From the NCBI GenBank assembly GCA_964585945.1, contig CAZPGB010000028.1, positions 8,736-72,735 of the forward strand: DNA of 64,000 bases, written 5' to 3'. Positions 1 to 64,000 of this stretch are shown here, one piece after another. How positions within the stretch are numbered: the stretch's first letter is position 1; each line of letters opens with the position of its first letter. The notes beneath the pieces were generated by a model. The model was not told the origin of the DNA. It saw nothing but the letters and a program-made list of their open reading frames with translations, and did not search any database. Position numbers and translations under genes: made by a program. Origin of the DNA: an uncultured bacterium. GTDB lineage: Bacteria > Eisenbacteria > RBG-16-71-46 > CAIMUX01 > WJJG01.

Positions 1-2211
1 CCCGGTCGAGTCCAGCTTGGCGAGGAGCAGCGCGTCGACTGTCGGATAGCTCTCGTACCGCGTCGCGGCGTACTCATCGTCGCGCTGCACGGGCATCGAC
101 GTGACCGCGGCGAGTGATGCTGCGGCGCAGGCGCGCAGTCTCTCCTGGTGTCGCTGGAGCTTGTGCCGCAGATGCTCGACAAACGGGGGCATGGCCTCGT
201 GCGGTGCGCAGTACGACTGCTCGAGCACTTGCCGGATGTCGGTCGGTAGCGTGATCGTCGCTCGGGCGCTCCACAAATGGTACGCGCGCCATAGTACATA
301 GGGCGCGTAGACCCTGGCATTCGGCTTGCCGATCAGCTCTTCAAGAGATGCGGCGTCCGTCGCCTGGTGTAGTGGTCCTGCAACCACCAAGAGCTCGGGT
401 TGATCACACGGCCGGCCGGTGCGGGGGTGGCGCCACAACCGGCCAAGTCGCTGGAGCAGCATGTCGCTCGGAGCGAGTTCGCTGATCATGAAGTCGGCGT
501 CGATGTCAACACTCTGTTCGACGACCTGAGTGCCGACCAGCACTGCTCCGGGCGGGCGGTTCCCGTCGCGGCCGAGACGCTCCATCCACAATTGCTCAAG
601 CGCGGTTCGCCGCCAGGCGGGAAAGCGCGAGTGCAGCAGCCCGACGTCGAGGCCCTCGCGGGCGGCGGATCTGACCAGACGGAACCACTCCTGGGCTCGG
701 CGGACAGTGTTGGCGATACAGACGACGCATTGGCCTTGTTCGGCGCGCTCGACTGAACGGGCGGCCACCTCTTGGTCGCTAAGCGCTTCGAGCGAGAGAT
801 GGACGGTCATTGACGGCGGAGGCTCGGCGGGACAGCTCCCCCACGAGCCGCTGGCGAACCACGTGGTGAGTGGATACTCGTCACCGGCGGGTGGGTTGGA
901 GTAGGGCAGAACCTGGGCTCGCCGCTGCGTGGTCAGGGTCGCTGAAAGAACGATGACCGTGCAGCCGATGCCGGCAAGCAAGTCGACGAGACGATCAAGC
1001 AAGCTGCCGGTGTACATGTCGTAGGAGTGAACCTCGTCGAGGATGACGACCTTCCCGGCTAGGCCGAAGGCTCGGACGAAGAAGTGGCGGACACGCAGGA
1101 CGGCGAGGAGCGCTTGGTCGATCGTACCCACACCGAAGGGGTAGAGCAGGGTGCGCTTGGCCGGCGTGAACCAGCGGCCGCCGCCGCTAAGTTCCTCGCC
1201 CCCGCGCTCAACCAACCAGGCGCCACCGTGCGCCAGTCGAGCACCGGAGGGGGATAGGCAGATGCGGGAGAGGAACCGCTCCACGCGCAGGTGGATGCGG
1301 TTGCTAGTCAGCCGGGTAGGGAGGGCGAAGTACAGGCCGTGGTGCATGCCCGCAGCCATAAGTCTGTAGGCTGCGTAGAGGGCGGCCTCGGTCTTGCCCA
1401 GGCCCATCGGGGCCTCCAATACGTAGACGCCCGGGCCCTTGACGGAGTCGATGAACGCACGCTGCATCGGGTTCGGCTGGAATCCGGATCCAAACACCTC
1501 TTCGAAGCTCATACCTTCGGCAAAGTTCGGGCGTTGCCAGCCGCACTCGCGAACTGCTCGCTCGGCCCGGCTTGAGCCTTCCGCGAACGGGCTACCTCCC
1601 GCTGGGGGATAAAGCGTCTCGTCCGAAGCGATCCAATCGGCCACGCAGGTCAGACCGGCCAGGATGTTCTGTTGCTGATGGGTCAACGAACCGCTGGGAA
1701 GGGGGCCGAGCAGCCGCACCAGCTCGGCGATCAACCCGTGCCGCTCTGCCGCCCATGCAGGTCCTCCGTAGATTCGGTCTGTATGTCTGCCCCGGTTCTC
1801 CGACCGGACGCCGTGGTGTGCTCCGACGACCTCGTGCAATCTTGTTGCCTGCGTTCCGCTCCACTCTGCGAGGGCGAGCTCGCCCACCGTCGCGTGATTG
1901 GTCTCGAAGCCACCACCGTGGTCGACCAACTCCGGCAGCTCGCGGCGCAGGTAATCCATGAAGTACTTGCGCAGAAACCCAGGCGATACCTTCCCGACGT
2001 CGTGGACCGCCACGGCGGTGGGTGCGCCCTCTGGCAGCAGCCGGCGCGTCGAGAGTGGCAGCACGGTAAGCAACGCCGCTGCGACCTGACCGGCGTCGTA
2101 GCAGTGCTCGAGAACGCTCATCCCCGGGCGGTCCTCGGCCGTGGACTTGGCTACGCATTTTTGCCAAGGCAGTGCGGGCAGTGGCCTAGCTGGGGATTTC
2201 CTGCGCAACAT
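1..2211 (-). CDS. cas3: CRISPR-associated helicase/nuclease Cas3 (type I-E-like), 3' end runs off the window
   Basis: Manual translation of the minus strand from ATG 2211 (GGGAG upstream) towards base 1 found no stop. HD-domain motifs EHCYD, HDVGKVSPGF, VGAHHG, LAGLTCVADWIASD; helicase motifs EAPMGLGKTEAA, PFGVGTIDQ, VVILDEVHSY, LSATL, LHSRF, TQVVEQSVDID, LQRLGRLWRH. Missing from the ORF track because there is no stop codon in the window. Confidence 0.95.
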   Translation of the reverse strand, partial: MLRRKSPARPLPALPWQKCVAKSTAEDRPGMSVLEHCYDAGQVAAALLTVLPLSTRRLLPEGAPTAVAVHDVGKVSPGFLRKYFMDYLRRELPELVDHGGGFETNHATVGELALAEWSGTQATRLHEVVGAHHGVRSENRGRHTDRIYGGPAWAAERHGLIAELVRLLGPLPSGSLTHQQQNILAGLTCVADWIASDETLYPPAGGSPFAEGSSRAERAVRECGWQRPNFAEGMSFEEVFGSGFQPNPMQRAFIDSVKGPGVYVLEAPMGLGKTEAALYAAYRLMAAGMHHGLYFALPTRLTSNRIHLRVERFLSRICLSPSGARLAHGGAWLVERGGEELSGGGRWFTPAKRTLLYPFGVGTIDQALLAVLRVRHFFVRAFGLAGKVVILDEVHSYDMYTGSLLDRLVDLLAGIGCTVIVLSATLTTQRRAQVLPYSNPPAGDEYPLTTWFASGSWGSCPAEPPPSMTVHLSLEALSDQEVAARSVERAEQGQCVVCIANTVRRAQEWFRLVRSAAREGLDVGLLHSRFPAWRRTALEQLWMERLGRDGNRPPGAVLVGTQVVEQSVDIDADFMISELAPSDMLLQRLGRLWRHPRTGRPCDQPELLVVAGPLHQATDAASLEELIGKPNARVYAPYVLWRAYHLWSARATITLPTDIRQVLEQSYCAPHEAMPPFVEHLRHKLQRHQERLRACAAASLAAVTSMPVQRDDEYAATRYESYPTVDALLLAKLDSTG

Positions 2212-2746
2212 GCGACAACTCCCGCGAGTGGTGCCCGACGTCGGCGCCGCCAGGCGGGGCTGTTCCGGCAGCGGTCGGACGAACCGGCTCGTTCACTCGT
2301 CTCGCAGCGATGGTGGGCGTGTCCGCCGCGTGGGCGGCCCACAGGGCCTTGACACAAACAGCCATGAAATCTCGGTTGCCAAACTGGACCTCGCGTTGCC
2401 TCACATGCTTTGGGAAGTTCTCCTCCGTCATGGTTGGTGTCATCCTGATGCCCTCGGCCTGCAGCATTCTGTTTTGTCCAACGGGCTTGCTCGACGCAAG
2501 CTCGAGGCCAGCCCTGTAATGGCATGAGAGCAAGCTGATCAGGAACATTCGCACTCGAAGAAGGCCCCCCGGGGCCGGCACTAGGGAGTTATACAGACCA
2601 CCACCGCACGAGTCCCCGAAGGTTACTTCTCATGAGGCTCAGCAAAGCACAGGTTCGAGGCCGTGTCCACTCCATTCCACAGGTGTATTTCGTTGAATGT
2701 CTCCCCCGCCGGATGGGGAGTCTTACAACGTCCGGAATTGCCTTAG

Positions 2747-4259
2747 CCCTGATCCGGCAGACTTGAGAGCGGCATGGTGAGCGAAAGGTATTGAAAATGG
2801 GCTCTGCTTGTGTTTTTTCGGAAGTATCAATCAACCGAAACACAAGTCTGGAGAGCCCATTCCCAATGAGAAGAAGAAAACGCATTCTGGGGCGCCGTGT
2901 CAACGCCGATCTGAATCTCCAGTTCGGCGACGAGCAACTGACCTCCCATGCCGGCCTCGAGCTCTTCGCGCGGCGCCTGCGGGCCATCGGCTTCAACGAG
3001 CTACTGCGCGAGAGCTTCCGCGGCGTGGATCTGCGCGGCGACTACTCCCTGGTCGCGGTCGTCCGTCTACTCCTGGCCATGCTCTGGGTGGGCGGTCGCC
3101 GCCTGCGCCATGTCCAGTTCCTCTCCCGGGATCCCCTGGTCATGCGCTTCGCCGGTCTGGTCGCGCTGCCGGATGAGCGGACCCTGAGCCGCTGGCTGAA
3201 GCAGTTTAATCAAAGGGCGCTGGCCTGCTTGCGGTCATTGAACCTGTTTCTGGTCACTGCCCGCATCCGTGTCTTGGGACTGGCCCGGCTGACGCTGGAT
3301 CTCGACGGCACGGTCAACCCGACCGGCCTGCGGGTCGCCTGGGCCCAGCGGGGCTTCAATCCCCACCAGCGGAAGGTCCCGAGCTATTACCCCATCCTGG
3401 CTCACGTGGCGCAGACCGGGCAGATCATCGATCTGAAGAACCGCCCGGGGAACGTGCACGACGGCGCCCGGTCGGAGGGTTTCGTGCGCGGCCTGATCCG
3501 CGACCTGCGGCGGCTGGGCAACGGGATGAAGCTCGAGTTCCGGTGCGATGGGGCCTTCTTTCAGCGGCCTTTGCTGCACTTGTTGCAGCGCTACGGCTGT
3601 GAGTACGCCATCAAGGTACCGATGTGGCGGTGGTTGGGGGTGAAGGAACTGATCCAGATGCGGATGCGTTGGGAGCCGGTAGCGCCTGGCATCTCGGGCT
3701 TCGCGGCGGTTCTACCGGTCCCGAAATGGGGACTGAAGCTGCGGGTGGCGTGCTATCGCAAGCGGGTCTTCCACGAGACGGCCAAGAACTACCAGCTGGA
3801 TCTCTTCTCGCCGGACGACGGTACCTACGAGTATTCGGCCGTGGCGACAAACAAGACGATGACGATCGCGAACCTATGGTTCTTCATGGCCGGACGTGGG
3901 GCGCAGGAGAAAACGATTGCGGAGCTGAAGAGCGGGTTCGCGTTCGACACGGTGCCGACGAATCACTACGGAGCCAACAGCGCATGGCAATGGCTGAGCG
4001 TGTTGGCGCACAATCTGTTCCGCGACTTTCAGATCTCCATGCAGGAGGAACGTGGACGCAAGACGCGCAAGAGGACCTTCCTCTTCCGGCTTCAGTCGAT
4101 CGGCACAGCGCGCTTTGAATGGCTCAACACGGCGGGGCGGTTGCTGCGCCTGGCCTCCGGGCTCACGCTCAGGCTGCCGGCCTCGTCGAAGATCGAGAAG
4201 ACGTATGCTCAATGGGCGGAAAAGGCGTCACGAGCAGCCTGATTTCTGCCGGATTAGGG
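2747..4259 (+). mobile_element. IS1380-family insertion sequence, 1513 bp, complete
   Basis: 15-bp terminal inverted repeats CCCTGATCCGGCAGA (2747-2761) and TCTGCCGGATTAGGG (4245-4259, one mismatch); 4-bp flanking direct repeat TTAG at 2743-2746 and 4260-4263; encloses the transposase. Confidence 0.92.
2866..4242 (+). CDS. IS1380-family DDE transposase
   Basis: LTSHAGL N-terminal motif, TLDLDGT, RPGNVH, FRCDGAF, RGAQEKTIAELK; ATG 2866 after GGAGAG (ORF open from 2791). Confidence 0.92.
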   Translation: MRRRKRILGRRVNADLNLQFGDEQLTSHAGLELFARRLRAIGFNELLRESFRGVDLRGDYSLVAVVRLLLAMLWVGGRRLRHVQFLSRDPLVMRFAGLVALPDERTLSRWLKQFNQRALACLRSLNLFLVTARIRVLGLARLTLDLDGTVNPTGLRVAWAQRGFNPHQRKVPSYYPILAHVAQTGQIIDLKNRPGNVHDGARSEGFVRGLIRDLRRLGNGMKLEFRCDGAFFQRPLLHLLQRYGCEYAIKVPMWRWLGVKELIQMRMRWEPVAPGISGFAAVLPVPKWGLKLRVACYRKRVFHETAKNYQLDLFSPDDGTYEYSAVATNKTMTIANLWFFMAGRGAQEKTIAELKSGFAFDTVPTNHYGANSAWQWLSVLAHNLFRDFQISMQEERGRKTRKRTFLFRLQSIGTARFEWLNTAGRLLRLASGLTLRLPASSKIEKTYAQWAEKASRAA

Positions 4260-5699
4260 TTAGTCATACGTCTCTCGCGCCCGATGCAAGAACCGCCCCG
4301 ACGGCGCCGAGGTTGCCTTGCCGCGTTCGAGCACGCACCGTCCCCGCAGGAACACCGCTTGCACGCGGCCGCGCACCCGCATGCCGTCGTAAGGCGAGAA
4401 ATCGGTCGCCGAATGCAAGGCCTCGGGCCCGAGCACCCACTGCTCCTCAGAGTCGAAGAGCACCACGTCCGCATCGGCCCCCGGCTGCAGCGATCCCTTC
4501 ACCGGGGCCAGACCGTGAACGCGGGCCGGGCCGGTGGCCAGCAGCGCGACCATCCGCTGCAGGTCGATCAACCCCGTGCGGACCGCAAGGGTGTGCACCA
4601 GGGGCAGGCGCGTCTCGACGCCGGGCAGGCCGTTGGGGATCTCGGAGAAGGGACGCCCTTGCGGGAGCTTCAGGGAGCTGTGAAAGGGACAGTGATCGGT
4701 GGCGATCACGTCGACATCGCCGCGCTTCAGCGCCGCCAGCAGTGCGGCGCGGTCCTCCTCGCCCCGCAACGGGGGAGCGACCAGGAACTGCGTGGCATCG
4801 GCGCGCTCGTAGACCTCGGCGGTGAGCGCGAGGTACTGAGGACACGTTTCCAGGTACACAGGCTGTGCCCCGGAATCGCCTGCCCGCGCGGCAAGGATGG
4901 TCTCCAGGCCGGCGCGAGAGGAGACGTGGACGAAGTAGACCGGCGCACCGACATCGCGGGCGGCCTTGATCACGGCCGCGATTGCCGCCGCTTCCACCTC
5001 CGCCGGCCGGGAGCGCGCATGGTCGCGGGGCGCGGTTTCGCCGGCCGCCAGCAGGCGATCGGTACGCTCGTTGAGCATCGCGTCGTCCTCGGCGTGCACG
5101 AGCACCAGCATGCCCAGTTCGTGCGCGGCCCGCAGCACCAGGCGCAGGTTGTCGGGACCGATGGCGTGGCCCTGGCGCGAATAGCACGTGAACACCTTCA
5201 TCGTCGCGATACCCTGCCGGCGCACCGCACGCAGGTCATCGGGAAGACGGCGCGCGAAGTCGGCGGGGAAGTCGGTCAAGGTGGCGTGCAGCGCGTAGTC
5301 GGTGTGGCTGTGGCCGTCGAAGTCCGCGCGTCGGACGCCCACGCTTTCCGCCAACGCCTGTCCGGGATGCTGGCAGGTGAAGTCGATGACGGTGGTGACG
5401 CCGCCGTGGAGCGCGGCCCGCGTCCCGCTCTGTGGGTCGTCACTGGAGACGGCGCCCTTCATCGGCAGCCGCAGGTGAACGTGCGGATCGACGAGCCCCG
5501 GCAGCACCAGGAACCCTCGCGCGTCGATCCGCTCGGCGCCGGGCGCATCGATGCGGGGGGCGATGGAAGCGATCGTCTCGCCACACAGGGCGAGATCTCC
5601 GACGACCGGCGGGCCGTCGCCCGACACGATGAGGCCGCCGGTGATCACCCGGTCGACCGGCCCCTGGCCGGCTCCTTGTGTGTGCGGCTGCGAGGTCAT
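4260..5699 (-). CDS. hydA: dihydropyrimidinase / D-hydantoinase (HydA/HyuA family)
   Basis: PGLVDPHVH, GGVTTVIDF, KVFTCY, VHAED, ETCPQYL, ATDHCPF, PNGLPGVETRL, FSPYDG; the start could be as far up as 5741. Confidence 0.88.
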   Translation of the reverse strand: MTSQPHTQGAGQGPVDRVITGGLIVSGDGPPVVGDLALCGETIASIAPRIDAPGAERIDARGFLVLPGLVDPHVHLRLPMKGAVSSDDPQSGTRAALHGGVTTVIDFTCQHPGQALAESVGVRRADFDGHSHTDYALHATLTDFPADFARRLPDDLRAVRRQGIATMKVFTCYSRQGHAIGPDNLRLVLRAAHELGMLVLVHAEDDAMLNERTDRLLAAGETAPRDHARSRPAEVEAAAIAAVIKAARDVGAPVYFVHVSSRAGLETILAARAGDSGAQPVYLETCPQYLALTAEVYERADATQFLVAPPLRGEEDRAALLAALKRGDVDVIATDHCPFHSSLKLPQGRPFSEIPNGLPGVETRLPLVHTLAVRTGLIDLQRMVALLATGPARVHGLAPVKGSLQPGADADVVLFDSEEQWVLGPEALHSATDFSPYDGMRVRGRVQAVFLRGRCVLERGKATSAPSGRFLHRARETYD

Positions 5700-5765
5700 C
5701 TCGTCTCGTCTCGTCTCGATTCGACTCGCTTCGTCCCCCACCCAACCGCGGGCAACGGCATCAAG

Positions 5766-6776
5766 CTACATCAACGCCGCCATCAGCGCCTTGCAGGTGT
5801 GCAGGCGGTTCTCGGCTTCGTCGTAGACCACCGACTGAGGTCCATCGATGACCCCATCGGTCACCTCGGCCCCGCGGTCGGCCGGCAGGCAGTGCATGTA
5901 GAGCGCGCCCGGCTTGGCGCGGGCCATCCGCGTCTCGTCGCAGATCCAGGCGCGGTAGCGCTCGGCCAGCTTCAGCGACTCCTCGGGTCGCGAAAAGAGG
6001 TCCAGACAGCCCCAGCTCTTGGGGTAGACGACATCGGCGTCGGCGAAGGCGGCGTCCATCTCGTGGACCACGGTGAAGCGCCCCCCGCTCGAGCGCGCGT
6101 TGGCCTCGGCCTGCGCGAGGGGCTCGTCCATGAGGCGGAACTCGGGCGGGTGAGCCAGCACGACATCCATGCCGAACCGGGTCAGCAGGGTGATCAGGCC
6201 CTGGGGCACCGAGAGCGGTTTGGCGTAGGTGCGCGTGTAGGCCCAGCTCACCGCGACGCGGCGTCCGCGCAGGTCCGGTCCCAGCTTCTCGCGCAGCGTC
6301 ATCAGATCGGCCAGCGTCTGACAGGGATGATCGACATCGCACTGCATGTTGAGGACCGGCTTGTCGGCCCAGCGCGCCACCTCCCGCATGTACGACTGCC
6401 CTTCGCCCGGGATCTTGTCGTGCCGGACGGCGATCGCGTGACCGTAGCGGCTCAGGATCACGCCCGTGTCCTTGGCCGACTCGCCGTGGGCGACCTGGGA
6501 AGTCTCCGAGCTGATGAAGTGGGCGTGGGCGCCCAACTGCGTCGCACCGGCCTCGAAGGAGTTGCGGGTGCGGGTGGAGTTGTCGAAGAAGAGCAGGAAG
6601 ATGGTTTTGTGGGGCAGCACGATCGTCGGCTGCCCGGCCGCAAAGCGGCGCTTCATCGCCAGCGAGAGATCGAGCAGCGATTCGATCTCGGGCACGGTCC
6701 AATCCTGCGTGGCGATCCAATCGCGGCCCCGGTAGGCGCCGCCCAGCGTCAGCTCCTGATTCCCGTCACCGGACAT
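5766..6776 (-). CDS. ygeW: YgeW-like carbamoyltransferase (OTCase family)
   Basis: NSTRT, HPCQ, YPKSWG, YMHCLPA; the segment WAYTRTYAKPLSVPQGLITLLTRFGMDVVLAHP is YgeW-like; adjacent to ygeY and hydA. Confidence 0.8.
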   Translation of the reverse strand: MSGDGNQELTLGGAYRGRDWIATQDWTVPEIESLLDLSLAMKRRFAAGQPTIVLPHKTIFLLFFDNSTRTRNSFEAGATQLGAHAHFISSETSQVAHGESAKDTGVILSRYGHAIAVRHDKIPGEGQSYMREVARWADKPVLNMQCDVDHPCQTLADLMTLREKLGPDLRGRRVAVSWAYTRTYAKPLSVPQGLITLLTRFGMDVVLAHPPEFRLMDEPLAQAEANARSSGGRFTVVHEMDAAFADADVVYPKSWGCLDLFSRPEESLKLAERYRAWICDETRMARAKPGALYMHCLPADRGAEVTDGVIDGPQSVVYDEAENRLHTCKALMAALM

Positions 6777-6854
6777 GCGAGCTCTCCATGCGTTGCTGCG
6801 GCCGGTGCCCGTTGCCTGCGCGAGACGACGGGCAAGCGCCGCGCGTCATCGCCT

Positions 6855-8093
6855 TCACATCGCGTCCGCCCCGGCGGCGGCCATGAGGGACGCGAGCGTG
6901 GCGTAGAAGGCGATCGACGTCTCGATATGATCGACCGGGCACTGGTCGCTGGGCGCGTGGGCGTGCGCTTCCTGACCCGGCCCGAAGCCGATCGTGGGCA
7001 CGCCGTGCAGCCCCATGGTGGCAACCCCGTTGGTGGAGAAGGTCCACCGGCCGGCGACGCCGGGATCGCCGAGCACGAGCGCCCGGGCGCGCAGCGCCGT
7101 CTGAACGAGCGGATGCGTCTCTTCCAGCACCCACGGCGGGAAGACCTGGCGCATCGGGTAGACGAAGCCGCGATAGGTCGGCCGCTCGAAGACGGGCACC
7201 TCGATCACAACCGGCGCTGCATCCTCGCGGGCGGCGGCCGCATCGACGATCTCCCGGATCTCGGCCAACGCGCTCGCCTCGGTTTCACCTGCGGTCAGGC
7301 GGCGGTCGAGATGGATGGTGCACGAGTCGGCCACGGCGCAGAGCGAGGGGGCCGTGGAGCGCACCTGCGAGGTCGTGATGCTGCCGCGTCCGAGGAAGGG
7401 GTCATCGGTCAAATGCGCACTCATCTCTGCGATGCCGCTCACGATCGGCGCCATGCGGTGGATCGCGTTGACGCCGCGCTCGGGCGCCGAGCCGTGGCAG
7501 GAGAGGCCCCGTGTGGTGACCTCGATCTCCATCCGGCCCCGCTGTCCCCGGCAGACCTGCAGGCCGGTCGGCTCGGTGAGCACGACCGCCTCGGGTGCGA
7601 TCACCTTCTCGCTCAGAATGTAGTGCCAGCAAAGCCCGTCGCAGTCCTCCTCGAAGACCGAGCCGACGATCCAGATCGTCCACCCCTCGGCTAGCCCCAG
7701 GCGCCGGATCAACGTCCCCGCGTAGACGAGTGCCGCCATGCCGCCCTTCTGGTCGCTCGCCCCGCGCCCATAGAGAACCCCATCGCGGATCTCGCCGCCG
7801 AAGGGATCGACGCTCCACAGGCGGCGATCCCCGACGCCGACCGTGTCGACGTGCGCGTCGAAGGCCAGCGTGCGCGGACCCGCGCCGATGCGGCCCAGGA
7901 CGTTGCCGAACGGATCGATGCGCACCTCGTCGAACGCCAGGGACGTCATCCGGTCGCGGATGAGGGCGATCACCTCGCCCTCCCGGCCCGAGAGCGAGGG
8001 CGTGCGCACCAGCTCCTGGAAGAAGCCGACCGCCTCGGCGGCCATCTGTGCCGCCCCGGCGCGTATCGCACCGCCTGTTCGGTCGTCGCTCAT
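6855..8093 (-). CDS. ygeY: YgeY-family M20/ArgE-DapE amidohydrolase
   Basis: DAHVDTV, GRGASDQKGG, EEDCDGLCW, GQRGRMEI, SCHGSAPERG, WTFSTNGV, GFGPGQEAHAH. Confidence 0.88.
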   Translation of the reverse strand: MSDDRTGGAIRAGAAQMAAEAVGFFQELVRTPSLSGREGEVIALIRDRMTSLAFDEVRIDPFGNVLGRIGAGPRTLAFDAHVDTVGVGDRRLWSVDPFGGEIRDGVLYGRGASDQKGGMAALVYAGTLIRRLGLAEGWTIWIVGSVFEEDCDGLCWHYILSEKVIAPEAVVLTEPTGLQVCRGQRGRMEIEVTTRGLSCHGSAPERGVNAIHRMAPIVSGIAEMSAHLTDDPFLGRGSITTSQVRSTAPSLCAVADSCTIHLDRRLTAGETEASALAEIREIVDAAAAREDAAPVVIEVPVFERPTYRGFVYPMRQVFPPWVLEETHPLVQTALRARALVLGDPGVAGRWTFSTNGVATMGLHGVPTIGFGPGQEAHAHAPSDQCPVDHIETSIAFYATLASLMAAAGADAM

Positions 8094-8139
8094 CGTCGTG
8101 GGCCCTCTCCTTCGTGACGAAATGCCAAGCTTCGCGCGC

Positions 8140-9390
8140 TCAAGACTGGATCAGTGCCAGCACGCGATCAAGATCCGGCTCAACGTGGTGGAGACGCTCG
8201 GGGCGCAGCGTCCGCTCGGCCGCGGCGGGATCTTTGAGCCCATGGCCGGTCAGGATCAACACGACCTCGTGCTCGGGCGCGAGAACGGCCTCCTCCATCG
8301 CCCGCCGCAGTCCGGCCAGTGTCGCAGCCGCGGCCGGCTCGGCCCACAGGCCGGCGCGGGTGGCCAGAAGCGTTTGCGCTTCCAGAATCTCCTCGTCGGT
8401 GACCGTCACGAAAGCGCCGTTCGTCTCCCGCACGGCGCGTAGGGCCTTGATCTGATCGCGGGGCGTGCCCACCGCGAGCGAGTCGGCCACCGTGTGGGGC
8501 GCAACGGGGCGACACGCGGGCCGGGCGTCGCGCCACGCGTCGGCCAGCGCGCTCGACCCGGCGGCCTGCACGCCGATCAAGCGCACAGGCGCTGCGAGCA
8601 GGCCGAGGTCGCACAGGTCGCGGAACCCCTTGTGGACGCCGCCCAGGATGCATCCGTCCCCAACCGGCACCAGCACCGCGTCCGGAGCGCGGTAGCCGAG
8701 CTGTTCCCAGATCTCGAGCGCCAGCGTTTTCTTGCCTTCGCCGAGGTAGGGATTGGAGGCCGTGTTGCGGTTGTAGAAGCCGAGGCGCGCGCAGACCTCG
8801 GCGCACAGGTCGAAGGCCTGATCATAGGAGCCGTCGACCGCGAAGAGGTGGGCGCCGTGCATGCGGATCTGCATCAGCTTGCCCGCCGGGGCCGAGGAGG
8901 GCGCGAAGATGTAGGCGGGCAGGTTGGCGCCGGCGGCCAGGGCCGCGAGCGATGCGGCCGCGTTGCCGGTGGAGGCGGCCGCGACGGCCCGGGCGCCGAC
9001 CTGACGGGCGTGAACCACGGCGATCAGGCTGGCGCGGTCCTTCGACGAGCCGCTCGGCTGGCGCGCATCGTCCTTGATCCAGAGCCGGTCGGGCACCGCG
9101 AATCCCCAGTCGCAGCGCGGGCGGTAGAGCGGCGTCACCGCGATGGGCGGCGCCGGACGCGGGTCGGGGGCGGCCACCGGCAGAAGCTCGGCGTAGCGCC
9201 AGAGCGTGGAATCGCTTCGCGCGCGCAGCCGCTCGGGCGTGATGCGCGGCTTGAGGGCGGCGATGTCGTAGAGGAGATCCAGGGTGCCGTTCAGAGGACC
9301 GCAGGAGGGGCATGTGTGCACCGCGCCAGCGGGATCGAAGGGGCGCCCGCAGCGCACGCAGCGCAGTTCCTGTAGGTAGGTGTCGCGCAT
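8140..9390 (-). CDS. threonine-synthase-like PLP-dependent enzyme (fold type II) with N-terminal zinc ribbon
   Basis: CVRC..CPSC, PSGSSKDRAS (PLP lysine), ASTGNAAAS, EGKKT, PVGDGCI, EPAAA, LTGHGLKD. Confidence 0.82.
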   Translation of the reverse strand: MRDTYLQELRCVRCGRPFDPAGAVHTCPSCGPLNGTLDLLYDIAALKPRITPERLRARSDSTLWRYAELLPVAAPDPRPAPPIAVTPLYRPRCDWGFAVPDRLWIKDDARQPSGSSKDRASLIAVVHARQVGARAVAAASTGNAAASLAALAAGANLPAYIFAPSSAPAGKLMQIRMHGAHLFAVDGSYDQAFDLCAEVCARLGFYNRNTASNPYLGEGKKTLALEIWEQLGYRAPDAVLVPVGDGCILGGVHKGFRDLCDLGLLAAPVRLIGVQAAGSSALADAWRDARPACRPVAPHTVADSLAVGTPRDQIKALRAVRETNGAFVTVTDEEILEAQTLLATRAGLWAEPAAAATLAGLRRAMEEAVLAPEHEVVLILTGHGLKDPAAAERTLRPERLHHVEPDLDRVLALIQS

Positions 9391-9441
9391 CTTCGCGGAT
9401 TCCCTTTCGTGTCGCGCCGAGATCCCTGTCCGGGAAACGTC

Positions 9442-10776
9442 TCAGAAGCGCTCCCAGAGTCCCTCGGCGGCGGCGCGGCAACGGCGCCGCACGTCGGTCT
9501 CGTCGACCGCAACCGGTGCGCCGCGCGAGAAGACGTGGCGTCCCCCGATCCACACCTCCTCGGCCCGCGCCTGCGCCAGGCCGAAGAGCACATGCCCCCA
9601 GAAGTTCTCGCCCGTGATGGGCGTCGGCGGGCGGTAGTCCCAGACGACCAGGTCCGCCGCGGCGCCCGGGGCCAGGCGGCCCATCGCGAGCCCGAATGTC
9701 TCGGAGGCCAGGCGCGCGTTGGCATCCAGGAGCAGGCCGGGCACGGTGGAGTATCCGGCGCGCGGATCGCCGGCCGTGTGGCTCTGAAGCAGATGGGCCA
9801 CCAGCGCCTCGGTGAGGACCGCGGCCGTGAACCCGTCGGTGCCCAGGGCCAGCTTCACCCCGGCCCGCTGCAACGCGGGCAGCGAGGCCGCGCCCACGGC
9901 GTTGTTCATGTTCGATTGCGCGCAGTGCGCCAGCCACGCGCCGCTCTCGGCCAACAGGCGCGTGTCGTGCTCGTCCAGGTGAACGCCATGAACGCAGATC
10001 GTGCGCGGCGTGAGCACGCCCGCCCGCGCCAACCGCTCGACCACGCTGCACCCGTAGCGCTCGCGGGCGTCGCGCTGGTCGATCGCGTCTTCGGCCACGT
10101 GCAGGTGAAACCCCGCCGAGCGGGCGTCGGGCTCGCCGGCGCAGCGCGCGAGCGTCTCGTCCGACAGCGTGAGGGAGGCGTGCAAGCCGAAGCGCGCCCG
10201 CAACCGCGCCTTCTCCGAATCGCAGGAGCGGATGAACGCCAGGTTCTCGTCGATGCCCGCCTGCGCCGCTTCGGACCCGTCGCGGTCGGAGACCTCGAAG
10301 CAGAGGCATGCGCGCAGGCCGAGCGTCTCCCAGGCGTCGGCGAGGGTCCGGAGCGAGCCCGTGACGGCGCTCTGCGAGGCGTGATGATCGAAGACGGTCG
10401 TCACCCCGTGGCGCAGACACTCGATCCCGTGAAGAAGCGCGCTCAGCTCGACGTCCGAGAGCGTCAGCGTCCGGTCGAGACGCCACCAGAGCCGCTCGAG
10501 CGTCTGGCGGAAGTCGGCGGGCGCGGGGTCCTTCAGCGCGATGCCGCGCGCCAGGGCCGAGTAGGCGTGGGTGTGCGCGTTGATCCAGCCGGGTGTGACC
10601 AGCCGTTCCGAGGCGTCGAAGCGCACGCCTGCATCCGGGGAGGGACCAGCGTGCGGGGACGGATCCACGCCCGCGATCGTCGCACCGTCGACCGTGATCC
10701 GGGCCGGCGCCAGCAGGTCGGATCCGCTGAAGACGACTCCGCCGTCGATGACGATCTGCTCGTGCGCTGCGCCCAT
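9442..10776 (-). CDS. ssnA: SsnA-family aminohydrolase
   Basis: PGWINAHTHAYSALARG, LWWRLD, GVTTVFDHHAS, FEVSDRDG, FGLHASLTLSD, HVAED, SNMNNAVG, LGTDG; ATG 10776 has AAGGAG upstream (alternative start 10794). Confidence 0.88.
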   Translation of the reverse strand: MGAAHEQIVIDGGVVFSGSDLLAPARITVDGATIAGVDPSPHAGPSPDAGVRFDASERLVTPGWINAHTHAYSALARGIALKDPAPADFRQTLERLWWRLDRTLTLSDVELSALLHGIECLRHGVTTVFDHHASQSAVTGSLRTLADAWETLGLRACLCFEVSDRDGSEAAQAGIDENLAFIRSCDSEKARLRARFGLHASLTLSDETLARCAGEPDARSAGFHLHVAEDAIDQRDARERYGCSVVERLARAGVLTPRTICVHGVHLDEHDTRLLAESGAWLAHCAQSNMNNAVGAASLPALQRAGVKLALGTDGFTAAVLTEALVAHLLQSHTAGDPRAGYSTVPGLLLDANARLASETFGLAMGRLAPGAAADLVVWDYRPPTPITGENFWGHVLFGLAQARAEEVWIGGRHVFSRGAPVAVDETDVRRRCRAAAEGLWERF

Positions 10777-10851
10777 CGGATCGTGCTCCTTCATGGGACC
10801 GTCAGCCCGCCGACCGGGAGCGCGGCCCGGTCGGCTCGGATGCGTGCCTCC

Positions 10852-12162
10852 TCAGCGCGGTCGCTCGTGCCACGAGCCCACGCTCACGCGTCCGTCCTCT
10901 GTGCGGGTTTCCAGCACCAGACACCCCTTCACTGGCGCGACCGTCACGCACAGCCCGCACCCCACGCACCGTTCCTCGTCGACCTCGGGATGCCGGTCGT
11001 CGCGCCACCGGATGGCGTCGTGCGCGCCGTCGCGGCAGGCGAGGTAGCAGAGCCCGCAGGCGATGCACGCCTCGGGCACCACGCGGCTGCGGACCGTGTA
11101 GCGCGGCAGCTCCTCGTGGCCGCCCAGCCTGGGCAGCGCCTTGCCGATCAGCGCGCCGGGCCCGTCCAGCTTCTTGCGGCGCAGGTAGTGGGCCAGCCCG
11201 CTCTTCAGGTCGTCGATGATGCGGAAGCCATGGTGCATGGGCGCCGTGCAGTACTGGACCAGGTGCGCGCCCACCAGCATCATCTCGGCCGCGTCGCGCC
11301 AGGTCGCGGCCCCGCCGGTTCCCAGAATCGGCAGCCGGACCTGGCGCGCGATCTCGGCGATTGTCCGCAGCGTGATCGGCTTGATCGCCGGGCCGGTGAG
11401 ACCCGAGTAGGTGGAGCGCCTGCCCAGAGAGGGGTAGGGGACGAAGCTCTCCAGGTCGACACCCATCAGCGCCGGCACGGAGTTGGACGCGGTGATCGCG
11501 TGCACGCCCGCCCGCGCCAGCGCGCGCGCCACGGCCACGATGTCGGTGACCTGGGGCGTGATCTTGATCGCCACCGGCACGTGGTCGGCGGCTTCCCGCA
11601 CCCAGGTGGCCACGCGCTCGGTCGCCTCGACCGACTGGGCCAGCATCTTGCCCGGGTCCTCGCCCATGCTGCCCTGCGGGCACGAGAAGGAGCACTCGAT
11701 CATGTCGACGCCCGCATCCTCGAGCCGGCGCACCAGCGACTGCCAGTCCTCGCGGCGCGTGCCCATGATCGAGGCCAGGATGACCTTTTCCGGGAAGCGC
11801 TTCTTCAGCCGGCGGACGCGCTTCTCGACGACATCGATTGTGTGGGCGCTGATCAGGTCGATGTTGCCCATGGCCAGCAGCCGGCGATCGGCGTGGTCGA
11901 GCGAGGTCATCATCGGATAGGCCAGGTCGACCGCGGTCCCTTCGACCGACGTGGTCTTGAGCACCGCGCCGGCCCATCCCATCTCGAGGCCGCGCGCGAC
12001 GATCTCCTCGTTGTCGGTGCAGGGGGAGGCGGCCAGAATGAACGGGTTCTCGAAGCGCAGGCCGCAGACCTCGGTCACGAGGCCGTCGCTGGGGTAGGGC
12101 GCCTCGTGGCTCAGACGGTCTTCCGGATCCCTGCGGGACGTCTGGACATCCTTGCGACTCAT
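10852..12162 (-). CDS. preA: NAD-dependent dihydropyrimidine dehydrogenase subunit PreA-like (FMN domain plus C-terminal Fe-S)
   Basis: True start MSRKDV at 12162 (ATGA overlap with preT); NPFILAASP, GWAGAVLKT, NIDLIS, SCPQG, KITPQVTDI, GLTGPAIKPI, CIACGLC..C, CVGCGLC. Confidence 0.85.
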   Translation of the reverse strand: MSRKDVQTSRRDPEDRLSHEAPYPSDGLVTEVCGLRFENPFILAASPCTDNEEIVARGLEMGWAGAVLKTTSVEGTAVDLAYPMMTSLDHADRRLLAMGNIDLISAHTIDVVEKRVRRLKKRFPEKVILASIMGTRREDWQSLVRRLEDAGVDMIECSFSCPQGSMGEDPGKMLAQSVEATERVATWVREAADHVPVAIKITPQVTDIVAVARALARAGVHAITASNSVPALMGVDLESFVPYPSLGRRSTYSGLTGPAIKPITLRTIAEIARQVRLPILGTGGAATWRDAAEMMLVGAHLVQYCTAPMHHGFRIIDDLKSGLAHYLRRKKLDGPGALIGKALPRLGGHEELPRYTVRSRVVPEACIACGLCYLACRDGAHDAIRWRDDRHPEVDEERCVGCGLCVTVAPVKGCLVLETRTEDGRVSVGSWHERPR

Positions 12163-13613
12163 CGTCCACCCCCCCGCCGGCCGGCCTCGGCCGCGCCGCG
12201 CCGCTGCAGCATGGTCGCGATGGCCGCGGCGGCCAGACGGCCGTCGCGCACGGCGGTGACGATCGTCTGGTCGAGTCCCACCGCATCGCCCCCCGCGTAG
12301 ATGGTCCCCGTCACGCGGCGCGTGCGCGGGTGGGCGCGCAGGAAGCCGTCGGGCGTCCAGGGGAGCGCGGTGGGCAGCCCCGGCTCGAGGGCGAGCCCGG
12401 TGGCCAGGATCGCCTGGTCGCAGGGCATCTCGAACGCGCCGCCCCGCACCACGACCGGACGGGGGCGGCCGCTGCCATCGGGCTCGCCGGTCCGCAGACG
12501 ATGGAGGCGCACGCCGGTCAGACGGCCGCGCTCGCCGAGCAGCGCCTCGGGCGCCTGCAGCGGGTGGAGCACGACGCCGAAGGACTCTGCCTCCTGGATC
12601 TCGCGTTCCCAGGCCGGCATCTCGCGCCGCGTGCGGCGGTAAATCAGGTGCACGCGCGGCGGACGCCGGCGCGGCCCGTCGCGCTCGGCCCGAATCTGGC
12701 CGCAGCGCACCACGGCCAGCGCGGCGTCGATGGCGACATTGCCCCCGCCGATGACCACCACCTCGCGTCCAACCCCCACCCGGTAACGCCGCCGGCGGCA
12801 GTGCGCCAGAAAGGCGCTCGCGGCGGATACCCCGCGCAGATCCACGCCCGGCAGATCGGGCACCGCGTCGACCAGGCCCACCCCCACGAACACCGCATCG
12901 AACCGGCGCGCGAGCCGGTGCAGATCGGCCACCGGGCGCTCCAGTCGGATGTCGATGCGCGGGCCGTCGGAGGCGCGTTCGCGCTTCGGCGCGCGGAGTG
13001 TCCAGCCCAGCGCCCAGGCCGCGTCGCGCATCACGACGTCGTCGGGGAAGCGGTAGAGCGGAATGGTGCGCGCGAGGACGCCTCCCAGCCGGTCGCGCTG
13101 CTCGAACAGCGTGACCCGCAGACCGCGCCGCCACAGCTCGTGGGCGCAGGCCATGCCTGCAGGCCCCGCGCCCACCACCGCCACGCGGCCTGCCAGGGAG
13201 CCGCTGCGCCGGGGCGGGCGCGCCCTGCGGGTCTCGCCCTGCCGCGTGGCGTACCGGTGCAGCCGCCGGATCTCGATCGGCCGGTCGATCGCCGCGCGCA
13301 GGCAGTGCGCCGCGCAGAGCTGCTCGTCGGGGCAGGCCTGACCGCAGCTCGCCGCCAGCGGGTTGGACGCGCGCACCACCTCGGCCGCGCCGGCGAGGTT
13401 GCCGGTGCGGATCATGCGGATGAAGCGCGGGATCACGATGTGCGCCGGGCAGGCCTCGGTGCACGGGGCCTGGTGGCACTGCAGGCAGCGCCAGGCCTCG
13501 GCGAGCGCCTGCGCGTCGTCGAACAGCGGCTCGGCCTCCATCGTGGCGGGCGCCGGTCGATAGGGGGGCAGCACACGGCCCGCCCGGCGCGGCCCGGCCT
13601 TCCTGGGGGTCAT
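12159..13613 (-). CDS. preT: PreT/GltD-like FAD- and Fe-S-containing NAD(P)H oxidoreductase
   Basis: EAWRCLQCHQAPCTEACP, CGQACPDEQLCAAHC, VVGAGPAGM, VIGGGNVAIDAA, YRRTRREMPA, YAGGDA; start MTPRK at 13613 overlaps the xdhC-like stop. Confidence 0.82.
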   Translation of the reverse strand: MTPRKAGPRRAGRVLPPYRPAPATMEAEPLFDDAQALAEAWRCLQCHQAPCTEACPAHIVIPRFIRMIRTGNLAGAAEVVRASNPLAASCGQACPDEQLCAAHCLRAAIDRPIEIRRLHRYATRQGETRRARPPRRSGSLAGRVAVVGAGPAGMACAHELWRRGLRVTLFEQRDRLGGVLARTIPLYRFPDDVVMRDAAWALGWTLRAPKRERASDGPRIDIRLERPVADLHRLARRFDAVFVGVGLVDAVPDLPGVDLRGVSAASAFLAHCRRRRYRVGVGREVVVIGGGNVAIDAALAVVRCGQIRAERDGPRRRPPRVHLIYRRTRREMPAWEREIQEAESFGVVLHPLQAPEALLGERGRLTGVRLHRLRTGEPDGSGRPRPVVVRGGAFEMPCDQAILATGLALEPGLPTALPWTPDGFLRAHPRTRRVTGTIYAGGDAVGLDQTIVTAVRDGRLAAAAIATMLQRRGAAEAGRRGGGR

Positions 13614-14176
13614 GGCGTCTCTCCTGGGTCGGGTGTCTGCGGTTTCTCGGGCGCGCCTGCGCCCGCGCCGGCCTCGCCGCGCGCGAGCCCGGGCGTGTCG
13701 TACCGTCCGGCGGCGACGGCCTCGACCGCGTCGATGATGGGCAGGTACCCCGTGCAGCGGCAGAGATTGCCGCTCAGCGCGCGGCGGATCTCGGCCCGCG
13801 TGGGGTGCGGCTGGCGGTCGAGCAGCGCCTTGGCCGACAGAATCATCCCCGGCGTGCAGAAGCCGCACGCCACCGCGTCGTGATCGAGGAACGCGACCTG
13901 CAGCGGATGGAGCTCGGGGCCCAATCCCTCCACGGTCAGCACGCGTCGTCCTTCCACCTGACCGGCGAGCACGAGACAACTGGCCACGGCGCGGCCGTCC
14001 AGCAACACCGTGCAGGCGCCGCACTGACCGATCTCGCAGCCGCACTTGGTGCCCGTCAGGTGCAGGTGGTCCCGCACGAGCTGCAGCAGCGTCGTCTCGG
14101 GCGACACGCGGACCTGCCGGGGTGTGCCGTTGATCTCGAAGCGAATCTCGAGGGCATGCTCACCCGATGTGTCCAT
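13610..14176 (-). CDS. xanthine dehydrogenase family (2Fe-2S)-binding subunit
   Basis: GTKCGCEIGQCGACTV, ACGFCTPG, GNLCRCTGY. Confidence 0.93.
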   Translation of the reverse strand: MDTSGEHALEIRFEINGTPRQVRVSPETTLLQLVRDHLHLTGTKCGCEIGQCGACTVLLDGRAVASCLVLAGQVEGRRVLTVEGLGPELHPLQVAFLDHDAVACGFCTPGMILSAKALLDRQPHPTRAEIRRALSGNLCRCTGYLPIIDAVEAVAAGRYDTPGLARGEAGAGAGAPEKPQTPDPGETP

Positions 14177-14191
14177 GGTTCTTCTCCTCGC

Positions 14192-15085
14192 TCACGGAAG
14201 CCGCGCGGCGGCGCGCTCGAGCGTGCGCCGCAGCATGGCGGCCACGACCGGCTCCTTGTAGGGCGCCGACCAACGTCGGCCCACGATGCGCAGCATCTCC
14301 TGCGCCAGCGCGGTGCCGGCCGCGGCGAAGAGCGCCTCTCCGGGCTTCTGTCCGTCGAGCAGCGCTTCCACGACGGGGAACCGCCGCGGGGTCGGCGTGA
14401 CCGAGCCGGCCGCAACGCGCGCGCGGGTCAGCGTCCCATCCGCGCCGCGGTGCAGCACGACGGCCATCGACATGCGCGAGATCGATAGCGCCTGCCGACG
14501 TCCCAGCTTGAGAAAGGCGCTGCCGGGCCCGGGCGCGGCAAAGCGCACTTCGGTGACCAGCTCGTCCGGCGCCAGCGAGGTCTCGTAGGGAGCCTGCACG
14601 AGCTGGTCGATCGGCACGCTCCGCGAGCCTCGCCGGGAGACGCAGACGCACCGGGCCTCGAGCGCCAGCAGCGCGGGCAGCGTGTCGGCGCAGGGCGAGG
14701 CGGTGCAGATGTTGCCGCCCAGCGTGCCGCGCCGGCGGATCTGAGGCGACCCGACGGTTGCCGCCGCTTCGGACAACACGCGCGCCGCGCGCATCAGGAG
14801 CGCGCTGCGCTCCATCTCATCGTGCGTGGCGAGCGCGCCGACGCGGATCATCGCGCCCCCGGCCCCGCGGGGCGAGGTCTCCTCTTCGTCCGATGAGATC
14901 CCTCGCAGCGCTTCCACCGGCGTGATGTCCAGCACGGCCAGCACCGGGGCGTCGGACGCGGCTTCGCGCAGCGCCACGAGCAGATCGGTGCCGCCGGCCA
15001 CGAAGCGGCCGGCGTCCCGATGGTCCGCCTTGAAGGCCAGCGCCTCATCCACGGCGACCGCTCGTTGGAACGTGATGCTGCGCAC
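14192..15085 (-). CDS. xanthine dehydrogenase family FAD-binding subunit
   Basis: AGGTDL, VGSPQIRRRGTLGGNICTASPCAD, KLGRRQALSIS. Confidence 0.9.
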   Translation of the reverse strand: MRSITFQRAVAVDEALAFKADHRDAGRFVAGGTDLLVALREAASDAPVLAVLDITPVEALRGISSDEEETSPRGAGGAMIRVGALATHDEMERSALLMRAARVLSEAAATVGSPQIRRRGTLGGNICTASPCADTLPALLALEARCVCVSRRGSRSVPIDQLVQAPYETSLAPDELVTEVRFAAPGPGSAFLKLGRRQALSISRMSMAVVLHRGADGTLTRARVAAGSVTPTPRRFPVVEALLDGQKPGEALFAAAGTALAQEMLRIVGRRWSAPYKEPVVAAMLRRTLERAAARLP

Positions 15086-17433
15086 TAGGACACCTCGCTC
15101 GGGCCGGGGTCATCCGCGCGGAGGTGATGCCCCAGGAGCACCGCCTCCAGGTCGGCCGGCAGCTCCCGCACGCGCCGCGACGTCGCGTGCGCGATGGCGT
15201 TCACCACCGCCGGGGCCGTGATCTCCGTGGCCGGCTCGCCCACGCTCTTGGCGCCGAAGGGGCCGGCCGGATCGGGGTTCTCGACGATGATCGCATCCAC
15301 CTCGGGGGCGTCCATGGCCGTCGGCAGAAGATAGGTGTTGAGGTTGAGCGTCCGCGGTACGCCGCCCGTAAGGCGATGCTCTTCCCACAGGCCGTAGCCG
15401 CAGCCCATCGCAACGCCGCCGTAGATCTGGTTGCGGACCATGGCCGGGCTGATGGCGCGGCCCACGTCGTGCGCCGCCACGACGCGCATCACCTCGACCT
15501 GTCCGGTTTCCAGATCCACCTCCACCTCGGCCACGTTGGCGCTGTAGACGAAGGTGAAGTAGGCCTGACCGGTGCCGTGCCGCTCGTCCCAGTCGGTCTG
15601 GGGGGCGTGATGCCACCCGAAGCCGAGCAGCGGCCGGCCGGCGGCGTGCGCGCGCGCGGCCGCCTCCACAAAGGTGATCGCGTGGCCACGGCCGTCACCG
15701 ATGGCGCCGTCCTCGCAGCGCAGATCGTCGTAGGCCGCGCCCAGCGACTGCGCGGCCACGGCGAGCAGCTCGCCGCGGACCGCTTCGGCCGCCTTCTTGA
15801 CCGCCTGTCCGCCCATGATCGTCGAGCGGCTTGCCACCGTGGGTCCCGAGTCGGGGACGCGGCCGGTGTGCACGCAGAAGCAGCGGATGCGCTCCAGACC
15901 GACGCCCAGGACCTCGGCCGCGATCAGGGCCATGGCGCTGGAGAGTCCCTGGCCCATGTCGACCAGGCCCAGGCTGATCAGGATCGAGCCGTCGGTCTGG
16001 ACCGAGACGATCGCGCCCACCGCATCCACGCCCTCGGCGCCCAGACTGACCCCACGGAAGGAGCAGGCCACGCCGATGCCGCGGGCGCGGGTTGGGCTCG
16101 CCGCGGCGGGCAGCTCGCGTCGCGCGCGCTCCCAGTCGGCCGCCGCGGCCGCCCGGCGCAGCACATCGCCGATCGATACGCGATGCCCGTCGAGCTTCTG
16201 TCCCGTCGCCGTGCGGTCGCCCTGACCCAGCACGTTGCGCAGGCGCAGCTCGAGCGGATCGATCCCCAACTGCTCGGCCAGCTCGTCGACGAGCGACTCG
16301 ACGGCGAAGTTGACCTGCGGCGCGCCGAAGCCGCGCATGGCGCCGGTGTAGACGTTGTTCGTGTAGACGGCCATCACGTCGGCGTGCACGTGCGGGCAGG
16401 CGTAGGGCCCGGTGACCTGCACGGCCGAGCGCCAGGTGACGAAGGGGGAGGTGGCCGCGTACGCGCCCGCGTCGGCCAAGATGCGCGCCTCGATCGCCAG
16501 CAGCCGGCCGTCGCGGTCGACACCGGCCCTGTAGTGCAGAACGTAGGGATGCCGCTTGTAGGACTCGATCAGCGACTCCTCGCGCGTGTAGACCATCTTG
16601 ACCGGCCGGCCGGTCGCCAGGGCCAGCAGCGCCGCGCGGCAGGCGAGCTGGCTCATCACCTCGTCCTTGCCGCCGAAGGAGCCGCCCAGGGTGGCCTGCT
16701 TCACGGTGACGCGCGCCAGGTCGAGATTGAGCACCGCGGCCATCGCGCGGCGCGTCGAGAAGATGTTCTGGATCGAGCCGGTCACGCGCACGCCGCCCTC
16801 GGGCTCGGGCTCGGCCAGCACCGCCTCGGGCTCGAGGTAGGCGTGCTCGATGGGCTGGGTGCGGTAGGTGCGCTCGAGGACCAGGTGCGCGGCCGCGAAG
16901 CCGACGGCGGGGTCGCCCTTGCGGATGCGGTGGTGGGCGCACAGATTGGGAGCGTCGGGCGCATCCGCGTGCGCCGGCTCGCTCGGCGGCGCGGCCGGCT
17001 GGTGCACCACCGGCGCGTCCGGGCGCAGGGCCTCCTCGGGATCGAAGACGCCGGGCAGCTCCTCGAGCTCCACCGCGATCCGCGCCGCGGCATCCTGCGC
17101 CGCCGCACGGGTCTCGGCCGCGACGATCGCCACCCCGTCGCCGTACTGGCGCACCTTGTCGAACGCCAGCACGGGCTGGTTGGCCACGATCCCGCCGAAG
17201 CGCTTCGCACCGGGGATGTCGGCGGCCGTGAGCACCGCGGCCACGCCGGGCGCGCCCCGCGCCGCGCGGGTGTCGATCGCGATCAGCCGCGCGTGCGGGC
17301 AGGGAACGCGCAGCACGGCGCCCCACAGCATGGCGGGCGCCGACAGGTCGGCGGCGAACCGCGCCCGGCCCGTCACCTTGCCCAGGGCGTCGACGCGCCG
17401 GTGCGGTTTGCCGATGATGCGCATCTGGCTCAC
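15085..17433 (-). CDS. xanthine dehydrogenase family molybdopterin-binding subunit
   Basis: KVTGRARFAAD, HAYLEPE, LGGSFGGK, AMRGFGAPQ, DMGQG, TVASRST, GPFGAKSVGE; GTG 17433 with GGAG upstream (alternative ATG 17424). Confidence 0.92.
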   Translation of the reverse strand: MSQMRIIGKPHRRVDALGKVTGRARFAADLSAPAMLWGAVLRVPCPHARLIAIDTRAARGAPGVAAVLTAADIPGAKRFGGIVANQPVLAFDKVRQYGDGVAIVAAETRAAAQDAAARIAVELEELPGVFDPEEALRPDAPVVHQPAAPPSEPAHADAPDAPNLCAHHRIRKGDPAVGFAAAHLVLERTYRTQPIEHAYLEPEAVLAEPEPEGGVRVTGSIQNIFSTRRAMAAVLNLDLARVTVKQATLGGSFGGKDEVMSQLACRAALLALATGRPVKMVYTREESLIESYKRHPYVLHYRAGVDRDGRLLAIEARILADAGAYAATSPFVTWRSAVQVTGPYACPHVHADVMAVYTNNVYTGAMRGFGAPQVNFAVESLVDELAEQLGIDPLELRLRNVLGQGDRTATGQKLDGHRVSIGDVLRRAAAAADWERARRELPAAASPTRARGIGVACSFRGVSLGAEGVDAVGAIVSVQTDGSILISLGLVDMGQGLSSAMALIAAEVLGVGLERIRCFCVHTGRVPDSGPTVASRSTIMGGQAVKKAAEAVRGELLAVAAQSLGAAYDDLRCEDGAIGDGRGHAITFVEAAARAHAAGRPLLGFGWHHAPQTDWDERHGTGQAYFTFVYSANVAEVEVDLETGQVEVMRVVAAHDVGRAISPAMVRNQIYGGVAMGCGYGLWEEHRLTGGVPRTLNLNTYLLPTAMDAPEVDAIIVENPDPAGPFGAKSVGEPATEITAPAVVNAIAHATSRRVRELPADLEAVLLGHHLRADDPGPSEVS

Positions 17434-17534
17434 CCGATCCACTCCGATCGAAGATGGTGTTTGACCGCGTGACGATCGCATAGTGCCTGATGCTCCCGAA
17501 GGGCACAAGCCGGCTCGGATGGGGCGCCGGCGCG

Positions 17535-18587
17535 TCAGCCGCTGCGCAGGCGCTCCTCGTGGTCGATGGCGAAACGCAGTCCGGCCAGGAGCAGCAGGTT
17601 GAAGGCCAGCTCCGCCAGGCCCCACCACTCCACGCGGTAGAAGACGAAGACCATCGTGAGGAAGATCGTGACCTGCGTGGCCCGCTGGAACATCCGCAGT
17701 GCGCGCAGGCGATCGCGAAACACGTAGACGAACCCGAGGGCCACGAAGACCCCCGCCAGGAGGCTCGAGCCGAGCTGCAGCCAGTCCACCAGCGAGTAGG
17801 TCTCTGTCTCCACCGGCAACGAGCTCACCAGCGGCACCTCCAGAAGCCGGTTGCGCTCATCGGGCAGCAGGTGGGCGAGGGCGGTCAGACGCAGGAGCTT
17901 CAGCACCAACTGAATGAGAAAGAAGGCCACCAGCCCGCGGCCGAACCAGCGCGAGGCCGCCAGACGATGGTACCGAGCCACCAGTCGCGCGCCCAGGCGA
18001 GCGATCGGGTCCGGCTCGCGCGACGCCACCAGGTCGGCCTCCAGGAGGATGGCCCGCAACCGTCCGGCGAAGGGGAACTCCGCGGCGGCCCGATCCAGAT
18101 GGCGCAGCGCGCGGTCGCGTTCCCCTCGATCCAGGTCGCCGACCGCCATCTCGGTGACATCCTCCAGCGCGTTGGCCAGATGCTCCGCGCCGGTGGCGGC
18201 GCGCTCGCGGTGGATCGACCTCAGGCCCAGATAGAGCAGGCCGAAGACCGCGTAGATGATCGAGACCGCCGGCTCATAGAAGTAGTCGTTGTCGTGGGTG
18301 ATGAACTTGCCCACCTCGTCGATGAAGGTCCCGAACCCCGCGCCCCCGATCACCGCCGCCAGGGCGTGCAGGCCGCGGCCCAGGGAGGAGAGTAGAATCA
18401 CCAGCGCCAGCAGCATCAGCAGCCCGCCCCACAGGACATGGGCGATGTGGAGACCCGATCCCCCCAGGGTGGGGTAGCCCGTGACCACCAGGAAGAAGCG
18501 GATCAGCAGCACGGCGGTGACGGCCGACACCAGCATCAGATCGAGATGGCGGCCGGCCGCGAAATCGCGCAAGAAGCGCTTCTGCAT
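17535..18587 (-). CDS. conserved hypothetical multi-pass membrane protein
   Basis: Several hydrophobic helices; HIAHVLWGGLLM and GFGTFIDEVGKFITHDNDYFY motifs; ATG 18587 after a GGAG-rich RBS. Confidence 0.7.
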   Translation of the reverse strand: MQKRFLRDFAAGRHLDLMLVSAVTAVLLIRFFLVVTGYPTLGGSGLHIAHVLWGGLLMLLALVILLSSLGRGLHALAAVIGGAGFGTFIDEVGKFITHDNDYFYEPAVSIIYAVFGLLYLGLRSIHRERAATGAEHLANALEDVTEMAVGDLDRGERDRALRHLDRAAAEFPFAGRLRAILLEADLVASREPDPIARLGARLVARYHRLAASRWFGRGLVAFFLIQLVLKLLRLTALAHLLPDERNRLLEVPLVSSLPVETETYSLVDWLQLGSSLLAGVFVALGFVYVFRDRLRALRMFQRATQVTIFLTMVFVFYRVEWWGLAELAFNLLLLAGLRFAIDHEERLRSG

Positions 18588-18687
18588 CCCCTCTCCCTCC
18601 ATGGCGGTCGATTCGCCGCCAGCGCCGCTCAGCATGCCGCGGCTCGGGCCGTGACGCAAGGTGACCGGCGCGGACTCTCGCCGGTTG

Positions 18688-18759
18688 GCTCCCGCGGTGC
18701 CCTGATCGGAAGCTCCGCGCTGCGCTCCCGCGGTGCCCCGACCGGAAGCTCCGCGCTGC
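18688..18759. repeat. 36-bp tandem duplication (2 copies) in a divergent intergenic region
   Basis: GCTCCCGCGGTGCCC(T/C)GA(T/C)CGGAAGCTCCGCGCTGC at 18688-18723 and 18724-18759. Confidence 0.85.
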
Positions 18760-18894
18760 GCCGGAAGCAACCAAGGGGCGCAGGCACCGGAGGATGGGTG
18801 TATACTCAAACCGGCCCGTGCCCGACGCGCGGGACCTGCCGGCGCCGGGACGAACGGGGCCGGCGCCGAGGACCGATCACCGAGGGGAGTAGGC

Positions 18895-21663
18895 ATGCTG
18901 TCATCATCATCATCGTTGCCGATCCGCAGGGTCATGACACCGGGGCGTAGGGTCATCCCGATCCTCTTTCTTCTGGCCGTCGCGCTGTGCGCGTGCCTGG
19001 CGCCAAGCCAGGCCAAGGTCTTCGAGCAGATCCGCGTGCCGGTGGGGCCCGATACCGATCGCTCGGCGCTGTTCTACCATCCCGACCTGGAGCTGATGGG
19101 CGACGACGATGGCGCGCTCATCCTGCTCTCCACACCGGAGCTGACCGCCGGGCTGCGGTCGCGCGGCTTCGAGGTCGAGGTGATGATCGCCGATCTGCAG
19201 GCGCACTACGTCGAGCGCTGCGCGCGGACGCGCGACTACGGCGTGTGGCACACTTACGACGAGACGGTCACCGAGATGCTCGACCTGCACGCTGAGTTTC
19301 CCGAGCTGACCACCGCGCCGATGTCGATCGGCACGACGGGCGAGGGGCGCACGGTGTGGGCGATGAAGGTGTCCGACAACCCGGGCGTGCAGGAGGACGA
19401 GCCCGAGGTGCTCTTCGACGGCGTTCACCACGCGCGCGAAATCATGGCGGTCGAGATCTGCCTGCACTTCGCCCGCTACCTGTGCGAGAACTACGGCCAG
19501 GATCCGGTGATCACGTTCCTGGTCGATCAGCGCCAGATCTGGTTCGTGCCGATCGTCAACGCCGACGGCTTCGTCTACAATGAGCTGATCGCGCCCTACG
19601 GCGGCGGCATGTGGCGCAAGAACCGGCGCGACAACGGCATCCCCGGTTGCGAGGGCGTCGACCCCAACCGCAACTATCCCTATCAGTGGGGCGGCCAGGG
19701 CTCCTCGGGCGACCCGTGCTCCGAGACCTATCGCGGGCCCAGCGCCGGCTCCGAGCCGGAGATCGCAGCGCTCATGGATTTCATCAACGACCACCAGTTC
19801 ACCGTGTGGCAGTCCTATCACAGCGTGGCGGGCATGATCCTCTACCCGTGGGGCTATACCACCACGCCCGTGCCCGAGGCCGACATCTTTCAGGCGACGT
19901 GCGAGGAGATGGCGCGCGACAGCGGCTACGAGGTGGGGCAGTGCTCGCACATTCTCTACACGGTGAGCGGCGGAGCGTTCGACTGGGGTTACGGCGCGAC
20001 CGGCGAGCACGACCAGATCTTCGCGGTGACGACCGAGGTCGGCGGCAGCGGCTTCTGGCCCGACCCCAGCGAGCGTGATGGCTTGATCGAGGAGAACCTC
20101 TACAGCAACATCTACCTCTCGCTGGTCGCCGGCGCCTACGTGGAGCTGGTCGATCTGGCGGTGACCTCGCCGGGCAATCTGGACCCGGGCGAGACGGGCG
20201 AGCTGACCCTGACGGTGCGCAACCCCGGGCTGCTGCAGCCGGTCACGAACCTGCACGCCACGCTGGTCTGCCACGATCCCTACGTTGCGCTGCAGACGGC
20301 GCAGATCGCGATCGGGGACCTGGCGGCGGGCGAGACGGTGACGCTCAGCCAGACGCCCTTCGTGATCAGCGTGGACCCGGCGTGTCCCGACCCGCGCCCG
20401 GTCGATCTCACGGTCCGCTTCGAGGCCGACGGGGAGCTGGTCGTGGATGATGGCGCATCCATCCTCATCGGGCGCGAAACGCTGATCTACGGCTGCGACT
20501 TCGAGCTGGCCACCCACGGATGGACGCAGGATCCGACCCACACCGCATCGACCGGTGCGTTCGTGCGCATCGATCCGGTGCCGACCTCCTATCAGCCCGG
20601 CGACGACACGACCCCCGACCCGGGCATCTACGGCTGGATCACCGGCCAGAACCCCGGCGGGGGCGTGGGCACCGACGACGTCGACAACGGCATCAGCGCG
20701 ACGCGCTCGCCGGAGATCGACCTCTCCGCCTTCGGCCACGTGCAGCTCGACCTGAACTACTTCCACGGACAGCGCGACGCCGGCGACGATCCGGGCGACT
20801 TCTTCCGCATTGACGTCTCCAACGACGGCGGCGCCTCCTACCCGGTCAACCTGGTCTTCGTGGGGGACGAGCAGCACAGCGCGCCGTGGCGCAATCTCCG
20901 GGTCGACCTCGAGGACCTGCTGCCGCTCACCGATCAGATGGTGCTGCGCGTGCAGGCCTGCGACGAGGCGGGCGAGGGCGACATCGTGGAGGCGGGTCTG
21001 GACGATGTCTACATCTTCGACCGCGGCGACGGCAACGATCCGCCCAGCGCCCCGGCGCTCGTCTCGCCGCCCGACGGGGACGCCGGCCAGACGGCGACGC
21101 CCACGCTGGTGGTGGCCAATGCCGGCGACCCGCAGGGCGATCCGCTCACCTACGGGTTTCAGGTCTTCGCCGATCCGCAGCTCACCCAGCTCGTGGTCGA
21201 GGTCGCCGGCATCCCGGAAGGGGGTGGGGGACAGACGTCCTGGACGGTGACGCCCCCGCTCGCGGCCAACCAGACCTACTACTGGCGCGCCTTCGCCGCG
21301 GATCCGCAGGCGCGCGGCCTGTGCCCCTCGGCCTGGTCGTTCACCGTGACCGACCTGGCGGGGATCGGCGGGGAGCTTGCCGCCGGCGGTCGCAGCGCGC
21401 TGATCGCCGGACCCAATCCGGCGCGCGGTGCGGTGACCATCCGCTACCACTCGCCCTCGGCGCCGCTGGCGCGGCTGGCGATCATCGACGTGTCGGGTCG
21501 CCGCGTGCGCACGCTGAGCGGAGAGTGCTGGCGAGCGGGGTGGCATGAGGTGCACTGGGACGGCCGCGACGACGATGGACAGGCCTTGCCCGGTGGGCTC
21601 TACTGGGTCAAGCTCTCGCTGCCCGATGAGACGCGCACCGTGCGCCTGGTGCGGTTGCCCTAG
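18895..21663 (+). CDS. secreted M14 zinc carboxypeptidase (carboxypeptidase T-like) with Ig-like domains and a C-terminal FlgD-Ig/T9SS-like domain
   Basis: Signal peptide; DGVHHARE (HxxE), WRKNRR, GVDPNRNY, SEPE, SYHS, YPWGY; C-terminal PNP..IDVSGRRVRTL..WDGRDDDG..GLYWVKL. Confidence 0.88.
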   Translation: MLSSSSSLPIRRVMTPGRRVIPILFLLAVALCACLAPSQAKVFEQIRVPVGPDTDRSALFYHPDLELMGDDDGALILLSTPELTAGLRSRGFEVEVMIADLQAHYVERCARTRDYGVWHTYDETVTEMLDLHAEFPELTTAPMSIGTTGEGRTVWAMKVSDNPGVQEDEPEVLFDGVHHAREIMAVEICLHFARYLCENYGQDPVITFLVDQRQIWFVPIVNADGFVYNELIAPYGGGMWRKNRRDNGIPGCEGVDPNRNYPYQWGGQGSSGDPCSETYRGPSAGSEPEIAALMDFINDHQFTVWQSYHSVAGMILYPWGYTTTPVPEADIFQATCEEMARDSGYEVGQCSHILYTVSGGAFDWGYGATGEHDQIFAVTTEVGGSGFWPDPSERDGLIEENLYSNIYLSLVAGAYVELVDLAVTSPGNLDPGETGELTLTVRNPGLLQPVTNLHATLVCHDPYVALQTAQIAIGDLAAGETVTLSQTPFVISVDPACPDPRPVDLTVRFEADGELVVDDGASILIGRETLIYGCDFELATHGWTQDPTHTASTGAFVRIDPVPTSYQPGDDTTPDPGIYGWITGQNPGGGVGTDDVDNGISATRSPEIDLSAFGHVQLDLNYFHGQRDAGDDPGDFFRIDVSNDGGASYPVNLVFVGDEQHSAPWRNLRVDLEDLLPLTDQMVLRVQACDEAGEGDIVEAGLDDVYIFDRGDGNDPPSAPALVSPPDGDAGQTATPTLVVANAGDPQGDPLTYGFQVFADPQLTQLVVEVAGIPEGGGGQTSWTVTPPLAANQTYYWRAFAADPQARGLCPSAWSFTVTDLAGIGGELAAGGRSALIAGPNPARGAVTIRYHSPSAPLARLAIIDVSGRRVRTLSGECWRAGWHEVHWDGRDDDGQALPGGLYWVKLSLPDETRTVRLVRLP

Positions 21664-21737
21664 GACGCGGCGCGTCCGTGAGGGCGCGGGGACGACGACC
21701 GGCCGCGGTCGCGGCGGCGGGGACAAGGAGGACCCAG

Positions 21738-23099
21738 GTGCGAGCGCAGGATGCGCACGGTCGGGGGCCGACAGGGCCGCCCGGCGTCCGGCGTCGGGGC
21801 ACACGTCGGCGGCGGGTGCGGCTCGGCCTGTGGGCTGTGGCCGTCTTGGTGGCCGGCGCATCGGCGGCGATCGTCGGCTGCGACGATGACGAAGGAGCGC
21901 GCACGGCGCCCCCGCGCACCTTTGCCCTGCGTCCCGACGGCACGGGTGACGCCGCGACGATCGCGGCCGCCATCGAAGCGGCGCGCGACGGCGACGTCAT
22001 CGAGCTGGCCGACGGGATCTACCGCGGCGAGGGCAACCGCGACCTCGACCTGCTGCGCAAGGCGATCACCATCCGCTCCGCCAGCGGCGATCCCACCGCG
22101 TGCGTCATCGACTGCGAGGGGGATTCGGCCGTCGCGCGACGCGGATTTCACCTGCACCGCGGCGAGGGCCCGGCCACCGAGCTGAGCGGGTTCACGATCC
22201 GTGCGGCCTACACCGACGGGTTCGGCGGCGCCGTTCGCTGCGAGCACGGCTCGTCGCCCACGCTGCGCAACCTGGTGCTGACCCAATGCCGGGCGCTGGC
22301 GGGGGGCGGACTGTGCTGCACCGGTGGATCCAATCCGCGCGTGGTCGCGTGCGAGATCGCCGACAATCGCGCGACCTACGGGGGCGCCGTCTACTGCTCG
22401 GGGGCCTCGCCGACGTTTGAAGCGTGCCGGTTCACCGGCAACCGCGCCTCGCTGGGCGGCGCCATCCACGCGATGCTGATCGAGGACGTCCCGCTCGAGC
22501 TGCAGGACTGTCTCTTCGACGGCAACTACGGCTCCACCGGCGGCGCCGCGCTCCTGCAGCAGAGCGAGCTGTCGGCCGACGCCACCGTGTTCGCCCACAA
22601 TGTGGCCGACTACGGCGGGGCGATCTTCGCCGCCGAGAGCTCGCCCGTTTTCTCCCACTGCACGTTCCACCACAACACCTCGCGCGTGGGCGGCGCGTTC
22701 CACGGCCAGGATGCTTCCACGCCCCGGTTCACCTCCTGCACCTTCTGTTGGGAGCACGCCGAGAACTCGGGCGCCGCCCTACACCTGACCGAAGGGTGCC
22801 TGCCGACGCTTCAGGCGACCCTCATCGTCTTCTGCACCGGCAGCGAGGCGGTCTGGTCTTCGGGCGCCGGCAGCACGCCCCAGTTCGAGTGCTGCGACAT
22901 CTTCGGCAACGAATGGGGCGATTGGGTGGACCTGATCGCGGAGCAGTACGCTCTCAACCAGAACCTCTCGGTCGATCCGCGTTTCTGCGACCCGGAGAAC
23001 AACGACTTCCGCATCCCCGAGGACTCGCCCTGCAGTGCCGACTCGACCGGCTGCGGCCCCATCGGCGCGGGGACAGTCGGCTGCGGCTCGGCACGGTGA
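21738..23099 (+). CDS. lipoprotein with right-handed parallel beta-helix (GGA..FxxN) repeats
   Basis: AAGGAGG RBS before GTG 21738; lipobox-like AIVGC; TIAAAIEAARDGDVIELADGIYRGEGN; repeated GGAV/GGAI..N motifs; DPRFCD..DSPC C-terminus. Confidence 0.78.
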   Translation: MRAQDAHGRGPTGPPGVRRRGTRRRRVRLGLWAVAVLVAGASAAIVGCDDDEGARTAPPRTFALRPDGTGDAATIAAAIEAARDGDVIELADGIYRGEGNRDLDLLRKAITIRSASGDPTACVIDCEGDSAVARRGFHLHRGEGPATELSGFTIRAAYTDGFGGAVRCEHGSSPTLRNLVLTQCRALAGGGLCCTGGSNPRVVACEIADNRATYGGAVYCSGASPTFEACRFTGNRASLGGAIHAMLIEDVPLELQDCLFDGNYGSTGGAALLQQSELSADATVFAHNVADYGGAIFAAESSPVFSHCTFHHNTSRVGGAFHGQDASTPRFTSCTFCWEHAENSGAALHLTEGCLPTLQATLIVFCTGSEAVWSSGAGSTPQFECCDIFGNEWGDWVDLIAEQYALNQNLSVDPRFCDPENNDFRIPEDSPCSADSTGCGPIGAGTVGCGSAR

Positions 23100-23295
23100 C
23101 CCCGAGCGGATTCGAATGGGCGGGATGCTCTAACTATTTCTCTTGAAATACGTTAGTGGTTGGCATGCTCGCCGGGACGGCTCGTCTTCAGGGTGCTTGC
23201 CGCAAGCAAACCCACCGCAGGCCCAGGGAACGTGCTATGGTTTACAGGGATTATCCCTATTTCGGGCACAACTTGAGCACTCTGAGGAGGACGCC

Positions 23296-26232
23296 ATGCT
23301 TCGTCAACGGATGCTTGGACTTCTGCTCGCCGGTTTGAGCCTCGCGGTCTGCTTCGCCCCGGGGGGCGCGGCCGGCTTCGACGGCGCCGACGGCGTGCTT
23401 GCGGTCTTGCCTTGGGACGGACCCCAATCGATGCCCATCGACGCGCTCGAGAAGGAGTGCTGGATCGTGGGACACACGCAGGATATGGCGCTCTTCCTTC
23501 TGCCGCCGGCCTTCCCGCTGCCCGAGCCGGTGCGCGCCGCGATGCGCGTGATCGAGACGCCCGCAAGCCAGGGCGACTACTTCTTCGTGCTGTTGGAAGA
23601 TCCCTCGGCCGCCCGCTTCGAAGGGTCGACCCGCGTGCTGGCCGCCCGCGGCCACACGGTGCTGGTCGCAACCGACGGGGCTACCCCGCGCTTGACGGCG
23701 TCCAGCCGTGCGGGGATGCGCGGTTTGGTTCAGCCGGTGCATGTGGCCCTGACCCCGAAGGCGTGGCCGTCGGCCGCGGCGGTTCAGCCGGAGATGCCCG
23801 CCCGCGACCACCGGGAGTTCCATCCGCTGGTCGATGCGATCGTGGCCGACGTGTCGCTCGACGAGTACGTGGCGAAGTGGCAGGTGCTCGATGACTTCGA
23901 GACGCGCTACACCCACACGAGCCAGAACGTGGCCTCTTCGCAGTGGATGTACGACTACTTCACCTCCCTCGGCCTGGAGGCGACCTTCCACGAGTACCAG
24001 CAGTCGGGCACCAAGCGCAACGTTTACGCCACGCTGCCCGGTCTGGTGGAGCCGGATCGGGTGGTCTACATCTGCGGCCACTTCGATTCGATCAGCGAGA
24101 TCCCGGAGACCAGCGCACCGGGGGCCGATGACAATGGCAGCGGCACGGCCGCGTTTCTCGAGGCCGCGCGCGTGCTCAGCCAGTACGCCTTCCACTACAC
24201 CATCCGCTTCATCGGCTTCAACGGCGAGGAGCAGGGCCTCTACGGTTCGGCGGCCTACGTCGCGGACATCGCCGCCGCGGGCGAGGACGTGGTCGGCTGC
24301 TACAACTTCGACATGATCGCCTACCGGGGCACCGATCCGGCCCCGGCCGACCTGGTGATCTACACCGACAACAACTCGCTCGAGCTCGCGCAGACGCTCG
24401 AAGACGCCTGTCTCACATATTTCCCCAACGACCTCGAGCCGCTGGTCACCGTCTCGTCGATGAGCGGCTCGGATCACGCCTCCTTCTGGAACTACGGCTA
24501 CAAGGCGATCTGCGGCATCGAGGACGAGGCCTGGGGCGGGGACTTCTGCCCCTGGTACCACACCTCGAACGATCGGATCGAGCAGTATCCGACCGACTAT
24601 CCCACGCATTGCGCGACGGCCGGCATCGCGGCCGTGGCCCAGACGGCCATCCCCATGCAGCCGGACGTTCCGTATCTGGCGCTCGACTCCTGGACGATCG
24701 ACGACGACGCCTCCGGCGCCTCCAGCGGCAACGGCAATGGGATCATCGAGTACAGCGAGACGATCGAGCTGGGGGTGACGCTCGAGAACCTCGGCATCCC
24801 CGACGCGGTGGGCGTGGAGGCGACGCTGCTGACCGACGACACCTTCGTCAGCCTGCTGAGCGCGCAGACCACCTTCGGGAACATCCCCGGCGGCGGGGGG
24901 CTGGCCGCGTCGAGCACGCCGTTCGTCTTCGCGGTGCATTCGGATGTGCCCGACGAGCACGTCGTCGACTTCGCGCTGGCGGTGACCGAGCAGCCCGACA
25001 CGCTGCTCTTCTCGTTGCCGGTGCTGGCGCCGGATCTGAACGTCGTGGCCTTCGACGCCGACGACACGGTCGGCGGCGACGGCGACGGCATCCCCGAGCC
25101 GGGGGAGACGATCGCGCTCACGATCACGGTGGCCAACGACGGACACGCCGAGGTGGCCGACGTCATCGGCGTGCTCACCGGGGGCGCCTTCCTGGAGGCC
25201 GATCCCACGCCGCAGAGCTACGGCACGATGGCGCCGGGCGCGGTCGCGGAGGGGGGACCCTTCTCCGTGGCCGTCAGCCCCTCGGCCCCCGAGCTCTACA
25301 CGAGCCTCCTCACCCTCGCGCTCACGGGCGCCTTGGACTACGAGCGCAACGAGACCTTCGGCTTCAACATCGGCGACATCTTCGCCGACGACATCGAGGA
25401 CGGGGGACAGGGCTGGTCGCACTACGCGGGCGGAACCGGGTTCAGCGACGAGTGGCACGTCGAGACCTACCGCAACCACACCTACGGTGGAAGCTACTCC
25501 TGGAAGTGCGGCGGTGCGGGCGGCGCCGACTACGGAGATCTGCTCTACGCGGTGCTCGAGTCCTCGCCCTTCACGCTCCCGGCGTCGGGGCAGCTCTCCT
25601 GCTGGCACTGGATGGAGGCCGAGGTGAGCGGGGCTCATCAGGGCTACTGCTACGACGGCGGATTGGTCGAGATCTCGATCGACGGTGGCCCCTGGGAGAC
25701 GATCGACCCGGTGGGCGGGTATCCCTATCTGGTGCGCGAGGGTAGCACGCCCGGACCGTTCCCGGCCGAGACGCCGGTCTTCAGCGGCAGCCACGACTGG
25801 GAGCAGGTGTACTTCGACCTGTCGGGCTACGAGGGCAGCGCCCGCGTCCGCTTCGCCTTCGGCAGCGACGGCGCCGATTCCCGTGAGGGCTGGTACATCG
25901 ACGACCTCGAGCTGACCTTCCAGGCCTCGGCCGTGGGATCCGATCCGGTCACGCGGCAGTTGCGGCTGCACCCGGTGCGGCCGAATCCGTTCGCCGATCG
26001 GGCCGCATTGCGCCTGGATCTGCCGCGGACGGCGCCGGTTGAAGTGCAGGTGTACGACGCCACGGGACGGCGGCTGCGCGTGCTGCAGCAGGGTACCCTG
26101 CAGGCCGGCTATCACGTGTTCACGTGGGACGGACTCGACGCCGAGGGCGCCCGCGTCGGCAGCGGCATCTACTGGATCCGCGCCCAGGCCGACGGCGTGC
26201 AGCGGTCGGTCAAGACCGTGGTGACGCGCTGA
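23296..26232 (+). CDS. secreted M28 aminopeptidase with Ig/MAM-like domains and a C-terminal FlgD-Ig/T9SS-like domain
   Basis: GAGGAGG RBS, signal peptide; CGHFDS, PGADDNGSG, GEEQGLYGS, NFDMI, SDHASF, YHTSND; C-terminal PNPF..YDATGRRLR..WDGLDAEG..SGIYWIR. Confidence 0.88.
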   Translation: MLRQRMLGLLLAGLSLAVCFAPGGAAGFDGADGVLAVLPWDGPQSMPIDALEKECWIVGHTQDMALFLLPPAFPLPEPVRAAMRVIETPASQGDYFFVLLEDPSAARFEGSTRVLAARGHTVLVATDGATPRLTASSRAGMRGLVQPVHVALTPKAWPSAAAVQPEMPARDHREFHPLVDAIVADVSLDEYVAKWQVLDDFETRYTHTSQNVASSQWMYDYFTSLGLEATFHEYQQSGTKRNVYATLPGLVEPDRVVYICGHFDSISEIPETSAPGADDNGSGTAAFLEAARVLSQYAFHYTIRFIGFNGEEQGLYGSAAYVADIAAAGEDVVGCYNFDMIAYRGTDPAPADLVIYTDNNSLELAQTLEDACLTYFPNDLEPLVTVSSMSGSDHASFWNYGYKAICGIEDEAWGGDFCPWYHTSNDRIEQYPTDYPTHCATAGIAAVAQTAIPMQPDVPYLALDSWTIDDDASGASSGNGNGIIEYSETIELGVTLENLGIPDAVGVEATLLTDDTFVSLLSAQTTFGNIPGGGGLAASSTPFVFAVHSDVPDEHVVDFALAVTEQPDTLLFSLPVLAPDLNVVAFDADDTVGGDGDGIPEPGETIALTITVANDGHAEVADVIGVLTGGAFLEADPTPQSYGTMAPGAVAEGGPFSVAVSPSAPELYTSLLTLALTGALDYERNETFGFNIGDIFADDIEDGGQGWSHYAGGTGFSDEWHVETYRNHTYGGSYSWKCGGAGGADYGDLLYAVLESSPFTLPASGQLSCWHWMEAEVSGAHQGYCYDGGLVEISIDGGPWETIDPVGGYPYLVREGSTPGPFPAETPVFSGSHDWEQVYFDLSGYEGSARVRFAFGSDGADSREGWYIDDLELTFQASAVGSDPVTRQLRLHPVRPNPFADRAALRLDLPRTAPVEVQVYDATGRRLRVLQQGTLQAGYHVFTWDGLDAEGARVGSGIYWIRAQADGVQRSVKTVVTR

Positions 26233-26528
26233 TAGGGCGCAACCGGCGGCGCGGAACAGCGCCGACCACGAAGTGTATCGCGGCGGGGAGCCATGCGCTC
26301 CCCGCCGTTTCCATTGTGCCGCGATGTTGCAATTGCTTCTGGATGAGGACGTTGTCGCATTCGGGTCGACGCAGTAGAGTGCGGGGCACAGCGTCGCCCG
26401 CATCGCGCGAGTGTGGGGCACAGCGTCGCCGGAAGAGCGCGCGGCGCCACCCCGTCGCGCCGGCGGACGCGGCGCGGCGTGGCGTGGCCAGGGATTGAGG
26501 GAACTGTAGAGGAGCCACCAAGAAGATC

Positions 26529-27932
26529 ATGGACCTGCTGGCGCGTTGGTTGATCGAGGCGCTCGACCTGTTTCGTCTGATGGCGCCCTATCTGCTGCTG
26601 GGATTCCTCCTGGCGGGGATCCTGCACGCTCTGGTGCCGCGGGTGTGGGTTGCGCGTCATCTTGGGGGACGGGGCATGGCCTCGGCGATCAAGGCCGCCG
26701 TTGTCGGGACGCCGCTGCCGCTCTGCTCATGCGGCGTGATTCCGTTCGCCGACCTGTTGAAGCGGCAGGGTGCGTCCAGACCCGCGATCACGTCGTTTCT
26801 CATCTCGACGCCGCAGACCGGGGTCGATTCCATTCTCGCCTCCTACGCGGTGCTCGGTCTCCCGCTCGCGCTGTGGAAGGTGGTCACGGCGCTGGTGTCG
26901 GGCGTCATCGGCGGCACGATCAACGGATGGTTGTCGCGTGGCGAGGAGGATCCCGGGCGCGAGTCGCAGCAGCGAGGCGACACGCAGCAGCGGTTCGGAT
27001 CGCCGCCCGTTGCCGCAGAGGCGTGCGCCGTCGGGCCCCCCGCGTCGGGTGCGGTGGGCGCCGGCGCGGCCATGGGCGGCACGAGCGACGCGCCGCCGGT
27101 GCCGCGGGCGTGGATGCTCCGCGTGCGCAGCATCTTCTCCTACGGTCTCGGCATGTTGGTCGAGGAGGTTGCCCTCTGGCTCGTGATCGGCGTGGTCATC
27201 GGCGGCGCCATCGCGGCGTTCGTGCCCGACGACTTCTTGGCCCAGAACTTTCCCAACCCGTACCTGCAGATGATCGCGGTGCTCGCCGTCGCCGTGCCGC
27301 TCTATGTCTGCGCCACCGGATCGGTGCCGGTGGCGGCCGCCCTGGTGATGAAAGGGATGCCTCTGGGCGCGGCGATCGTCTTCCTCATCGCCGGACCGGC
27401 GACCAACGTGGCGACCCTGACGGTCTTCACGAAGGTCCTGGGCCGGCGCACGGTCGCCGTCTACCTGGCGACCATCGTGGTGGTCAGCTACGCCTTCGGT
27501 CTGCTCTTCGGCGTGTTCTTTCCGGGGGCGACGCTGCCCCCGATGGTGCACGAGCACGGCGCGCACGGCGAGGGCGTCGGGCCGCTCGCCCGCATGGCTT
27601 GGTGGGAGTGGGCCGCCAGCCTGCTGCTGATGGGTCTGCTGCTGCGCGCATTCGTCGTGAAGCTGCGCCTGCGCTATGCGCTTCGCGGCCGCGCGCGGGT
27701 GGCGATGGAGGACACCGAGATGGAGACGGTCCGCCTGAACGTCACGGGCATGAACTGCGGCCATTGTCAGAGCAGCGTCGAGCGGGCGCTGCGTGGCGTG
27801 CAAGGGGTGGTGGATGTCGAGGTGTCGCTCGACACCGAATCGGCGACCGTGTCGGGAGAGGAGCTCGAGGTCGAGGCATTGGTCGAGGCGGTCCGGTCCT
27901 CGGGGTTTCAGGCCTCACGGGCCCAGGCTTAG
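26529..27932 (+). CDS. SO_0444/DUF318 (ArsP-like) permease fused to a C-terminal heavy-metal-associated (HMA) domain
   Basis: PLPLCSCGVIP, FLISTPQTGVDS, PLYVCATGSVP, FLIAGPATN; His-rich VHEHGAHG; GMNCGHC in the C-terminal domain. Confidence 0.85.
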   Translation: MDLLARWLIEALDLFRLMAPYLLLGFLLAGILHALVPRVWVARHLGGRGMASAIKAAVVGTPLPLCSCGVIPFADLLKRQGASRPAITSFLISTPQTGVDSILASYAVLGLPLALWKVVTALVSGVIGGTINGWLSRGEEDPGRESQQRGDTQQRFGSPPVAAEACAVGPPASGAVGAGAAMGGTSDAPPVPRAWMLRVRSIFSYGLGMLVEEVALWLVIGVVIGGAIAAFVPDDFLAQNFPNPYLQMIAVLAVAVPLYVCATGSVPVAAALVMKGMPLGAAIVFLIAGPATNVATLTVFTKVLGRRTVAVYLATIVVVSYAFGLLFGVFFPGATLPPMVHEHGAHGEGVGPLARMAWWEWAASLLLMGLLLRAFVVKLRLRYALRGRARVAMEDTEMETVRLNVTGMNCGHCQSSVERALRGVQGVVDVEVSLDTESATVSGEELEVEALVEAVRSSGFQASRAQA

Positions 27933-27969
27933 GCGGCCGTCAAGCCATCGGGCACGATCTCCCGTCGCG

Positions 27970-28524
27970 TCAACGCGCGGGGCGGTCCTGGGGAGGATCC
28001 AGGCGCATCTCGAGCTCGATCTCGTCCCGCAGCTCGATGCCGCCCATTCCGATGCGCGGGATCGACGGCTTCAGTCGGCGCGAGGCCTCCAGAGCATCGC
28101 GGTGAATCCTGAGCAGGCGGAAGCCCCGTTTCTGGTAGAAGCGCAACGCCGGCAGATTGTCGTTGGTGGTGATCAGCCACAGGCGCTTGCATCCAGCCGA
28201 CCGTGCGGCGGCGGCCACCGCAGCGAGCAACGTGCCTCCGACGCCCGCGCCGTCGCGCTCGCTGTTGAGCGAGACCAGCTCGCAGTCGCTTCCGTCGATG
28301 CGATAGGTGGCCAGTCCCACACGCTGGTCACCATCCCGCGCCACGTAGGCGGGCAAGGCCGAAGCGTCGTGCACTCGGCCCCGCGTCACGATCCGAGGCG
28401 ATCCCCAATGCGCTCGCAATAGTCGCTCGATCCAGGCGGCATCGGAGGCCTGGGCCGGCTCGACGCGCAGGATTGCTCGGCCGCCGATCGGTTCCCGGTC
28501 GCATGGGGACGCATCACGCATCAC
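27970..28524 (-). CDS. GNAT family N-acetyltransferase
   Basis: ELVSLNS..GAGVGGTLL, LWLITTNDNLPALRFYQKRGF, IPRIG..GIELRDEIELE. Confidence 0.85.
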   Translation of the reverse strand: MMRDASPCDREPIGGRAILRVEPAQASDAAWIERLLRAHWGSPRIVTRGRVHDASALPAYVARDGDQRVGLATYRIDGSDCELVSLNSERDGAGVGGTLLAAVAAAARSAGCKRLWLITTNDNLPALRFYQKRGFRLLRIHRDALEASRRLKPSIPRIGMGGIELRDEIELEMRLDPPQDRPAR

Positions 28525-28553
28525 ACATCACCCATCACCCATCACCCATCCCA
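28512..28553. repeat. heptanucleotide simple repeat (CATCACN)x6
   Basis: catcacg-catcaca-catcacc-catcacc-catcacc-catccca (last copy degenerate), overlapping the GNAT start region. Confidence 0.8.
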
Positions 28554-28595
28554 CGCAGCAGGCTCAGGTCTTCCATGAGGTCTCTCTAGCAATGT

Positions 28596-30776
28596 CTATC
28601 TCAGTAGTAAAATACGCACCCGGTCTTCTTGGCGTTCCGCCGCGACGGGCCCCGGCGGCTCCAGCGTGGCGAAGTAGACGCCCGCGGGCAGGGGCTGATT
28701 GGAGCGATCGCGCCCGTCCCATCGGAAGACGCCGGCCTCCGGCGTCAAATGGCGCACGACGCGGCCGGCCGGATCGACAATGCGCAGGCGCAGTCCCGCA
28801 ACGGCGCTCTGGGCGGCGGCCACGTCGGCCGCCGGTCGCAGGGGGATGATGGTCTCGCCGCGGGTGGGATTGGGGTAGGCACGTCCCAGGCGCACCGACC
28901 CTGCGTCCTCGCCGCGTGCGCCCTCCTCCGCGAGACGTCCCTCGTTCTCCGCCACGGCCTGGGGATCCGACACGAAGAGCACCTTGCCCAGCACCCAGTT
29001 CATCGGGTCGATCGCCAGCTCCTCGGGCACGCCGGGCACCTCGACCACGAACTGTTGATCGGGCAGGCTGTCCCACAGCACCGTCGTGAAGGTGTCGCCG
29101 CCGGTGAGCGTGAAGACCGCATCGAGCGGCATCTTGAAGTACTGGGTGCCGTTGTGGGTCTGCCCGATGTCGATCACCACGATCGTCGTTCCGTCGGTCG
29201 AGGAGGCGACCGGGTTCCAGTGCACGCGGTAGCGGGGCTGCCCCTCGCCGTAGACCCACTGCTCGAAGAACCAATCCAGCGGCGCGCCCCACGCCTCCTC
29301 GAAAACCGCGCGCAGGTCCTCGGTGACGGCGCTCGCGTAGGCGAACCGCTCGCCCCAGAGCTGGAGGCCGGCGAAGAACGTCTCGTCGCCCACCACGTGG
29401 CGCAGCATGTGCATCACCCAGGCGCCCTTGCGGTAGACGGTCGAGTTGAAGAGGAAGTCGGGGTCGTAGCACGACCCGGGAAATCGGTCGCGCGCCTTGG
29501 CGAGCATGACCGCCCGCAGGCTGTCGGGGCCGCCCAGATGCTCGGCCCACAGGCCTTCCGCGTAGGTGGCGAAGCCCTCGTTGAGCCAGATGTCGCGCCA
29601 GGTCCCGCAGGTCACCAGGTTGCCCCACCACTGATGCGCCAGCTCGTGGACGATCACCCAGTCGGGCCGCTCGGGCAGCACCTGGAAGTAGTCGCCCATG
29701 CTGCTCAGCGTCTGGTGCTCCATCGCCCCGCCCCACGGGTACTCGACCATGCCGTACTTCTCGTCCAGGAACGGGTACTCGCCGTAGAGCTGGGCCAAGA
29801 CATGGATCGCCTCGGGCGTGAAGGCCCAGTAGTCCTGAGCGCCCTCGAGGTGCTCGGGGTACGCGTAGTAGGCCAGCGGCATCTCGGTCACCCCGTCGAG
29901 CGCGACGTAGGTGTCGCCGAACTCGACGAAGTTCGTGGCGGTCAGGCTGACCAGGTAGGTGGTGATCGGATAGGAGACGTTCCAGCGGAACCACATCGTG
30001 TCGCCGGGACCCGGTATGCGCTCCACGAGCGTCCCGTTCGAGGCGGCGATCATCGTGTCGGGCACGATGAAGGTCAGGTCGGCGGTGAACTTGTCGTCGG
30101 GCCGGTCCTTGCAGGGCCACCAGGTGCGCGCGGCGATCGGCTCGCAGTTGGTGAAGACGCACGGCACGCCGTCGTGCTCGCGGTAGTCGAAGCCCCACAG
30201 GAAGCCCAGCTCGGGCACGCCGCGGTAGCCGACAGCCGCGCTCACGGTGTCGCCGACCGCCACGGGCCCGGGAAGCTCGAGGCGCAGGCGGTCGTCGGCG
30301 TGCGTGTAGGACGCCGGTTGGGAGTTCACCAGGACCTGATGAATGGTAAGGCTGGTGGTGAAGTCGAAGTCGAGGGCCGTGATGGTGGGGTCGGTGATCA
30401 CCAGTGTCCATGTGGCCAGCCCGCTGAGGCCTTCGATGTCCCACAGGGGCTCGACGAGCAGATCGACGTAGATGGCGTCGTAGCCGCTCGAGTCGGGGTC
30501 CCAGAGCTCGCGCGCGGCCCAATCGTCGAGCCCCAGGGCCAGGGCCGCGGCCGCCTTGCGGTCGGCCATCTCCGCGGGCGAGGGGGGCAGGCCGTTCCAG
30601 GTGAGGAGCTCGGGACGGTCCGCCCGATCCGCGGGCGCGCCGGCACCATGCCCGGACGACGCCGCGAACCCCTGCGTCGGCCCCAGCTCGCGGGCCGGCG
30701 AGGCGCCGCCGGGCAGGATCGGGAGACCGCCGAGCGCCAGCGCGAGGATGACGAACCTGTGTCGCCGGGTGCTCAC
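28596..30776 (-). CDS. secreted M1 family aminopeptidase with C-terminal FlgD-Ig/T9SS-like domain
   Basis: GTG 30776 overlaps the ispH stop; signal peptide; GGAMEHQT, HELAHQWWGNLVT..WLNEGFATY, VYRKGAW; C-terminal AYPNP..DPAGRVVR..WDGRDRS..PAGVYFA. Confidence 0.88.
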   Translation of the reverse strand: MSTRRHRFVILALALGGLPILPGGASPARELGPTQGFAASSGHGAGAPADRADRPELLTWNGLPPSPAEMADRKAAAALALGLDDWAARELWDPDSSGYDAIYVDLLVEPLWDIEGLSGLATWTLVITDPTITALDFDFTTSLTIHQVLVNSQPASYTHADDRLRLELPGPVAVGDTVSAAVGYRGVPELGFLWGFDYREHDGVPCVFTNCEPIAARTWWPCKDRPDDKFTADLTFIVPDTMIAASNGTLVERIPGPGDTMWFRWNVSYPITTYLVSLTATNFVEFGDTYVALDGVTEMPLAYYAYPEHLEGAQDYWAFTPEAIHVLAQLYGEYPFLDEKYGMVEYPWGGAMEHQTLSSMGDYFQVLPERPDWVIVHELAHQWWGNLVTCGTWRDIWLNEGFATYAEGLWAEHLGGPDSLRAVMLAKARDRFPGSCYDPDFLFNSTVYRKGAWVMHMLRHVVGDETFFAGLQLWGERFAYASAVTEDLRAVFEEAWGAPLDWFFEQWVYGEGQPRYRVHWNPVASSTDGTTIVVIDIGQTHNGTQYFKMPLDAVFTLTGGDTFTTVLWDSLPDQQFVVEVPGVPEELAIDPMNWVLGKVLFVSDPQAVAENEGRLAEEGARGEDAGSVRLGRAYPNPTRGETIIPLRPAADVAAAQSAVAGLRLRIVDPAGRVVRHLTPEAGVFRWDGRDRSNQPLPAGVYFATLEPPGPVAAERQEDRVRILLLR

Positions 30777-32014
30777 CGCTTCACCTCCCGGCAGAGCGCC
30801 AGCAGGCGCGCGCACACGCGGTCGGTCTCGGGGTCGGGGGTGGAGGCCCCCGCCGTGACGCCGATCGTGCCCGGCGCGGGCGGCAGCCAGTCGGTCACGA
30901 CCTCCGGCTCCGATGAGCCGGGCGCCAGGCGCCGAATGCGGCGACCGTCGATGAGGCACTCCGCATCCTCGATGTGAAACACGCGCGTCTGCCCGGCGGC
31001 CAGCGCCGCCAGGTGGGCGGTATTGCTCGAGCGGAAGCCGCCTACGACGAGCATCGCATCCAGGTCTCCTTCGGCGAGCAGCCGTCGCACGGCATCCTGG
31101 CGTTCCTGCGTCGCGGGGCAGAAGGTGTCCTCCGTGCACAGGCGGAGGTCGGGCGGCGTTGCTCCGGCCATCACGCTCATCTCGCCGCGCCGCACGCGCA
31201 CCGCGGCGGCCAGGATGTCGCCGATCGCTTCGGTCTCGCTGCTCAGCATGGTCGTCTGGTTGACCAGCCCCAGGCGGTCGAGGTCGCGCTCGGGATCGAA
31301 GCCCGGGCTGCATGTGCCCGCGAACGCCGCGGCGAATGCCTCGCGGAAGGTCGTGGCCGCGCCGTCGGGCGCCTCCCGGCGCACGGCCGCGGCCAACTGC
31401 TCCGCTTCGCGTCGATTGCGCACGATGACATAGGGACCCGTGGTTCGCGAGGCGGTCGCACGGGTCTCCTCGTGCTCCACCTTGCCGTGAATCACGGTGG
31501 TCAGTCCCTCGCGGCCGAAGCGCTCGACCGTCCGCCAGGTGCGCCGCACCCATCCACACGTCGTGTCGATGATGCGGCAGCCGATGCGCTCCAGCGCTCG
31601 CGCTTCCTCGATCGGATTGCCGAAGGCGGGCACGATCACCCAGTCCGAGGCCCGGATCACGCTCAGCCGGTCGGCGGCGCCGTTGGTGGGCAGGATGCGG
31701 ATGCCGGCACGCCGCATCCGCTCGTTCGTCGATGGGTTGTGGATGATCTCACCGGTCAGGAAGATCCGCGGGCGGGGAGCGGGTCCCTGCCAGTGCTCGA
31801 GTTCCTCGGCCGCCCGCAACGCACGGGCCACGGCGCTCTGGACGCCCTGACAGAAGCCGAACGTCTGGGCCAGACGGATCGTCAGGCCGCACGGGTCGGT
31901 GAGCCGGCCCCGCGCGCGCAGCTCGGCGAGCGCCGGACGCAGCGATCCGTCAACGGCGTCAACAGCCCGGTATCGGGGCGTGTCCTGGGCGTCTGTCGTG
32001 CGGTCGGACTTCAT
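30773..32014 (-). CDS. ispH: 4-hydroxy-3-methylbut-2-enyl diphosphate reductase
   Basis: FGFCQGV, EIIHN, PAFG, DTTC, HGKVEHEET, NQTTM, DTFCPATQERQ, SSNT, TAGASTP. Confidence 0.9.
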   Translation of the reverse strand: MKSDRTTDAQDTPRYRAVDAVDGSLRPALAELRARGRLTDPCGLTIRLAQTFGFCQGVQSAVARALRAAEELEHWQGPAPRPRIFLTGEIIHNPSTNERMRRAGIRILPTNGAADRLSVIRASDWVIVPAFGNPIEEARALERIGCRIIDTTCGWVRRTWRTVERFGREGLTTVIHGKVEHEETRATASRTTGPYVIVRNRREAEQLAAAVRREAPDGAATTFREAFAAAFAGTCSPGFDPERDLDRLGLVNQTTMLSSETEAIGDILAAAVRVRRGEMSVMAGATPPDLRLCTEDTFCPATQERQDAVRRLLAEGDLDAMLVVGGFRSSNTAHLAALAAGQTRVFHIEDAECLIDGRRIRRLAPGSSEPEVVTDWLPPAPGTIGVTAGASTPDPETDRVCARLLALCREVKR

Positions 32015-32222
32015 GGTTTGAGCGCCATCCTCCCCGTCTACCCACCGGACGCCCGGCGCGTGGTTCCCGCCGCGCGCCGGACGGCCGGGCGCCGTGAGGT
32101 CGCCGGACCCTCGGCGAAGCGGCAATTGCCGTCAGGGCTATTCTAAGGCAAACTGGCCGGGAAGAAGCCGGCTTTCGCGACCTGGGTGCGTATCACCAAG
32201 GAAGATAGGAAGGTAGGCAGCC

Positions 32223-33155
32223 ATGCCCCCGGAAGATGCTGACCCGCGCGACCCGCGCACCCAGGGCGCGGGCGACGACGGCCCCTCTTTCCGGTCCGGC
32301 TACGTGGCCATCTGCGGCCATCCCAACGCCGGCAAATCGACGCTGCTCAACAGCATCATGCAGCACCAGCTCGCGATCGTCTCGCCCAAGCCGCAGACCA
32401 CCCGGCGCCGCACCCTGGGCATCCGCACCACCGATCGCGAGCAGATGATCCTCATCGACACGCCCGGCATCCTCGATCCGCGCTACGATCTGCAGTCGGC
32501 CATGATGAAACAGGTCGACCAGAGCCTGCTCGACGCCGACGTGGTCCTCTTTCTGGTCGACCTCACGCGACCCCGGATGGCGGACCAGATCGCCCGGATC
32601 AGCCGCCAGAAGCCGGTCATCGTGCTGCTCAACAAGGCCGACACGGTGGCGCGCCAGGAGGAGAACCTGCCGCTCATCGAGCGGATGCGGGGCCAGGGGG
32701 AGTTCCGCGAGTTCTTCGCGATCTCCGCTCTGCAGGGCCGGGGCATCCGCGAGGTGTTGGACAGGGTAGGGGAGCTGCTGCCCCCCGGCCCCCACTTCTA
32801 TCCACCCGACCAGATCACCGAACATCCGGAGCGCTTCTTCGTGGGCGAGATCATCCGCGAGACGATCTTCGAGCGGTTTCGGCAGGAGGTGCCCTACAGC
32901 ACCGAGGTTCAGGTCCTCGATTTCCAGGAGAAGCCGGAGGGCAAGGACTTCATCGACGCGGTGATCTTCGTCGAGAGTGAATCGCAGAAGGGCATCCTCA
33001 TCGGCAAGGGCGGCCGCGCCATCAAGAGTCTGGGCCAGACCGCCCGCAAGGCGATCGAGGAGTTCCTGGGCCGTGGGGTCTTCCTGAGCCTGCAGGTGAA
33101 GGTGATGCCCAACTGGCGACGCGACGCACGGGCGCTGAAGCGCTTCGGCTACTGA
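32223..33155 (+). CDS. era: GTPase Era
   Basis: GHPNAGKSTL, IVSPKPQTTR, DTPG, NKAD, EVPY, SQKGILIGKGG KH domain. Confidence 0.97.
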   Translation: MPPEDADPRDPRTQGAGDDGPSFRSGYVAICGHPNAGKSTLLNSIMQHQLAIVSPKPQTTRRRTLGIRTTDREQMILIDTPGILDPRYDLQSAMMKQVDQSLLDADVVLFLVDLTRPRMADQIARISRQKPVIVLLNKADTVARQEENLPLIERMRGQGEFREFFAISALQGRGIREVLDRVGELLPPGPHFYPPDQITEHPERFFVGEIIRETIFERFRQEVPYSTEVQVLDFQEKPEGKDFIDAVIFVESESQKGILIGKGGRAIKSLGQTARKAIEEFLGRGVFLSLQVKVMPNWRRDARALKRFGY

Positions 33156-33240
33156 CCCGCCGGTTGCGCCGGCCACCCGGCTACTGACCCGCCGGTCGCG
33201 CGGCCACCCGGCTACTGACCCGCCGGTCGTGCCGACTACC
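33146..33240. repeat. ~31-32 bp tandem repeat x3 spanning the era-metG intergenic region
   Basis: CGGCTACTGACCCGCCGGT.. at 33146, 33178 and 33209. Confidence 0.9.
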
Positions 33241-35179
33241 CGACCTTCGACCCCGGCGGCACGTCGCCGTCGATCGTGACCAGCTTGACCTGCTTGCCCG
33301 CCTGGGCGGCCAGCAGCATGCCCTGCGATTCCAGGCCCCGGATCTTGGCCGGCTCCAGGTTGGCCACCACGACGATCAGCTTGCCGACCATCTCTTCGGG
33401 CGAGTAGTGCTCGGCGATCCCGGCCACGATCTGGCGCTCCTCGTCTCCCAGCGTGATCTCCATCCGCAGCAGACGATCGGCCTTGGGAACGCGCTCGGCA
33501 CGCACTACCTTGGCGACGCGCAACTCGGTCTTGAAGAAGCTCTTGATGTCGATCAAAGCAATACCCTCCGGGGCCCCTCGAGCCGTCGCGACCTGCGGGC
33601 TCGCCGCGCTTGCAGGGCCCTTCGCTTCCGTCTGCGCCGGGGTGCGCGTGTCGATCCGCGGGAAGAGCGCTTCGACCGCGCCGATCGGCCGGCCGGGCTC
33701 CAGGCGCCCCCACTCGCGCAGCCCGCCGAGGTGGGGATCGATCTGCTGCGCCGGCAAGCCCAGCGAGCGGCGCAGCACCGACATCTTCGACGGGATCACC
33801 GGGAAGAGCAGTCCTGAGACCACGCGCAGACACTCGGCGCTCGTGTAGAGGACGGTCGCGAGGCGCTCGGTGTCGCCCTCCTTGGCCAGCTTCCAGGGCG
33901 CGGCCTGATCGAAGTACCGGTTGGCCTCACGGACCGTCTCGAGCACCCGGCCGATGCCGCGGTCGAGCGCCATGCCCTCGACATGGTCCTGCATCGCCTG
34001 CACGGCCCCGGATGCGCTCGCGCGCAAGCCCGCTTCCGCGTCCCCGGCCGGCCCGGGCCGGGGGATCTTCCCCTCGCACTGCTTGGCGATCATCTTGAGC
34101 ACCCGGCTGGCGAGATTGCCCAGGTCATTGGCCAGGTCCGAGTTGTAGCGCTTCACGAAGTTCTCCTCCGTGAAGACCGCATCCTGGCCCAGCGTCATCT
34201 CGGCCATCAGGTAGTAGCGCAGGCTGTCGACGCCGTAGCGCTCCATCATCACCATCGGATCGGTGACGTTGCCCTCCGACTTCGACATCTTCGACCCACC
34301 CGAGAGCCACCAGCCGTGCGCGAAGATCGTCTGGGGCATCGCGACGCCCATCGCCTTCAGCATCGTCGGCCAGTAGACCGTGTGGGTGGTGAGGATGTCC
34401 TTGCCGATGAGATGGTAGCTGACGGGCCACCACCGGCCGAAGCGCTCCTCGTCGCGCCGATACCCGATCGCGCTGATGTAGTTGACCAGGGCGTCGAACC
34501 AGACGTAGCAGACGTAGTCTGGGTCCCACGGCAGGTCGATGCCCCAGGGCAGCCGCGTCTTGGGTCTCGAGATGCAGAGGTCCCCCAACGGCTTCTTCAG
34601 GAAGCCGAGGGTCTCGTTGCGGCGGAAGTCGGGCTGGATGAACTGGGGGTTCTGCTGGATGTAGTCGACGAGCCACTGGTGGTAGTTGCTCATCCGGAAA
34701 AAGTAGTTGGTCTCGACGATCTTCTCGACCGGCTTGCCCTCGGGGCTCTTGCCGTCGATGAGCTCCTTCTCGGTGTAGAAGCGCTCTTCGCTGACGCAGT
34801 ACCAGCCCTCGTATTCGCCCCGGTAGATCTCGCCGCGGTCATACAGATCCTGGAGGATTTCCTGCACGACGGAGGTGTGCCGGTCCTCGGTCGTGCGGAT
34901 GAAGTCGTCGTTGGAGATCTCCAGGCGCTTCCAGGCCTCGATGAAGCGCACGACCGTTCGATCGGCCTGCTCCTGGGCGGAGATGCCCAGCTTCTTGGCC
35001 GCGTCGTGCACCTTCTGGCCGTGCTCGTCGGTGCCGGTCAGGAAATGGGTGGGCACTTCCAGGAGGCGGTAGTACCGGGCCAGGACGTCGGCGAGCATGG
35101 TGGTGTAGGCATGGCCCACGTGCGGCACGTCGTTGACGTAGTAGATCGGGGTCGTCACGTAGAAGGTGTCGCGTCGCAT
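33236..35179 (-). CDS. metG: methionine--tRNA ligase with C-terminal tRNA-binding domain
   Basis: FYVTTPIYYVND.PHVGH, GTDEHGQK, YVWFDALVNY, IGKDI, KMSKS, NLEPAKIRGLESQGMLL. Confidence 0.97.
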   Translation of the reverse strand: MRRDTFYVTTPIYYVNDVPHVGHAYTTMLADVLARYYRLLEVPTHFLTGTDEHGQKVHDAAKKLGISAQEQADRTVVRFIEAWKRLEISNDDFIRTTEDRHTSVVQEILQDLYDRGEIYRGEYEGWYCVSEERFYTEKELIDGKSPEGKPVEKIVETNYFFRMSNYHQWLVDYIQQNPQFIQPDFRRNETLGFLKKPLGDLCISRPKTRLPWGIDLPWDPDYVCYVWFDALVNYISAIGYRRDEERFGRWWPVSYHLIGKDILTTHTVYWPTMLKAMGVAMPQTIFAHGWWLSGGSKMSKSEGNVTDPMVMMERYGVDSLRYYLMAEMTLGQDAVFTEENFVKRYNSDLANDLGNLASRVLKMIAKQCEGKIPRPGPAGDAEAGLRASASGAVQAMQDHVEGMALDRGIGRVLETVREANRYFDQAAPWKLAKEGDTERLATVLYTSAECLRVVSGLLFPVIPSKMSVLRRSLGLPAQQIDPHLGGLREWGRLEPGRPIGAVEALFPRIDTRTPAQTEAKGPASAASPQVATARGAPEGIALIDIKSFFKTELRVAKVVRAERVPKADRLLRMEITLGDEERQIVAGIAEHYSPEEMVGKLIVVVANLEPAKIRGLESQGMLLAAQAGKQVKLVTIDGDVPPGSKVG

Positions 35180-35509
35180 CGGTCTCTCCATCTCGCCCAT
35201 GGCGCGGACCCGCCCACGAGCACAGGCGGGTCGCCTTCTCGCGGCGGCGGGCTGCCCTGCGTGCCGGCCCGCGCGTCTGGCAACGAATTGCCGAGTAGGA
35301 TAGCGAATCCTTGCGCCCGGGGCAAATGCCGCGTGCCGCAAGCGTCCGCGTCACCGCGCTCGTGATCCGGGGTTCGACGATCGTCCTTGCCAACGACTTG
35401 GAGTATACTGCCCGCGATTTGCACCGGCGCACCCGGCGGATCCGCTCACGCCGCGCCGGGTAAGACGCGGTGGACGTTGAGACCCGCGGTTCGAAGGCAG
35501 GAGGATGCT

Positions 35510-36496
35510 GTGAGGACGAGGGCAGGGGGACGGTCTGCACGTCGGTCTTGGGTTTGGTCGGGGTTGCTGCTCCTGGGTGCGGCCATGTCGCTGTCCGCGG
35601 CCGGATGCGGGGGCTCCGAGCAGGAATCGGAGAGCGCATCGGGGACCCAGGGCGAGAGCGGCGGCGGTCCGCGCCGCCCGGCGGTTTCGAGCGGCGAGCA
35701 TGTGCAGCGGCAAGAGCAGGAGCTCAACACCGCCCGGGCGAACGTCAACGAGCCGCCCAAGGCCCGGCTGGAGGTGATCCCCGAGGAGGGCTGGGCCGGT
35801 CTCACCGCGGTCCATTTCGACGCCGGCCTCAGCTCCGACGACTATTCGCTCTCGGGGCAGCTCCAGAAGCGCTTCGACTTCGACGGCGACGGAACCTGGG
35901 ACACCCGCTTTCAGCGCAGCTCCCGCGTCGGCCACACGTTCGAGCGGCCGGGACGCTACGCGCCGCGACTCGAGGTGCGCGACACGGGCGGCCGCTCCGA
36001 TTCGGTCACCGCACCGCCGATCACCATCCACCCTGCCTGCCCGCCGCCCGACTTCACGCTGGTCGATGTGAACCCGAACTCCCCGACCCGCGGCCGGTCC
36101 TTTCGGCTGGCGGACACCCGCGGGCGACCGGTCTTGGCCTGGATCGTGACGGTCAGCACCTGATGCGATCGCCAGCAGCAGTTTGCTGCTCTGGACGATT
36201 TCGCATTCGAGCTGCGCGACCAGGAGGCGTTTGCCGACCTGGTCGTCTGGGCCATCCTGCGGCGGGACGCCACCGAGCGCCAGCTTCGGACCATGGTCGA
36301 GTATCGCGAGCTGCCCGTGCTCGAGGACGTCGGAGGCGTGGGGGTGGACCAGCTCTACGGCGTGGGCAGCACGCGCATCTACCTGATCTTCGGTCGTGAC
36401 GGCTGCCTCATTCCCACCGAAGGACTGTCCGGCGCCAGAGTGGCCGAGAACCTGCAGCTCTTGATGCCCTACCTGGAGCAGGCCGCGGCGAACTAG
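35510..36496 (+). CDS. candidate selenoprotein: lipoprotein with PKD domain and thioredoxin/redoxin-like domain (Sec at TGA 36161-36163)
   Basis: AGGAGG RBS and GTG 35510; lipobox SAAGC; PKD motifs (FDAGLSSD, FDFDGDGTWD, HTFERPGRY); PDFTLVDVNPNSPT redoxin start; the frame stays open past TGA to TAG 36494-36496; SECIS-like hairpin at 36164-36205. Confidence 0.7.
36164..36205 (+). promoter_or_regulatory. candidate bacterial SECIS element
   Basis: The hairpin starts immediately after UGA: upper stem AGCAGCA/UGCUGCU closing a GUU loop 17 nt from the UGA; lower stem UGCGA/UCGCA with bulges. Confidence 0.62.
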
Positions 36497-37362
36497 GGGA
36501 ACGCGCGGTCACGGAGCATGCCCAGCTTCATGTTCTCCATGGGCAGGATCTCCTCGAGCAGGGGAGGGCTGCCGTCGGCGTAGACGACCTTGCGCATCCC
36601 GGGCGGGACGGTTGCGAGCTCGCCCTCACGCGGGCCCACGGTCACCCGCCCCTCGAGGACGCAGACGCAGGTGGCTTCCGGGGAATCGATCACGGCGATC
36701 GTGCTGCCCAGCAGCTCCACCTGGGCGATCTCGGTCTCGACGACCAGGCGGGCCCCGGCGAAGGCCGGGCCCGTCGTGAACCGCACCTCGCCTTGGGGGA
36801 CCTCGGCGCGGGCGGTGCGACTCCACCACCGGCCGGCCGGCTCGGGCAGAATGACCTCGCCCTGCGGCGCGATCTGCACCCAGAGCTGATCGCCGGCCAC
36901 GAGGTCGAGCGCCGTGGAATCGGGGCGCGTCACGTGGACACCGGGTCGCAGCTTCGTTTCGATCCCCACCAGGTCGTCGAGCGCCATCGGCGTGCCGTCG
37001 ATGACGACGTGACCCAAGGCGAGCGGGTCGGCGAGCTGCCACGTGGGTCCGCGGTTCAGCGCCGACGCGACGATCAGCAGCACCACCGCCGCCGCCGCCG
37101 CGAAGCCCAGGCCCAGGAAACTGAGCCGCCGGGGCCGCGGTCGGGCGTCTCGATCCGGTCGGGCTGGAGGAGCGTCCGGGTAGGCGTCGGCCCGCCGGGC
37201 TTCACGCGGGGCCGCCGCGCCGGCCGGCTGGTCGAGCGTTCCGTCCAGGAAGCGCCGCTTCAGGTCCGCCCGGAAGGCCGGGGATGCGGCGGGCGTGCGC
37301 AGCGATCCTACCGCCTCGCGGATGCGAAGCGCCTCTGCGCTGTATCGGTTCTCGCCCATCAT
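36493..37362 (-). CDS. transmembrane anti-sigma factor, FecR-like periplasmic domain
   Basis: N-terminal PAFRADLKRRF, single TM helix, FecR-like GEVRF..VETEIAQVELLGS..VCVLEGRVTV; coupled to the sigma gene. Confidence 0.72.
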   Translation of the reverse strand: MMGENRYSAEALRIREAVGSLRTPAASPAFRADLKRRFLDGTLDQPAGAAAPREARRADAYPDAPPARPDRDARPRPRRLSFLGLGFAAAAAVVLLIVASALNRGPTWQLADPLALGHVVIDGTPMALDDLVGIETKLRPGVHVTRPDSTALDLVAGDQLWVQIAPQGEVILPEPAGRWWSRTARAEVPQGEVRFTTGPAFAGARLVVETEIAQVELLGSTIAVIDSPEATCVCVLEGRVTVGPREGELATVPPGMRKVVYADGSPPLLEEILPMENMKLGMLRDRAFP

Positions 37363-38039
37363 CCCAGCTTGCTCCTGAGCCGTGCTCCCAGTTCCGCGAG
37401 CGCCCGCGAGTAGCGTTTGCGCGCCGCGTCGTGACCGAGCTGCAAGATCTCGGCCGCCTCCTTGTGCGTCAGCCCCTGGTAGTCGCGCAGCAGCACGATC
37501 TCGCGCAGCGACTCGGGCAGCTCGCCCAGCGCCTCCTGGACCAGCCGCTCGCGCTCGCCGAGCTCGCGCTCCTTGTCCGGCGTCGGGGCCGAATCGGTCA
37601 GTTCCTCCCTATAGTCGATCGAGCCGTTGACTGTGACCGCCTGCGCGGCCACCCGGTGCGACTTCGTGCGCACCACGGATCGACACGTGTTGAGCGCGAT
37701 GGTCATCACCCAGGGGGCCGGATCGCGCTCGGGATCGAGATTGGGGGCGCCCCGGTGGACCCGGAGGAAGACCTCCTGGGTCGCGTCCTGGGCCTGTTCG
37801 ACGTTGCCCAGGAAGCGGTAGGCGAGACCGTAAATGGCGTCGAAATAGTGATCGAAGAACGCCCCCAGCGCCCCGCGGTCCCGGCGGCGGACGCCTTCGA
37901 TGACCGATCGCTCGGGCGGCTCGAGCCGGCGCTCTTCGGCTCTGGATCGCTCGGATCCGGCCCGCGCCGGCCCCTCGGGTCGGGTCGGCCGGCCCTCTTG
38001 CCCGAGGGGGTGGTGCTTCTGATCGCCCGAGTCGTTCAC
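37359..38039 (-). CDS. ECF sigma-70 family RNA polymerase sigma factor
   Basis: AQDATQEVFL, WVMTIALNTCRS (region 2); LPESLREIVLLRDYQGLTHKEAAEIL (region 4); start GTG 38039 or 38051. Confidence 0.92.
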   Translation of the reverse strand: MNDSGDQKHHPLGQEGRPTRPEGPARAGSERSRAEERRLEPPERSVIEGVRRRDRGALGAFFDHYFDAIYGLAYRFLGNVEQAQDATQEVFLRVHRGAPNLDPERDPAPWVMTIALNTCRSVVRTKSHRVAAQAVTVNGSIDYREELTDSAPTPDKERELGERERLVQEALGELPESLREIVLLRDYQGLTHKEAAEILQLGHDAARKRYSRALAELGARLRSKLG

Positions 38040-38225
38040 CGCTCGCTCCACGCGTGAACCGCGACCTGCAGGTGACGCAGCGGCCCGGTCCGAAAGGCTG
38101 CCTCACGTTCGCGCGCTACCCGCAACATTGATTCATCGTTCGCTGCTCTCTGGTGCGCTGCTCGGCCGCGATCATACGTCAGCCCGCCGTGGGTCGCAAT
38201 GCGCGGAGCCCCACCCCGAAACAAA

Positions 38226-38255
38226 GGGGTACGCGCCAAGGTGGTCGAGTGTGAC
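38226..38255 (-). promoter_or_regulatory. putative ECF promoter toward the sigma gene (GTCACAC-N14-GCGTACCCC)
   Basis: The minus strand reads GTCACAC tcgaccaccttggc GCGTACCCC; mirror copy at 38281-38309. Confidence 0.55.
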
Positions 38256-38280
38256 AAATCACGCCCCCGCCTCAAAGCGC

Positions 38281-38309
38281 GTCACACCTTCTCGGTCGTC
38301 GCGTACCCC
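38281..38309 (+). promoter_or_regulatory. putative ECF promoter toward the spondin gene (GTCACAC-N13-GCGTACCCC)
   Basis: The plus strand reads GTCACAC cttctcggtcgtc GCGTACCCC; CGT-containing -10 typical of ECF promoters. Confidence 0.55.
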
Positions 38310-38458
38310 AGCCAAGCCGCCGCGGGATGCGCCCCCGGCCCCGCAGCGATCGAGAAGGATCGTGAGGCCTGCAGGACGCCACGAACCTGAAGGAGCCGAT
38401 AGATCCGCGGAACACACGAGACCCACGGCAGTCCAGGAAAGGACCGAAGGAGGTTTCC

Positions 38459-39163
38459 ATGAAATCGAGCAAGCACGTTCTGACACTGGCGCTGGCCGCT
38501 CTCGGGCTGGCCGTTGCTTCGAACGCTTCGGCGACGTTGTATGAGGTCAAGATCGAGAACCTGATTCCCGGCGGACCGGAGACCGGTCAGCCCATGACGC
38601 CCCCCGTGGTCGTCGTGCACAACGCCGGCTATGCGCTCTTCGCGCCGGGCGACTTCGCCAGCGCCGGTCTGGAGAAGCTGGCCGAAGACGGCGTGACCGA
38701 CGATCTGGTCGCGGAGGCGATGGCCAGCGCGGACGTCTACCAGGTCGAGGTGGGCGGCGGCCCGTTCTTCGACGAGGTGGTCGTACAGATCGAAGGCAAC
38801 GCGGGCGACTTGCTCTCGGTGGTCACCATGCTCGCACGCAGCAACGATCTCATCACGGGCGTCGCGGACCTGGTGCTTCCGGGAGCGGGAAGCACGGTCG
38901 TCGATCCGACGAACGTCTACGACGCCGGGACGGAAGAGAACACGGGGCTCATCGAGCACATTCCGTTCTACGGCAACACCTTCGTGGGGCCGGACGAGAA
39001 CAACACGGTGGCCATGATCTCGAGCTACGAGGTGATGAACGACCCGACCTACAAGATGATCTCTTACGAGTTTCCGCCCTCGAGCCGCATCACGGTGCGA
39101 GTGATGGATCCCACCCCGACCCAGCAGAGCACGTGGGGGAACATTAAGGACCTCTTCCGGTAA
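38459..39163 (+). CDS. secreted spondin_N-domain protein with C-terminal TWGxIK motif
   Basis: AAGGAGG RBS, signal peptide; QPMTPPVVVVH, ASAGLEKLAEDG, TMLARSND, YDAGTEEN; ends STWGNIKDLFR. Confidence 0.82.
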   Translation: MKSSKHVLTLALAALGLAVASNASATLYEVKIENLIPGGPETGQPMTPPVVVVHNAGYALFAPGDFASAGLEKLAEDGVTDDLVAEAMASADVYQVEVGGGPFFDEVVVQIEGNAGDLLSVVTMLARSNDLITGVADLVLPGAGSTVVDPTNVYDAGTEENTGLIEHIPFYGNTFVGPDENNTVAMISSYEVMNDPTYKMISYEFPPSSRITVRVMDPTPTQQSTWGNIKDLFR

Positions 39164-39465
39164 AACCTGAACGGGCATTGCACCCAGTACCCGATTTCTT
39201 CCTTGGCGCAAGGCCCGGTGCGCAGCGATGCGCACCGGGCCTTCTCCGTCTCGTCCGGGGCGGCGACCGACTCCTTTCCGGCGGCGCGATTAGGTCTTGA
39301 CCGCGAGCCCCAGCCCGGCGATCTTCGCTGCAAAGGTTTTCCACACCAATACTTGCGGTGGAAGGCTCGTCCCTCTTCCCAGGGGCGGGCCGCCGGCGGC
39401 TCCCGGAGCGGGGCGGCCGCACGACCCCCGCGGATCCAGTCACAATGGGGAGCATGCTCTTGGAG

Positions 39466-40533
39466 ATGAGCGATCAGAACACGGATGGACGGATGCCGGA
39501 CGGCGGAGCACGGGATGCCGGTGCCTCGAGAGCCGGCGGGCGCGCGACGGGAGGGTTTCGCAACGAGTTTAGCTGGAGTCACAGCCGCCAAGGGACGTTC
39601 CGTGAGTGCCGCCGCCGGTACTACTATCAGTACTACGGCTACTGGGGCGGCTGGGCGCCGGACGCCGACCCGTTCGTGCGCAAGCTCTACGTCCTGCGCA
39701 ACCTGAAGAACCGCTACCTCTGGACGGGCAGCCTCGTGCACGACGCGGTGGCGGGCATGCTCGAGCACGTGCGGGCCGGCTATCCTCCGCCCGATGCGGA
39801 CGAGGTCGCCGAGCAAGCTGTGGCGCGCATGCGCAGCGAGTTCCGCCAGTCGCGCGATCAAGCCTACCTGGAGGACCCCAAGCGCTGCGTCGGTCTGACG
39901 GAGCACCACTACCGCGAGCCCGTCGCGGATGCGGTGTGGCGTGACTTCGCCGAAATGGTGCGCCGCTCGATTCACGGGTTTGCGCGGGGACCCTATCTGA
40001 ACGCAGCCACGCAGCTCTCTCGCGAGGACTGGCTCACGCTCGAGCAGCTTCTCTCCTTCGAGATCGACGGGGCCAAGGTCTACGTGAAAATGGATCTGGC
40101 CCACCGACGACCCGACGGGGGCGCGGTGATCCTCGACTGGAAGACCGGCCGGCGACGCCCCCAGCCCGAGGGTCTACAGCTCGGCTGCTACGCGATCTAC
40201 GCGGCCGAAGCGTGGGCGGTCGAGCCCGAGCGCATCCAGGTCATCGAAGCCAACATCAACACCGGCGCGGTGGGCAGCGCTCACATCACGCCCGCCCATC
40301 TGCACGAAGCCCGTGAGGCGATCCGCGCCAGCATCGCCGAGATGCGCGCCTGCCTGGCCGACGTGGACCACAACGTCGCCGAGCTGGAGAGCTTTCCGGC
40401 CGACCCCTCGCTGCGGCTCTGCGGGCGGTGCGTGTTCCGCGAGGTCTGTCCGGAGTTTGCCGAGCTCCAGGCATCGGGCGCGCGGCCGGGCAGCCGTCGC
40501 GAGGCGACCGACCAGGGCGTGGTCCGGGGGTAG
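39466..40533 (+). CDS. PD-(D/E)XK nuclease, Cas4/RecB-like with probable Fe-S cysteines
   Basis: FSWSHSR..ECRRRYY, GSLVH, KMDLA..ILDWKTG, QLGCYAIY, CGRCVFREVC; start uncertain (39445/39454/39466). Confidence 0.82.
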   Translation: MSDQNTDGRMPDGGARDAGASRAGGRATGGFRNEFSWSHSRQGTFRECRRRYYYQYYGYWGGWAPDADPFVRKLYVLRNLKNRYLWTGSLVHDAVAGMLEHVRAGYPPPDADEVAEQAVARMRSEFRQSRDQAYLEDPKRCVGLTEHHYREPVADAVWRDFAEMVRRSIHGFARGPYLNAATQLSREDWLTLEQLLSFEIDGAKVYVKMDLAHRRPDGGAVILDWKTGRRRPQPEGLQLGCYAIYAAEAWAVEPERIQVIEANINTGAVGSAHITPAHLHEAREAIRASIAEMRACLADVDHNVAELESFPADPSLRLCGRCVFREVCPEFAELQASGARPGSRREATDQGVVRG

Positions 40534-40539
40534 CGGGCG

Positions 40540-42297
40540 ATGCGGGCATATGGGGCCGAGGACCTGCAGCGCACGCTGGCGCGCATCGACGGCCGCGGCT
40601 ACAAGGCCTACCGCGATCTGCAGGGATCCTATGATCTGGGCGCCTGGCGCATCGAGATCGCGCACGTGCAGGGCGATCCCTACGCGCCGCCCTCCCGCGT
40701 GCATGCCACGCTGGAGCTTTCCGACGGCGGCTGGACCGAGCTCGCGGGGGGGGGCGACGCCCGTATCCGCGGGCTGGAGGACTTCCTCGGTCGCAGCCTC
40801 GCCGCCGCGATCCGCCGGGTGGGCGCGCGGGAGATCGGCGTGGACCGCTTCGGGCAGGAGGTGCTCCTGCGCACCGTCGTGCGGGTGCGGCCCCGCGGGC
40901 TGGAGGCGCGGCTCTTCGTGCAGCTACCGGCCGCGGGACGACGCATCCTGGGACGCCAGGCGGCCCGGATCCTCCTGAACGAGCTGCCCGCGGTGTTGGC
41001 CGCGGGGCTGGAAGCGGGCTCGCTCGACCGGGCGGCGATCGTCCGCCACCAGGACGTCATCGAGGATCACGGCGCCCTCATCGCCGCTCTCGGCGAGCAC
41101 GGATGGGCGGCCTTCATCGCCAACGGCGCGGTGCTTCCCCGCCGAGCCGGGCACGACGATCGGCCGCTGGAGCAGGGGGGCGAAGCGCCCGTGATTGCCT
41201 TCCGCTCGCCGCCGTCGCTCGAGTGCGAGGTGGTCTTGCCCCATGCAGGCAAGGTGCGCGGCATGGCGATTCCCGCGGGCGTCACCTTGCTGGTCGGGGG
41301 CGGCTTCCACGGCAAGTCGACGCTGCTCGAGGCGGTCTCGCGCGGCATCTATCCCCACATCCCCGGCGACGGCCGCGAGCGCGTGGCCTCCGACCCGTTG
41401 ACCGTGAAGGTGCGGGCCGAGGACGGCCGCGCGGTCACGGCCACCGACATCAGCCCGTTCATCGGCGAGCTGCCCTACGGGCGCTCGACGACCGCGTTCA
41501 GCACCCAGAACGCGAGCGGGAGCACCTCTCAGGCGGCCAACATCATCGAGGCGCTGGAAGTCGGCGCGCGCGTGCTGCTTCTGGACGAGGACACCTCGGC
41601 GACCAATTTCATGATCCGCGACGAGCCGATGCGGCGGCTGCTGAAGCCGGGGCAGGAGCCGATCACCCCCTTCCTCGACCGGGTGCGAAACCTCTACCAG
41701 GATCGCGGGGTTTCAACGGTGTTGGTTGTGGGCGGCAGCGGGGAGTACTTCCGGGTGGCCGATCGGGTAGTGCAGATGGACCGGTATCTGCCGGCCGATG
41801 TGACCGATCTCGCCCGCCGGATCGCCCCGCCCGGAGATGCGCGGCAGGATTCCTTCCCGGCCCCGGGCAGGGCGCGCCGCTTTCAACTGGAAGCCTACCG
41901 GCGCCGGGTGGGCCCGAAAGGACCGCGCGTCAAGGCGCCCGGACGGTCGCGGGTGCTGCTCGAGCGCGAAGAGGTGGATCTGTCGGCATGCGAGCAGATC
42001 GTCTCCCCGTCGCAGACGCGCACCTTGACCGAGATCCTCGCGCGCCTGGTGGAGCGCGGGGGCGGTTCCTGGGAACGGTGGGCGCGCGGGGCCACGGCGC
42101 GCGAGCTGCACGCGGCCCTGGAGAGCCTGGGCGACGAGGTGCTCGACCGGGTTTGCCGGCATCCGCGCGGCGATCTGGCGGCGGTGCGAAGCGTGGAGCT
42201 CGTGGCGCTCCTGAACCGCTTGCGCGAGCTGCGCGTCAACGAGGAGCCGCGGCCGATGGTGTCGGCGCAGGGCGGGCCGCGGGACGGTTCCGGGTAG
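40540..42297 (+). CDS. ABC-ATPase domain-containing protein (soluble ABC_ATPase family)
   Basis: IDGRGYKAY, HVQGDPYAPPS, GGGFHGKSTLL, HIPGDGRE, ASGSTSQAA, LDEDTSATNFMIRD. Confidence 0.85.
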   Translation: MRAYGAEDLQRTLARIDGRGYKAYRDLQGSYDLGAWRIEIAHVQGDPYAPPSRVHATLELSDGGWTELAGGGDARIRGLEDFLGRSLAAAIRRVGAREIGVDRFGQEVLLRTVVRVRPRGLEARLFVQLPAAGRRILGRQAARILLNELPAVLAAGLEAGSLDRAAIVRHQDVIEDHGALIAALGEHGWAAFIANGAVLPRRAGHDDRPLEQGGEAPVIAFRSPPSLECEVVLPHAGKVRGMAIPAGVTLLVGGGFHGKSTLLEAVSRGIYPHIPGDGRERVASDPLTVKVRAEDGRAVTATDISPFIGELPYGRSTTAFSTQNASGSTSQAANIIEALEVGARVLLLDEDTSATNFMIRDEPMRRLLKPGQEPITPFLDRVRNLYQDRGVSTVLVVGGSGEYFRVADRVVQMDRYLPADVTDLARRIAPPGDARQDSFPAPGRARRFQLEAYRRRVGPKGPRVKAPGRSRVLLEREEVDLSACEQIVSPSQTRTLTEILARLVERGGGSWERWARGATARELHAALESLGDEVLDRVCRHPRGDLAAVRSVELVALLNRLRELRVNEEPRPMVSAQGGPRDGSG

Positions 42298-42305
42298 GCA
42301 GGCAG

Positions 42306-43343
42306 ATGGCTCGGGAACATCCCATCGACCGCGCCCGCCACGATGCGGGCTCCCAGCGGACCGGCGACGGAGGGCTGTGGACCGCGGGCACGGTCGCGCG
42401 CGGCACAGGTCCGGGATCGGGAAGCGCACCGCGCTGGCGCCGGCGTCGGCGCCGGCGGGCGATCGTCGATCTGGTGCTCCTGCCCGTCGAGCTCGTGGCA
42501 ACGCTGATCTGGACGGCGGCCCGCGCGGCGCTTCGGCCTTGTGGGCGGGCGCTGGAACGGCGGTTGCCGCTGGGAGCGCGATACCGCCTGCGCCGTCTGC
42601 GGACCTACCTGAGCCGGCGCGACCGTCCGCTGCGCAAGAGCATCGCCATTTCCGGGGTGGTGCACGTGGCCTGTTTCGCGGCGCTGGCGATCGTCCCCGC
42701 GCGCTCCGACTCGCCGCAACGCTTCCAGACCCCGCTGGTGGTCTCCCTCATCACCGTGACCGACACCCAGCCGCAGGTGCGCACTTCGCCGCCGCCGGCC
42801 GAGACCACGCCTCCCGATGAGCCGAAGCCGAAGCCGAAGCCGGCGCAGGAGCCGCAAAAGGAGCGCCCGACGATCCAGGAGCCCCAGCCGAAGGCGTCGT
42901 CGCCGCCCGCGCCGCCGGTGAAACAGCCCGAGAAGGCGATCCGCGCGGCCGCGGCGCCCGATTCGATGCGCGCGCAGCCGTCGTCCAGCATCAATCTGAA
43001 GATGGCCACGCGTGTGGATGAGGCCGCCTTCACGTTCGATTACTACCTGCCCCAGGTCGTCAGCATGATCTCGGCCGCCTGGATGCAGCCGGCCGGCATC
43101 TCGGGCCATGGAGAAGGCCCGGCCGCCATCGTGCGGTTCCGGATCCTCCGCAACGGGGTGGTCACCGGGTTGACCATGGAGGATCCGTCGGGCGCCGCGC
43201 TGTTCGACCGCAGCGCGCTGGAGGCCGTGGCCGCCGCCCAGCCGTTGCCCCCCTTGCCCCCGGCATACGGAGGGCAGTGGCTGACGGTGCACCTGAGGTT
43301 TGTCTACAGCGATCCGCGTCCGGCGGGCTTGTATCGGCGGTAG
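42306..43343 (+). CDS. TolA/TonB-family protein
   Basis: TM segment with SGVVH, Pro/Lys-rich linker, C-terminal VRFRILRNG..SGAALFDRSALEAV..PLPPLP; upstream of tolB-pal. Confidence 0.78.
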   Translation: MAREHPIDRARHDAGSQRTGDGGLWTAGTVARGTGPGSGSAPRWRRRRRRRAIVDLVLLPVELVATLIWTAARAALRPCGRALERRLPLGARYRLRRLRTYLSRRDRPLRKSIAISGVVHVACFAALAIVPARSDSPQRFQTPLVVSLITVTDTQPQVRTSPPPAETTPPDEPKPKPKPAQEPQKERPTIQEPQPKASSPPAPPVKQPEKAIRAAAAPDSMRAQPSSSINLKMATRVDEAAFTFDYYLPQVVSMISAAWMQPAGISGHGEGPAAIVRFRILRNGVVTGLTMEDPSGAALFDRSALEAVAAAQPLPPLPPAYGGQWLTVHLRFVYSDPRPAGLYRR

Positions 43344-43437
43344 CGGGAAGGTCTCTTGGTCGAGCGCCGGCATCCCGTCGGGCCACCCCGCCGATGCGGC
43401 TCGAAAGCCTACGGAGAGGCGGGCCGAAGAGGAGCGC

Positions 43438-44832
43438 ATGAAGAAGGAGCTGGTTCGACGCAGGAATCGCGAGGCGGCGCGGGCTCAGCGGCCGCTGGCT
43501 GCGGGCCTGGCCCTGATCCTGTCGCTGGCGGCGTGGACGCCGGCCGCGCTGGGCCAGGCGGAAGTGTTCACCGAGGTGCGCAAGGGGGAGCTCCACAAGA
43601 CCCCGATCGTGATCGAGGCGTTCCACTGGTTCGGTCTGGATCCGGTTCGCTTCCAGGGCGGACGTCAGGGCGCGGAAGATGTGTTGGCCTGGGACCTGGT
43701 CTACTCCGACGCGTTCACGGCCGTGCGCATGCCCCAGGAAAACCCGGTCCATCCCGGTGTCGTCCTGGATGTCCAGGGCCACCCGCTCGATCGGCCGGTG
43801 CGGGCGCGCGTGCGTGGCGAGGTCCGCCGGGAGGGTCATCGGCTGCGCCTGAAGGCCACGCTGGTCGATGAGGGCTCGGGCACCAAGATCTTCGAGCGCA
43901 CCTACGATATCGACTGGAACGCGCGGGCGCTGGAAGCGGATCGTTGGGGCATGCACGTGTTGGCCGACGACATCGTCTACTACCTGACCGGCAGCCGGGG
44001 GACCGCCGCCACGCGCATCGCGTTCGTCCGGGCGCGGGACGGCGCGAAGGAGTTGTGCCTGGTCGATTGGGGCGGTCACAGCGAGCAGCAGCTCACCGCC
44101 CTGGGCTCGATCATCCTCTCTCCGGCCTGGCACCCCTCCGGTCGCTGGCTGGCGTTCACCAGCTACCACCTGGGGCAGCCGACGCTCACCGGCCTGGACT
44201 TGATGCGCAGCGAGCTGGAGGTGTTGAGCAGCGCACACACGCCGGGCGCTCCGTGCTATTCGCCGGACGGCAAGCAGATCGCTTTCTCCACCACCGAAGA
44301 CGGCAACGCCGAGATCTACGTCGCCCGCGCCGACGGCTCCCGTCCGCGGCGCCTGACATTCGATCCCGAGATCGACACCGCGCCGAGCTGGTCGCCCTCG
44401 GGTCGGCGGATCGTCTTCACCTCCGACCGGTGGGGCAACCCGCACCTGTTCGCGGTCAACGTGGACGGCTCCGATCTCGTCCAGCTCACCTACACCGGCT
44501 CCTGGAACGGCTCCCCGGACTGGTCGCCGACCGGGGATCGCATCGTCCATGTGAGCCGCATCGAGGGGGAGTACGAGCTGGCCCTGATCCATGCCGACGG
44601 CAGCGGCTGGCGGCGCCTCACCATGGGGGGCGGTTGCGAGAACCCGCGTTGGGCGCCCGACGGGCGCCACGTGGTCTTCGCGCGCTCCCGCGGCGACGAA
44701 CGGACGCTGATGATCCTCGACGTCGACACAGGCGCCGCGCGCCGATTGACAGGCCTGAACGGGGATACCTATAATCCGGCCTGGTCGCAACCGGCCAGGG
44801 AACGGCTCAGCTTACTCAATCCAGGAGGATAG
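43438..44832 (+). CDS. tolB: Tol-Pal system beta-propeller protein TolB
   Basis: Signal peptide; TRIAFV, SPAWHPSG, SPDGKQIAF, PSWSPSGRRIVFTSDR PD40 repeats. Confidence 0.9.
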   Translation: MKKELVRRRNREAARAQRPLAAGLALILSLAAWTPAALGQAEVFTEVRKGELHKTPIVIEAFHWFGLDPVRFQGGRQGAEDVLAWDLVYSDAFTAVRMPQENPVHPGVVLDVQGHPLDRPVRARVRGEVRREGHRLRLKATLVDEGSGTKIFERTYDIDWNARALEADRWGMHVLADDIVYYLTGSRGTAATRIAFVRARDGAKELCLVDWGGHSEQQLTALGSIILSPAWHPSGRWLAFTSYHLGQPTLTGLDLMRSELEVLSSAHTPGAPCYSPDGKQIAFSTTEDGNAEIYVARADGSRPRRLTFDPEIDTAPSWSPSGRRIVFTSDRWGNPHLFAVNVDGSDLVQLTYTGSWNGSPDWSPTGDRIVHVSRIEGEYELALIHADGSGWRRLTMGGGCENPRWAPDGRHVVFARSRGDERTLMILDVDTGAARRLTGLNGDTYNPAWSQPARERLSLLNPGG

Positions 44833-44838
44833 TTCCTC

Positions 44839-45357
44839 ATGTCGCACACGACGCGATCCGCGTATCTCGCCCTTGGTCTCGTGCTAGCGGTGCTGGCCGC
44901 CGGGGCCGTAGGATGCTCGAAAAAGGCCAGTCAGACCGAGACGGTCACGCCTCCCGTGCAGGTGGAGCCGGCCCGCCCCGCCGAGCCGTCGCGCCCGGCG
45001 CCTCCTGTGTCCGAGCCGTCGGTGGAGCTGAGCTTCGACCCGGCCTTCTTCGATTTCGACAAGTACAACATCCGGGCCGATGCGCGTGATGCCCTGACCC
45101 ACAACGCCAAGCTCCTGATGGATCACCCCGAAGCGCGCATCGTGATCGAAGGGCATTGCGACGAGCGCGGCACGCGCGAGTACAACCTCGCGCTGGGAGA
45201 CCGCCGCGCCCGGGCGGCCAAGGACTTCCTCGTGCGCTTCGGGGTCGAGGAAGCTCGCATCGAGGTGATCAGCTACGGCGAGGAACGTCCCTTCGCCGCG
45301 GGCCACAACGAGACTGCGTGGCAGCAGAACCGGCGGGCGCATTTCCGGACCAAGTAA
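44839..45357 (+). CDS. pal: peptidoglycan-associated lipoprotein Pal
   Basis: Lipobox AVGC; FFDFDK, IEGHCDERGTREYNLALGDRRA, ISYGEERP, NRRA. Confidence 0.96.
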   Translation: MSHTTRSAYLALGLVLAVLAAGAVGCSKKASQTETVTPPVQVEPARPAEPSRPAPPVSEPSVELSFDPAFFDFDKYNIRADARDALTHNAKLLMDHPEARIVIEGHCDERGTREYNLALGDRRARAAKDFLVRFGVEEARIEVISYGEERPFAAGHNETAWQQNRRAHFRTK

Positions 45358-45431
45358 TCCCGCCTGATGAAGGCCCACAACCGCGCTCGGGGCGCGAAGC
45401 GAAGACGTCTCCTCGGCGACCCGCAGACGCG

Positions 45432-46523
45432 ATGGGGATGGGCGTGCGTTCAAATGGACTCATAGCCTGGGGAGCGGTCGCTCTCCTGCTGGCAAGCGGC
45501 GCACTGTGCGGCTGCGCGACCGGGACACGAACATCCTCCGCGGCCGACCTCCAGTCCGCCCGGCCCACGCCGGGGGAGGAGGAGATCCTGCGCCGCCTCC
45601 AGCAGCTCGAGGCGTCGATCCAGAGGGTCGAGGACGAGATTCGGCGATTGAATGCACAGAGCGGCGCGCAGCTCGACGGGCTGCGCGCCCAGCTCGCGTC
45701 TCTGAATGCGAAGGTCGCGGCCCAGGATCGGCTGCTCAGCCGGGCCGCCTCGGCGGTCAGCGGATCCGGGCGGCCTGCACTGGAGGCCGACACCGACGAC
45801 CTCGACGTCCTCGCGCCGCAGCCGGGTGAGACGATCACGCGTCTCGACGGACCCGATCCCTATGCGACCGACCGCAGCGCCAGGGTGCGCTACGGTCCGG
45901 CCACCGGGCCGCCGCCCTCGGCGGAGGCCGACTCCGTGCAGGCCGAAGGGCCGCAGGGGACCGGGGCGGCGACGGCCCCCGGCGCAGAAGGGCTACCGCC
46001 GGCGGAGCCGCGATCGGGGACGATCGCCGCGGCCGACAGCGCCGATGCAGGGGCCCCTTCCGCGGCGCCCGACGCCGGCGCCGGCGAGCCGCTGGATGTG
46101 AGCGAGATGCGGCAGGCGGGGGATCTGGGAACCCTCATTCCCGATCCACCCGAGGAGGGCCGTCGCCGCTACGAGACGGCCTATCGCGACCTCCAGCGGG
46201 AGAACTACCAGCTCGCGCTGATCAACTTCCGCGCATTCCTCGATGAGTATCCGGCGACCCGCCTCTCCGACAACGCGCAATACTGGATCGGGGAGGTCTA
46301 CTACGCGCAGGGGCAGTTCACCCAGGCCGCCGAGGAATTCCGCAAGGTCGTCGACGACTACGCCGGTCAGGACAAGGTGCCGGCGGCCTACTACAAGATC
46401 GCCCTCTGCTTCATCAATCTGCGTGACAAGGTCACCGCCAAGCGCTACCTGGACTACCTCGTGGAGCGTTTCCCCGACACGCGCGAGGCCCAACTGGCCG
46501 AGCAGAAACGAGCGGAGCTCTAG
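45432..46523 (+). CDS. cpoB: Tol-Pal system protein CpoB/YbgF
   Basis: Lipoprotein-like N-terminus, coiled coil, TPR domain NAQYWIGEVYY..KVPAAYYKIA..FPDT; follows pal. Confidence 0.85.
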   Translation: MGMGVRSNGLIAWGAVALLLASGALCGCATGTRTSSAADLQSARPTPGEEEILRRLQQLEASIQRVEDEIRRLNAQSGAQLDGLRAQLASLNAKVAAQDRLLSRAASAVSGSGRPALEADTDDLDVLAPQPGETITRLDGPDPYATDRSARVRYGPATGPPPSAEADSVQAEGPQGTGAATAPGAEGLPPAEPRSGTIAAADSADAGAPSAAPDAGAGEPLDVSEMRQAGDLGTLIPDPPEEGRRRYETAYRDLQRENYQLALINFRAFLDEYPATRLSDNAQYWIGEVYYAQGQFTQAAEEFRKVVDDYAGQDKVPAAYYKIALCFINLRDKVTAKRYLDYLVERFPDTREAQLAEQKRAEL

Positions 46524-46650
46524 AGCCTGGAGGCGCTGCACCCCGCGCTCGCGCTCCGCAGACCCGCGCCGCCCGCGATCGGCGGGGGCCGCGGGCGCCC
46601 GGGAGGAACTGCGCTCGGCGGGGCGGATGTTGCGGGGGCGAGGAGGTTGG

Positions 46651-47274
46651 ATGCGCATCTACACCGGAACCGGAGACCAGGGGCGGACCAGTCTGTTCAG
46701 CGGCGAGCGGGTCCCGAAGAACAGCCTGCGCATCGAGGCCTACGGCGACCTGGACGAGCTGAGCTGCGCGTTGGGCGCAGTGGTCGAAGCCCTGCCCGAC
46801 CCACTGCGAGGCGACGTGGCGGCGGAGTTGGAGGGGATCCAGACCACGCTGCTTCAGGCGGGCGCATGGTTGGCGACGACGCCCGGGGCTGCGGCACAGA
46901 GCTCGCTGAAGCCGCTCTCGCCCGAAGACCCCCGCCGGCTGGAGCAGGCCATCGACCGTATGGAGATGGACCTGGAACCACTGCACGGCTTCGTTCTCCC
47001 CGGGGGACACCGCGCCTCCTGCTGGGCCCATGTTGCGCGCACCATCTGCCGGCGAAGCGAGCGCCGGCTGGTGGGGCTCATGGATCGGGACGACGAGCAG
47101 GGCGCGCCGCGCGAACCGGGAGAGGCTCCCGCGGAAACCGCCGCCACGCGGCAGGCCGCGGAGCAAGTGGGCTTCATCCTGATCTACCTCAATCGCCTCT
47201 CCGACTACCTCTTCGTCCTGGCGAGAACGTGCAATCGGGCGGCGGGGCGCTCCGACCGGATGTGGGAGCCATGA
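46651..47274 (+). CDS. pduO: PduO-type ATP:cob(I)alamin adenosyltransferase
   Basis: MRIYTGTGDQGRT, RIEAYGDLDEL, FVLPGG, HVARTICRRSER, YLNRLSDYLFVLAR; GAGGAGG RBS. Confidence 0.92.
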   Translation: MRIYTGTGDQGRTSLFSGERVPKNSLRIEAYGDLDELSCALGAVVEALPDPLRGDVAAELEGIQTTLLQAGAWLATTPGAAAQSSLKPLSPEDPRRLEQAIDRMEMDLEPLHGFVLPGGHRASCWAHVARTICRRSERRLVGLMDRDDEQGAPREPGEAPAETAATRQAAEQVGFILIYLNRLSDYLFVLARTCNRAAGRSDRMWEP

Positions 47275-47954
47275 GCGCGCGGGGCCCGGGACCGGCCCAG
47301 GCGCGGGGGTCGCGCCTGCTGGCCCGGCGCTGGATTTCGCCGCAGACCTTCGAAATCGTGCTGACCCGCCCGGCCGGCCTCTCCTTCCAGGCCGGCCAGC
47401 ACCTGCGACTACGGATCGGTCCGGACGAGCGCGACTACTCGATGGTCAGCGCTCCCGGCGATCCCGAGCTGGTCCTGTGCATTCGCCGCGTTGCGGGACC
47501 GGGTCTCTCCGACCAGTTGGCCCGGTGCCCGATCGGGACGCACCTGACCTTCACGGGGCCCCACGGGCACTTCACCTACCGCCGCTCGGACCGAAAGGCG
47601 GTCTTCGTGGCCACCGGCACCGGCATCGCGCCGTTCGTGGCCATGGCCCGCGCCGGGGCCCGGGCCTTCACGCTCTTGCACGGTGTGCGGCGATCCGATG
47701 AACTACTCTACGCTGGCGAGCTGGCTGCCTCGGCCGGCCGCTACGTCGGGTGTCTGACCGAGCCGGGGAACCCGGGCGGGTCGCCCGATGGGGGGATCTT
47801 CCGGGGGCGGGTGACCGCGTTTCTGGAGGGCGTTCTGGAGCCGGACCTCTACGACTTCTACCTCTGTGGCGGCACGGAGATGATCCGCGACGCCACGTGG
47901 ATCGCCGATCGGCGCTTTCCCCGGTCCCGGGTCTACTACGAGAGCTTTTTCTGA
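47271..47954 (+). CDS. FAD/NAD(P)-binding oxidoreductase (ferredoxin-NADP reductase-like)
   Basis: FQAGQH, RDYSMVS, GPHGHF, VATGTGIAPF, YLCGG, YYESFF; ATGA overlap with pduO. Confidence 0.85.
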   Translation: MSARGPGPAQARGSRLLARRWISPQTFEIVLTRPAGLSFQAGQHLRLRIGPDERDYSMVSAPGDPELVLCIRRVAGPGLSDQLARCPIGTHLTFTGPHGHFTYRRSDRKAVFVATGTGIAPFVAMARAGARAFTLLHGVRRSDELLYAGELAASAGRYVGCLTEPGNPGGSPDGGIFRGRVTAFLEGVLEPDLYDFYLCGGTEMIRDATWIADRRFPRSRVYYESFF

Positions 47955-47987
47955 CCCCGGTGGGCCCGGCGCGGCCGCGACGTTGTG

Positions 47988-50040
<2,053 letters not shown>

Positions 50041-50052
50041 CCCCGGCCCCCG

Positions 50053-50664
50053 TTAGGCGGACCTGGTCTCGCAGGCGGTCGACTCGGGCCGCGCCGAGCG
50101 GTCGGCGTCGGGCTCAGCCGAGCGGTCGGCGTCGGGCTCCGGCTCGGGGCCTGATGCTTCCGCGGAGGCGCCGCCTTCGGCGGCGCGCTGCATCATTGCC
50201 ATGTCGCTGGCCGAGAGTACCTTGTCGATGTCGAGGATGATCAGGAAGTGATCGCCCCGCTTGCCCATGCCCTGGATGAAATCGGTGTTGAGCTTCGTGC
50301 CGAGGCGCGGCGGGGGAGAGGTCTGCGCCGGATCGATCTCGACCACCTCCTGGACCGAGTCGGCGAGGGCTCCGACGTGCATGCTCTCGCCGTCGAGCTC
50401 CACCTCCGCGATCACGATGCAGGTGTCGACCGAGCGCTTGATCCCGGTCATCCCCAGGGTCATGCGCAGGTCGATGATCGGCACGACGTTGCCGCGCAGG
50501 TTGATCACCCCCCGCATGAAGGCCGGGGAGCGGGGGATCTTGGTGATGTCGGTGTAGTCCAGCACCTCACGCACCTTGCCGATCTCGAGGGCGAACTGCT
50601 CGTCACCCAGCGTGAAGGTGAGGTACTGGTTCGAGTCGGTCATCGAATTCTCAGACATCTGCAC
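50053..50664 (-). CDS. cheW: chemotaxis coupling protein CheW
   Basis: QYLTFTLGDEQFA, GVINLRGNVVPIIDL, ADSVQEV; the C-terminal tail contains a 24-bp tandem repeat (EPDADRSA x2). Confidence 0.95.
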   Translation of the reverse strand: MQMSENSMTDSNQYLTFTLGDEQFALEIGKVREVLDYTDITKIPRSPAFMRGVINLRGNVVPIIDLRMTLGMTGIKRSVDTCIVIAEVELDGESMHVGALADSVQEVVEIDPAQTSPPPRLGTKLNTDFIQGMGKRGDHFLIILDIDKVLSASDMAMMQRAAEGGASAEASGPEPEPDADRSAEPDADRSARPESTACETRSA

Positions 50665-50675
50665 GTCTCCTTCCC

Positions 50676-53399
50676 CTAGGACGCCCGCTCGAATTCGCGG
50701 TCATCGACATCCTCCTGCCCGGAGGACAGGTCCAGCGTGACGCCCGCATCGTGCGACCGGTCGTTCCCGTTGCCCTTCGTCGCGCTGCGGGTCCCCTGCT
50801 TCGGGGAATGGGCAGGAGGGGTACGGCGGTTGGCCGCGCTCTGGCCGGACTTCAGGAGTCCGGATTCGTAGGCGGCCTCCTGCAGTTTGAAGAAGCGGGC
50901 GGTCTCCTGCAGCATGTCGGCCTGGCCGGCGAGCTGCTCGGAGGAGGCGGCCATCTGCTCGGTGCCGCTGGCGTTGGTCTGGATGACCGTGTCGAGCTGC
51001 TGCACCGCCTTGGTCACCTGGGCGATGCCGTCGGCCTGCTCGGTGCTGGACGCGTTGATCTCCTGCACGAGCTGGGCCGTGCGCTGGACGCCCGGGACGA
51101 TCTCCGCCAGCAGGCGCCCCGCCCGCTCGGAGACCTCCACGCTGTCGGTGGAAAGGGTGCTGATCTCCTTGGCGGCGCTCTGGCTGCGCTCGGCGAGCTT
51201 GCGCACCTCCGCGGCCACCACGGCGAAACCCTTACCGTGCTCACCCGCGCGGGCCGCCTCGATCGCCGCATTGAGCGCCAGCATGTTGGTCGACCGGGCG
51301 ATCTCCTCGATGATGCTGATCTTCTCGGCGATGCTCTTCATCGCCTGGACCGTCTCGGTCACGGCCTGCCCGCCCTCACCGGCGTCCGCAGCGGCCTTCT
51401 CGGCGATGGACGCCGTCTGCTGGGCGTTCTCGGCGTTCTGGTTGACCGAGCTGCTCATCTCCTCCATCGAGCTGGAGATCTCCTCGATGCTGGAGGCCTG
51501 CTCCGAGGCGCCCTGGGCCATCTTCTGCGCGGCCTTGCTGATCTCCCCGCTGCCCGAGGCTACCTGGCCGCCCGCCGTGGTGACATCGACCGCGAACCGC
51601 GACAGGTTCTTAATCATCATGTTCACGTTGTTCTTGATCTCGTTGAAGTCGCCCTTGTAGGCGTCGGTGATCTTGGGCGGGATGTCGCCCTTGGAGATGC
51701 GGTCGACATACTCGGCTGTCACGTTGATGGGACCGACGAAGGCCTCGATGAGGTCGTTGACGCCGCTCAGGACGTCACGGAAGCCTTTGATGGTGTACTT
51801 GCTGGGGTCGCCGCGCCGATCGAGCTCGCCGTTCACCACGGCGCTGGCGAGCCGGGCCACCTCGGTGACCGCCTGGTTCTCTTCGGAGATCTCGGTCACG
51901 AACTCGAGGCCTCCGATGACGTTGCCGTCCCCGTCCTTCAGCGGCGCGGCGGTGTAGCGGATCGGCAGGTCGCCGGAGGAGAGCTTGGCGATGGTGTCTC
52001 CAGTGAACTGACCGTCGTTGTCGATCGCCTGGCGCACGCGGCACTCGGCCGTGTTGCAGTGGCCGGTGTTGAAGACGCTGGCGCATTTGGCGCCGATGAG
52101 CTCCTCGGGGCGCTTCCCGGCCGCGGCTGCGCCCGCCTCGTTCATGAAGATGATGTTGAGGTTGCGGTCGACCGCCATGACCGGTGTGGGGATTCGATTC
52201 AGATAGGCCACCTTCTGATCCGCATCGGCCATCGCGCGCTTGAGCTCGGTCTGGTCGGTGACGATCTCCAGGGCCCCGATGATCTTGCCCGCCCGGTCCT
52301 TGACCGGCGCGCCCGTGTAGCTGATCTCCAGATCGGCGCCCTGGGGGTGGGCATCGGTCTCGCCGTTCGCCGACTGCCCCGTGTGCATCGCCTGATTGCA
52401 CGCGCAGCGGGCCGTGCGGCAGTCGCTGGTCTTGAAGTGGTCGTAGCACTTCTCGCCGACGAGCTGATCGGGTCGCATGCCCAGCACCGTGGCGCCGCTC
52501 TCGTTCATGTACTGGATGGTGAAATCTTTGTCGATGATCATGGCCGGGGTGGGAATGGCGTCCAGATGCCCCACCAGGGCGTCCACGGTCTGGTTGATCC
52601 CCTCGAGCGTGGCGGCATAGGCGCCTTGGACCCCCGTCGTGTCGGCGCGTCGGTCAAGCCGTCCCTCCACGGCGGCGTCGGTGAGCGCCGCGGCCTGCCG
52701 CACCAACGCGTCGATCGAATCGATGCACTGATTGAGGTTGTTCTTGATCTCGTTGAAATCGCCCCGGTAGTCGTCGGTGATCTTGTCGGGCAGATCTCCC
52801 TTGGAGATGCGGTCGATGTACTCGGCCGAGACGTTGAACGGCCGCATGAACGCGTCAACCAACTGATTGACGCCCTGAACGATCTCCCGGTAGTTTCCAT
52901 CCAGCTTCTCAGCGTCGGCCCGCGTGTCGAGCTTGCCCTGCATGATCGCGGTGGTGAGATCGCCGACGCTGCTGGTGACTTCCATCTCCTCCGAGATGTC
53001 CAGGACGTACTCGAGTCCGCCGATCACGTTGCCGGCCGCATCCTTTAGCGGCGCCCCGGTGTAGCGGATGGCCAGCTCGCCGGAAGGGAGCTTGGCCACG
53101 GTATCCGCCGTTGAGGCCTGCTGTTCTCGCATGGCCTTGGCCACGCGGCATTGATCGGTGCCGCAGTGCGGGGTGTTGAACAGGCTGGCGCAGGGGCGGC
53201 CGACGCACTCTTCGGGCGTGCAGCCGGCCGCGCGGGCCCCGGCGGCGTTCATGAACGTGACCTTCATCTCCGTGTCCACGGCCATGATCGGTGTGGGCAC
53301 GGCGTGGAGGAGATCCAGGGCGCCGGCGCCCTTCGTGCGTCGCCTAGACGTGGACGATGATTTCTTGGGCGTGCGGCCCTTCTTGCTTGCAGTGCTCAC
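50676..53399 (-). CDS. cytoplasmic methyl-accepting chemotaxis protein with three Cys-rich PAS domains and HAMP repeats
   Basis: No TM helix; three PAS repeats (PTP.M..D....I.FMN..GA); HAMP repeats [20 protein letters not shown]; signalling domain [26 protein letters not shown]. Confidence 0.93.
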
Positions 53400-53424
53400 G
53401 GCTCCATCCTTTCACGTGCGCAGC

Positions 53425-54192
53425 TCACGCTGTTCGGCTGGGCGCTCGCGCGCCGGCAGCCGTCCCCCTACGATCGCCCCAGGCGTGCTGGGCCTTGGGG
53501 AGCACCCGCCACGGCCCGGAGGCGCCCCCGCTACACAAACCCTGTTCCGTCTCCTCCCGGACCGACGGAACGGTGGATTGCAGGATGCTCTCGCGCTTGC
53601 GATACAACTGAACGTGGTCGGCCAGCCGCGCGAAGCGGTTGGCGAGCGGCGGCGGAACCGGCTGGGTCTGCTCCAAGAGGAGGAAGCCGCCTGGGGCCAG
53701 GGCCTCGTGGAACATCCGCACCACCGCCACGCGCTCCTCGACGCGAAAGTGCAGCAAGACGTTCTTGCAGACGATCACGTCGAAATCCAGCCGGGGCGGC
53801 TCGAGCGACAGGAGATCGTGCTTCTGAAACTGGACGCGGTTGCGAAGCTCCCCCTTCACGCGCACCGCACCCGACGGGTCCTCAGGAACGAAATAGCGCC
53901 GCAGGAGACTTCCCGGGATGCGCCCGACCTCCTCGTGGGTGAAGCGACCGGTGCGGATTCTATCTCCGAAGGTGTTGGAATGATCGATGTCGGTGGCGTG
54001 AATGCGCACATTGCGAAAGATCATCGGGCCCATGCCCTCCCGCAAGGCGATGGCGAGGGAATAGGGCTCCTGGCCGCTGGCGCAGCCGGCGTCCCAGATG
54101 CGGATGAAGCGACGGCCCCGCAGGCTGGGCACGACCAGGTCCCGCACCGCCTCGAGGCCCTGTCTGTCGCGAAAGAAGAACGTAAACGCCAT
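53425..54192 (-). CDS. short CheR-type SAM-dependent methyltransferase lacking the N-terminal domain
   Basis: Starts MAFTFFFRD; WDAGCASGQEPYSLA, ATDID, IVCKNVLLHF. Confidence 0.85.
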   Translation of the reverse strand: MAFTFFFRDRQGLEAVRDLVVPSLRGRRFIRIWDAGCASGQEPYSLAIALREGMGPMIFRNVRIHATDIDHSNTFGDRIRTGRFTHEEVGRIPGSLLRRYFVPEDPSGAVRVKGELRNRVQFQKHDLLSLEPPRLDFDVIVCKNVLLHFRVEERVAVVRMFHEALAPGGFLLLEQTQPVPPPLANRFARLADHVQLYRKRESILQSTVPSVREETEQGLCSGGASGPWRVLPKAQHAWGDRRGTAAGARAPSRTA

Positions 54193-54350
54193 GGCTTTGG
54201 CCCTTCGCGATCGGTGGTCCAGGTGGTCGATTGGCGAGTCTTCGCCAAGGAACGACACTTGTCTGCTGCAATGCAAACGCCTGAAACATCACTGTTGTTG
54301 AGTGTCGGGCTGGAGCGAGGCTGGGTGTCACGCAGGTGTGCTTGCCTGTA

Positions 54351-54377
54351 TCATCGGTCGCGAAAGAAGTTGCTTTA
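54351..54377 (-). promoter_or_regulatory. putative sigma28 (FliA) promoter upstream of the short cheR and PAS-MCP
   Basis: Minus strand TAAA-N15-ACCGATGA versus consensus TAAA-N15-GCCGATAA. Confidence 0.6.
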
Positions 54378-54487
54378 GCAGGAACGCTGTGGCGACAGTG
54401 CACGGGGGGCGTTGTACAAGATCAACCATGCGGCGGCGGGGGGGGAGCCGGAAGGCTCGTTGCGATGGGCGGTGGCGGGTGCGGGAA

Positions 54488-56593
54488 TCAAGCGCTGGTG
54501 CAATGGGTTGCGGCGATCTCCTGTGAGCGAGCCTGACGTACTAGGCCGGGCACGTCGAGGATGAGCGCCACCCGGCCGTCGCCCATGATGGTCGCCCCGG
54601 AAACGCAGTCGCTATCGCGATACATGCGGCCCAGGGGCTTGATCACGGTCTGATGGTCCCCGAGGACACGGTCCACGATGAGGCCGACGCGGGCATCGCC
54701 GGCTTGTACAACGACGGTATCCTGGAGGGAGGGGGCTCCCGGGATGGCGAAGACGTCCCGCAGGCGGATGTAGGGCACGAGACCGCCGTCAATGGACAGT
54801 AGGGACCGTTGGGTGGAAAGCGCATGGCTGGCGGGGTCGAGCTCGAGGCACTTCTCGACCAGGCCGAGAGGCAGAACGAAGCGCTCGGGGCCGACTTCGA
54901 CGAGCAGCCCGTCGATGATCGCCAAGGTGAGGGGCAGGTAGAGCTCGACGGTGGTGCCCTGAGATGAGCGACTGTAGATTTCGATGGAGCCGCGCAGCGC
55001 CTCGATCTCCCGCTTGACGACGTCCATGCCGACACCGCGGCCGGAGACGTTGGTGACCCTGCGCGCGGTGGAAAATCCCGGGGCGAAGATGAGCTGGTAG
55101 GCCGCGTGCTCATCGATCTGTGCATCGGGTGCGAGGAGGCCGCGCTCGATAGCCTTACCGCGCAGGGCGTCGGCGTCGAGTCCGGCCCCGTCATCGGTCA
55201 CGCTGATGACGACATTGGTGCCGCGGTGCTCGGCGGACAACCGAATGCGCCCCCGGCGGGGCTTGCCGCGTTGCTCACGCGCCTCGGGCGGCTCGATCCC
55301 GTGGTCGATGCAGTTGCGAATGAGGTGCACGAGGGGGTCGCCGAGCCGGTCGAGCACGGTCTTGTCCAGCTCGGTCTCCGCGCCGGAGGTCTCCAGGGCG
55401 ATCTCCTTGCCGAGCTCCGCGGAGAGATCGCGCACCAGGCGGCGAAAGCGTCCGAAGGTGGACCCGATCGGCATCATCCGTACGTTGAGCACCAGATCGC
55501 GCAGCTCACTGGTGAGGCGGCGGACCTCTTCCACGGGCGTGGTGAGGTCCACACTGTTCAACGTCACGGCCGTTTGGCTGAGCTGGGCCTGAACGATGAC
55601 GAGCTCGCCGACGAGGTTGATCAGCGTGTCGAGCTTGGCGGCGGGGACGCGGACGGTTTCCCGGTGGGCCAACGACACACGATCCCGCAGCACCTTTTGT
55701 TCGGCCAGGGCCGATTCCATCTTGTCGCGGGTCAGCTCGCCGGCGTCCAGCAGCATCTGCCCGAGGCGTTTCTGCTGACCGAGCGCTTGCTGGACGGCGT
55801 GGTGATCGATGTCGCCGCGATCGACAAGGATCTCGCCGAAACAGGGCACGGCGTCGCTGGAGGTCAGGTCCGCGTCGGAGCCGACTTCTTTGATCTCGAT
55901 CCGACAGCGGTCCTCCACGAAGATGAAAACACCGCGCACCGCGTCGGGGCCGGCGTCGCTGGTGAGGACGACGTCCCAGGCCAAGTAGCACATCTCGGGG
56001 TCGAGCTCGTCGATGTCGGGCACCGCCTCCAGATGGCAGTAGACGGCGCATTCGCCGAGCTCGCGCAGATCCTCGAGCAGCAGGGCGGGGTCCATCCCGA
56101 AGGCGAGGATGTCGCGGTGGGGCTGGATTCTCACCCGATAGGCGCGCATATGGCGCGCGGACGACGATGCGAAGCGGTCGGAGGTCGCCGCCGAGCCGCC
56201 GGGGCTGGTCTGGGCTCCCATGGCGCGCAGACGCGTGACGATCTGCTCGGTGCGTGCGGGGTCGATCGGGGGCCCGCCGGCGCTCTCCTCGAGCATCGCC
56301 CGCACCTGGTCGCGCGTGGCGAGGACGACATCGATCAGCTCCTTGGTCACGGCCGCCTCACCATCGCGCACGCGATCCAGCACCGTCTCGAGGTGGTGGG
56401 TGAGGGCGGCGATGTTCTCGAAGCCGAACATGGCGCCCGAGCCCTTGATGGTGTGGACGGCCCGGAAGAGATGGTTGATCGACTCGCGGTCGGCCGGGTG
56501 CTGCTCGAGATCGAGCACGGTCTGCTCCACCTCGGCCAGCAGCTCGGTCGCCTCGAGGAGGAATGTCTCGGCTGGATTCCCGGCGCTACTCAT
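54488..56593 (-). CDS. cheA: chemotaxis histidine kinase CheA
   Basis: Hpt FRAVHTIKGSG, LINLVGELVI, HLIRNCIDHGIE, DDGAG, GFSTA..SGRGVGMDVV, LPLTLAI, CheW-like C-terminus. Confidence 0.96.
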   Translation of the reverse strand: MSSAGNPAETFLLEATELLAEVEQTVLDLEQHPADRESINHLFRAVHTIKGSGAMFGFENIAALTHHLETVLDRVRDGEAAVTKELIDVVLATRDQVRAMLEESAGGPPIDPARTEQIVTRLRAMGAQTSPGGSAATSDRFASSSARHMRAYRVRIQPHRDILAFGMDPALLLEDLRELGECAVYCHLEAVPDIDELDPEMCYLAWDVVLTSDAGPDAVRGVFIFVEDRCRIEIKEVGSDADLTSSDAVPCFGEILVDRGDIDHHAVQQALGQQKRLGQMLLDAGELTRDKMESALAEQKVLRDRVSLAHRETVRVPAAKLDTLINLVGELVIVQAQLSQTAVTLNSVDLTTPVEEVRRLTSELRDLVLNVRMMPIGSTFGRFRRLVRDLSAELGKEIALETSGAETELDKTVLDRLGDPLVHLIRNCIDHGIEPPEAREQRGKPRRGRIRLSAEHRGTNVVISVTDDGAGLDADALRGKAIERGLLAPDAQIDEHAAYQLIFAPGFSTARRVTNVSGRGVGMDVVKREIEALRGSIEIYSRSSQGTTVELYLPLTLAIIDGLLVEVGPERFVLPLGLVEKCLELDPASHALSTQRSLLSIDGGLVPYIRLRDVFAIPGAPSLQDTVVVQAGDARVGLIVDRVLGDHQTVIKPLGRMYRDSDCVSGATIMGDGRVALILDVPGLVRQARSQEIAATHCTSA

Positions 56594-56622
56594 CGGCTCG
56601 TCCTCTCCCTGGGCGCCCGCGC

Positions 56623-56988
56623 TCAACGCAGCACCTTCTTGACCACGGCGAGAAGTTGATCGGGCTGGAACGGCTTCACGATCCACCCCGTCGCGCCGAC
56701 GGTCTTGCCCTGTTGCTTCTTCTCTTCCTGGGATTCGGTGGTCAGCATGAGGATGGGGATGAAGCGATACTTCTGCTGCGAACGGACCTGCTTGATCAGC
56801 TCGAAGCCATCGACCTTGGGCATGTTCAGGTCCGTGATCAGCATGTCGATCGGGGCGGTGGCGATCTTCGACAGCGCATCCTGGCCGTCGACGGCCTCGG
56901 CCACGTCGTAACCGGCCTGAGACAGCGTGAACGAGAGCATCTGGCGCATGCTGGCCGAATCGTCGGCGATCATGACCTTCTTAGACAT
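56623..56988 (-). CDS. cheY: chemotaxis response regulator CheY
   Basis: IADDSASMR, ITDLNMP, LTTES, GWIVKPF. Confidence 0.93.
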   Translation of the reverse strand: MSKKVMIADDSASMRQMLSFTLSQAGYDVAEAVDGQDALSKIATAPIDMLITDLNMPKVDGFELIKQVRSQQKYRFIPILMLTTESQEEKKQQGKTVGATGWIVKPFQPDQLLAVVKKVLR

Positions 56989-57307
56989 CGGAGGGCTCCT
57001 CGACCAGCCCCAGCGCGTCGGCACGTTGCACGCCGAGCCGCTCCAAGGCCTGTTGCAGGACACTGGATTGGGAGAAGATCCGAAACGGCGCGGGCGCACC
57101 TTCACGGGAACGGGTGGCGGCCACCAGAAGCTGGACGCCGGCGGTATCGATGTCGGTGACGCCGGAGAGGTCGAGCCCGAGCGCTCCATCGGCGCTCTCC
57201 CGCTCGGCGAGCAGCCGGCGGCAGACGTCGGCCACTTCGCCGACGACCAGGGCGCCCCCGAGAGAGATGCAGGGGCCGTCTTGGGTTTCCAATCGCTTCA
57301 GGTCCAT
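56981..57307 (-). CDS. STAS-domain protein (anti-anti-sigma-like) of the chemotaxis operon
   Basis: LDLSGVTDIDTAGVQLL. Confidence 0.85.
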   Translation of the reverse strand: MDLKRLETQDGPCISLGGALVVGEVADVCRRLLAERESADGALGLDLSGVTDIDTAGVQLLVAATRSREGAPAPFRIFSQSSVLQQALERLGVQRADALGLVEEPSDV

Positions 57308-57316
57308 GGCGCCTCC

Positions 57317-59158
57317 CTAGAAGAGCTCGACGTTGTCGCCCAGGTCGTCTGTGTCGTCCGCGGCGTCGTTCCGCGTCGCGGCGACGCCCGCGAGCGCCGG
57401 CACCTCCCGAGGCTCGGAGCGGTCGTCGGGCGCCACGGATCGCCCCGCCGTGCGGGCGGCGAGCTGTGCGTGGATGTCGCGCTCGCTCTTCATCGTGTAG
57501 GACCGGGCGTGGCGGGCCAGATCGGCCTCGGCCGCCAGTCCGCTCCCGTCGGCCCAGGGGTGCAGGGCTTCCACGAGCGATTCGATGCGCTCCAGGTGTC
57601 CCGACAGCGCTTCGCCCAGCTCCGGGAGGAAGCCCAGCATGGGCACGGCGGCCTCGACCCCGGTCCGAATGGTCCGGCTGCTGCGGGAAGCCGAAGCGGC
57701 ATGCTCGCGGAACGAGACACACGCACCACGGAAATCGTGCGCGCAGACGGCCAGATCCTCGGCGGCCGCGTGTTCGGTGCCTGCCCCCTGCAGCGCCCCG
57801 GCGCACAGATCGGCCCGCTGCATGCGTTGGGCCAGATCGCTGATGCCCTCGAGCTGCTCGACGACGCGGCAGACGAAATCGTCCGACTCGAGGGACAGGC
57901 CGGTCACCTCTTGCGAGATCACCTGCAGCGAACGGCCCTCGTTGCCGAGCCGCGCCGACTTGGAAATCGCGTTGAGCGCCTGGAGATTCATGGTCGCGCC
58001 CAGGTCGGCGATCTCCTCCAGGAGGTCGCGGAGCTGGGCGGCACTGCCGCTGGCGCGCACCGCGGCCTCTTGGATCTGGCGCCCCAGGGCCTGACCGTCG
58101 CGCAGCAACACCTCCAGGCGGCTCAGGCCCGCCACCAGGGCGTCGGTGGTCTGGACGCCGCCGACGTCCTGGCAATCGCTGTGGATGATGCTCGTCGCGC
58201 CATCGACGAGCAATTCACCCTCGCGGCTGAGGTTCTCCAGCGCTTCGAGGATCGTGCCGTGCGCTTGCCCGATCGTGGCAATCACCTGTTGCAGTTGCGC
58301 GGCCTGCAGGCACAGGACGCCGTGCGCCCGCGCCAGCGCCTGCTCGGCCACGGTCGGATCGCCGGCGTGGACGGCGGTCGCGCAGAGCTCCCGCGCCTGC
58401 GCCAGCGCCGCCACGACATGCTCGGTTTGCTGGCGGGTGATGTCGCGGAACTGAATGCTCATCACCACGGTGCCCACCAGCTCGGAGATTCGGCGCGAGT
58501 GCGCGGCTGTTCGCTGGAGCGCTTCCACCGCGCTGGAGACGATCTGGTCCAAGCGGGCCAGCGCGTCGTCCACCTCGCATTGGGCCTGTGCGGTCATGTC
58601 GCCGAGTCGCTGGCAGGCGGGGTGGTTGTCGATCAGCGTGGCCCGCTGGTCGTGGGCCGCCAGTTCGGTGGTTCCGGCGAGGCGGTTGGCAAGCGTCCTC
58701 ATCCGGACGGCCATGGCGCGCATGTCGGCCACGAAGCCCCGGAACGTCTCCGTGGCGACGGCGCTGCGCGAGCTCTCGATCGCAAAGCTGAGGGCGATCA
58801 TCCGCATCCGGCGGGCGGCCTTCTTGATGACCGGGAACTCCAGACTCAGCCGCCCGAGGTGGGCGACCAGCGTGGAGACGTCGTCCAGACAGCGAACCAC
58901 GTGACCGTGCTGCTGGCGCAGCTCGGCCAGCGAGGCCTGGGCCGTGCGGTCGATGCGGTTGAGCGCGGATCCCTCCGAGTCGCGACCCATGAGCCGCACC
59001 GCCTCACCGGTGTGGGTCGCCAGGGTCTGAGCCGCGGCCAGCAGATCCTGCAGGCGGGTCCCGACCGCCACGAAGTCGTCCTCGGCGCGGGTGTTGGTGG
59101 CATCCAGCCGATCGGCGGTGTCCGCCAGTTGAGTGATGACCGCTTCGATCTCCTGCAT
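57317..59158 (-). CDS. atypical soluble chemoreceptor-like coiled-coil protein
   Basis: Degenerate MCP hairpins (IALSFAIESSR; LQALNAISKSARLGNEGRSL), QFRDITRQQTEHV, C-terminal YTMKSERDIH..LGDNVELF pentapeptide. Confidence 0.75.
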   Translation of the reverse strand: MQEIEAVITQLADTADRLDATNTRAEDDFVAVGTRLQDLLAAAQTLATHTGEAVRLMGRDSEGSALNRIDRTAQASLAELRQQHGHVVRCLDDVSTLVAHLGRLSLEFPVIKKAARRMRMIALSFAIESSRSAVATETFRGFVADMRAMAVRMRTLANRLAGTTELAAHDQRATLIDNHPACQRLGDMTAQAQCEVDDALARLDQIVSSAVEALQRTAAHSRRISELVGTVVMSIQFRDITRQQTEHVVAALAQARELCATAVHAGDPTVAEQALARAHGVLCLQAAQLQQVIATIGQAHGTILEALENLSREGELLVDGATSIIHSDCQDVGGVQTTDALVAGLSRLEVLLRDGQALGRQIQEAAVRASGSAAQLRDLLEEIADLGATMNLQALNAISKSARLGNEGRSLQVISQEVTGLSLESDDFVCRVVEQLEGISDLAQRMQRADLCAGALQGAGTEHAAAEDLAVCAHDFRGACVSFREHAASASRSSRTIRTGVEAAVPMLGFLPELGEALSGHLERIESLVEALHPWADGSGLAAEADLARHARSYTMKSERDIHAQLAARTAGRSVAPDDRSEPREVPALAGVAATRNDAADDTDDLGDNVELF

Positions 59159-59320
59159 CGCGGTGGCCCTTGCCTGTCCTTCTCGTGCAGCGCATGCGTT
59201 TGTACAACGAGACATCAGGCTGATCCAGTCGGCTCGTGACGAAGCGCGATGAAACTGTCGGCTAGTGCACGATATGCCAGGGATGCGCGGCAGAGGTGTA
59301 CAAGCGTGCGTTCACACTCA

Positions 59321-59347
59321 GATTCGGCTGTCCGCCGGTTTGGTTTA
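59321..59347 (-). promoter_or_regulatory. putative sigma28 (FliA) promoter of the chemotaxis operon
   Basis: Minus strand TAAA-N15-GCCGAATC in an AT-richer intergenic stretch. Confidence 0.55.
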
Positions 59348-59427
59348 GCAAAATCGCCGCTTACACCTAATTCACTCGGTATTTCGATCTTGCAACGGCC
59401 GCGGCGCTTGGCAAGTGCTCGCCAATC

Positions 59428-59458
59428 GAGAAAGGCGCCCGCTCAGCGGCGGGCGCCT
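59428..59458 (-). terminator. putative intrinsic terminator after tdh
   Basis: 10-bp stem AGGCGCCCGC/GCGGGCGCCT followed on the minus strand by a short TTCT run. Confidence 0.45.
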
Positions 59459-59542
59459 CGGCCTCCAGGACCTCTCAAGCCGGCCCCTCGGGCTCGGATC
59501 CCAGCGCCGGCGGCGACGGATTCCGCGGGGGGCGGACACGTG

Positions 59543-60526
59543 TCAGTGGTAGAGCTTGCCCTCGGCGTGGCGCTTGCCCAACTTGGCGAGCATGTCTTTG
59601 GTCATCGCCGGAAGGTCGTATTCGGGCTCCCAGCCCCACTCGCGCCGCGCGGCCGAATCGTCCAGCGACTGCGGCCAGGAATCGGCGATCTGCTGGCGGA
59701 AATCCGGCTCGTAGGCGACCGTGAGCTCGGGGATGTGCTTTCTGATCTCCGCGGCCAGTTCCCCGGCCGAGAAGCTCATCGCGCCGACATTGAAGTCTCC
59801 ATGGTGCTCCAACCGGTCGAAATCGGCCTCCATCAGATCGATGGTGGCTTTGATGCAGTCGGGCATGTACATCATGGGGAGGCGCGTGTCCTCCTTGACA
59901 AAGCAGGTGAACTTCTTCTCCTCGATCGCCTTGTAGTAGATCTCGACGGCGTAGTCGGTCGTGCCGCCGCCGGGCAGGGTCTCGGCGGAGATGATCCCCG
60001 GATAGCGCAGGCCGCGCGCGTCGACGCCGTAGCGGTTCACGTAGTAGTCGCAGAGGAGCTCGCCGGTCACCTTGCTGACGCCGTACATGGTGGTGGGCTT
60101 GAGCACGGTGTCATTGGGAGTGTCGACCCGGGGGCACCCCGCCCCGAAGACTGCGATCGAGCTGGGGCAGAGCACCTGGGTCAGCTCCAGCTCGCGGGCC
60201 AGCTCGAGGGTGTTGATCAGACCGGTGACGTTGACATGCCAGGCGAGCTGGGGATTCTTCTCGCCGACGGCCGAGAGGATGGCCGCCATGTTGATGATGG
60301 TGTCGATCTCGTACTTCCGGATGACGTCGCGCATCTTCTCGGGGTCGGTCACATCGGCCCACTCGAAGGGCCCCGACTCCTTGAGCTCCTTCGACGGTTG
60401 GGTCTTGCGACCGCAGGCGATGACGTTGTCGGCTCCGTAGCGCTGCCGCAGCGCCAGCGTGAGCTCGGAGCCGATTTGGCCCACCGAGCCGGTGACCATG
60501 ATCTTCTCGATTCGCTTCTCAGCCAT
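59543..60526 (-). CDS. L-threonine 3-dehydrogenase (SDR/NAD-dependent epimerase type)
   Basis: VTGSVGQIGSEL, AAILSAVGE, PSSIAVFG, PTTMYGVSK, PGGGTTDYAV, LPMMYMPD, RQQIADSWP; adjacent to kbl. Confidence 0.9.
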   Translation of the reverse strand: MAEKRIEKIMVTGSVGQIGSELTLALRQRYGADNVIACGRKTQPSKELKESGPFEWADVTDPEKMRDVIRKYEIDTIINMAAILSAVGEKNPQLAWHVNVTGLINTLELARELELTQVLCPSSIAVFGAGCPRVDTPNDTVLKPTTMYGVSKVTGELLCDYYVNRYGVDARGLRYPGIISAETLPGGGTTDYAVEIYYKAIEEKKFTCFVKEDTRLPMMYMPDCIKATIDLMEADFDRLEHHGDFNVGAMSFSAGELAAEIRKHIPELTVAYEPDFRQQIADSWPQSLDDSAARREWGWEPEYDLPAMTKDMLAKLGKRHAEGKLYH

Positions 60527-60663
60527 CGCTCCCCCTTGGGTTCCGGTTTTCCGCTCCGCGGACTCTCTATGCGAGGGCGGGTCGTTTCCACGACCCGCCC
60601 CAGATCCTGCGATTTCCCAGCCCGACATCCGGATGCAGATCGCGCCGTGCGTGCCGCCGGACG

Positions 60664-61866
60664 CTAGGCGATGACCTTCAGCTCCTTGCCGATCTCGGTG
60701 AAGGCATCCACCGCCTTGTGGATGTGCTCTTCCTCGTGCGCCGCCGAGAGCTGGACGCGGATGCGCGCCTGTCCCCGCGGCACCACGGGGTAGGAGAAGC
60801 CGATCACGTAGATGCCCTCGTCGAGCAGCTTGGCCGCGAAATCCTGCGCCAGCTTGGCGTCGTTCTCGAACTTGCCGAACATGATCGGCACGATGGGATG
60901 ATCCCCGGGACGAATGTCGAAGCCGACCTCGGTCATCATCCGGCGGAACATCTTCTGATTGCGCTCCAGCTTGTCACGCAGCTCGGTCGTGCTGGAGAGC
61001 AGCTCCAGGACCGCCAGGGTACCCGCCGCCACCGCCGGCGCCAGGGTGTTGGAGAAGAGATAGGGACGCGACTTCTGGCGTAGCCAGGCGATCAGCTCCT
61101 TGTGGCCCGACACGCAGCCGCCCGAGGCGCCGCCCAGGGCTTTGCCGAACGTGGTGGTGATCAGATCGACGCGCTTCATGACATTGTGGTACTCATGGGT
61201 GCCCCGGCCGGTCTTGCCGAGGAAGCCGCTGGCGTGGCAGTCGTCGAACATCACCAGCGCGTCGTACTTCTCCGCCAGGTCGCAGATCTTGTCCAGCGGC
61301 GCGATGTCGCCGTCCATCGAGAAGACGCCGTCGGTGGCGATGATGCGGTACTTGGCATTCTGGGCCTCCTGCAGCTTCGCTTCCAGGTCGGCCATGTTCA
61401 TGTGCTCGTAGATGTAGCGCTGGGCCTTGCAGAGGCGGATGCCGTCGATGACCGATGCATGGTTGAGCGCGTCGGTGAGGATGGCGGACTCCTTGTCGAG
61501 CAGCGGCTCGAAGGCACCGCCGTTGGCATCGAAACACGCCGCGTAGAGGATCGTGTCCTCGGTTCCCAGGAACTCCGAGACCTTCCGCTCCAGCATCTTG
61601 TGCAGCTCCTGCGTGCCGCAGATGAAGCGCACCGACGAGAGGCCGTAGCCCCAGCGCTTCAGCCCCGCGTGGGCGGCCTCGATGACCTTGGGATGCGACG
61701 AGAGCCCGAGGTAGTTGTTGGCGCAGAAGTTGAGCACCGTCTGGCCGGTCGTGACCTTGATCTCGGCGCCCTGGGGCGTGGTGATGACGCGCTCGTCCTT
61801 GTGGAGCCCGGCGTCCTTGATCTCCTGAAGACCCTTGGCGAGGTCCCCCTTGATCTTCCCGTACAT
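60664..61866 (-). CDS. kbl: glycine C-acetyltransferase (2-amino-3-ketobutyrate CoA ligase)
   Basis: [73 protein letters not shown]; AAGGAGG RBS. Confidence 0.96.
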
Positions 61867-61962
61867 CCGCAAACCTCCTTACGCGGACCCGGCCGGGCCC
61901 GGTAGCTGCCTTCCTCCATACAAGTTCGGAAGGGCGAGTATAGGGACGGGCCCCGGGCGACG

Positions 61963-63300
61963 TCAATCGAGCGGTTCGATTGCGGCCGCGACCCGATCGG
62001 GCGAGGTTCGCGCCATGCGCGCCATGAGGAGCGCGGCCAGCCCGAAGAGCAGGGCGCACATGACGAAGCCGTGCAGAGTGGAGGCCAGGTGGATGACCAG
62101 GTATCCCAGGAACGGCGCCCCCACGCCGCGCACACCGACCAGCACCGTGTGCACCGTCTGGTAGGCGCTGGGATCCTCTTCGCCGGCGAAGTGCAGGCTG
62201 CTCAGGTTCCAGGCCAGCCCCACGCCGGCCATGGCGGTGCCGAAGCAGAGAAAGGCGCCATAGACCAGGAGGATCCTGGCGGCGCCCGGTGCCAGCCAGG
62301 AGGCGAGCAGGAGCAGCGGATAGCCGGTCAGCAAGGCGAACACCCCCGCGCTGAAACGCATCGGCTTCAGGCGCAGCATCAGCCGGCCCATCAGGGGCGA
62401 GAAGAGGATCAGCCCCATTTGACCCATCAATCCGCGGGCCAGACCGATGCGCGTGTAGTCGAGCTGCAGATCGTTGACCAGAAAGAGCGGCACGATCGGC
62501 AGAAGCGACAGGAACGCGATGCCGTAGAGGAAGAAGTTGCGCTCGAAGCGGCGGAATTCGGTGTCCTCGCGCAGGATCTTGACGACCAGCGCCACCGACT
62601 CGCGCACGGAGCGCAGTCCGGCCAGCAGGCCCGGCTCCTTCAAGGGCGGGTAGAGTTGCGTGCGTCGCGCCAGCTCCTGGCGGTAGTCCACCTGGGATTC
62701 CATGCGCATCATCAGGAGCGAGCCCCCGAAGCCGCAGGCGCCGAGCGTCAGATAGACCAGACCGTAGAGCCCGTCGTTCAGGTCGAGGATGCGTCCGACG
62801 GCGACGGTCATGATCAACCGCACCAGGGTGTTGACCGACACGGAGACGCCGAACGCGTGTTCCCGAAATTCGGGCCGGTAGACGCGCTGGATGATCGAGA
62901 CCTGCGCGCCGACGATCATCGCTTCGGAGACCCACGAGAGGCCCACGACGGCGATGAACCACGTGGGGTGGTGCACCAGCCCGACCAATCCCAGTCCCAG
63001 GCGCCCGACCAGCGCCGCCACCAGCACGAAGGGGGCCTTCGGGCGGTTGCGCATCGCGCCCGCCCAGAAGGCCGACGCCAGAAAGCCGACCCCCATGATG
63101 ACCGACAGCGCGGTGACCTGCAGCGGGGTGGCTTCCAGGGTCTTGGCCAGAATCGTGTCCGAGAGGTGCAGAATGCTGGCCGAGCAACCGGTCAACAGGG
63201 CGGAAAAGAGGTGCAATCGAAAGACGCGCCGCTCGGCGGCGTTCATGTCGGCCGGCCAGATGGCTCGGCGCACGGCGGTCCGGTGACGCAGCATCCGCAT
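61963..63300 (-). CDS. MFS transporter
   Basis: About 12 hydrophobic segments in two halves separated by a hydrophilic loop; start uncertain (63300 or 63246). Confidence 0.78.
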   Translation of the reverse strand: MRMLRHRTAVRRAIWPADMNAAERRVFRLHLFSALLTGCSASILHLSDTILAKTLEATPLQVTALSVIMGVGFLASAFWAGAMRNRPKAPFVLVAALVGRLGLGLVGLVHHPTWFIAVVGLSWVSEAMIVGAQVSIIQRVYRPEFREHAFGVSVSVNTLVRLIMTVAVGRILDLNDGLYGLVYLTLGACGFGGSLLMMRMESQVDYRQELARRTQLYPPLKEPGLLAGLRSVRESVALVVKILREDTEFRRFERNFFLYGIAFLSLLPIVPLFLVNDLQLDYTRIGLARGLMGQMGLILFSPLMGRLMLRLKPMRFSAGVFALLTGYPLLLLASWLAPGAARILLVYGAFLCFGTAMAGVGLAWNLSSLHFAGEEDPSAYQTVHTVLVGVRGVGAPFLGYLVIHLASTLHGFVMCALLFGLAALLMARMARTSPDRVAAAIEPLD

Positions 63301-63450
63301 CGGGGACAGGCTCCTGGGGCCCGGGAGACACAAGGAGCGAGCTTGACGAAGCGGGGTCGGAGATGTCAAGGATGTCGGCGGGCGCCCCGGGCCCCGGGAG
63401 CAAAGCAGGTTGGGGCCCGAAGGGCGGGTGAGGCGAGGTGCGGTGGGCGG

Positions 63451-63705
63451 ATGTTCTTCTTCTTGATCGTAGGCACCAAGGAGGTCGTGCGCGGGCGCGC
63501 GGAGGTGCCCCCCGAAGCGCGGTTCTGCCCGCGCTGCGGCGTGCGAAGGGCGTTCCACGGGGCGGCCCGGCGGTCCTACCTCACGCTGTTCTTCCTTCCC
63601 CTGATCCCCCTGAGCGGCGACCGGCCGTGTCTGGCGTGCGAGGTCTGTGGAACCACGGTGCCGCCGGGGCCGCACTGGACGCGCGATGTCCGCCTGGAGG
63701 GGTGA
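63451..63705 (+). CDS. small zinc-ribbon protein
   Basis: MFFFLIVGTK, CPRCG..RSYLTLFFLPLIP..CEVCG. Confidence 0.75.
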   Translation: MFFFLIVGTKEVVRGRAEVPPEARFCPRCGVRRAFHGAARRSYLTLFFLPLIPLSGDRPCLACEVCGTTVPPGPHWTRDVRLEG

Positions 63706-63839
63706 CGCCGACGGACACGCAGACTGAACATGGCGAGCGAAGTGCCGATCCATAGCGTGGCGGGATTCAACCGCCGCGCTGGGCGACCTCGCCTCGCGCA
63801 GGCGTTCCCATCCGAACGGACAACACCAAGGAGCATGCG

Positions 63840-64000
63840 GTGCGCAATCGGACGGTTCCCGGCAAGTACGCTTTGGGCCGCTGGCGGAATCTCGAAGCGA
63901 CGGAGGCCCAGCAGGAGCTGGAGCAACAGGTGATGGCGACCCAGCACCTGCAGGTGGTGCGGTGCCACTACCGGGCCGGATCGGACTTCGCGCCTCACAC
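63840..64000 (+). CDS. probable cupin-domain protein, N-terminal part (runs off the window)
   Basis: AAGGAG RBS and GTG 63840; translates VRNRTVPGKYALGRW..LQVVRCHYRAGSDFAPH, matching the start of cupin motif 1. Confidence 0.55.
   Translation, partial: MRNRTVPGKYALGRWRNLEATEAQQELEQQVMATQHLQVVRCHYRAGSDFAPH

Follow-up and report, generated by a model that had tools for sequence, protein, structure and literature searches.

The closest described system to the gene presented here is NF053656 (redoxin_TUGYCR), a family curated by NCBI under the name 'TUGYCR motif thioredoxin fold (seleno)protein'. At the level of the fold, the nearest proteins are the thiol-disulfide oxidoreductases of the TlpA, ResA, CcmG and Etrx type, which use a Cys-x-x-Cys active site, and TlpA has in addition a structural disulfide. 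TlpA- or redoxin-type predicted selenoproteins, one of them with a non-canonical U-G-C spacing, are listed in Table 1 of PMC13188914, where most adjacent CU or UC motifs belong to metal-related proteins (MerB-like SaoL, HgcA, MbdU and CopZ-like GxUC). Going by the table descriptions, none of the 119 families of that work corresponds to NF053656, to a PKD fusion or to a U-C motif in a thioredoxin fold. The main text of the deep-Sep study (PMC12013277) contains no mention of TlpA, redoxin, PKD or lipoprotein; the supplementary tables of these papers may list candidates. Our literature searches for 'TUGYCR', for selenoprotein with PKD domain and selenocysteine, and for Eisenbacteria with selenocysteine found nothing.

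We have analyzed a gene of this kind in a window of 64,000 nucleotides (the whole stretch of DNA that was studied) from an uncultured member of Candidatus Eisenbacteria. A single frame of 328 codons runs on the + strand from the GTG at 35510 to the TAG ending at 36496 and contains one in-frame TGA, at 36161-36163. The ORFs 35387-36163 and 36293-36496 share this frame and the TGA is the sole break between them, as stated in an earlier note on this DNA that proposed a 328-residue read-through product; our own reading of the frame gives the same result. The note had also remarked that the final TAG overlaps the stop of a convergent anti-sigma gene. Indeed, the TAG shares 2 nt with the stop of the convergent ORF 36493-37362, whose product has a FecR domain; an ECF sigma gene comes next. 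The features of the locus are these:

35500-35505, + strand: Shine-Dalgarno-like GGAGGA, read from the sequence, 4 nt 5' of the GTG
35510-36496, + strand: whole coding sequence, 328 codons plus TAG with one TGA read as Sec; full-length one-TGA orthologues in 12 related genomes
35510-35608, + strand: putative signal peptide, by inspection, with a lipobox-like A-A-G-C and the codon of Cys33 at 35606-35608
35750-36007, + strand: PKD domain, residues 81-166 (Pfam PF18911 PKD_4, 28.6 bits, cut-off 27)
36026-36493, + strand: TlpA-like redoxin domain of thioredoxin fold, residues 173-328 (AlphaFold2, Foldseek, NF053656 with 47.9 bits)
36038-36040, + strand: Cys of CPxPDF, domain residue 5, invariant in 13/13 orthologues
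36161-36163, + strand: UGA, proposed Sec codon, residue 218 (domain residue 46), same column in 13/13
36164-36166, + strand: Cys right after the proposed Sec (U-C pair), invariant in 13/13
36173-36191, + strand: candidate SECIS core, stem 36173-36179 with 36185-36191 and loop AGUUU at 36180-36184 (RNAalifold, covariation, MFE)
36404-36406, + strand: Cys of D-x-x-G-C, domain residue 127, invariant in 13/13, aligned with the GC of TlpA 1jfu
36494-36496, + strand: true stop TAG, by frame reading

Inspected by eye, the protein begins with a basic N-region, after which come a hydrophobic stretch and [AGS]-C, a pattern found in 12 of the 13 orthologues; in the lipobox-like site of the window copy, position -3 is Ala, not Leu. 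A low-complexity linker lies between the signal peptide and the PKD domain. PF18911 also matches two truncated relatives in the databases, P0021 (32.3 bits) and P0043 (24.8 bits, below the cut-off). The Pfam match and the thioredoxin-fold model bear out the earlier suggestion of a redoxin-like domain fused to a PKD module, on what would be an exported lipoprotein. The Cys of CPxPDF and the distal Cys also occur together in a CSHC group of Cys homologues.

One taxonomic family (f1) is represented by 15 genomes, 13 of which have an orthologue with the U-C pair; none was found in the 46 other genomes searched. The TGA occupies the identical alignment column in all 13, at domain identities of 38-62% to the window copy, and the frame is open for 107-110 codons 3' of it in every case. 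Conservation was 0.526, 0.587 and 0.467 at codon positions 1, 2 and 3, i.e., higher at the first two than at the third, and amino-acid identity was 0.55 upstream and 0.39 downstream of the UGA. All 13 share the motif U-C-[DSN]-x, where position +3 is R, K, M, L, F, Q or Y and never Cys; the peculiarity pointed out in the window copy, a U followed directly by C instead of UxxC, is therefore common to all of them. One related genome has a second copy (L079) that is truly broken, by a deletion and a frameshift.

The domain was modelled with AlphaFold2 (pLDDT 88, pTM 0.85), the least confident part being near the active site (block 41-50, pLDDT 73). The top Foldseek matches were the thiol-disulfide oxidoreductases 4ka0, 4evm, 4hqs and 4nmu, with a probability of 1.00 to these and to ResA, and the model has the N-terminal beta-hairpin and the central insertion that mark the TlpA-like fold. 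The CxxC of TlpA-like oxidoreductases is missing, the site being U-C-x-x with R, K, M, L, F, Q or Y in the column of the second Cys. Pfam Redoxin and AhpC-TSA gave no match at E<=1, and Pfam searches with the two halves and with the whole protein gave the PKD domain only. Of the 103 homologues that span the U column, 94 have Cys there (the first Cys of CxxC). The column coincides with the leading Cys of WCxxC in both PDB 3kcm and TlpA 1jfu, and in 12 TUGYCR genes it is the U that falls on it. The presumed cis-Pro before strand 3 is Ala in 2 of the 13 orthologues.

A consensus computed with RNAalifold independently predicts a 7-bp hairpin with an A-G-U-U-Y loop located 16 nt 3' of the UGA, and the loop G lies 17 nt after the UGA in the window copy. 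The earlier note had described a long hairpin starting after the UGA with a G-first loop 17 nt away. The hairpin and the distance of the G hold, but the long stem of the window (-24.6 kcal/mol over 48 nt) is not conserved, and what is kept among the orthologues is the 7-bp core only. The cells of the helix were paired in 94% of 84 cases, against 21-65% when the partner was slid by 1-3 columns, and the covariation score was reached by none of 500 shuffles. When 12 TUGYCR Sec genes were added, 6 of the 7 pairs changed on both sides and the joint set was 89.9% paired against 28-50% when slid (covariation 0.829 versus 0.225); the sequences are related, so that counts of covarying cells overstate the independent events. 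As a control, 10 CxxC paralogues paired in 28 of 70 cells at the matching positions and the hairpin is absent there. Pairing at the outermost position of the helix (13:31) is missing in 4 of the 12 distinct sequences and, once the TUGYCR genes are included, in 15 of 24, so that effectively 6 bp of the stem are conserved.

The rules for bacterial SECIS elements given in PMC13188914 are a loop of 3-9 nt with a G in its first two positions, an upper stem of 4-16 bp, a distance of 16-37 nt from the UGA and an MFE <= -7.5. The window hairpin falls within them, with a 5-nt loop that has G at position 2 followed by U, a 7-bp stem, a spacing of 16 nt and an MFE of -9.4 kcal/mol. Stem and loop are built with codons that are seldom used in the window (GCT GCT in the stem, TTT in the loop): over 12 long ORFs, Ala is encoded by GCT in 6.4% of cases and Phe by TTT in 14%. 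An Rfam scan of 36100-36300 at E<=10 gave only chance matches to miRNA and sRNA models, the bacterial SECIS being without an Rfam model.

The machinery for Sec, whose lack would have spoken against the proposal, was searched for in the genome and found: a tRNA-Sec (68.6 bits, anticodon tca), selA (521 bits), selB (332 bits) and two copies of selD, one of which carries its own TGA, all of them above curated cut-offs. A hairpin whose loop is G-first lies after the TGA of that selD copy as well. Within the window, TGA terminates 16 of the 35 ORFs, indicating that it is a normal stop here and has not been globally reassigned. The genes for YgeY (6858-8150, - strand), SsnA (9445-10851, - strand) and XdhB/XdhA-like proteins (14195-17856, - strand) are present in the window, as the earlier note had pointed out with regard to selenium use; they lie more than 17 kb away and we found no link to the selenoprotein gene. 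The downstream neighbours vary by genus (WD40, sulfatase, PD-(D/E)XK nuclease, TonB, S9 peptidase; here FecR and ECF sigma). No conserved operon partner was found among the gene neighbourhoods of the orthologues, and no neighbour hints at a substrate.

Judging from the sequences, the in-frame TGA of the 35510-36496 gene is very probably decoded as selenocysteine. Two readings without Sec have to be weighed against this. The S-T-[TGA]-C of the site superficially resembles the A-T-W-C of TlpA-like WCxxC proteins, and a broken copy (L079) does exist in a related genome, so that one could think of a nonsense pseudogene in which the TGG of the Trp had become TGA and the downstream frame were a decaying remnant. 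This is extremely improbable: a TGG or a sense codon at the position appears in 0/13 orthologues, the downstream frame is kept in 13/13, and the hairpin is conserved too; the loss of either would have favored decay. A Trp at the TGA column was also looked for and is absent in the homologues; in the profile alignments the W of WCxxC falls one residue before and the first Cys falls on the TGA, at which point the pseudogene reading fails, and the conserved Q-F follows at the distance seen for the U of the TUGYCR genes. Alternatively the TGA might be a genuine stop, giving a 217-residue PKD lipoprotein and perhaps a small protein from the ATG at 36293, with the hairpin serving, for example, to stabilize the mRNA or to couple translation. 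These are just the two pieces that gene callers annotate, and termination usually competes with Sec insertion at UGA in bacteria. Nevertheless, we consider a genuine stop very unlikely. In the modelled thioredoxin fold the TGA falls after strand 1 and before helix 1, leaving neither piece with a complete domain, and the internal ATG has no conserved counterpart. The hairpin has the geometry of a SECIS, common to known Sec genes and missing from the Cys paralogues, and the genome holds the Sec machinery.

With Sec at this position, we regard it as highly likely that the gene encodes a 328-residue U-C selenoprotein consisting of signal, linker, PKD and TlpA-like domain, decoded through SelB and tRNA-Sec and working as a thiol/selenol oxidoreductase, the mechanism being what we infer. 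The UGA at 36161-36163 would be read as Sec by SelB and tRNA-Sec, guided by the hairpin 16 nt downstream within the coding sequence, and the Sec would take the place of the nucleophilic first Cys of CxxC or UxxC at the N-terminus of helix 1. The protein would be anchored outside the cytoplasmic membrane. There, the selenolate would attack an oxidised substrate and the adjacent invariant Cys, standing in for the lost +3 Cys, would resolve the adduct to form a vicinal selenenylsulfide. The Cys of CPxPDF (residue 177, 36038-36040) and of DxxGC (residue 299, 36404-36406) may form a structural disulfide similar to that of TlpA. Sec insertion in vivo, export, lipidation and the U-C redox cycle, like its putative substrate and electron donor, stand here as predictions. 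More tentatively, one could imagine that the thioredoxin fold has swapped the universal U/C-x-x-C for a vicinal Sec-Cys that closes an eight-membered selenenylsulfide ring, like the tail of thioredoxin reductase, at the outer face of the membrane, that the PKD domain holds the substrate, and that this form has apparently taken the place of TUGYCR in one family of Candidatus Eisenbacteria.

Two other functions of the selenoprotein compete with that of a thiol/selenol oxidoreductase. The U-C pair, alone or together with the other Cys, could be a binding site for soft metals or metalloids (Cu, Hg, As, Se), making the protein a Sco-like chaperone, scavenger or sensor. Such a role would fit with the presence of Sco1, Sco2 and ScoI among the fold matches (ranks 8, 18, 38 and 43), with the loss of the canonical +3 resolving Cys and with the mostly metal-related CU/UC motifs of PMC13188914 Table 1. 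On the other hand, the invariant columns show no obvious His or Met ligand, the nearest relatives in sequence and fold are thiol-disulfide oxidoreductases, and no metal-transport or resistance gene is conserved beside the gene, which makes metal binding unlikely, though not negligible. In a peroxidase of the Prx or GPx type the Sec would be converted by peroxide to a selenenic acid and resolved by the neighbouring Cys. Structures of both types (6vpd, 3zvj, 1xvw, 2p5r) appear among the fold matches, and related Cys proteins match Pfam AhpC-TSA weakly. We find this improbable, since the Prx motif PxxxTxxC/U (PMC13188914) is absent, the P being at -3 and not at -7, and the best matches in sequence and fold are reductases of the TlpA, ResA and Etrx type.

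The databases reflect how these genes are handled by annotation. Among the best 150 database representatives, 17 fragments stop at the U column and 28 begin after it, and the C-terminal pieces begin at many different positions. Those named entries that come closest are truncated and labelled 'hypothetical protein'. A pattern scan of 185,579 species genomes gave 14 loci, 11 of which are genes already known from related genomes. Three loci were discarded: a broken second copy, a Sec redoxin of another kind (GSIT-U-PAT) from a Deltaproteobacteria MAG, and an ordinary BCP peroxiredoxin.

The U-C family is very probably a real, unannotated selenoprotein that the curated models miss. As its members fall below the NF053656 cut-off, they appear in the public sets only as two truncated 'hypothetical' fragments; the 13 sequences, taken together with the SECIS alignment, suffice to build a model that would mend the annotation. 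They also document Sec use in Candidatus Eisenbacteria. The active site of the thioredoxin fold can be studied as a natural experiment in two sister families of one order that have the same Sec position and SECIS. Comparing a resolving Cys at +3 (TUGYCR) with one at +1 (U-C) could show the effect of spacing on redox potential and substrate choice, and why Sec has been kept. If the proposal is true, the vicinal Sec-Cys would give the thioredoxin fold a redox centre of a new type.

By sequence comparison, the U-C protein is an uncatalogued diverged sister of the NF053656 redoxin family. Both belong to the redoxin superfamily and share PDFxLxDxNPNS, the Q-F after the active site, LPxLQD, the Sec in the same alignment column and a hairpin at equal distance, with the A-G-U-U-Y loop built from the Q-F codons. 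However, the window protein scores 47.9 bits and the orthologues 43.9-64.6 against a cut-off of 100 and 135-228 for true members. The site reads x-U-C-x-x-x-Q-F in place of T-U-G-Y-C-R-x-Q-F, that is, the +3 Cys has been lost and a +1 Cys gained, and the U-C form adds the PKD domain and two more invariant Cys. Members of NF053656 occur in other families of the same taxonomic order, and among the genomes searched the two forms are mutually exclusive: U-C in 13/15 of f1 and 0/20 of f2-f4, TUGYCR above the cut-off in 0/15 of f1 and 14/20 of f2-f4. A quick tree places the U-C clade apart (SH-aLRT 97), outside a 95-supported group containing TUGYCR and other CxxC groups. As the clade is not inside NF053656, we do not claim descent from a TUGYCR gene, and the location of the SECIS loop within conserved Q-F codons leaves room for both a shared and an independent origin of Sec. 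The new extracytoplasmic redox selenoprotein subtype suggested in the earlier note is upheld as a selenoprotein, but as a sister of a known family and not as a free-standing new one.

The similarity to TlpA, ResA, CcmG and Etrx (1jfu, 2h1b, 2b1k, 4hqs, 4evm, 3kcm, 4ka0) is one of fold (TM 0.6-0.7, Foldseek E of 3e-7 to 3e-5 to the window domain), the relation in sequence to TlpA-type structures being weak (E of 9e-5 to 4e-3 with the family profile). These proteins are membrane-anchored or lipoproteins with an extracytoplasmic catalytic domain, as predicted here, and have the nucleophile at the same position; in TlpA, too, a Cys occupies the column of the distal DxxGC Cys. They differ in their Cys-x-x-Cys, where the U-C protein has Sec-Cys and no +3 Cys, and relative to them the PKD domain is an addition. 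Among the TlpA- or redoxin-type entries of PMC13188914, the one with U-G-C is a precedent for a non-canonical spacing, which here is U-C. The chemistry proposed for the U-C pair has a parallel elsewhere. Mammalian thioredoxin reductase ends in Gly-Cys-Sec-Gly, where the adjacent Cys and Sec form a vicinal selenenylsulfide. In that enzyme the order is C-U instead of U-C and the pair sits on the flexible tail of a flavoenzyme, whereas here it would occupy the active site of a thioredoxin fold; the two are not homologous, and the tail provides a chemical precedent for the mechanism proposed.

We have found a gene (here the U-C gene, after the proposed Sec218 and the following Cys219, U46 and C47 in the numbering of the domain) whose in-frame TGA very probably stands for Sec, placed as the nucleophile of a TlpA-like, putatively exported domain. 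The two ORFs pointed out in the earlier note proved to be halves of one frame, and reading through the TGA gives 328 residues. The features of the region are:

33236-35341, minus strand: methionyl-tRNA synthetase (MetRS) gene, upstream of the U-C gene and divergent from it
35500-35505, plus strand: Shine-Dalgarno-like GGAGGA, read in the window sequence
35510, plus strand: GTG start of the U-C gene, downstream of GGAGGA
36161-36163, plus strand: in-frame TGA, the sole interruption of the frame
36494-36496, plus strand: TAG stop of the U-C gene, end of the frame
36493-37362, minus strand: convergent ORF with a FecR domain

The overlap of the final TAG with the convergent stop, described in the same note, amounts to two shared bases, and an ECF sigma factor gene comes next after the FecR-domain ORF. 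In every one of the 21 related loci whose flanks are long enough (among L028-L038 and L069-L078), a MetRS gene is the neighbour of the U-C gene. Two genera have it divergent, with 74-87% identity to that of the window; the remaining genera have it co-directional, directly upstream and only 26-31% identical (PF09334 was confirmed for one). The adjacency persists across a switch of MetRS type and orientation. No conserved downstream partner gene was found among the related loci.

The read-through protein was compared with six-frame translations of 61 genomes, of which 60 are relatives and one is the window's own. Within the taxonomic family of the window, 13 of 15 genomes gave a full-length match with exactly one internal TGA (the two lacking the gene are 69% and 92% complete); the 46 genomes outside it gave none. 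Conservation on both sides of the TGA, named in the earlier note as a check on its selenoprotein proposal, was evident. The TGA column is identical in the 13 orthologues, within a local motif S-[TKSG]-U-C-[DSN]-x-x-[QR]-Q-F-A-[AVT]-[LFM]-D, and all of them have 107-110 open codons 3' of it. Their thioredoxin-fold domains are 33-62% identical to the window copy. The invariant residues of the domain flank the TGA on either side (C5, P6, P8, F10, D14, N16, S19, G23, R32, W39, U46, C47, Q52, F53, A54, D57, L99, D101, Y111, G126, C127). Downstream of the TGA, mean pairwise nucleotide identity at codon positions 1, 2 and 3 was 0.526, 0.587 and 0.467, as is typical of coding sequence. TGA is a normal stop in the source organism, since it is the terminal stop of 5 of the 13 U-C genes and of 16 of the 35 high-GC3 ORFs of the window.

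RNAalifold, applied to the 48 nt from the UGA onward in the 13 genes, predicted one helix (columns 13-19 with 25-31) with the loop A-G-U-U-Y. Over 12 distinct rows, standard pairs filled 94.0% of 84 cells, versus 21-65% when the 3' partner was slid by one to three columns. At pair 17:27 half of the rows have A-U and half G-C (six each), pair 14:30 shows four pair types, and the covariation score was reached by 0 of 500 shuffles. Of the long hairpin previously proposed after the UGA, the core is conserved and the long stem of the window sequence is not. Bacterial SECIS elements as defined in PMC13188914 have a stem of 4-16 bp, an MFE of at most -7.5 kcal/mol, a distance of 16-37 nt from the UGA and a loop of 3-9 nt in which one of the first two bases is G, with G or U after it in most cases. 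The window hairpin lies within all of these limits (loop of 5 nt with G at position 2 and then U, stem of 7 bp, spacing of 16 nt, MFE -9.4). Its loop and stem codons in the window copy, TTT GCT GCT, are rare in the window (in 12 long ORFs, Ala is written GCT in 6.4% of cases and Phe is written TTT in 14%), which points to selection on the RNA.

As a positive control we used 12 genes of NF053656 (NCBIfam redoxin_TUGYCR, a curated thioredoxin-fold (seleno)protein family) from elsewhere in the order, outside the window's taxonomic family, scoring 183-228 bits, with one TGA each and the motif T-U-[GSP]-[YT]-C-[RS]-x-Q-F. All 12 had the hairpin in exactly the same columns and with the same loop. 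When all 25 sequences were aligned together, 89.9% of cells were paired versus 28-50% when slid, two-sided change was seen at six of the seven helix pairs, and the covariation score was 0.829, which none of 500 shuffles attained (shuffled mean 0.225). Because of weak pairing at the outermost position, the conserved stem has effectively six pairs. The hairpin is not a by-product of encoding Q-F, since 10 stop-free CxxC paralogues from the same family of genomes formed pairs in only 28 of the 70 corresponding cells. One Cys paralogue in the window's genome (G000:C50:29423-29725, minus strand; locus L023, 1309-2082, minus strand) is a lipoprotein-like redoxin carrying PDFTLEDINPNS and C-S-N-C-K-A-Q-F. 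It lacks the hairpin at the corresponding site (3 of 7 pairs); eight related genomes have stop-free paralogues resembling it.

Searching 1.84 billion representatives with a profile built from the 13 domains yielded 226 hits at E<=0.001. Among the best 150 of these, 17 were N-terminal pieces stopping one column before U (...A-P-S-K), 28 were C-terminal pieces starting after it, 103 spanned the U column and 2 fell outside all classes. Of the spanning 103, 94 have Cys in the U column and 88 have Cys in the +3 column. Trp at the TGA, which would make the gene a nonsense pseudogene, was not seen, as HMMER alignment to solved structures places U on the first Cys of W-C-P-P-C (3kcm) and of W-C-V-P-C (TlpA, 1jfu) and the Trp of both one residue earlier. 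A word-indexed search of 5.8 billion proteins returned truncated relatives only (192-272 aa, 48-60% of the query), unnamed or labelled 'hypothetical protein'. Relatives with named records carry the label Candidatus Eisenbacteria, and 11 loci under such records coincide with the genes of the related genomes. A second, broken copy lies at about 2128-2400 of L079, another contig of the genome that gave L073/L030, and reads PKD and CPPPDF, a deletion of ~30 residues, P-G-K-U-C-S-L-E-R-Q-F-A-A-L-D and a frameshift with many stops; it is a decaying paralogue still showing the U-C motif. An unrelated thioredoxin-fold gene in a Deltaproteobacteria MAG (L080, about 4115-4120), with a TGA in G-S-I-T-U-P-A-T after CPAPDF, probably encodes a further Sec redoxin or deiodinase-like protein.

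The genes for Sec use, whose presence the earlier note had left to be confirmed, are in the window's genome:

tRNA-Sec: Rfam 68.6 bits; ARAGORN SeC, anticodon tca
selA: 521 bits
selB: 332 bits
selD: two copies, one with its own in-frame TGA
G000:C44:3807-4730, minus strand (locus L018): the selD copy with the TGA, which lies within G-S-G-U-A-S-K

The L018 selD is itself a selenoprotein gene, with a GC-rich hairpin and a G-first loop (G-G-A) 20 nt after the UGA. The window also holds, at 4263-17856 (minus strand), a cluster of the selenium-dependent molybdenum hydroxylase neighbourhood:

D-hydantoinase
YgeW-like carbamoyltransferase
YgeY (492.7 bits, cut-off 321)
threonine-synthase-like protein
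SsnA (458.9 bits, cut-off 444)
GltD/YgfK-like flavoprotein
XdhB- and XdhA-like subunits

This YgeY/SsnA/Xdh-like cluster suggests that selenium serves the organism as a cofactor too. An IS1380 family transposase lies at 2767-4239 (plus strand; 197.5 bits, cut-off 180).

By inspection, residues 1-33 of the U-C protein resemble a lipoprotein signal (basic start, hydrophobic stretch, A-A-G-C), and in 12 of the 13 orthologues a hydrophobic stretch precedes [AGS]-C. A PKD domain follows at residues 81-166 (PF18911, 28.6 bits, cut-off 27), and residues 173-328 are confidently predicted as a thioredoxin fold (pLDDT 88, pTM 0.85), with a strand at 36-40 of the domain, U46 and C47 in the next loop and helix 1 from residue 49. 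The top Foldseek matches in the PDB are extracytoplasmic thiol-disulfide oxidoreductases (4ka0, 4evm, 4hqs, which is the pneumococcal lipoprotein Etrx1, 4nmu, ResA, CcmG and TlpA). The protein would be a selenol-based oxidoreductase in which a Se-S or Se-O adduct is resolved by Cys219, giving a vicinal selenenylsulfide, for which the G-C-U-G tail of mammalian thioredoxin reductase is a chemical precedent. Sco proteins, peroxiredoxins and GPx had lower Foldseek ranks, and a peroxidase we regard as quite improbable. Binding of a soft metal or metalloid is unlikely, but has in its favour that the adjacent C-U or U-C motifs in Table 1 of PMC13188914 are mostly metal-related.

The U-C gene amounts to a sound correction of annotation with a chemically interesting active site, and to no new category. 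The 2026 catalogue lists 119 prokaryotic selenoprotein families (PMC13188914), and in the portion available neither NF053656 nor a U-C thioredoxin-fold or PKD-fused entry is among them. Full-text searches, covering main texts, turned up no paper on 'TUGYCR', on selenoprotein with 'PKD domain' or on Eisenbacteria with selenocysteine.

The closest described family is NF053656, the only redoxin model matching the U-C protein, at 47.9 bits (cut-off 100); its Cys-form members score 135-191 bits and its Sec-form members 142-228 bits. A tandem multi-domain protein (L067, G024:C15:78866-81178, and protein P0004) has about five TUGYCR-type redoxin domains, some with TGA and others lacking one or both active-site Cys (A-T-Q-T-R-D, A-T-D-T-A-C, A-T-D-P-A-C). 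We have compared 35 genomes of the order. The U-C form is found in 13 of the 15 of the window's family and in none of the 20 of three other families, and the TUGYCR form, over cut-off, in 0 of 15 and 14 of 20. The two forms are mutually exclusive here, a pattern and not a test, because related genomes are non-independent. Common to both groups are the SECIS position, LPxLQD, the Q-F that follows the active site and the PDFxLxDxNPNS hairpin at the N-terminus. Unlike NF053656, the U-C group carries a +1 Cys, never a +3 Cys, and has two additional invariant Cys and a PKD domain; in a quick tree (145 columns) its 13 rows form a separate clade (SH-aLRT 97), outside a 95-supported group of TUGYCR and other CxxC groups. 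C5 and C127, the distal Cys pair, are also found together in a CSHC group of Cys homologues, and C127 aligns with a Cys of TlpA, a protein with a structural disulfide at that place.
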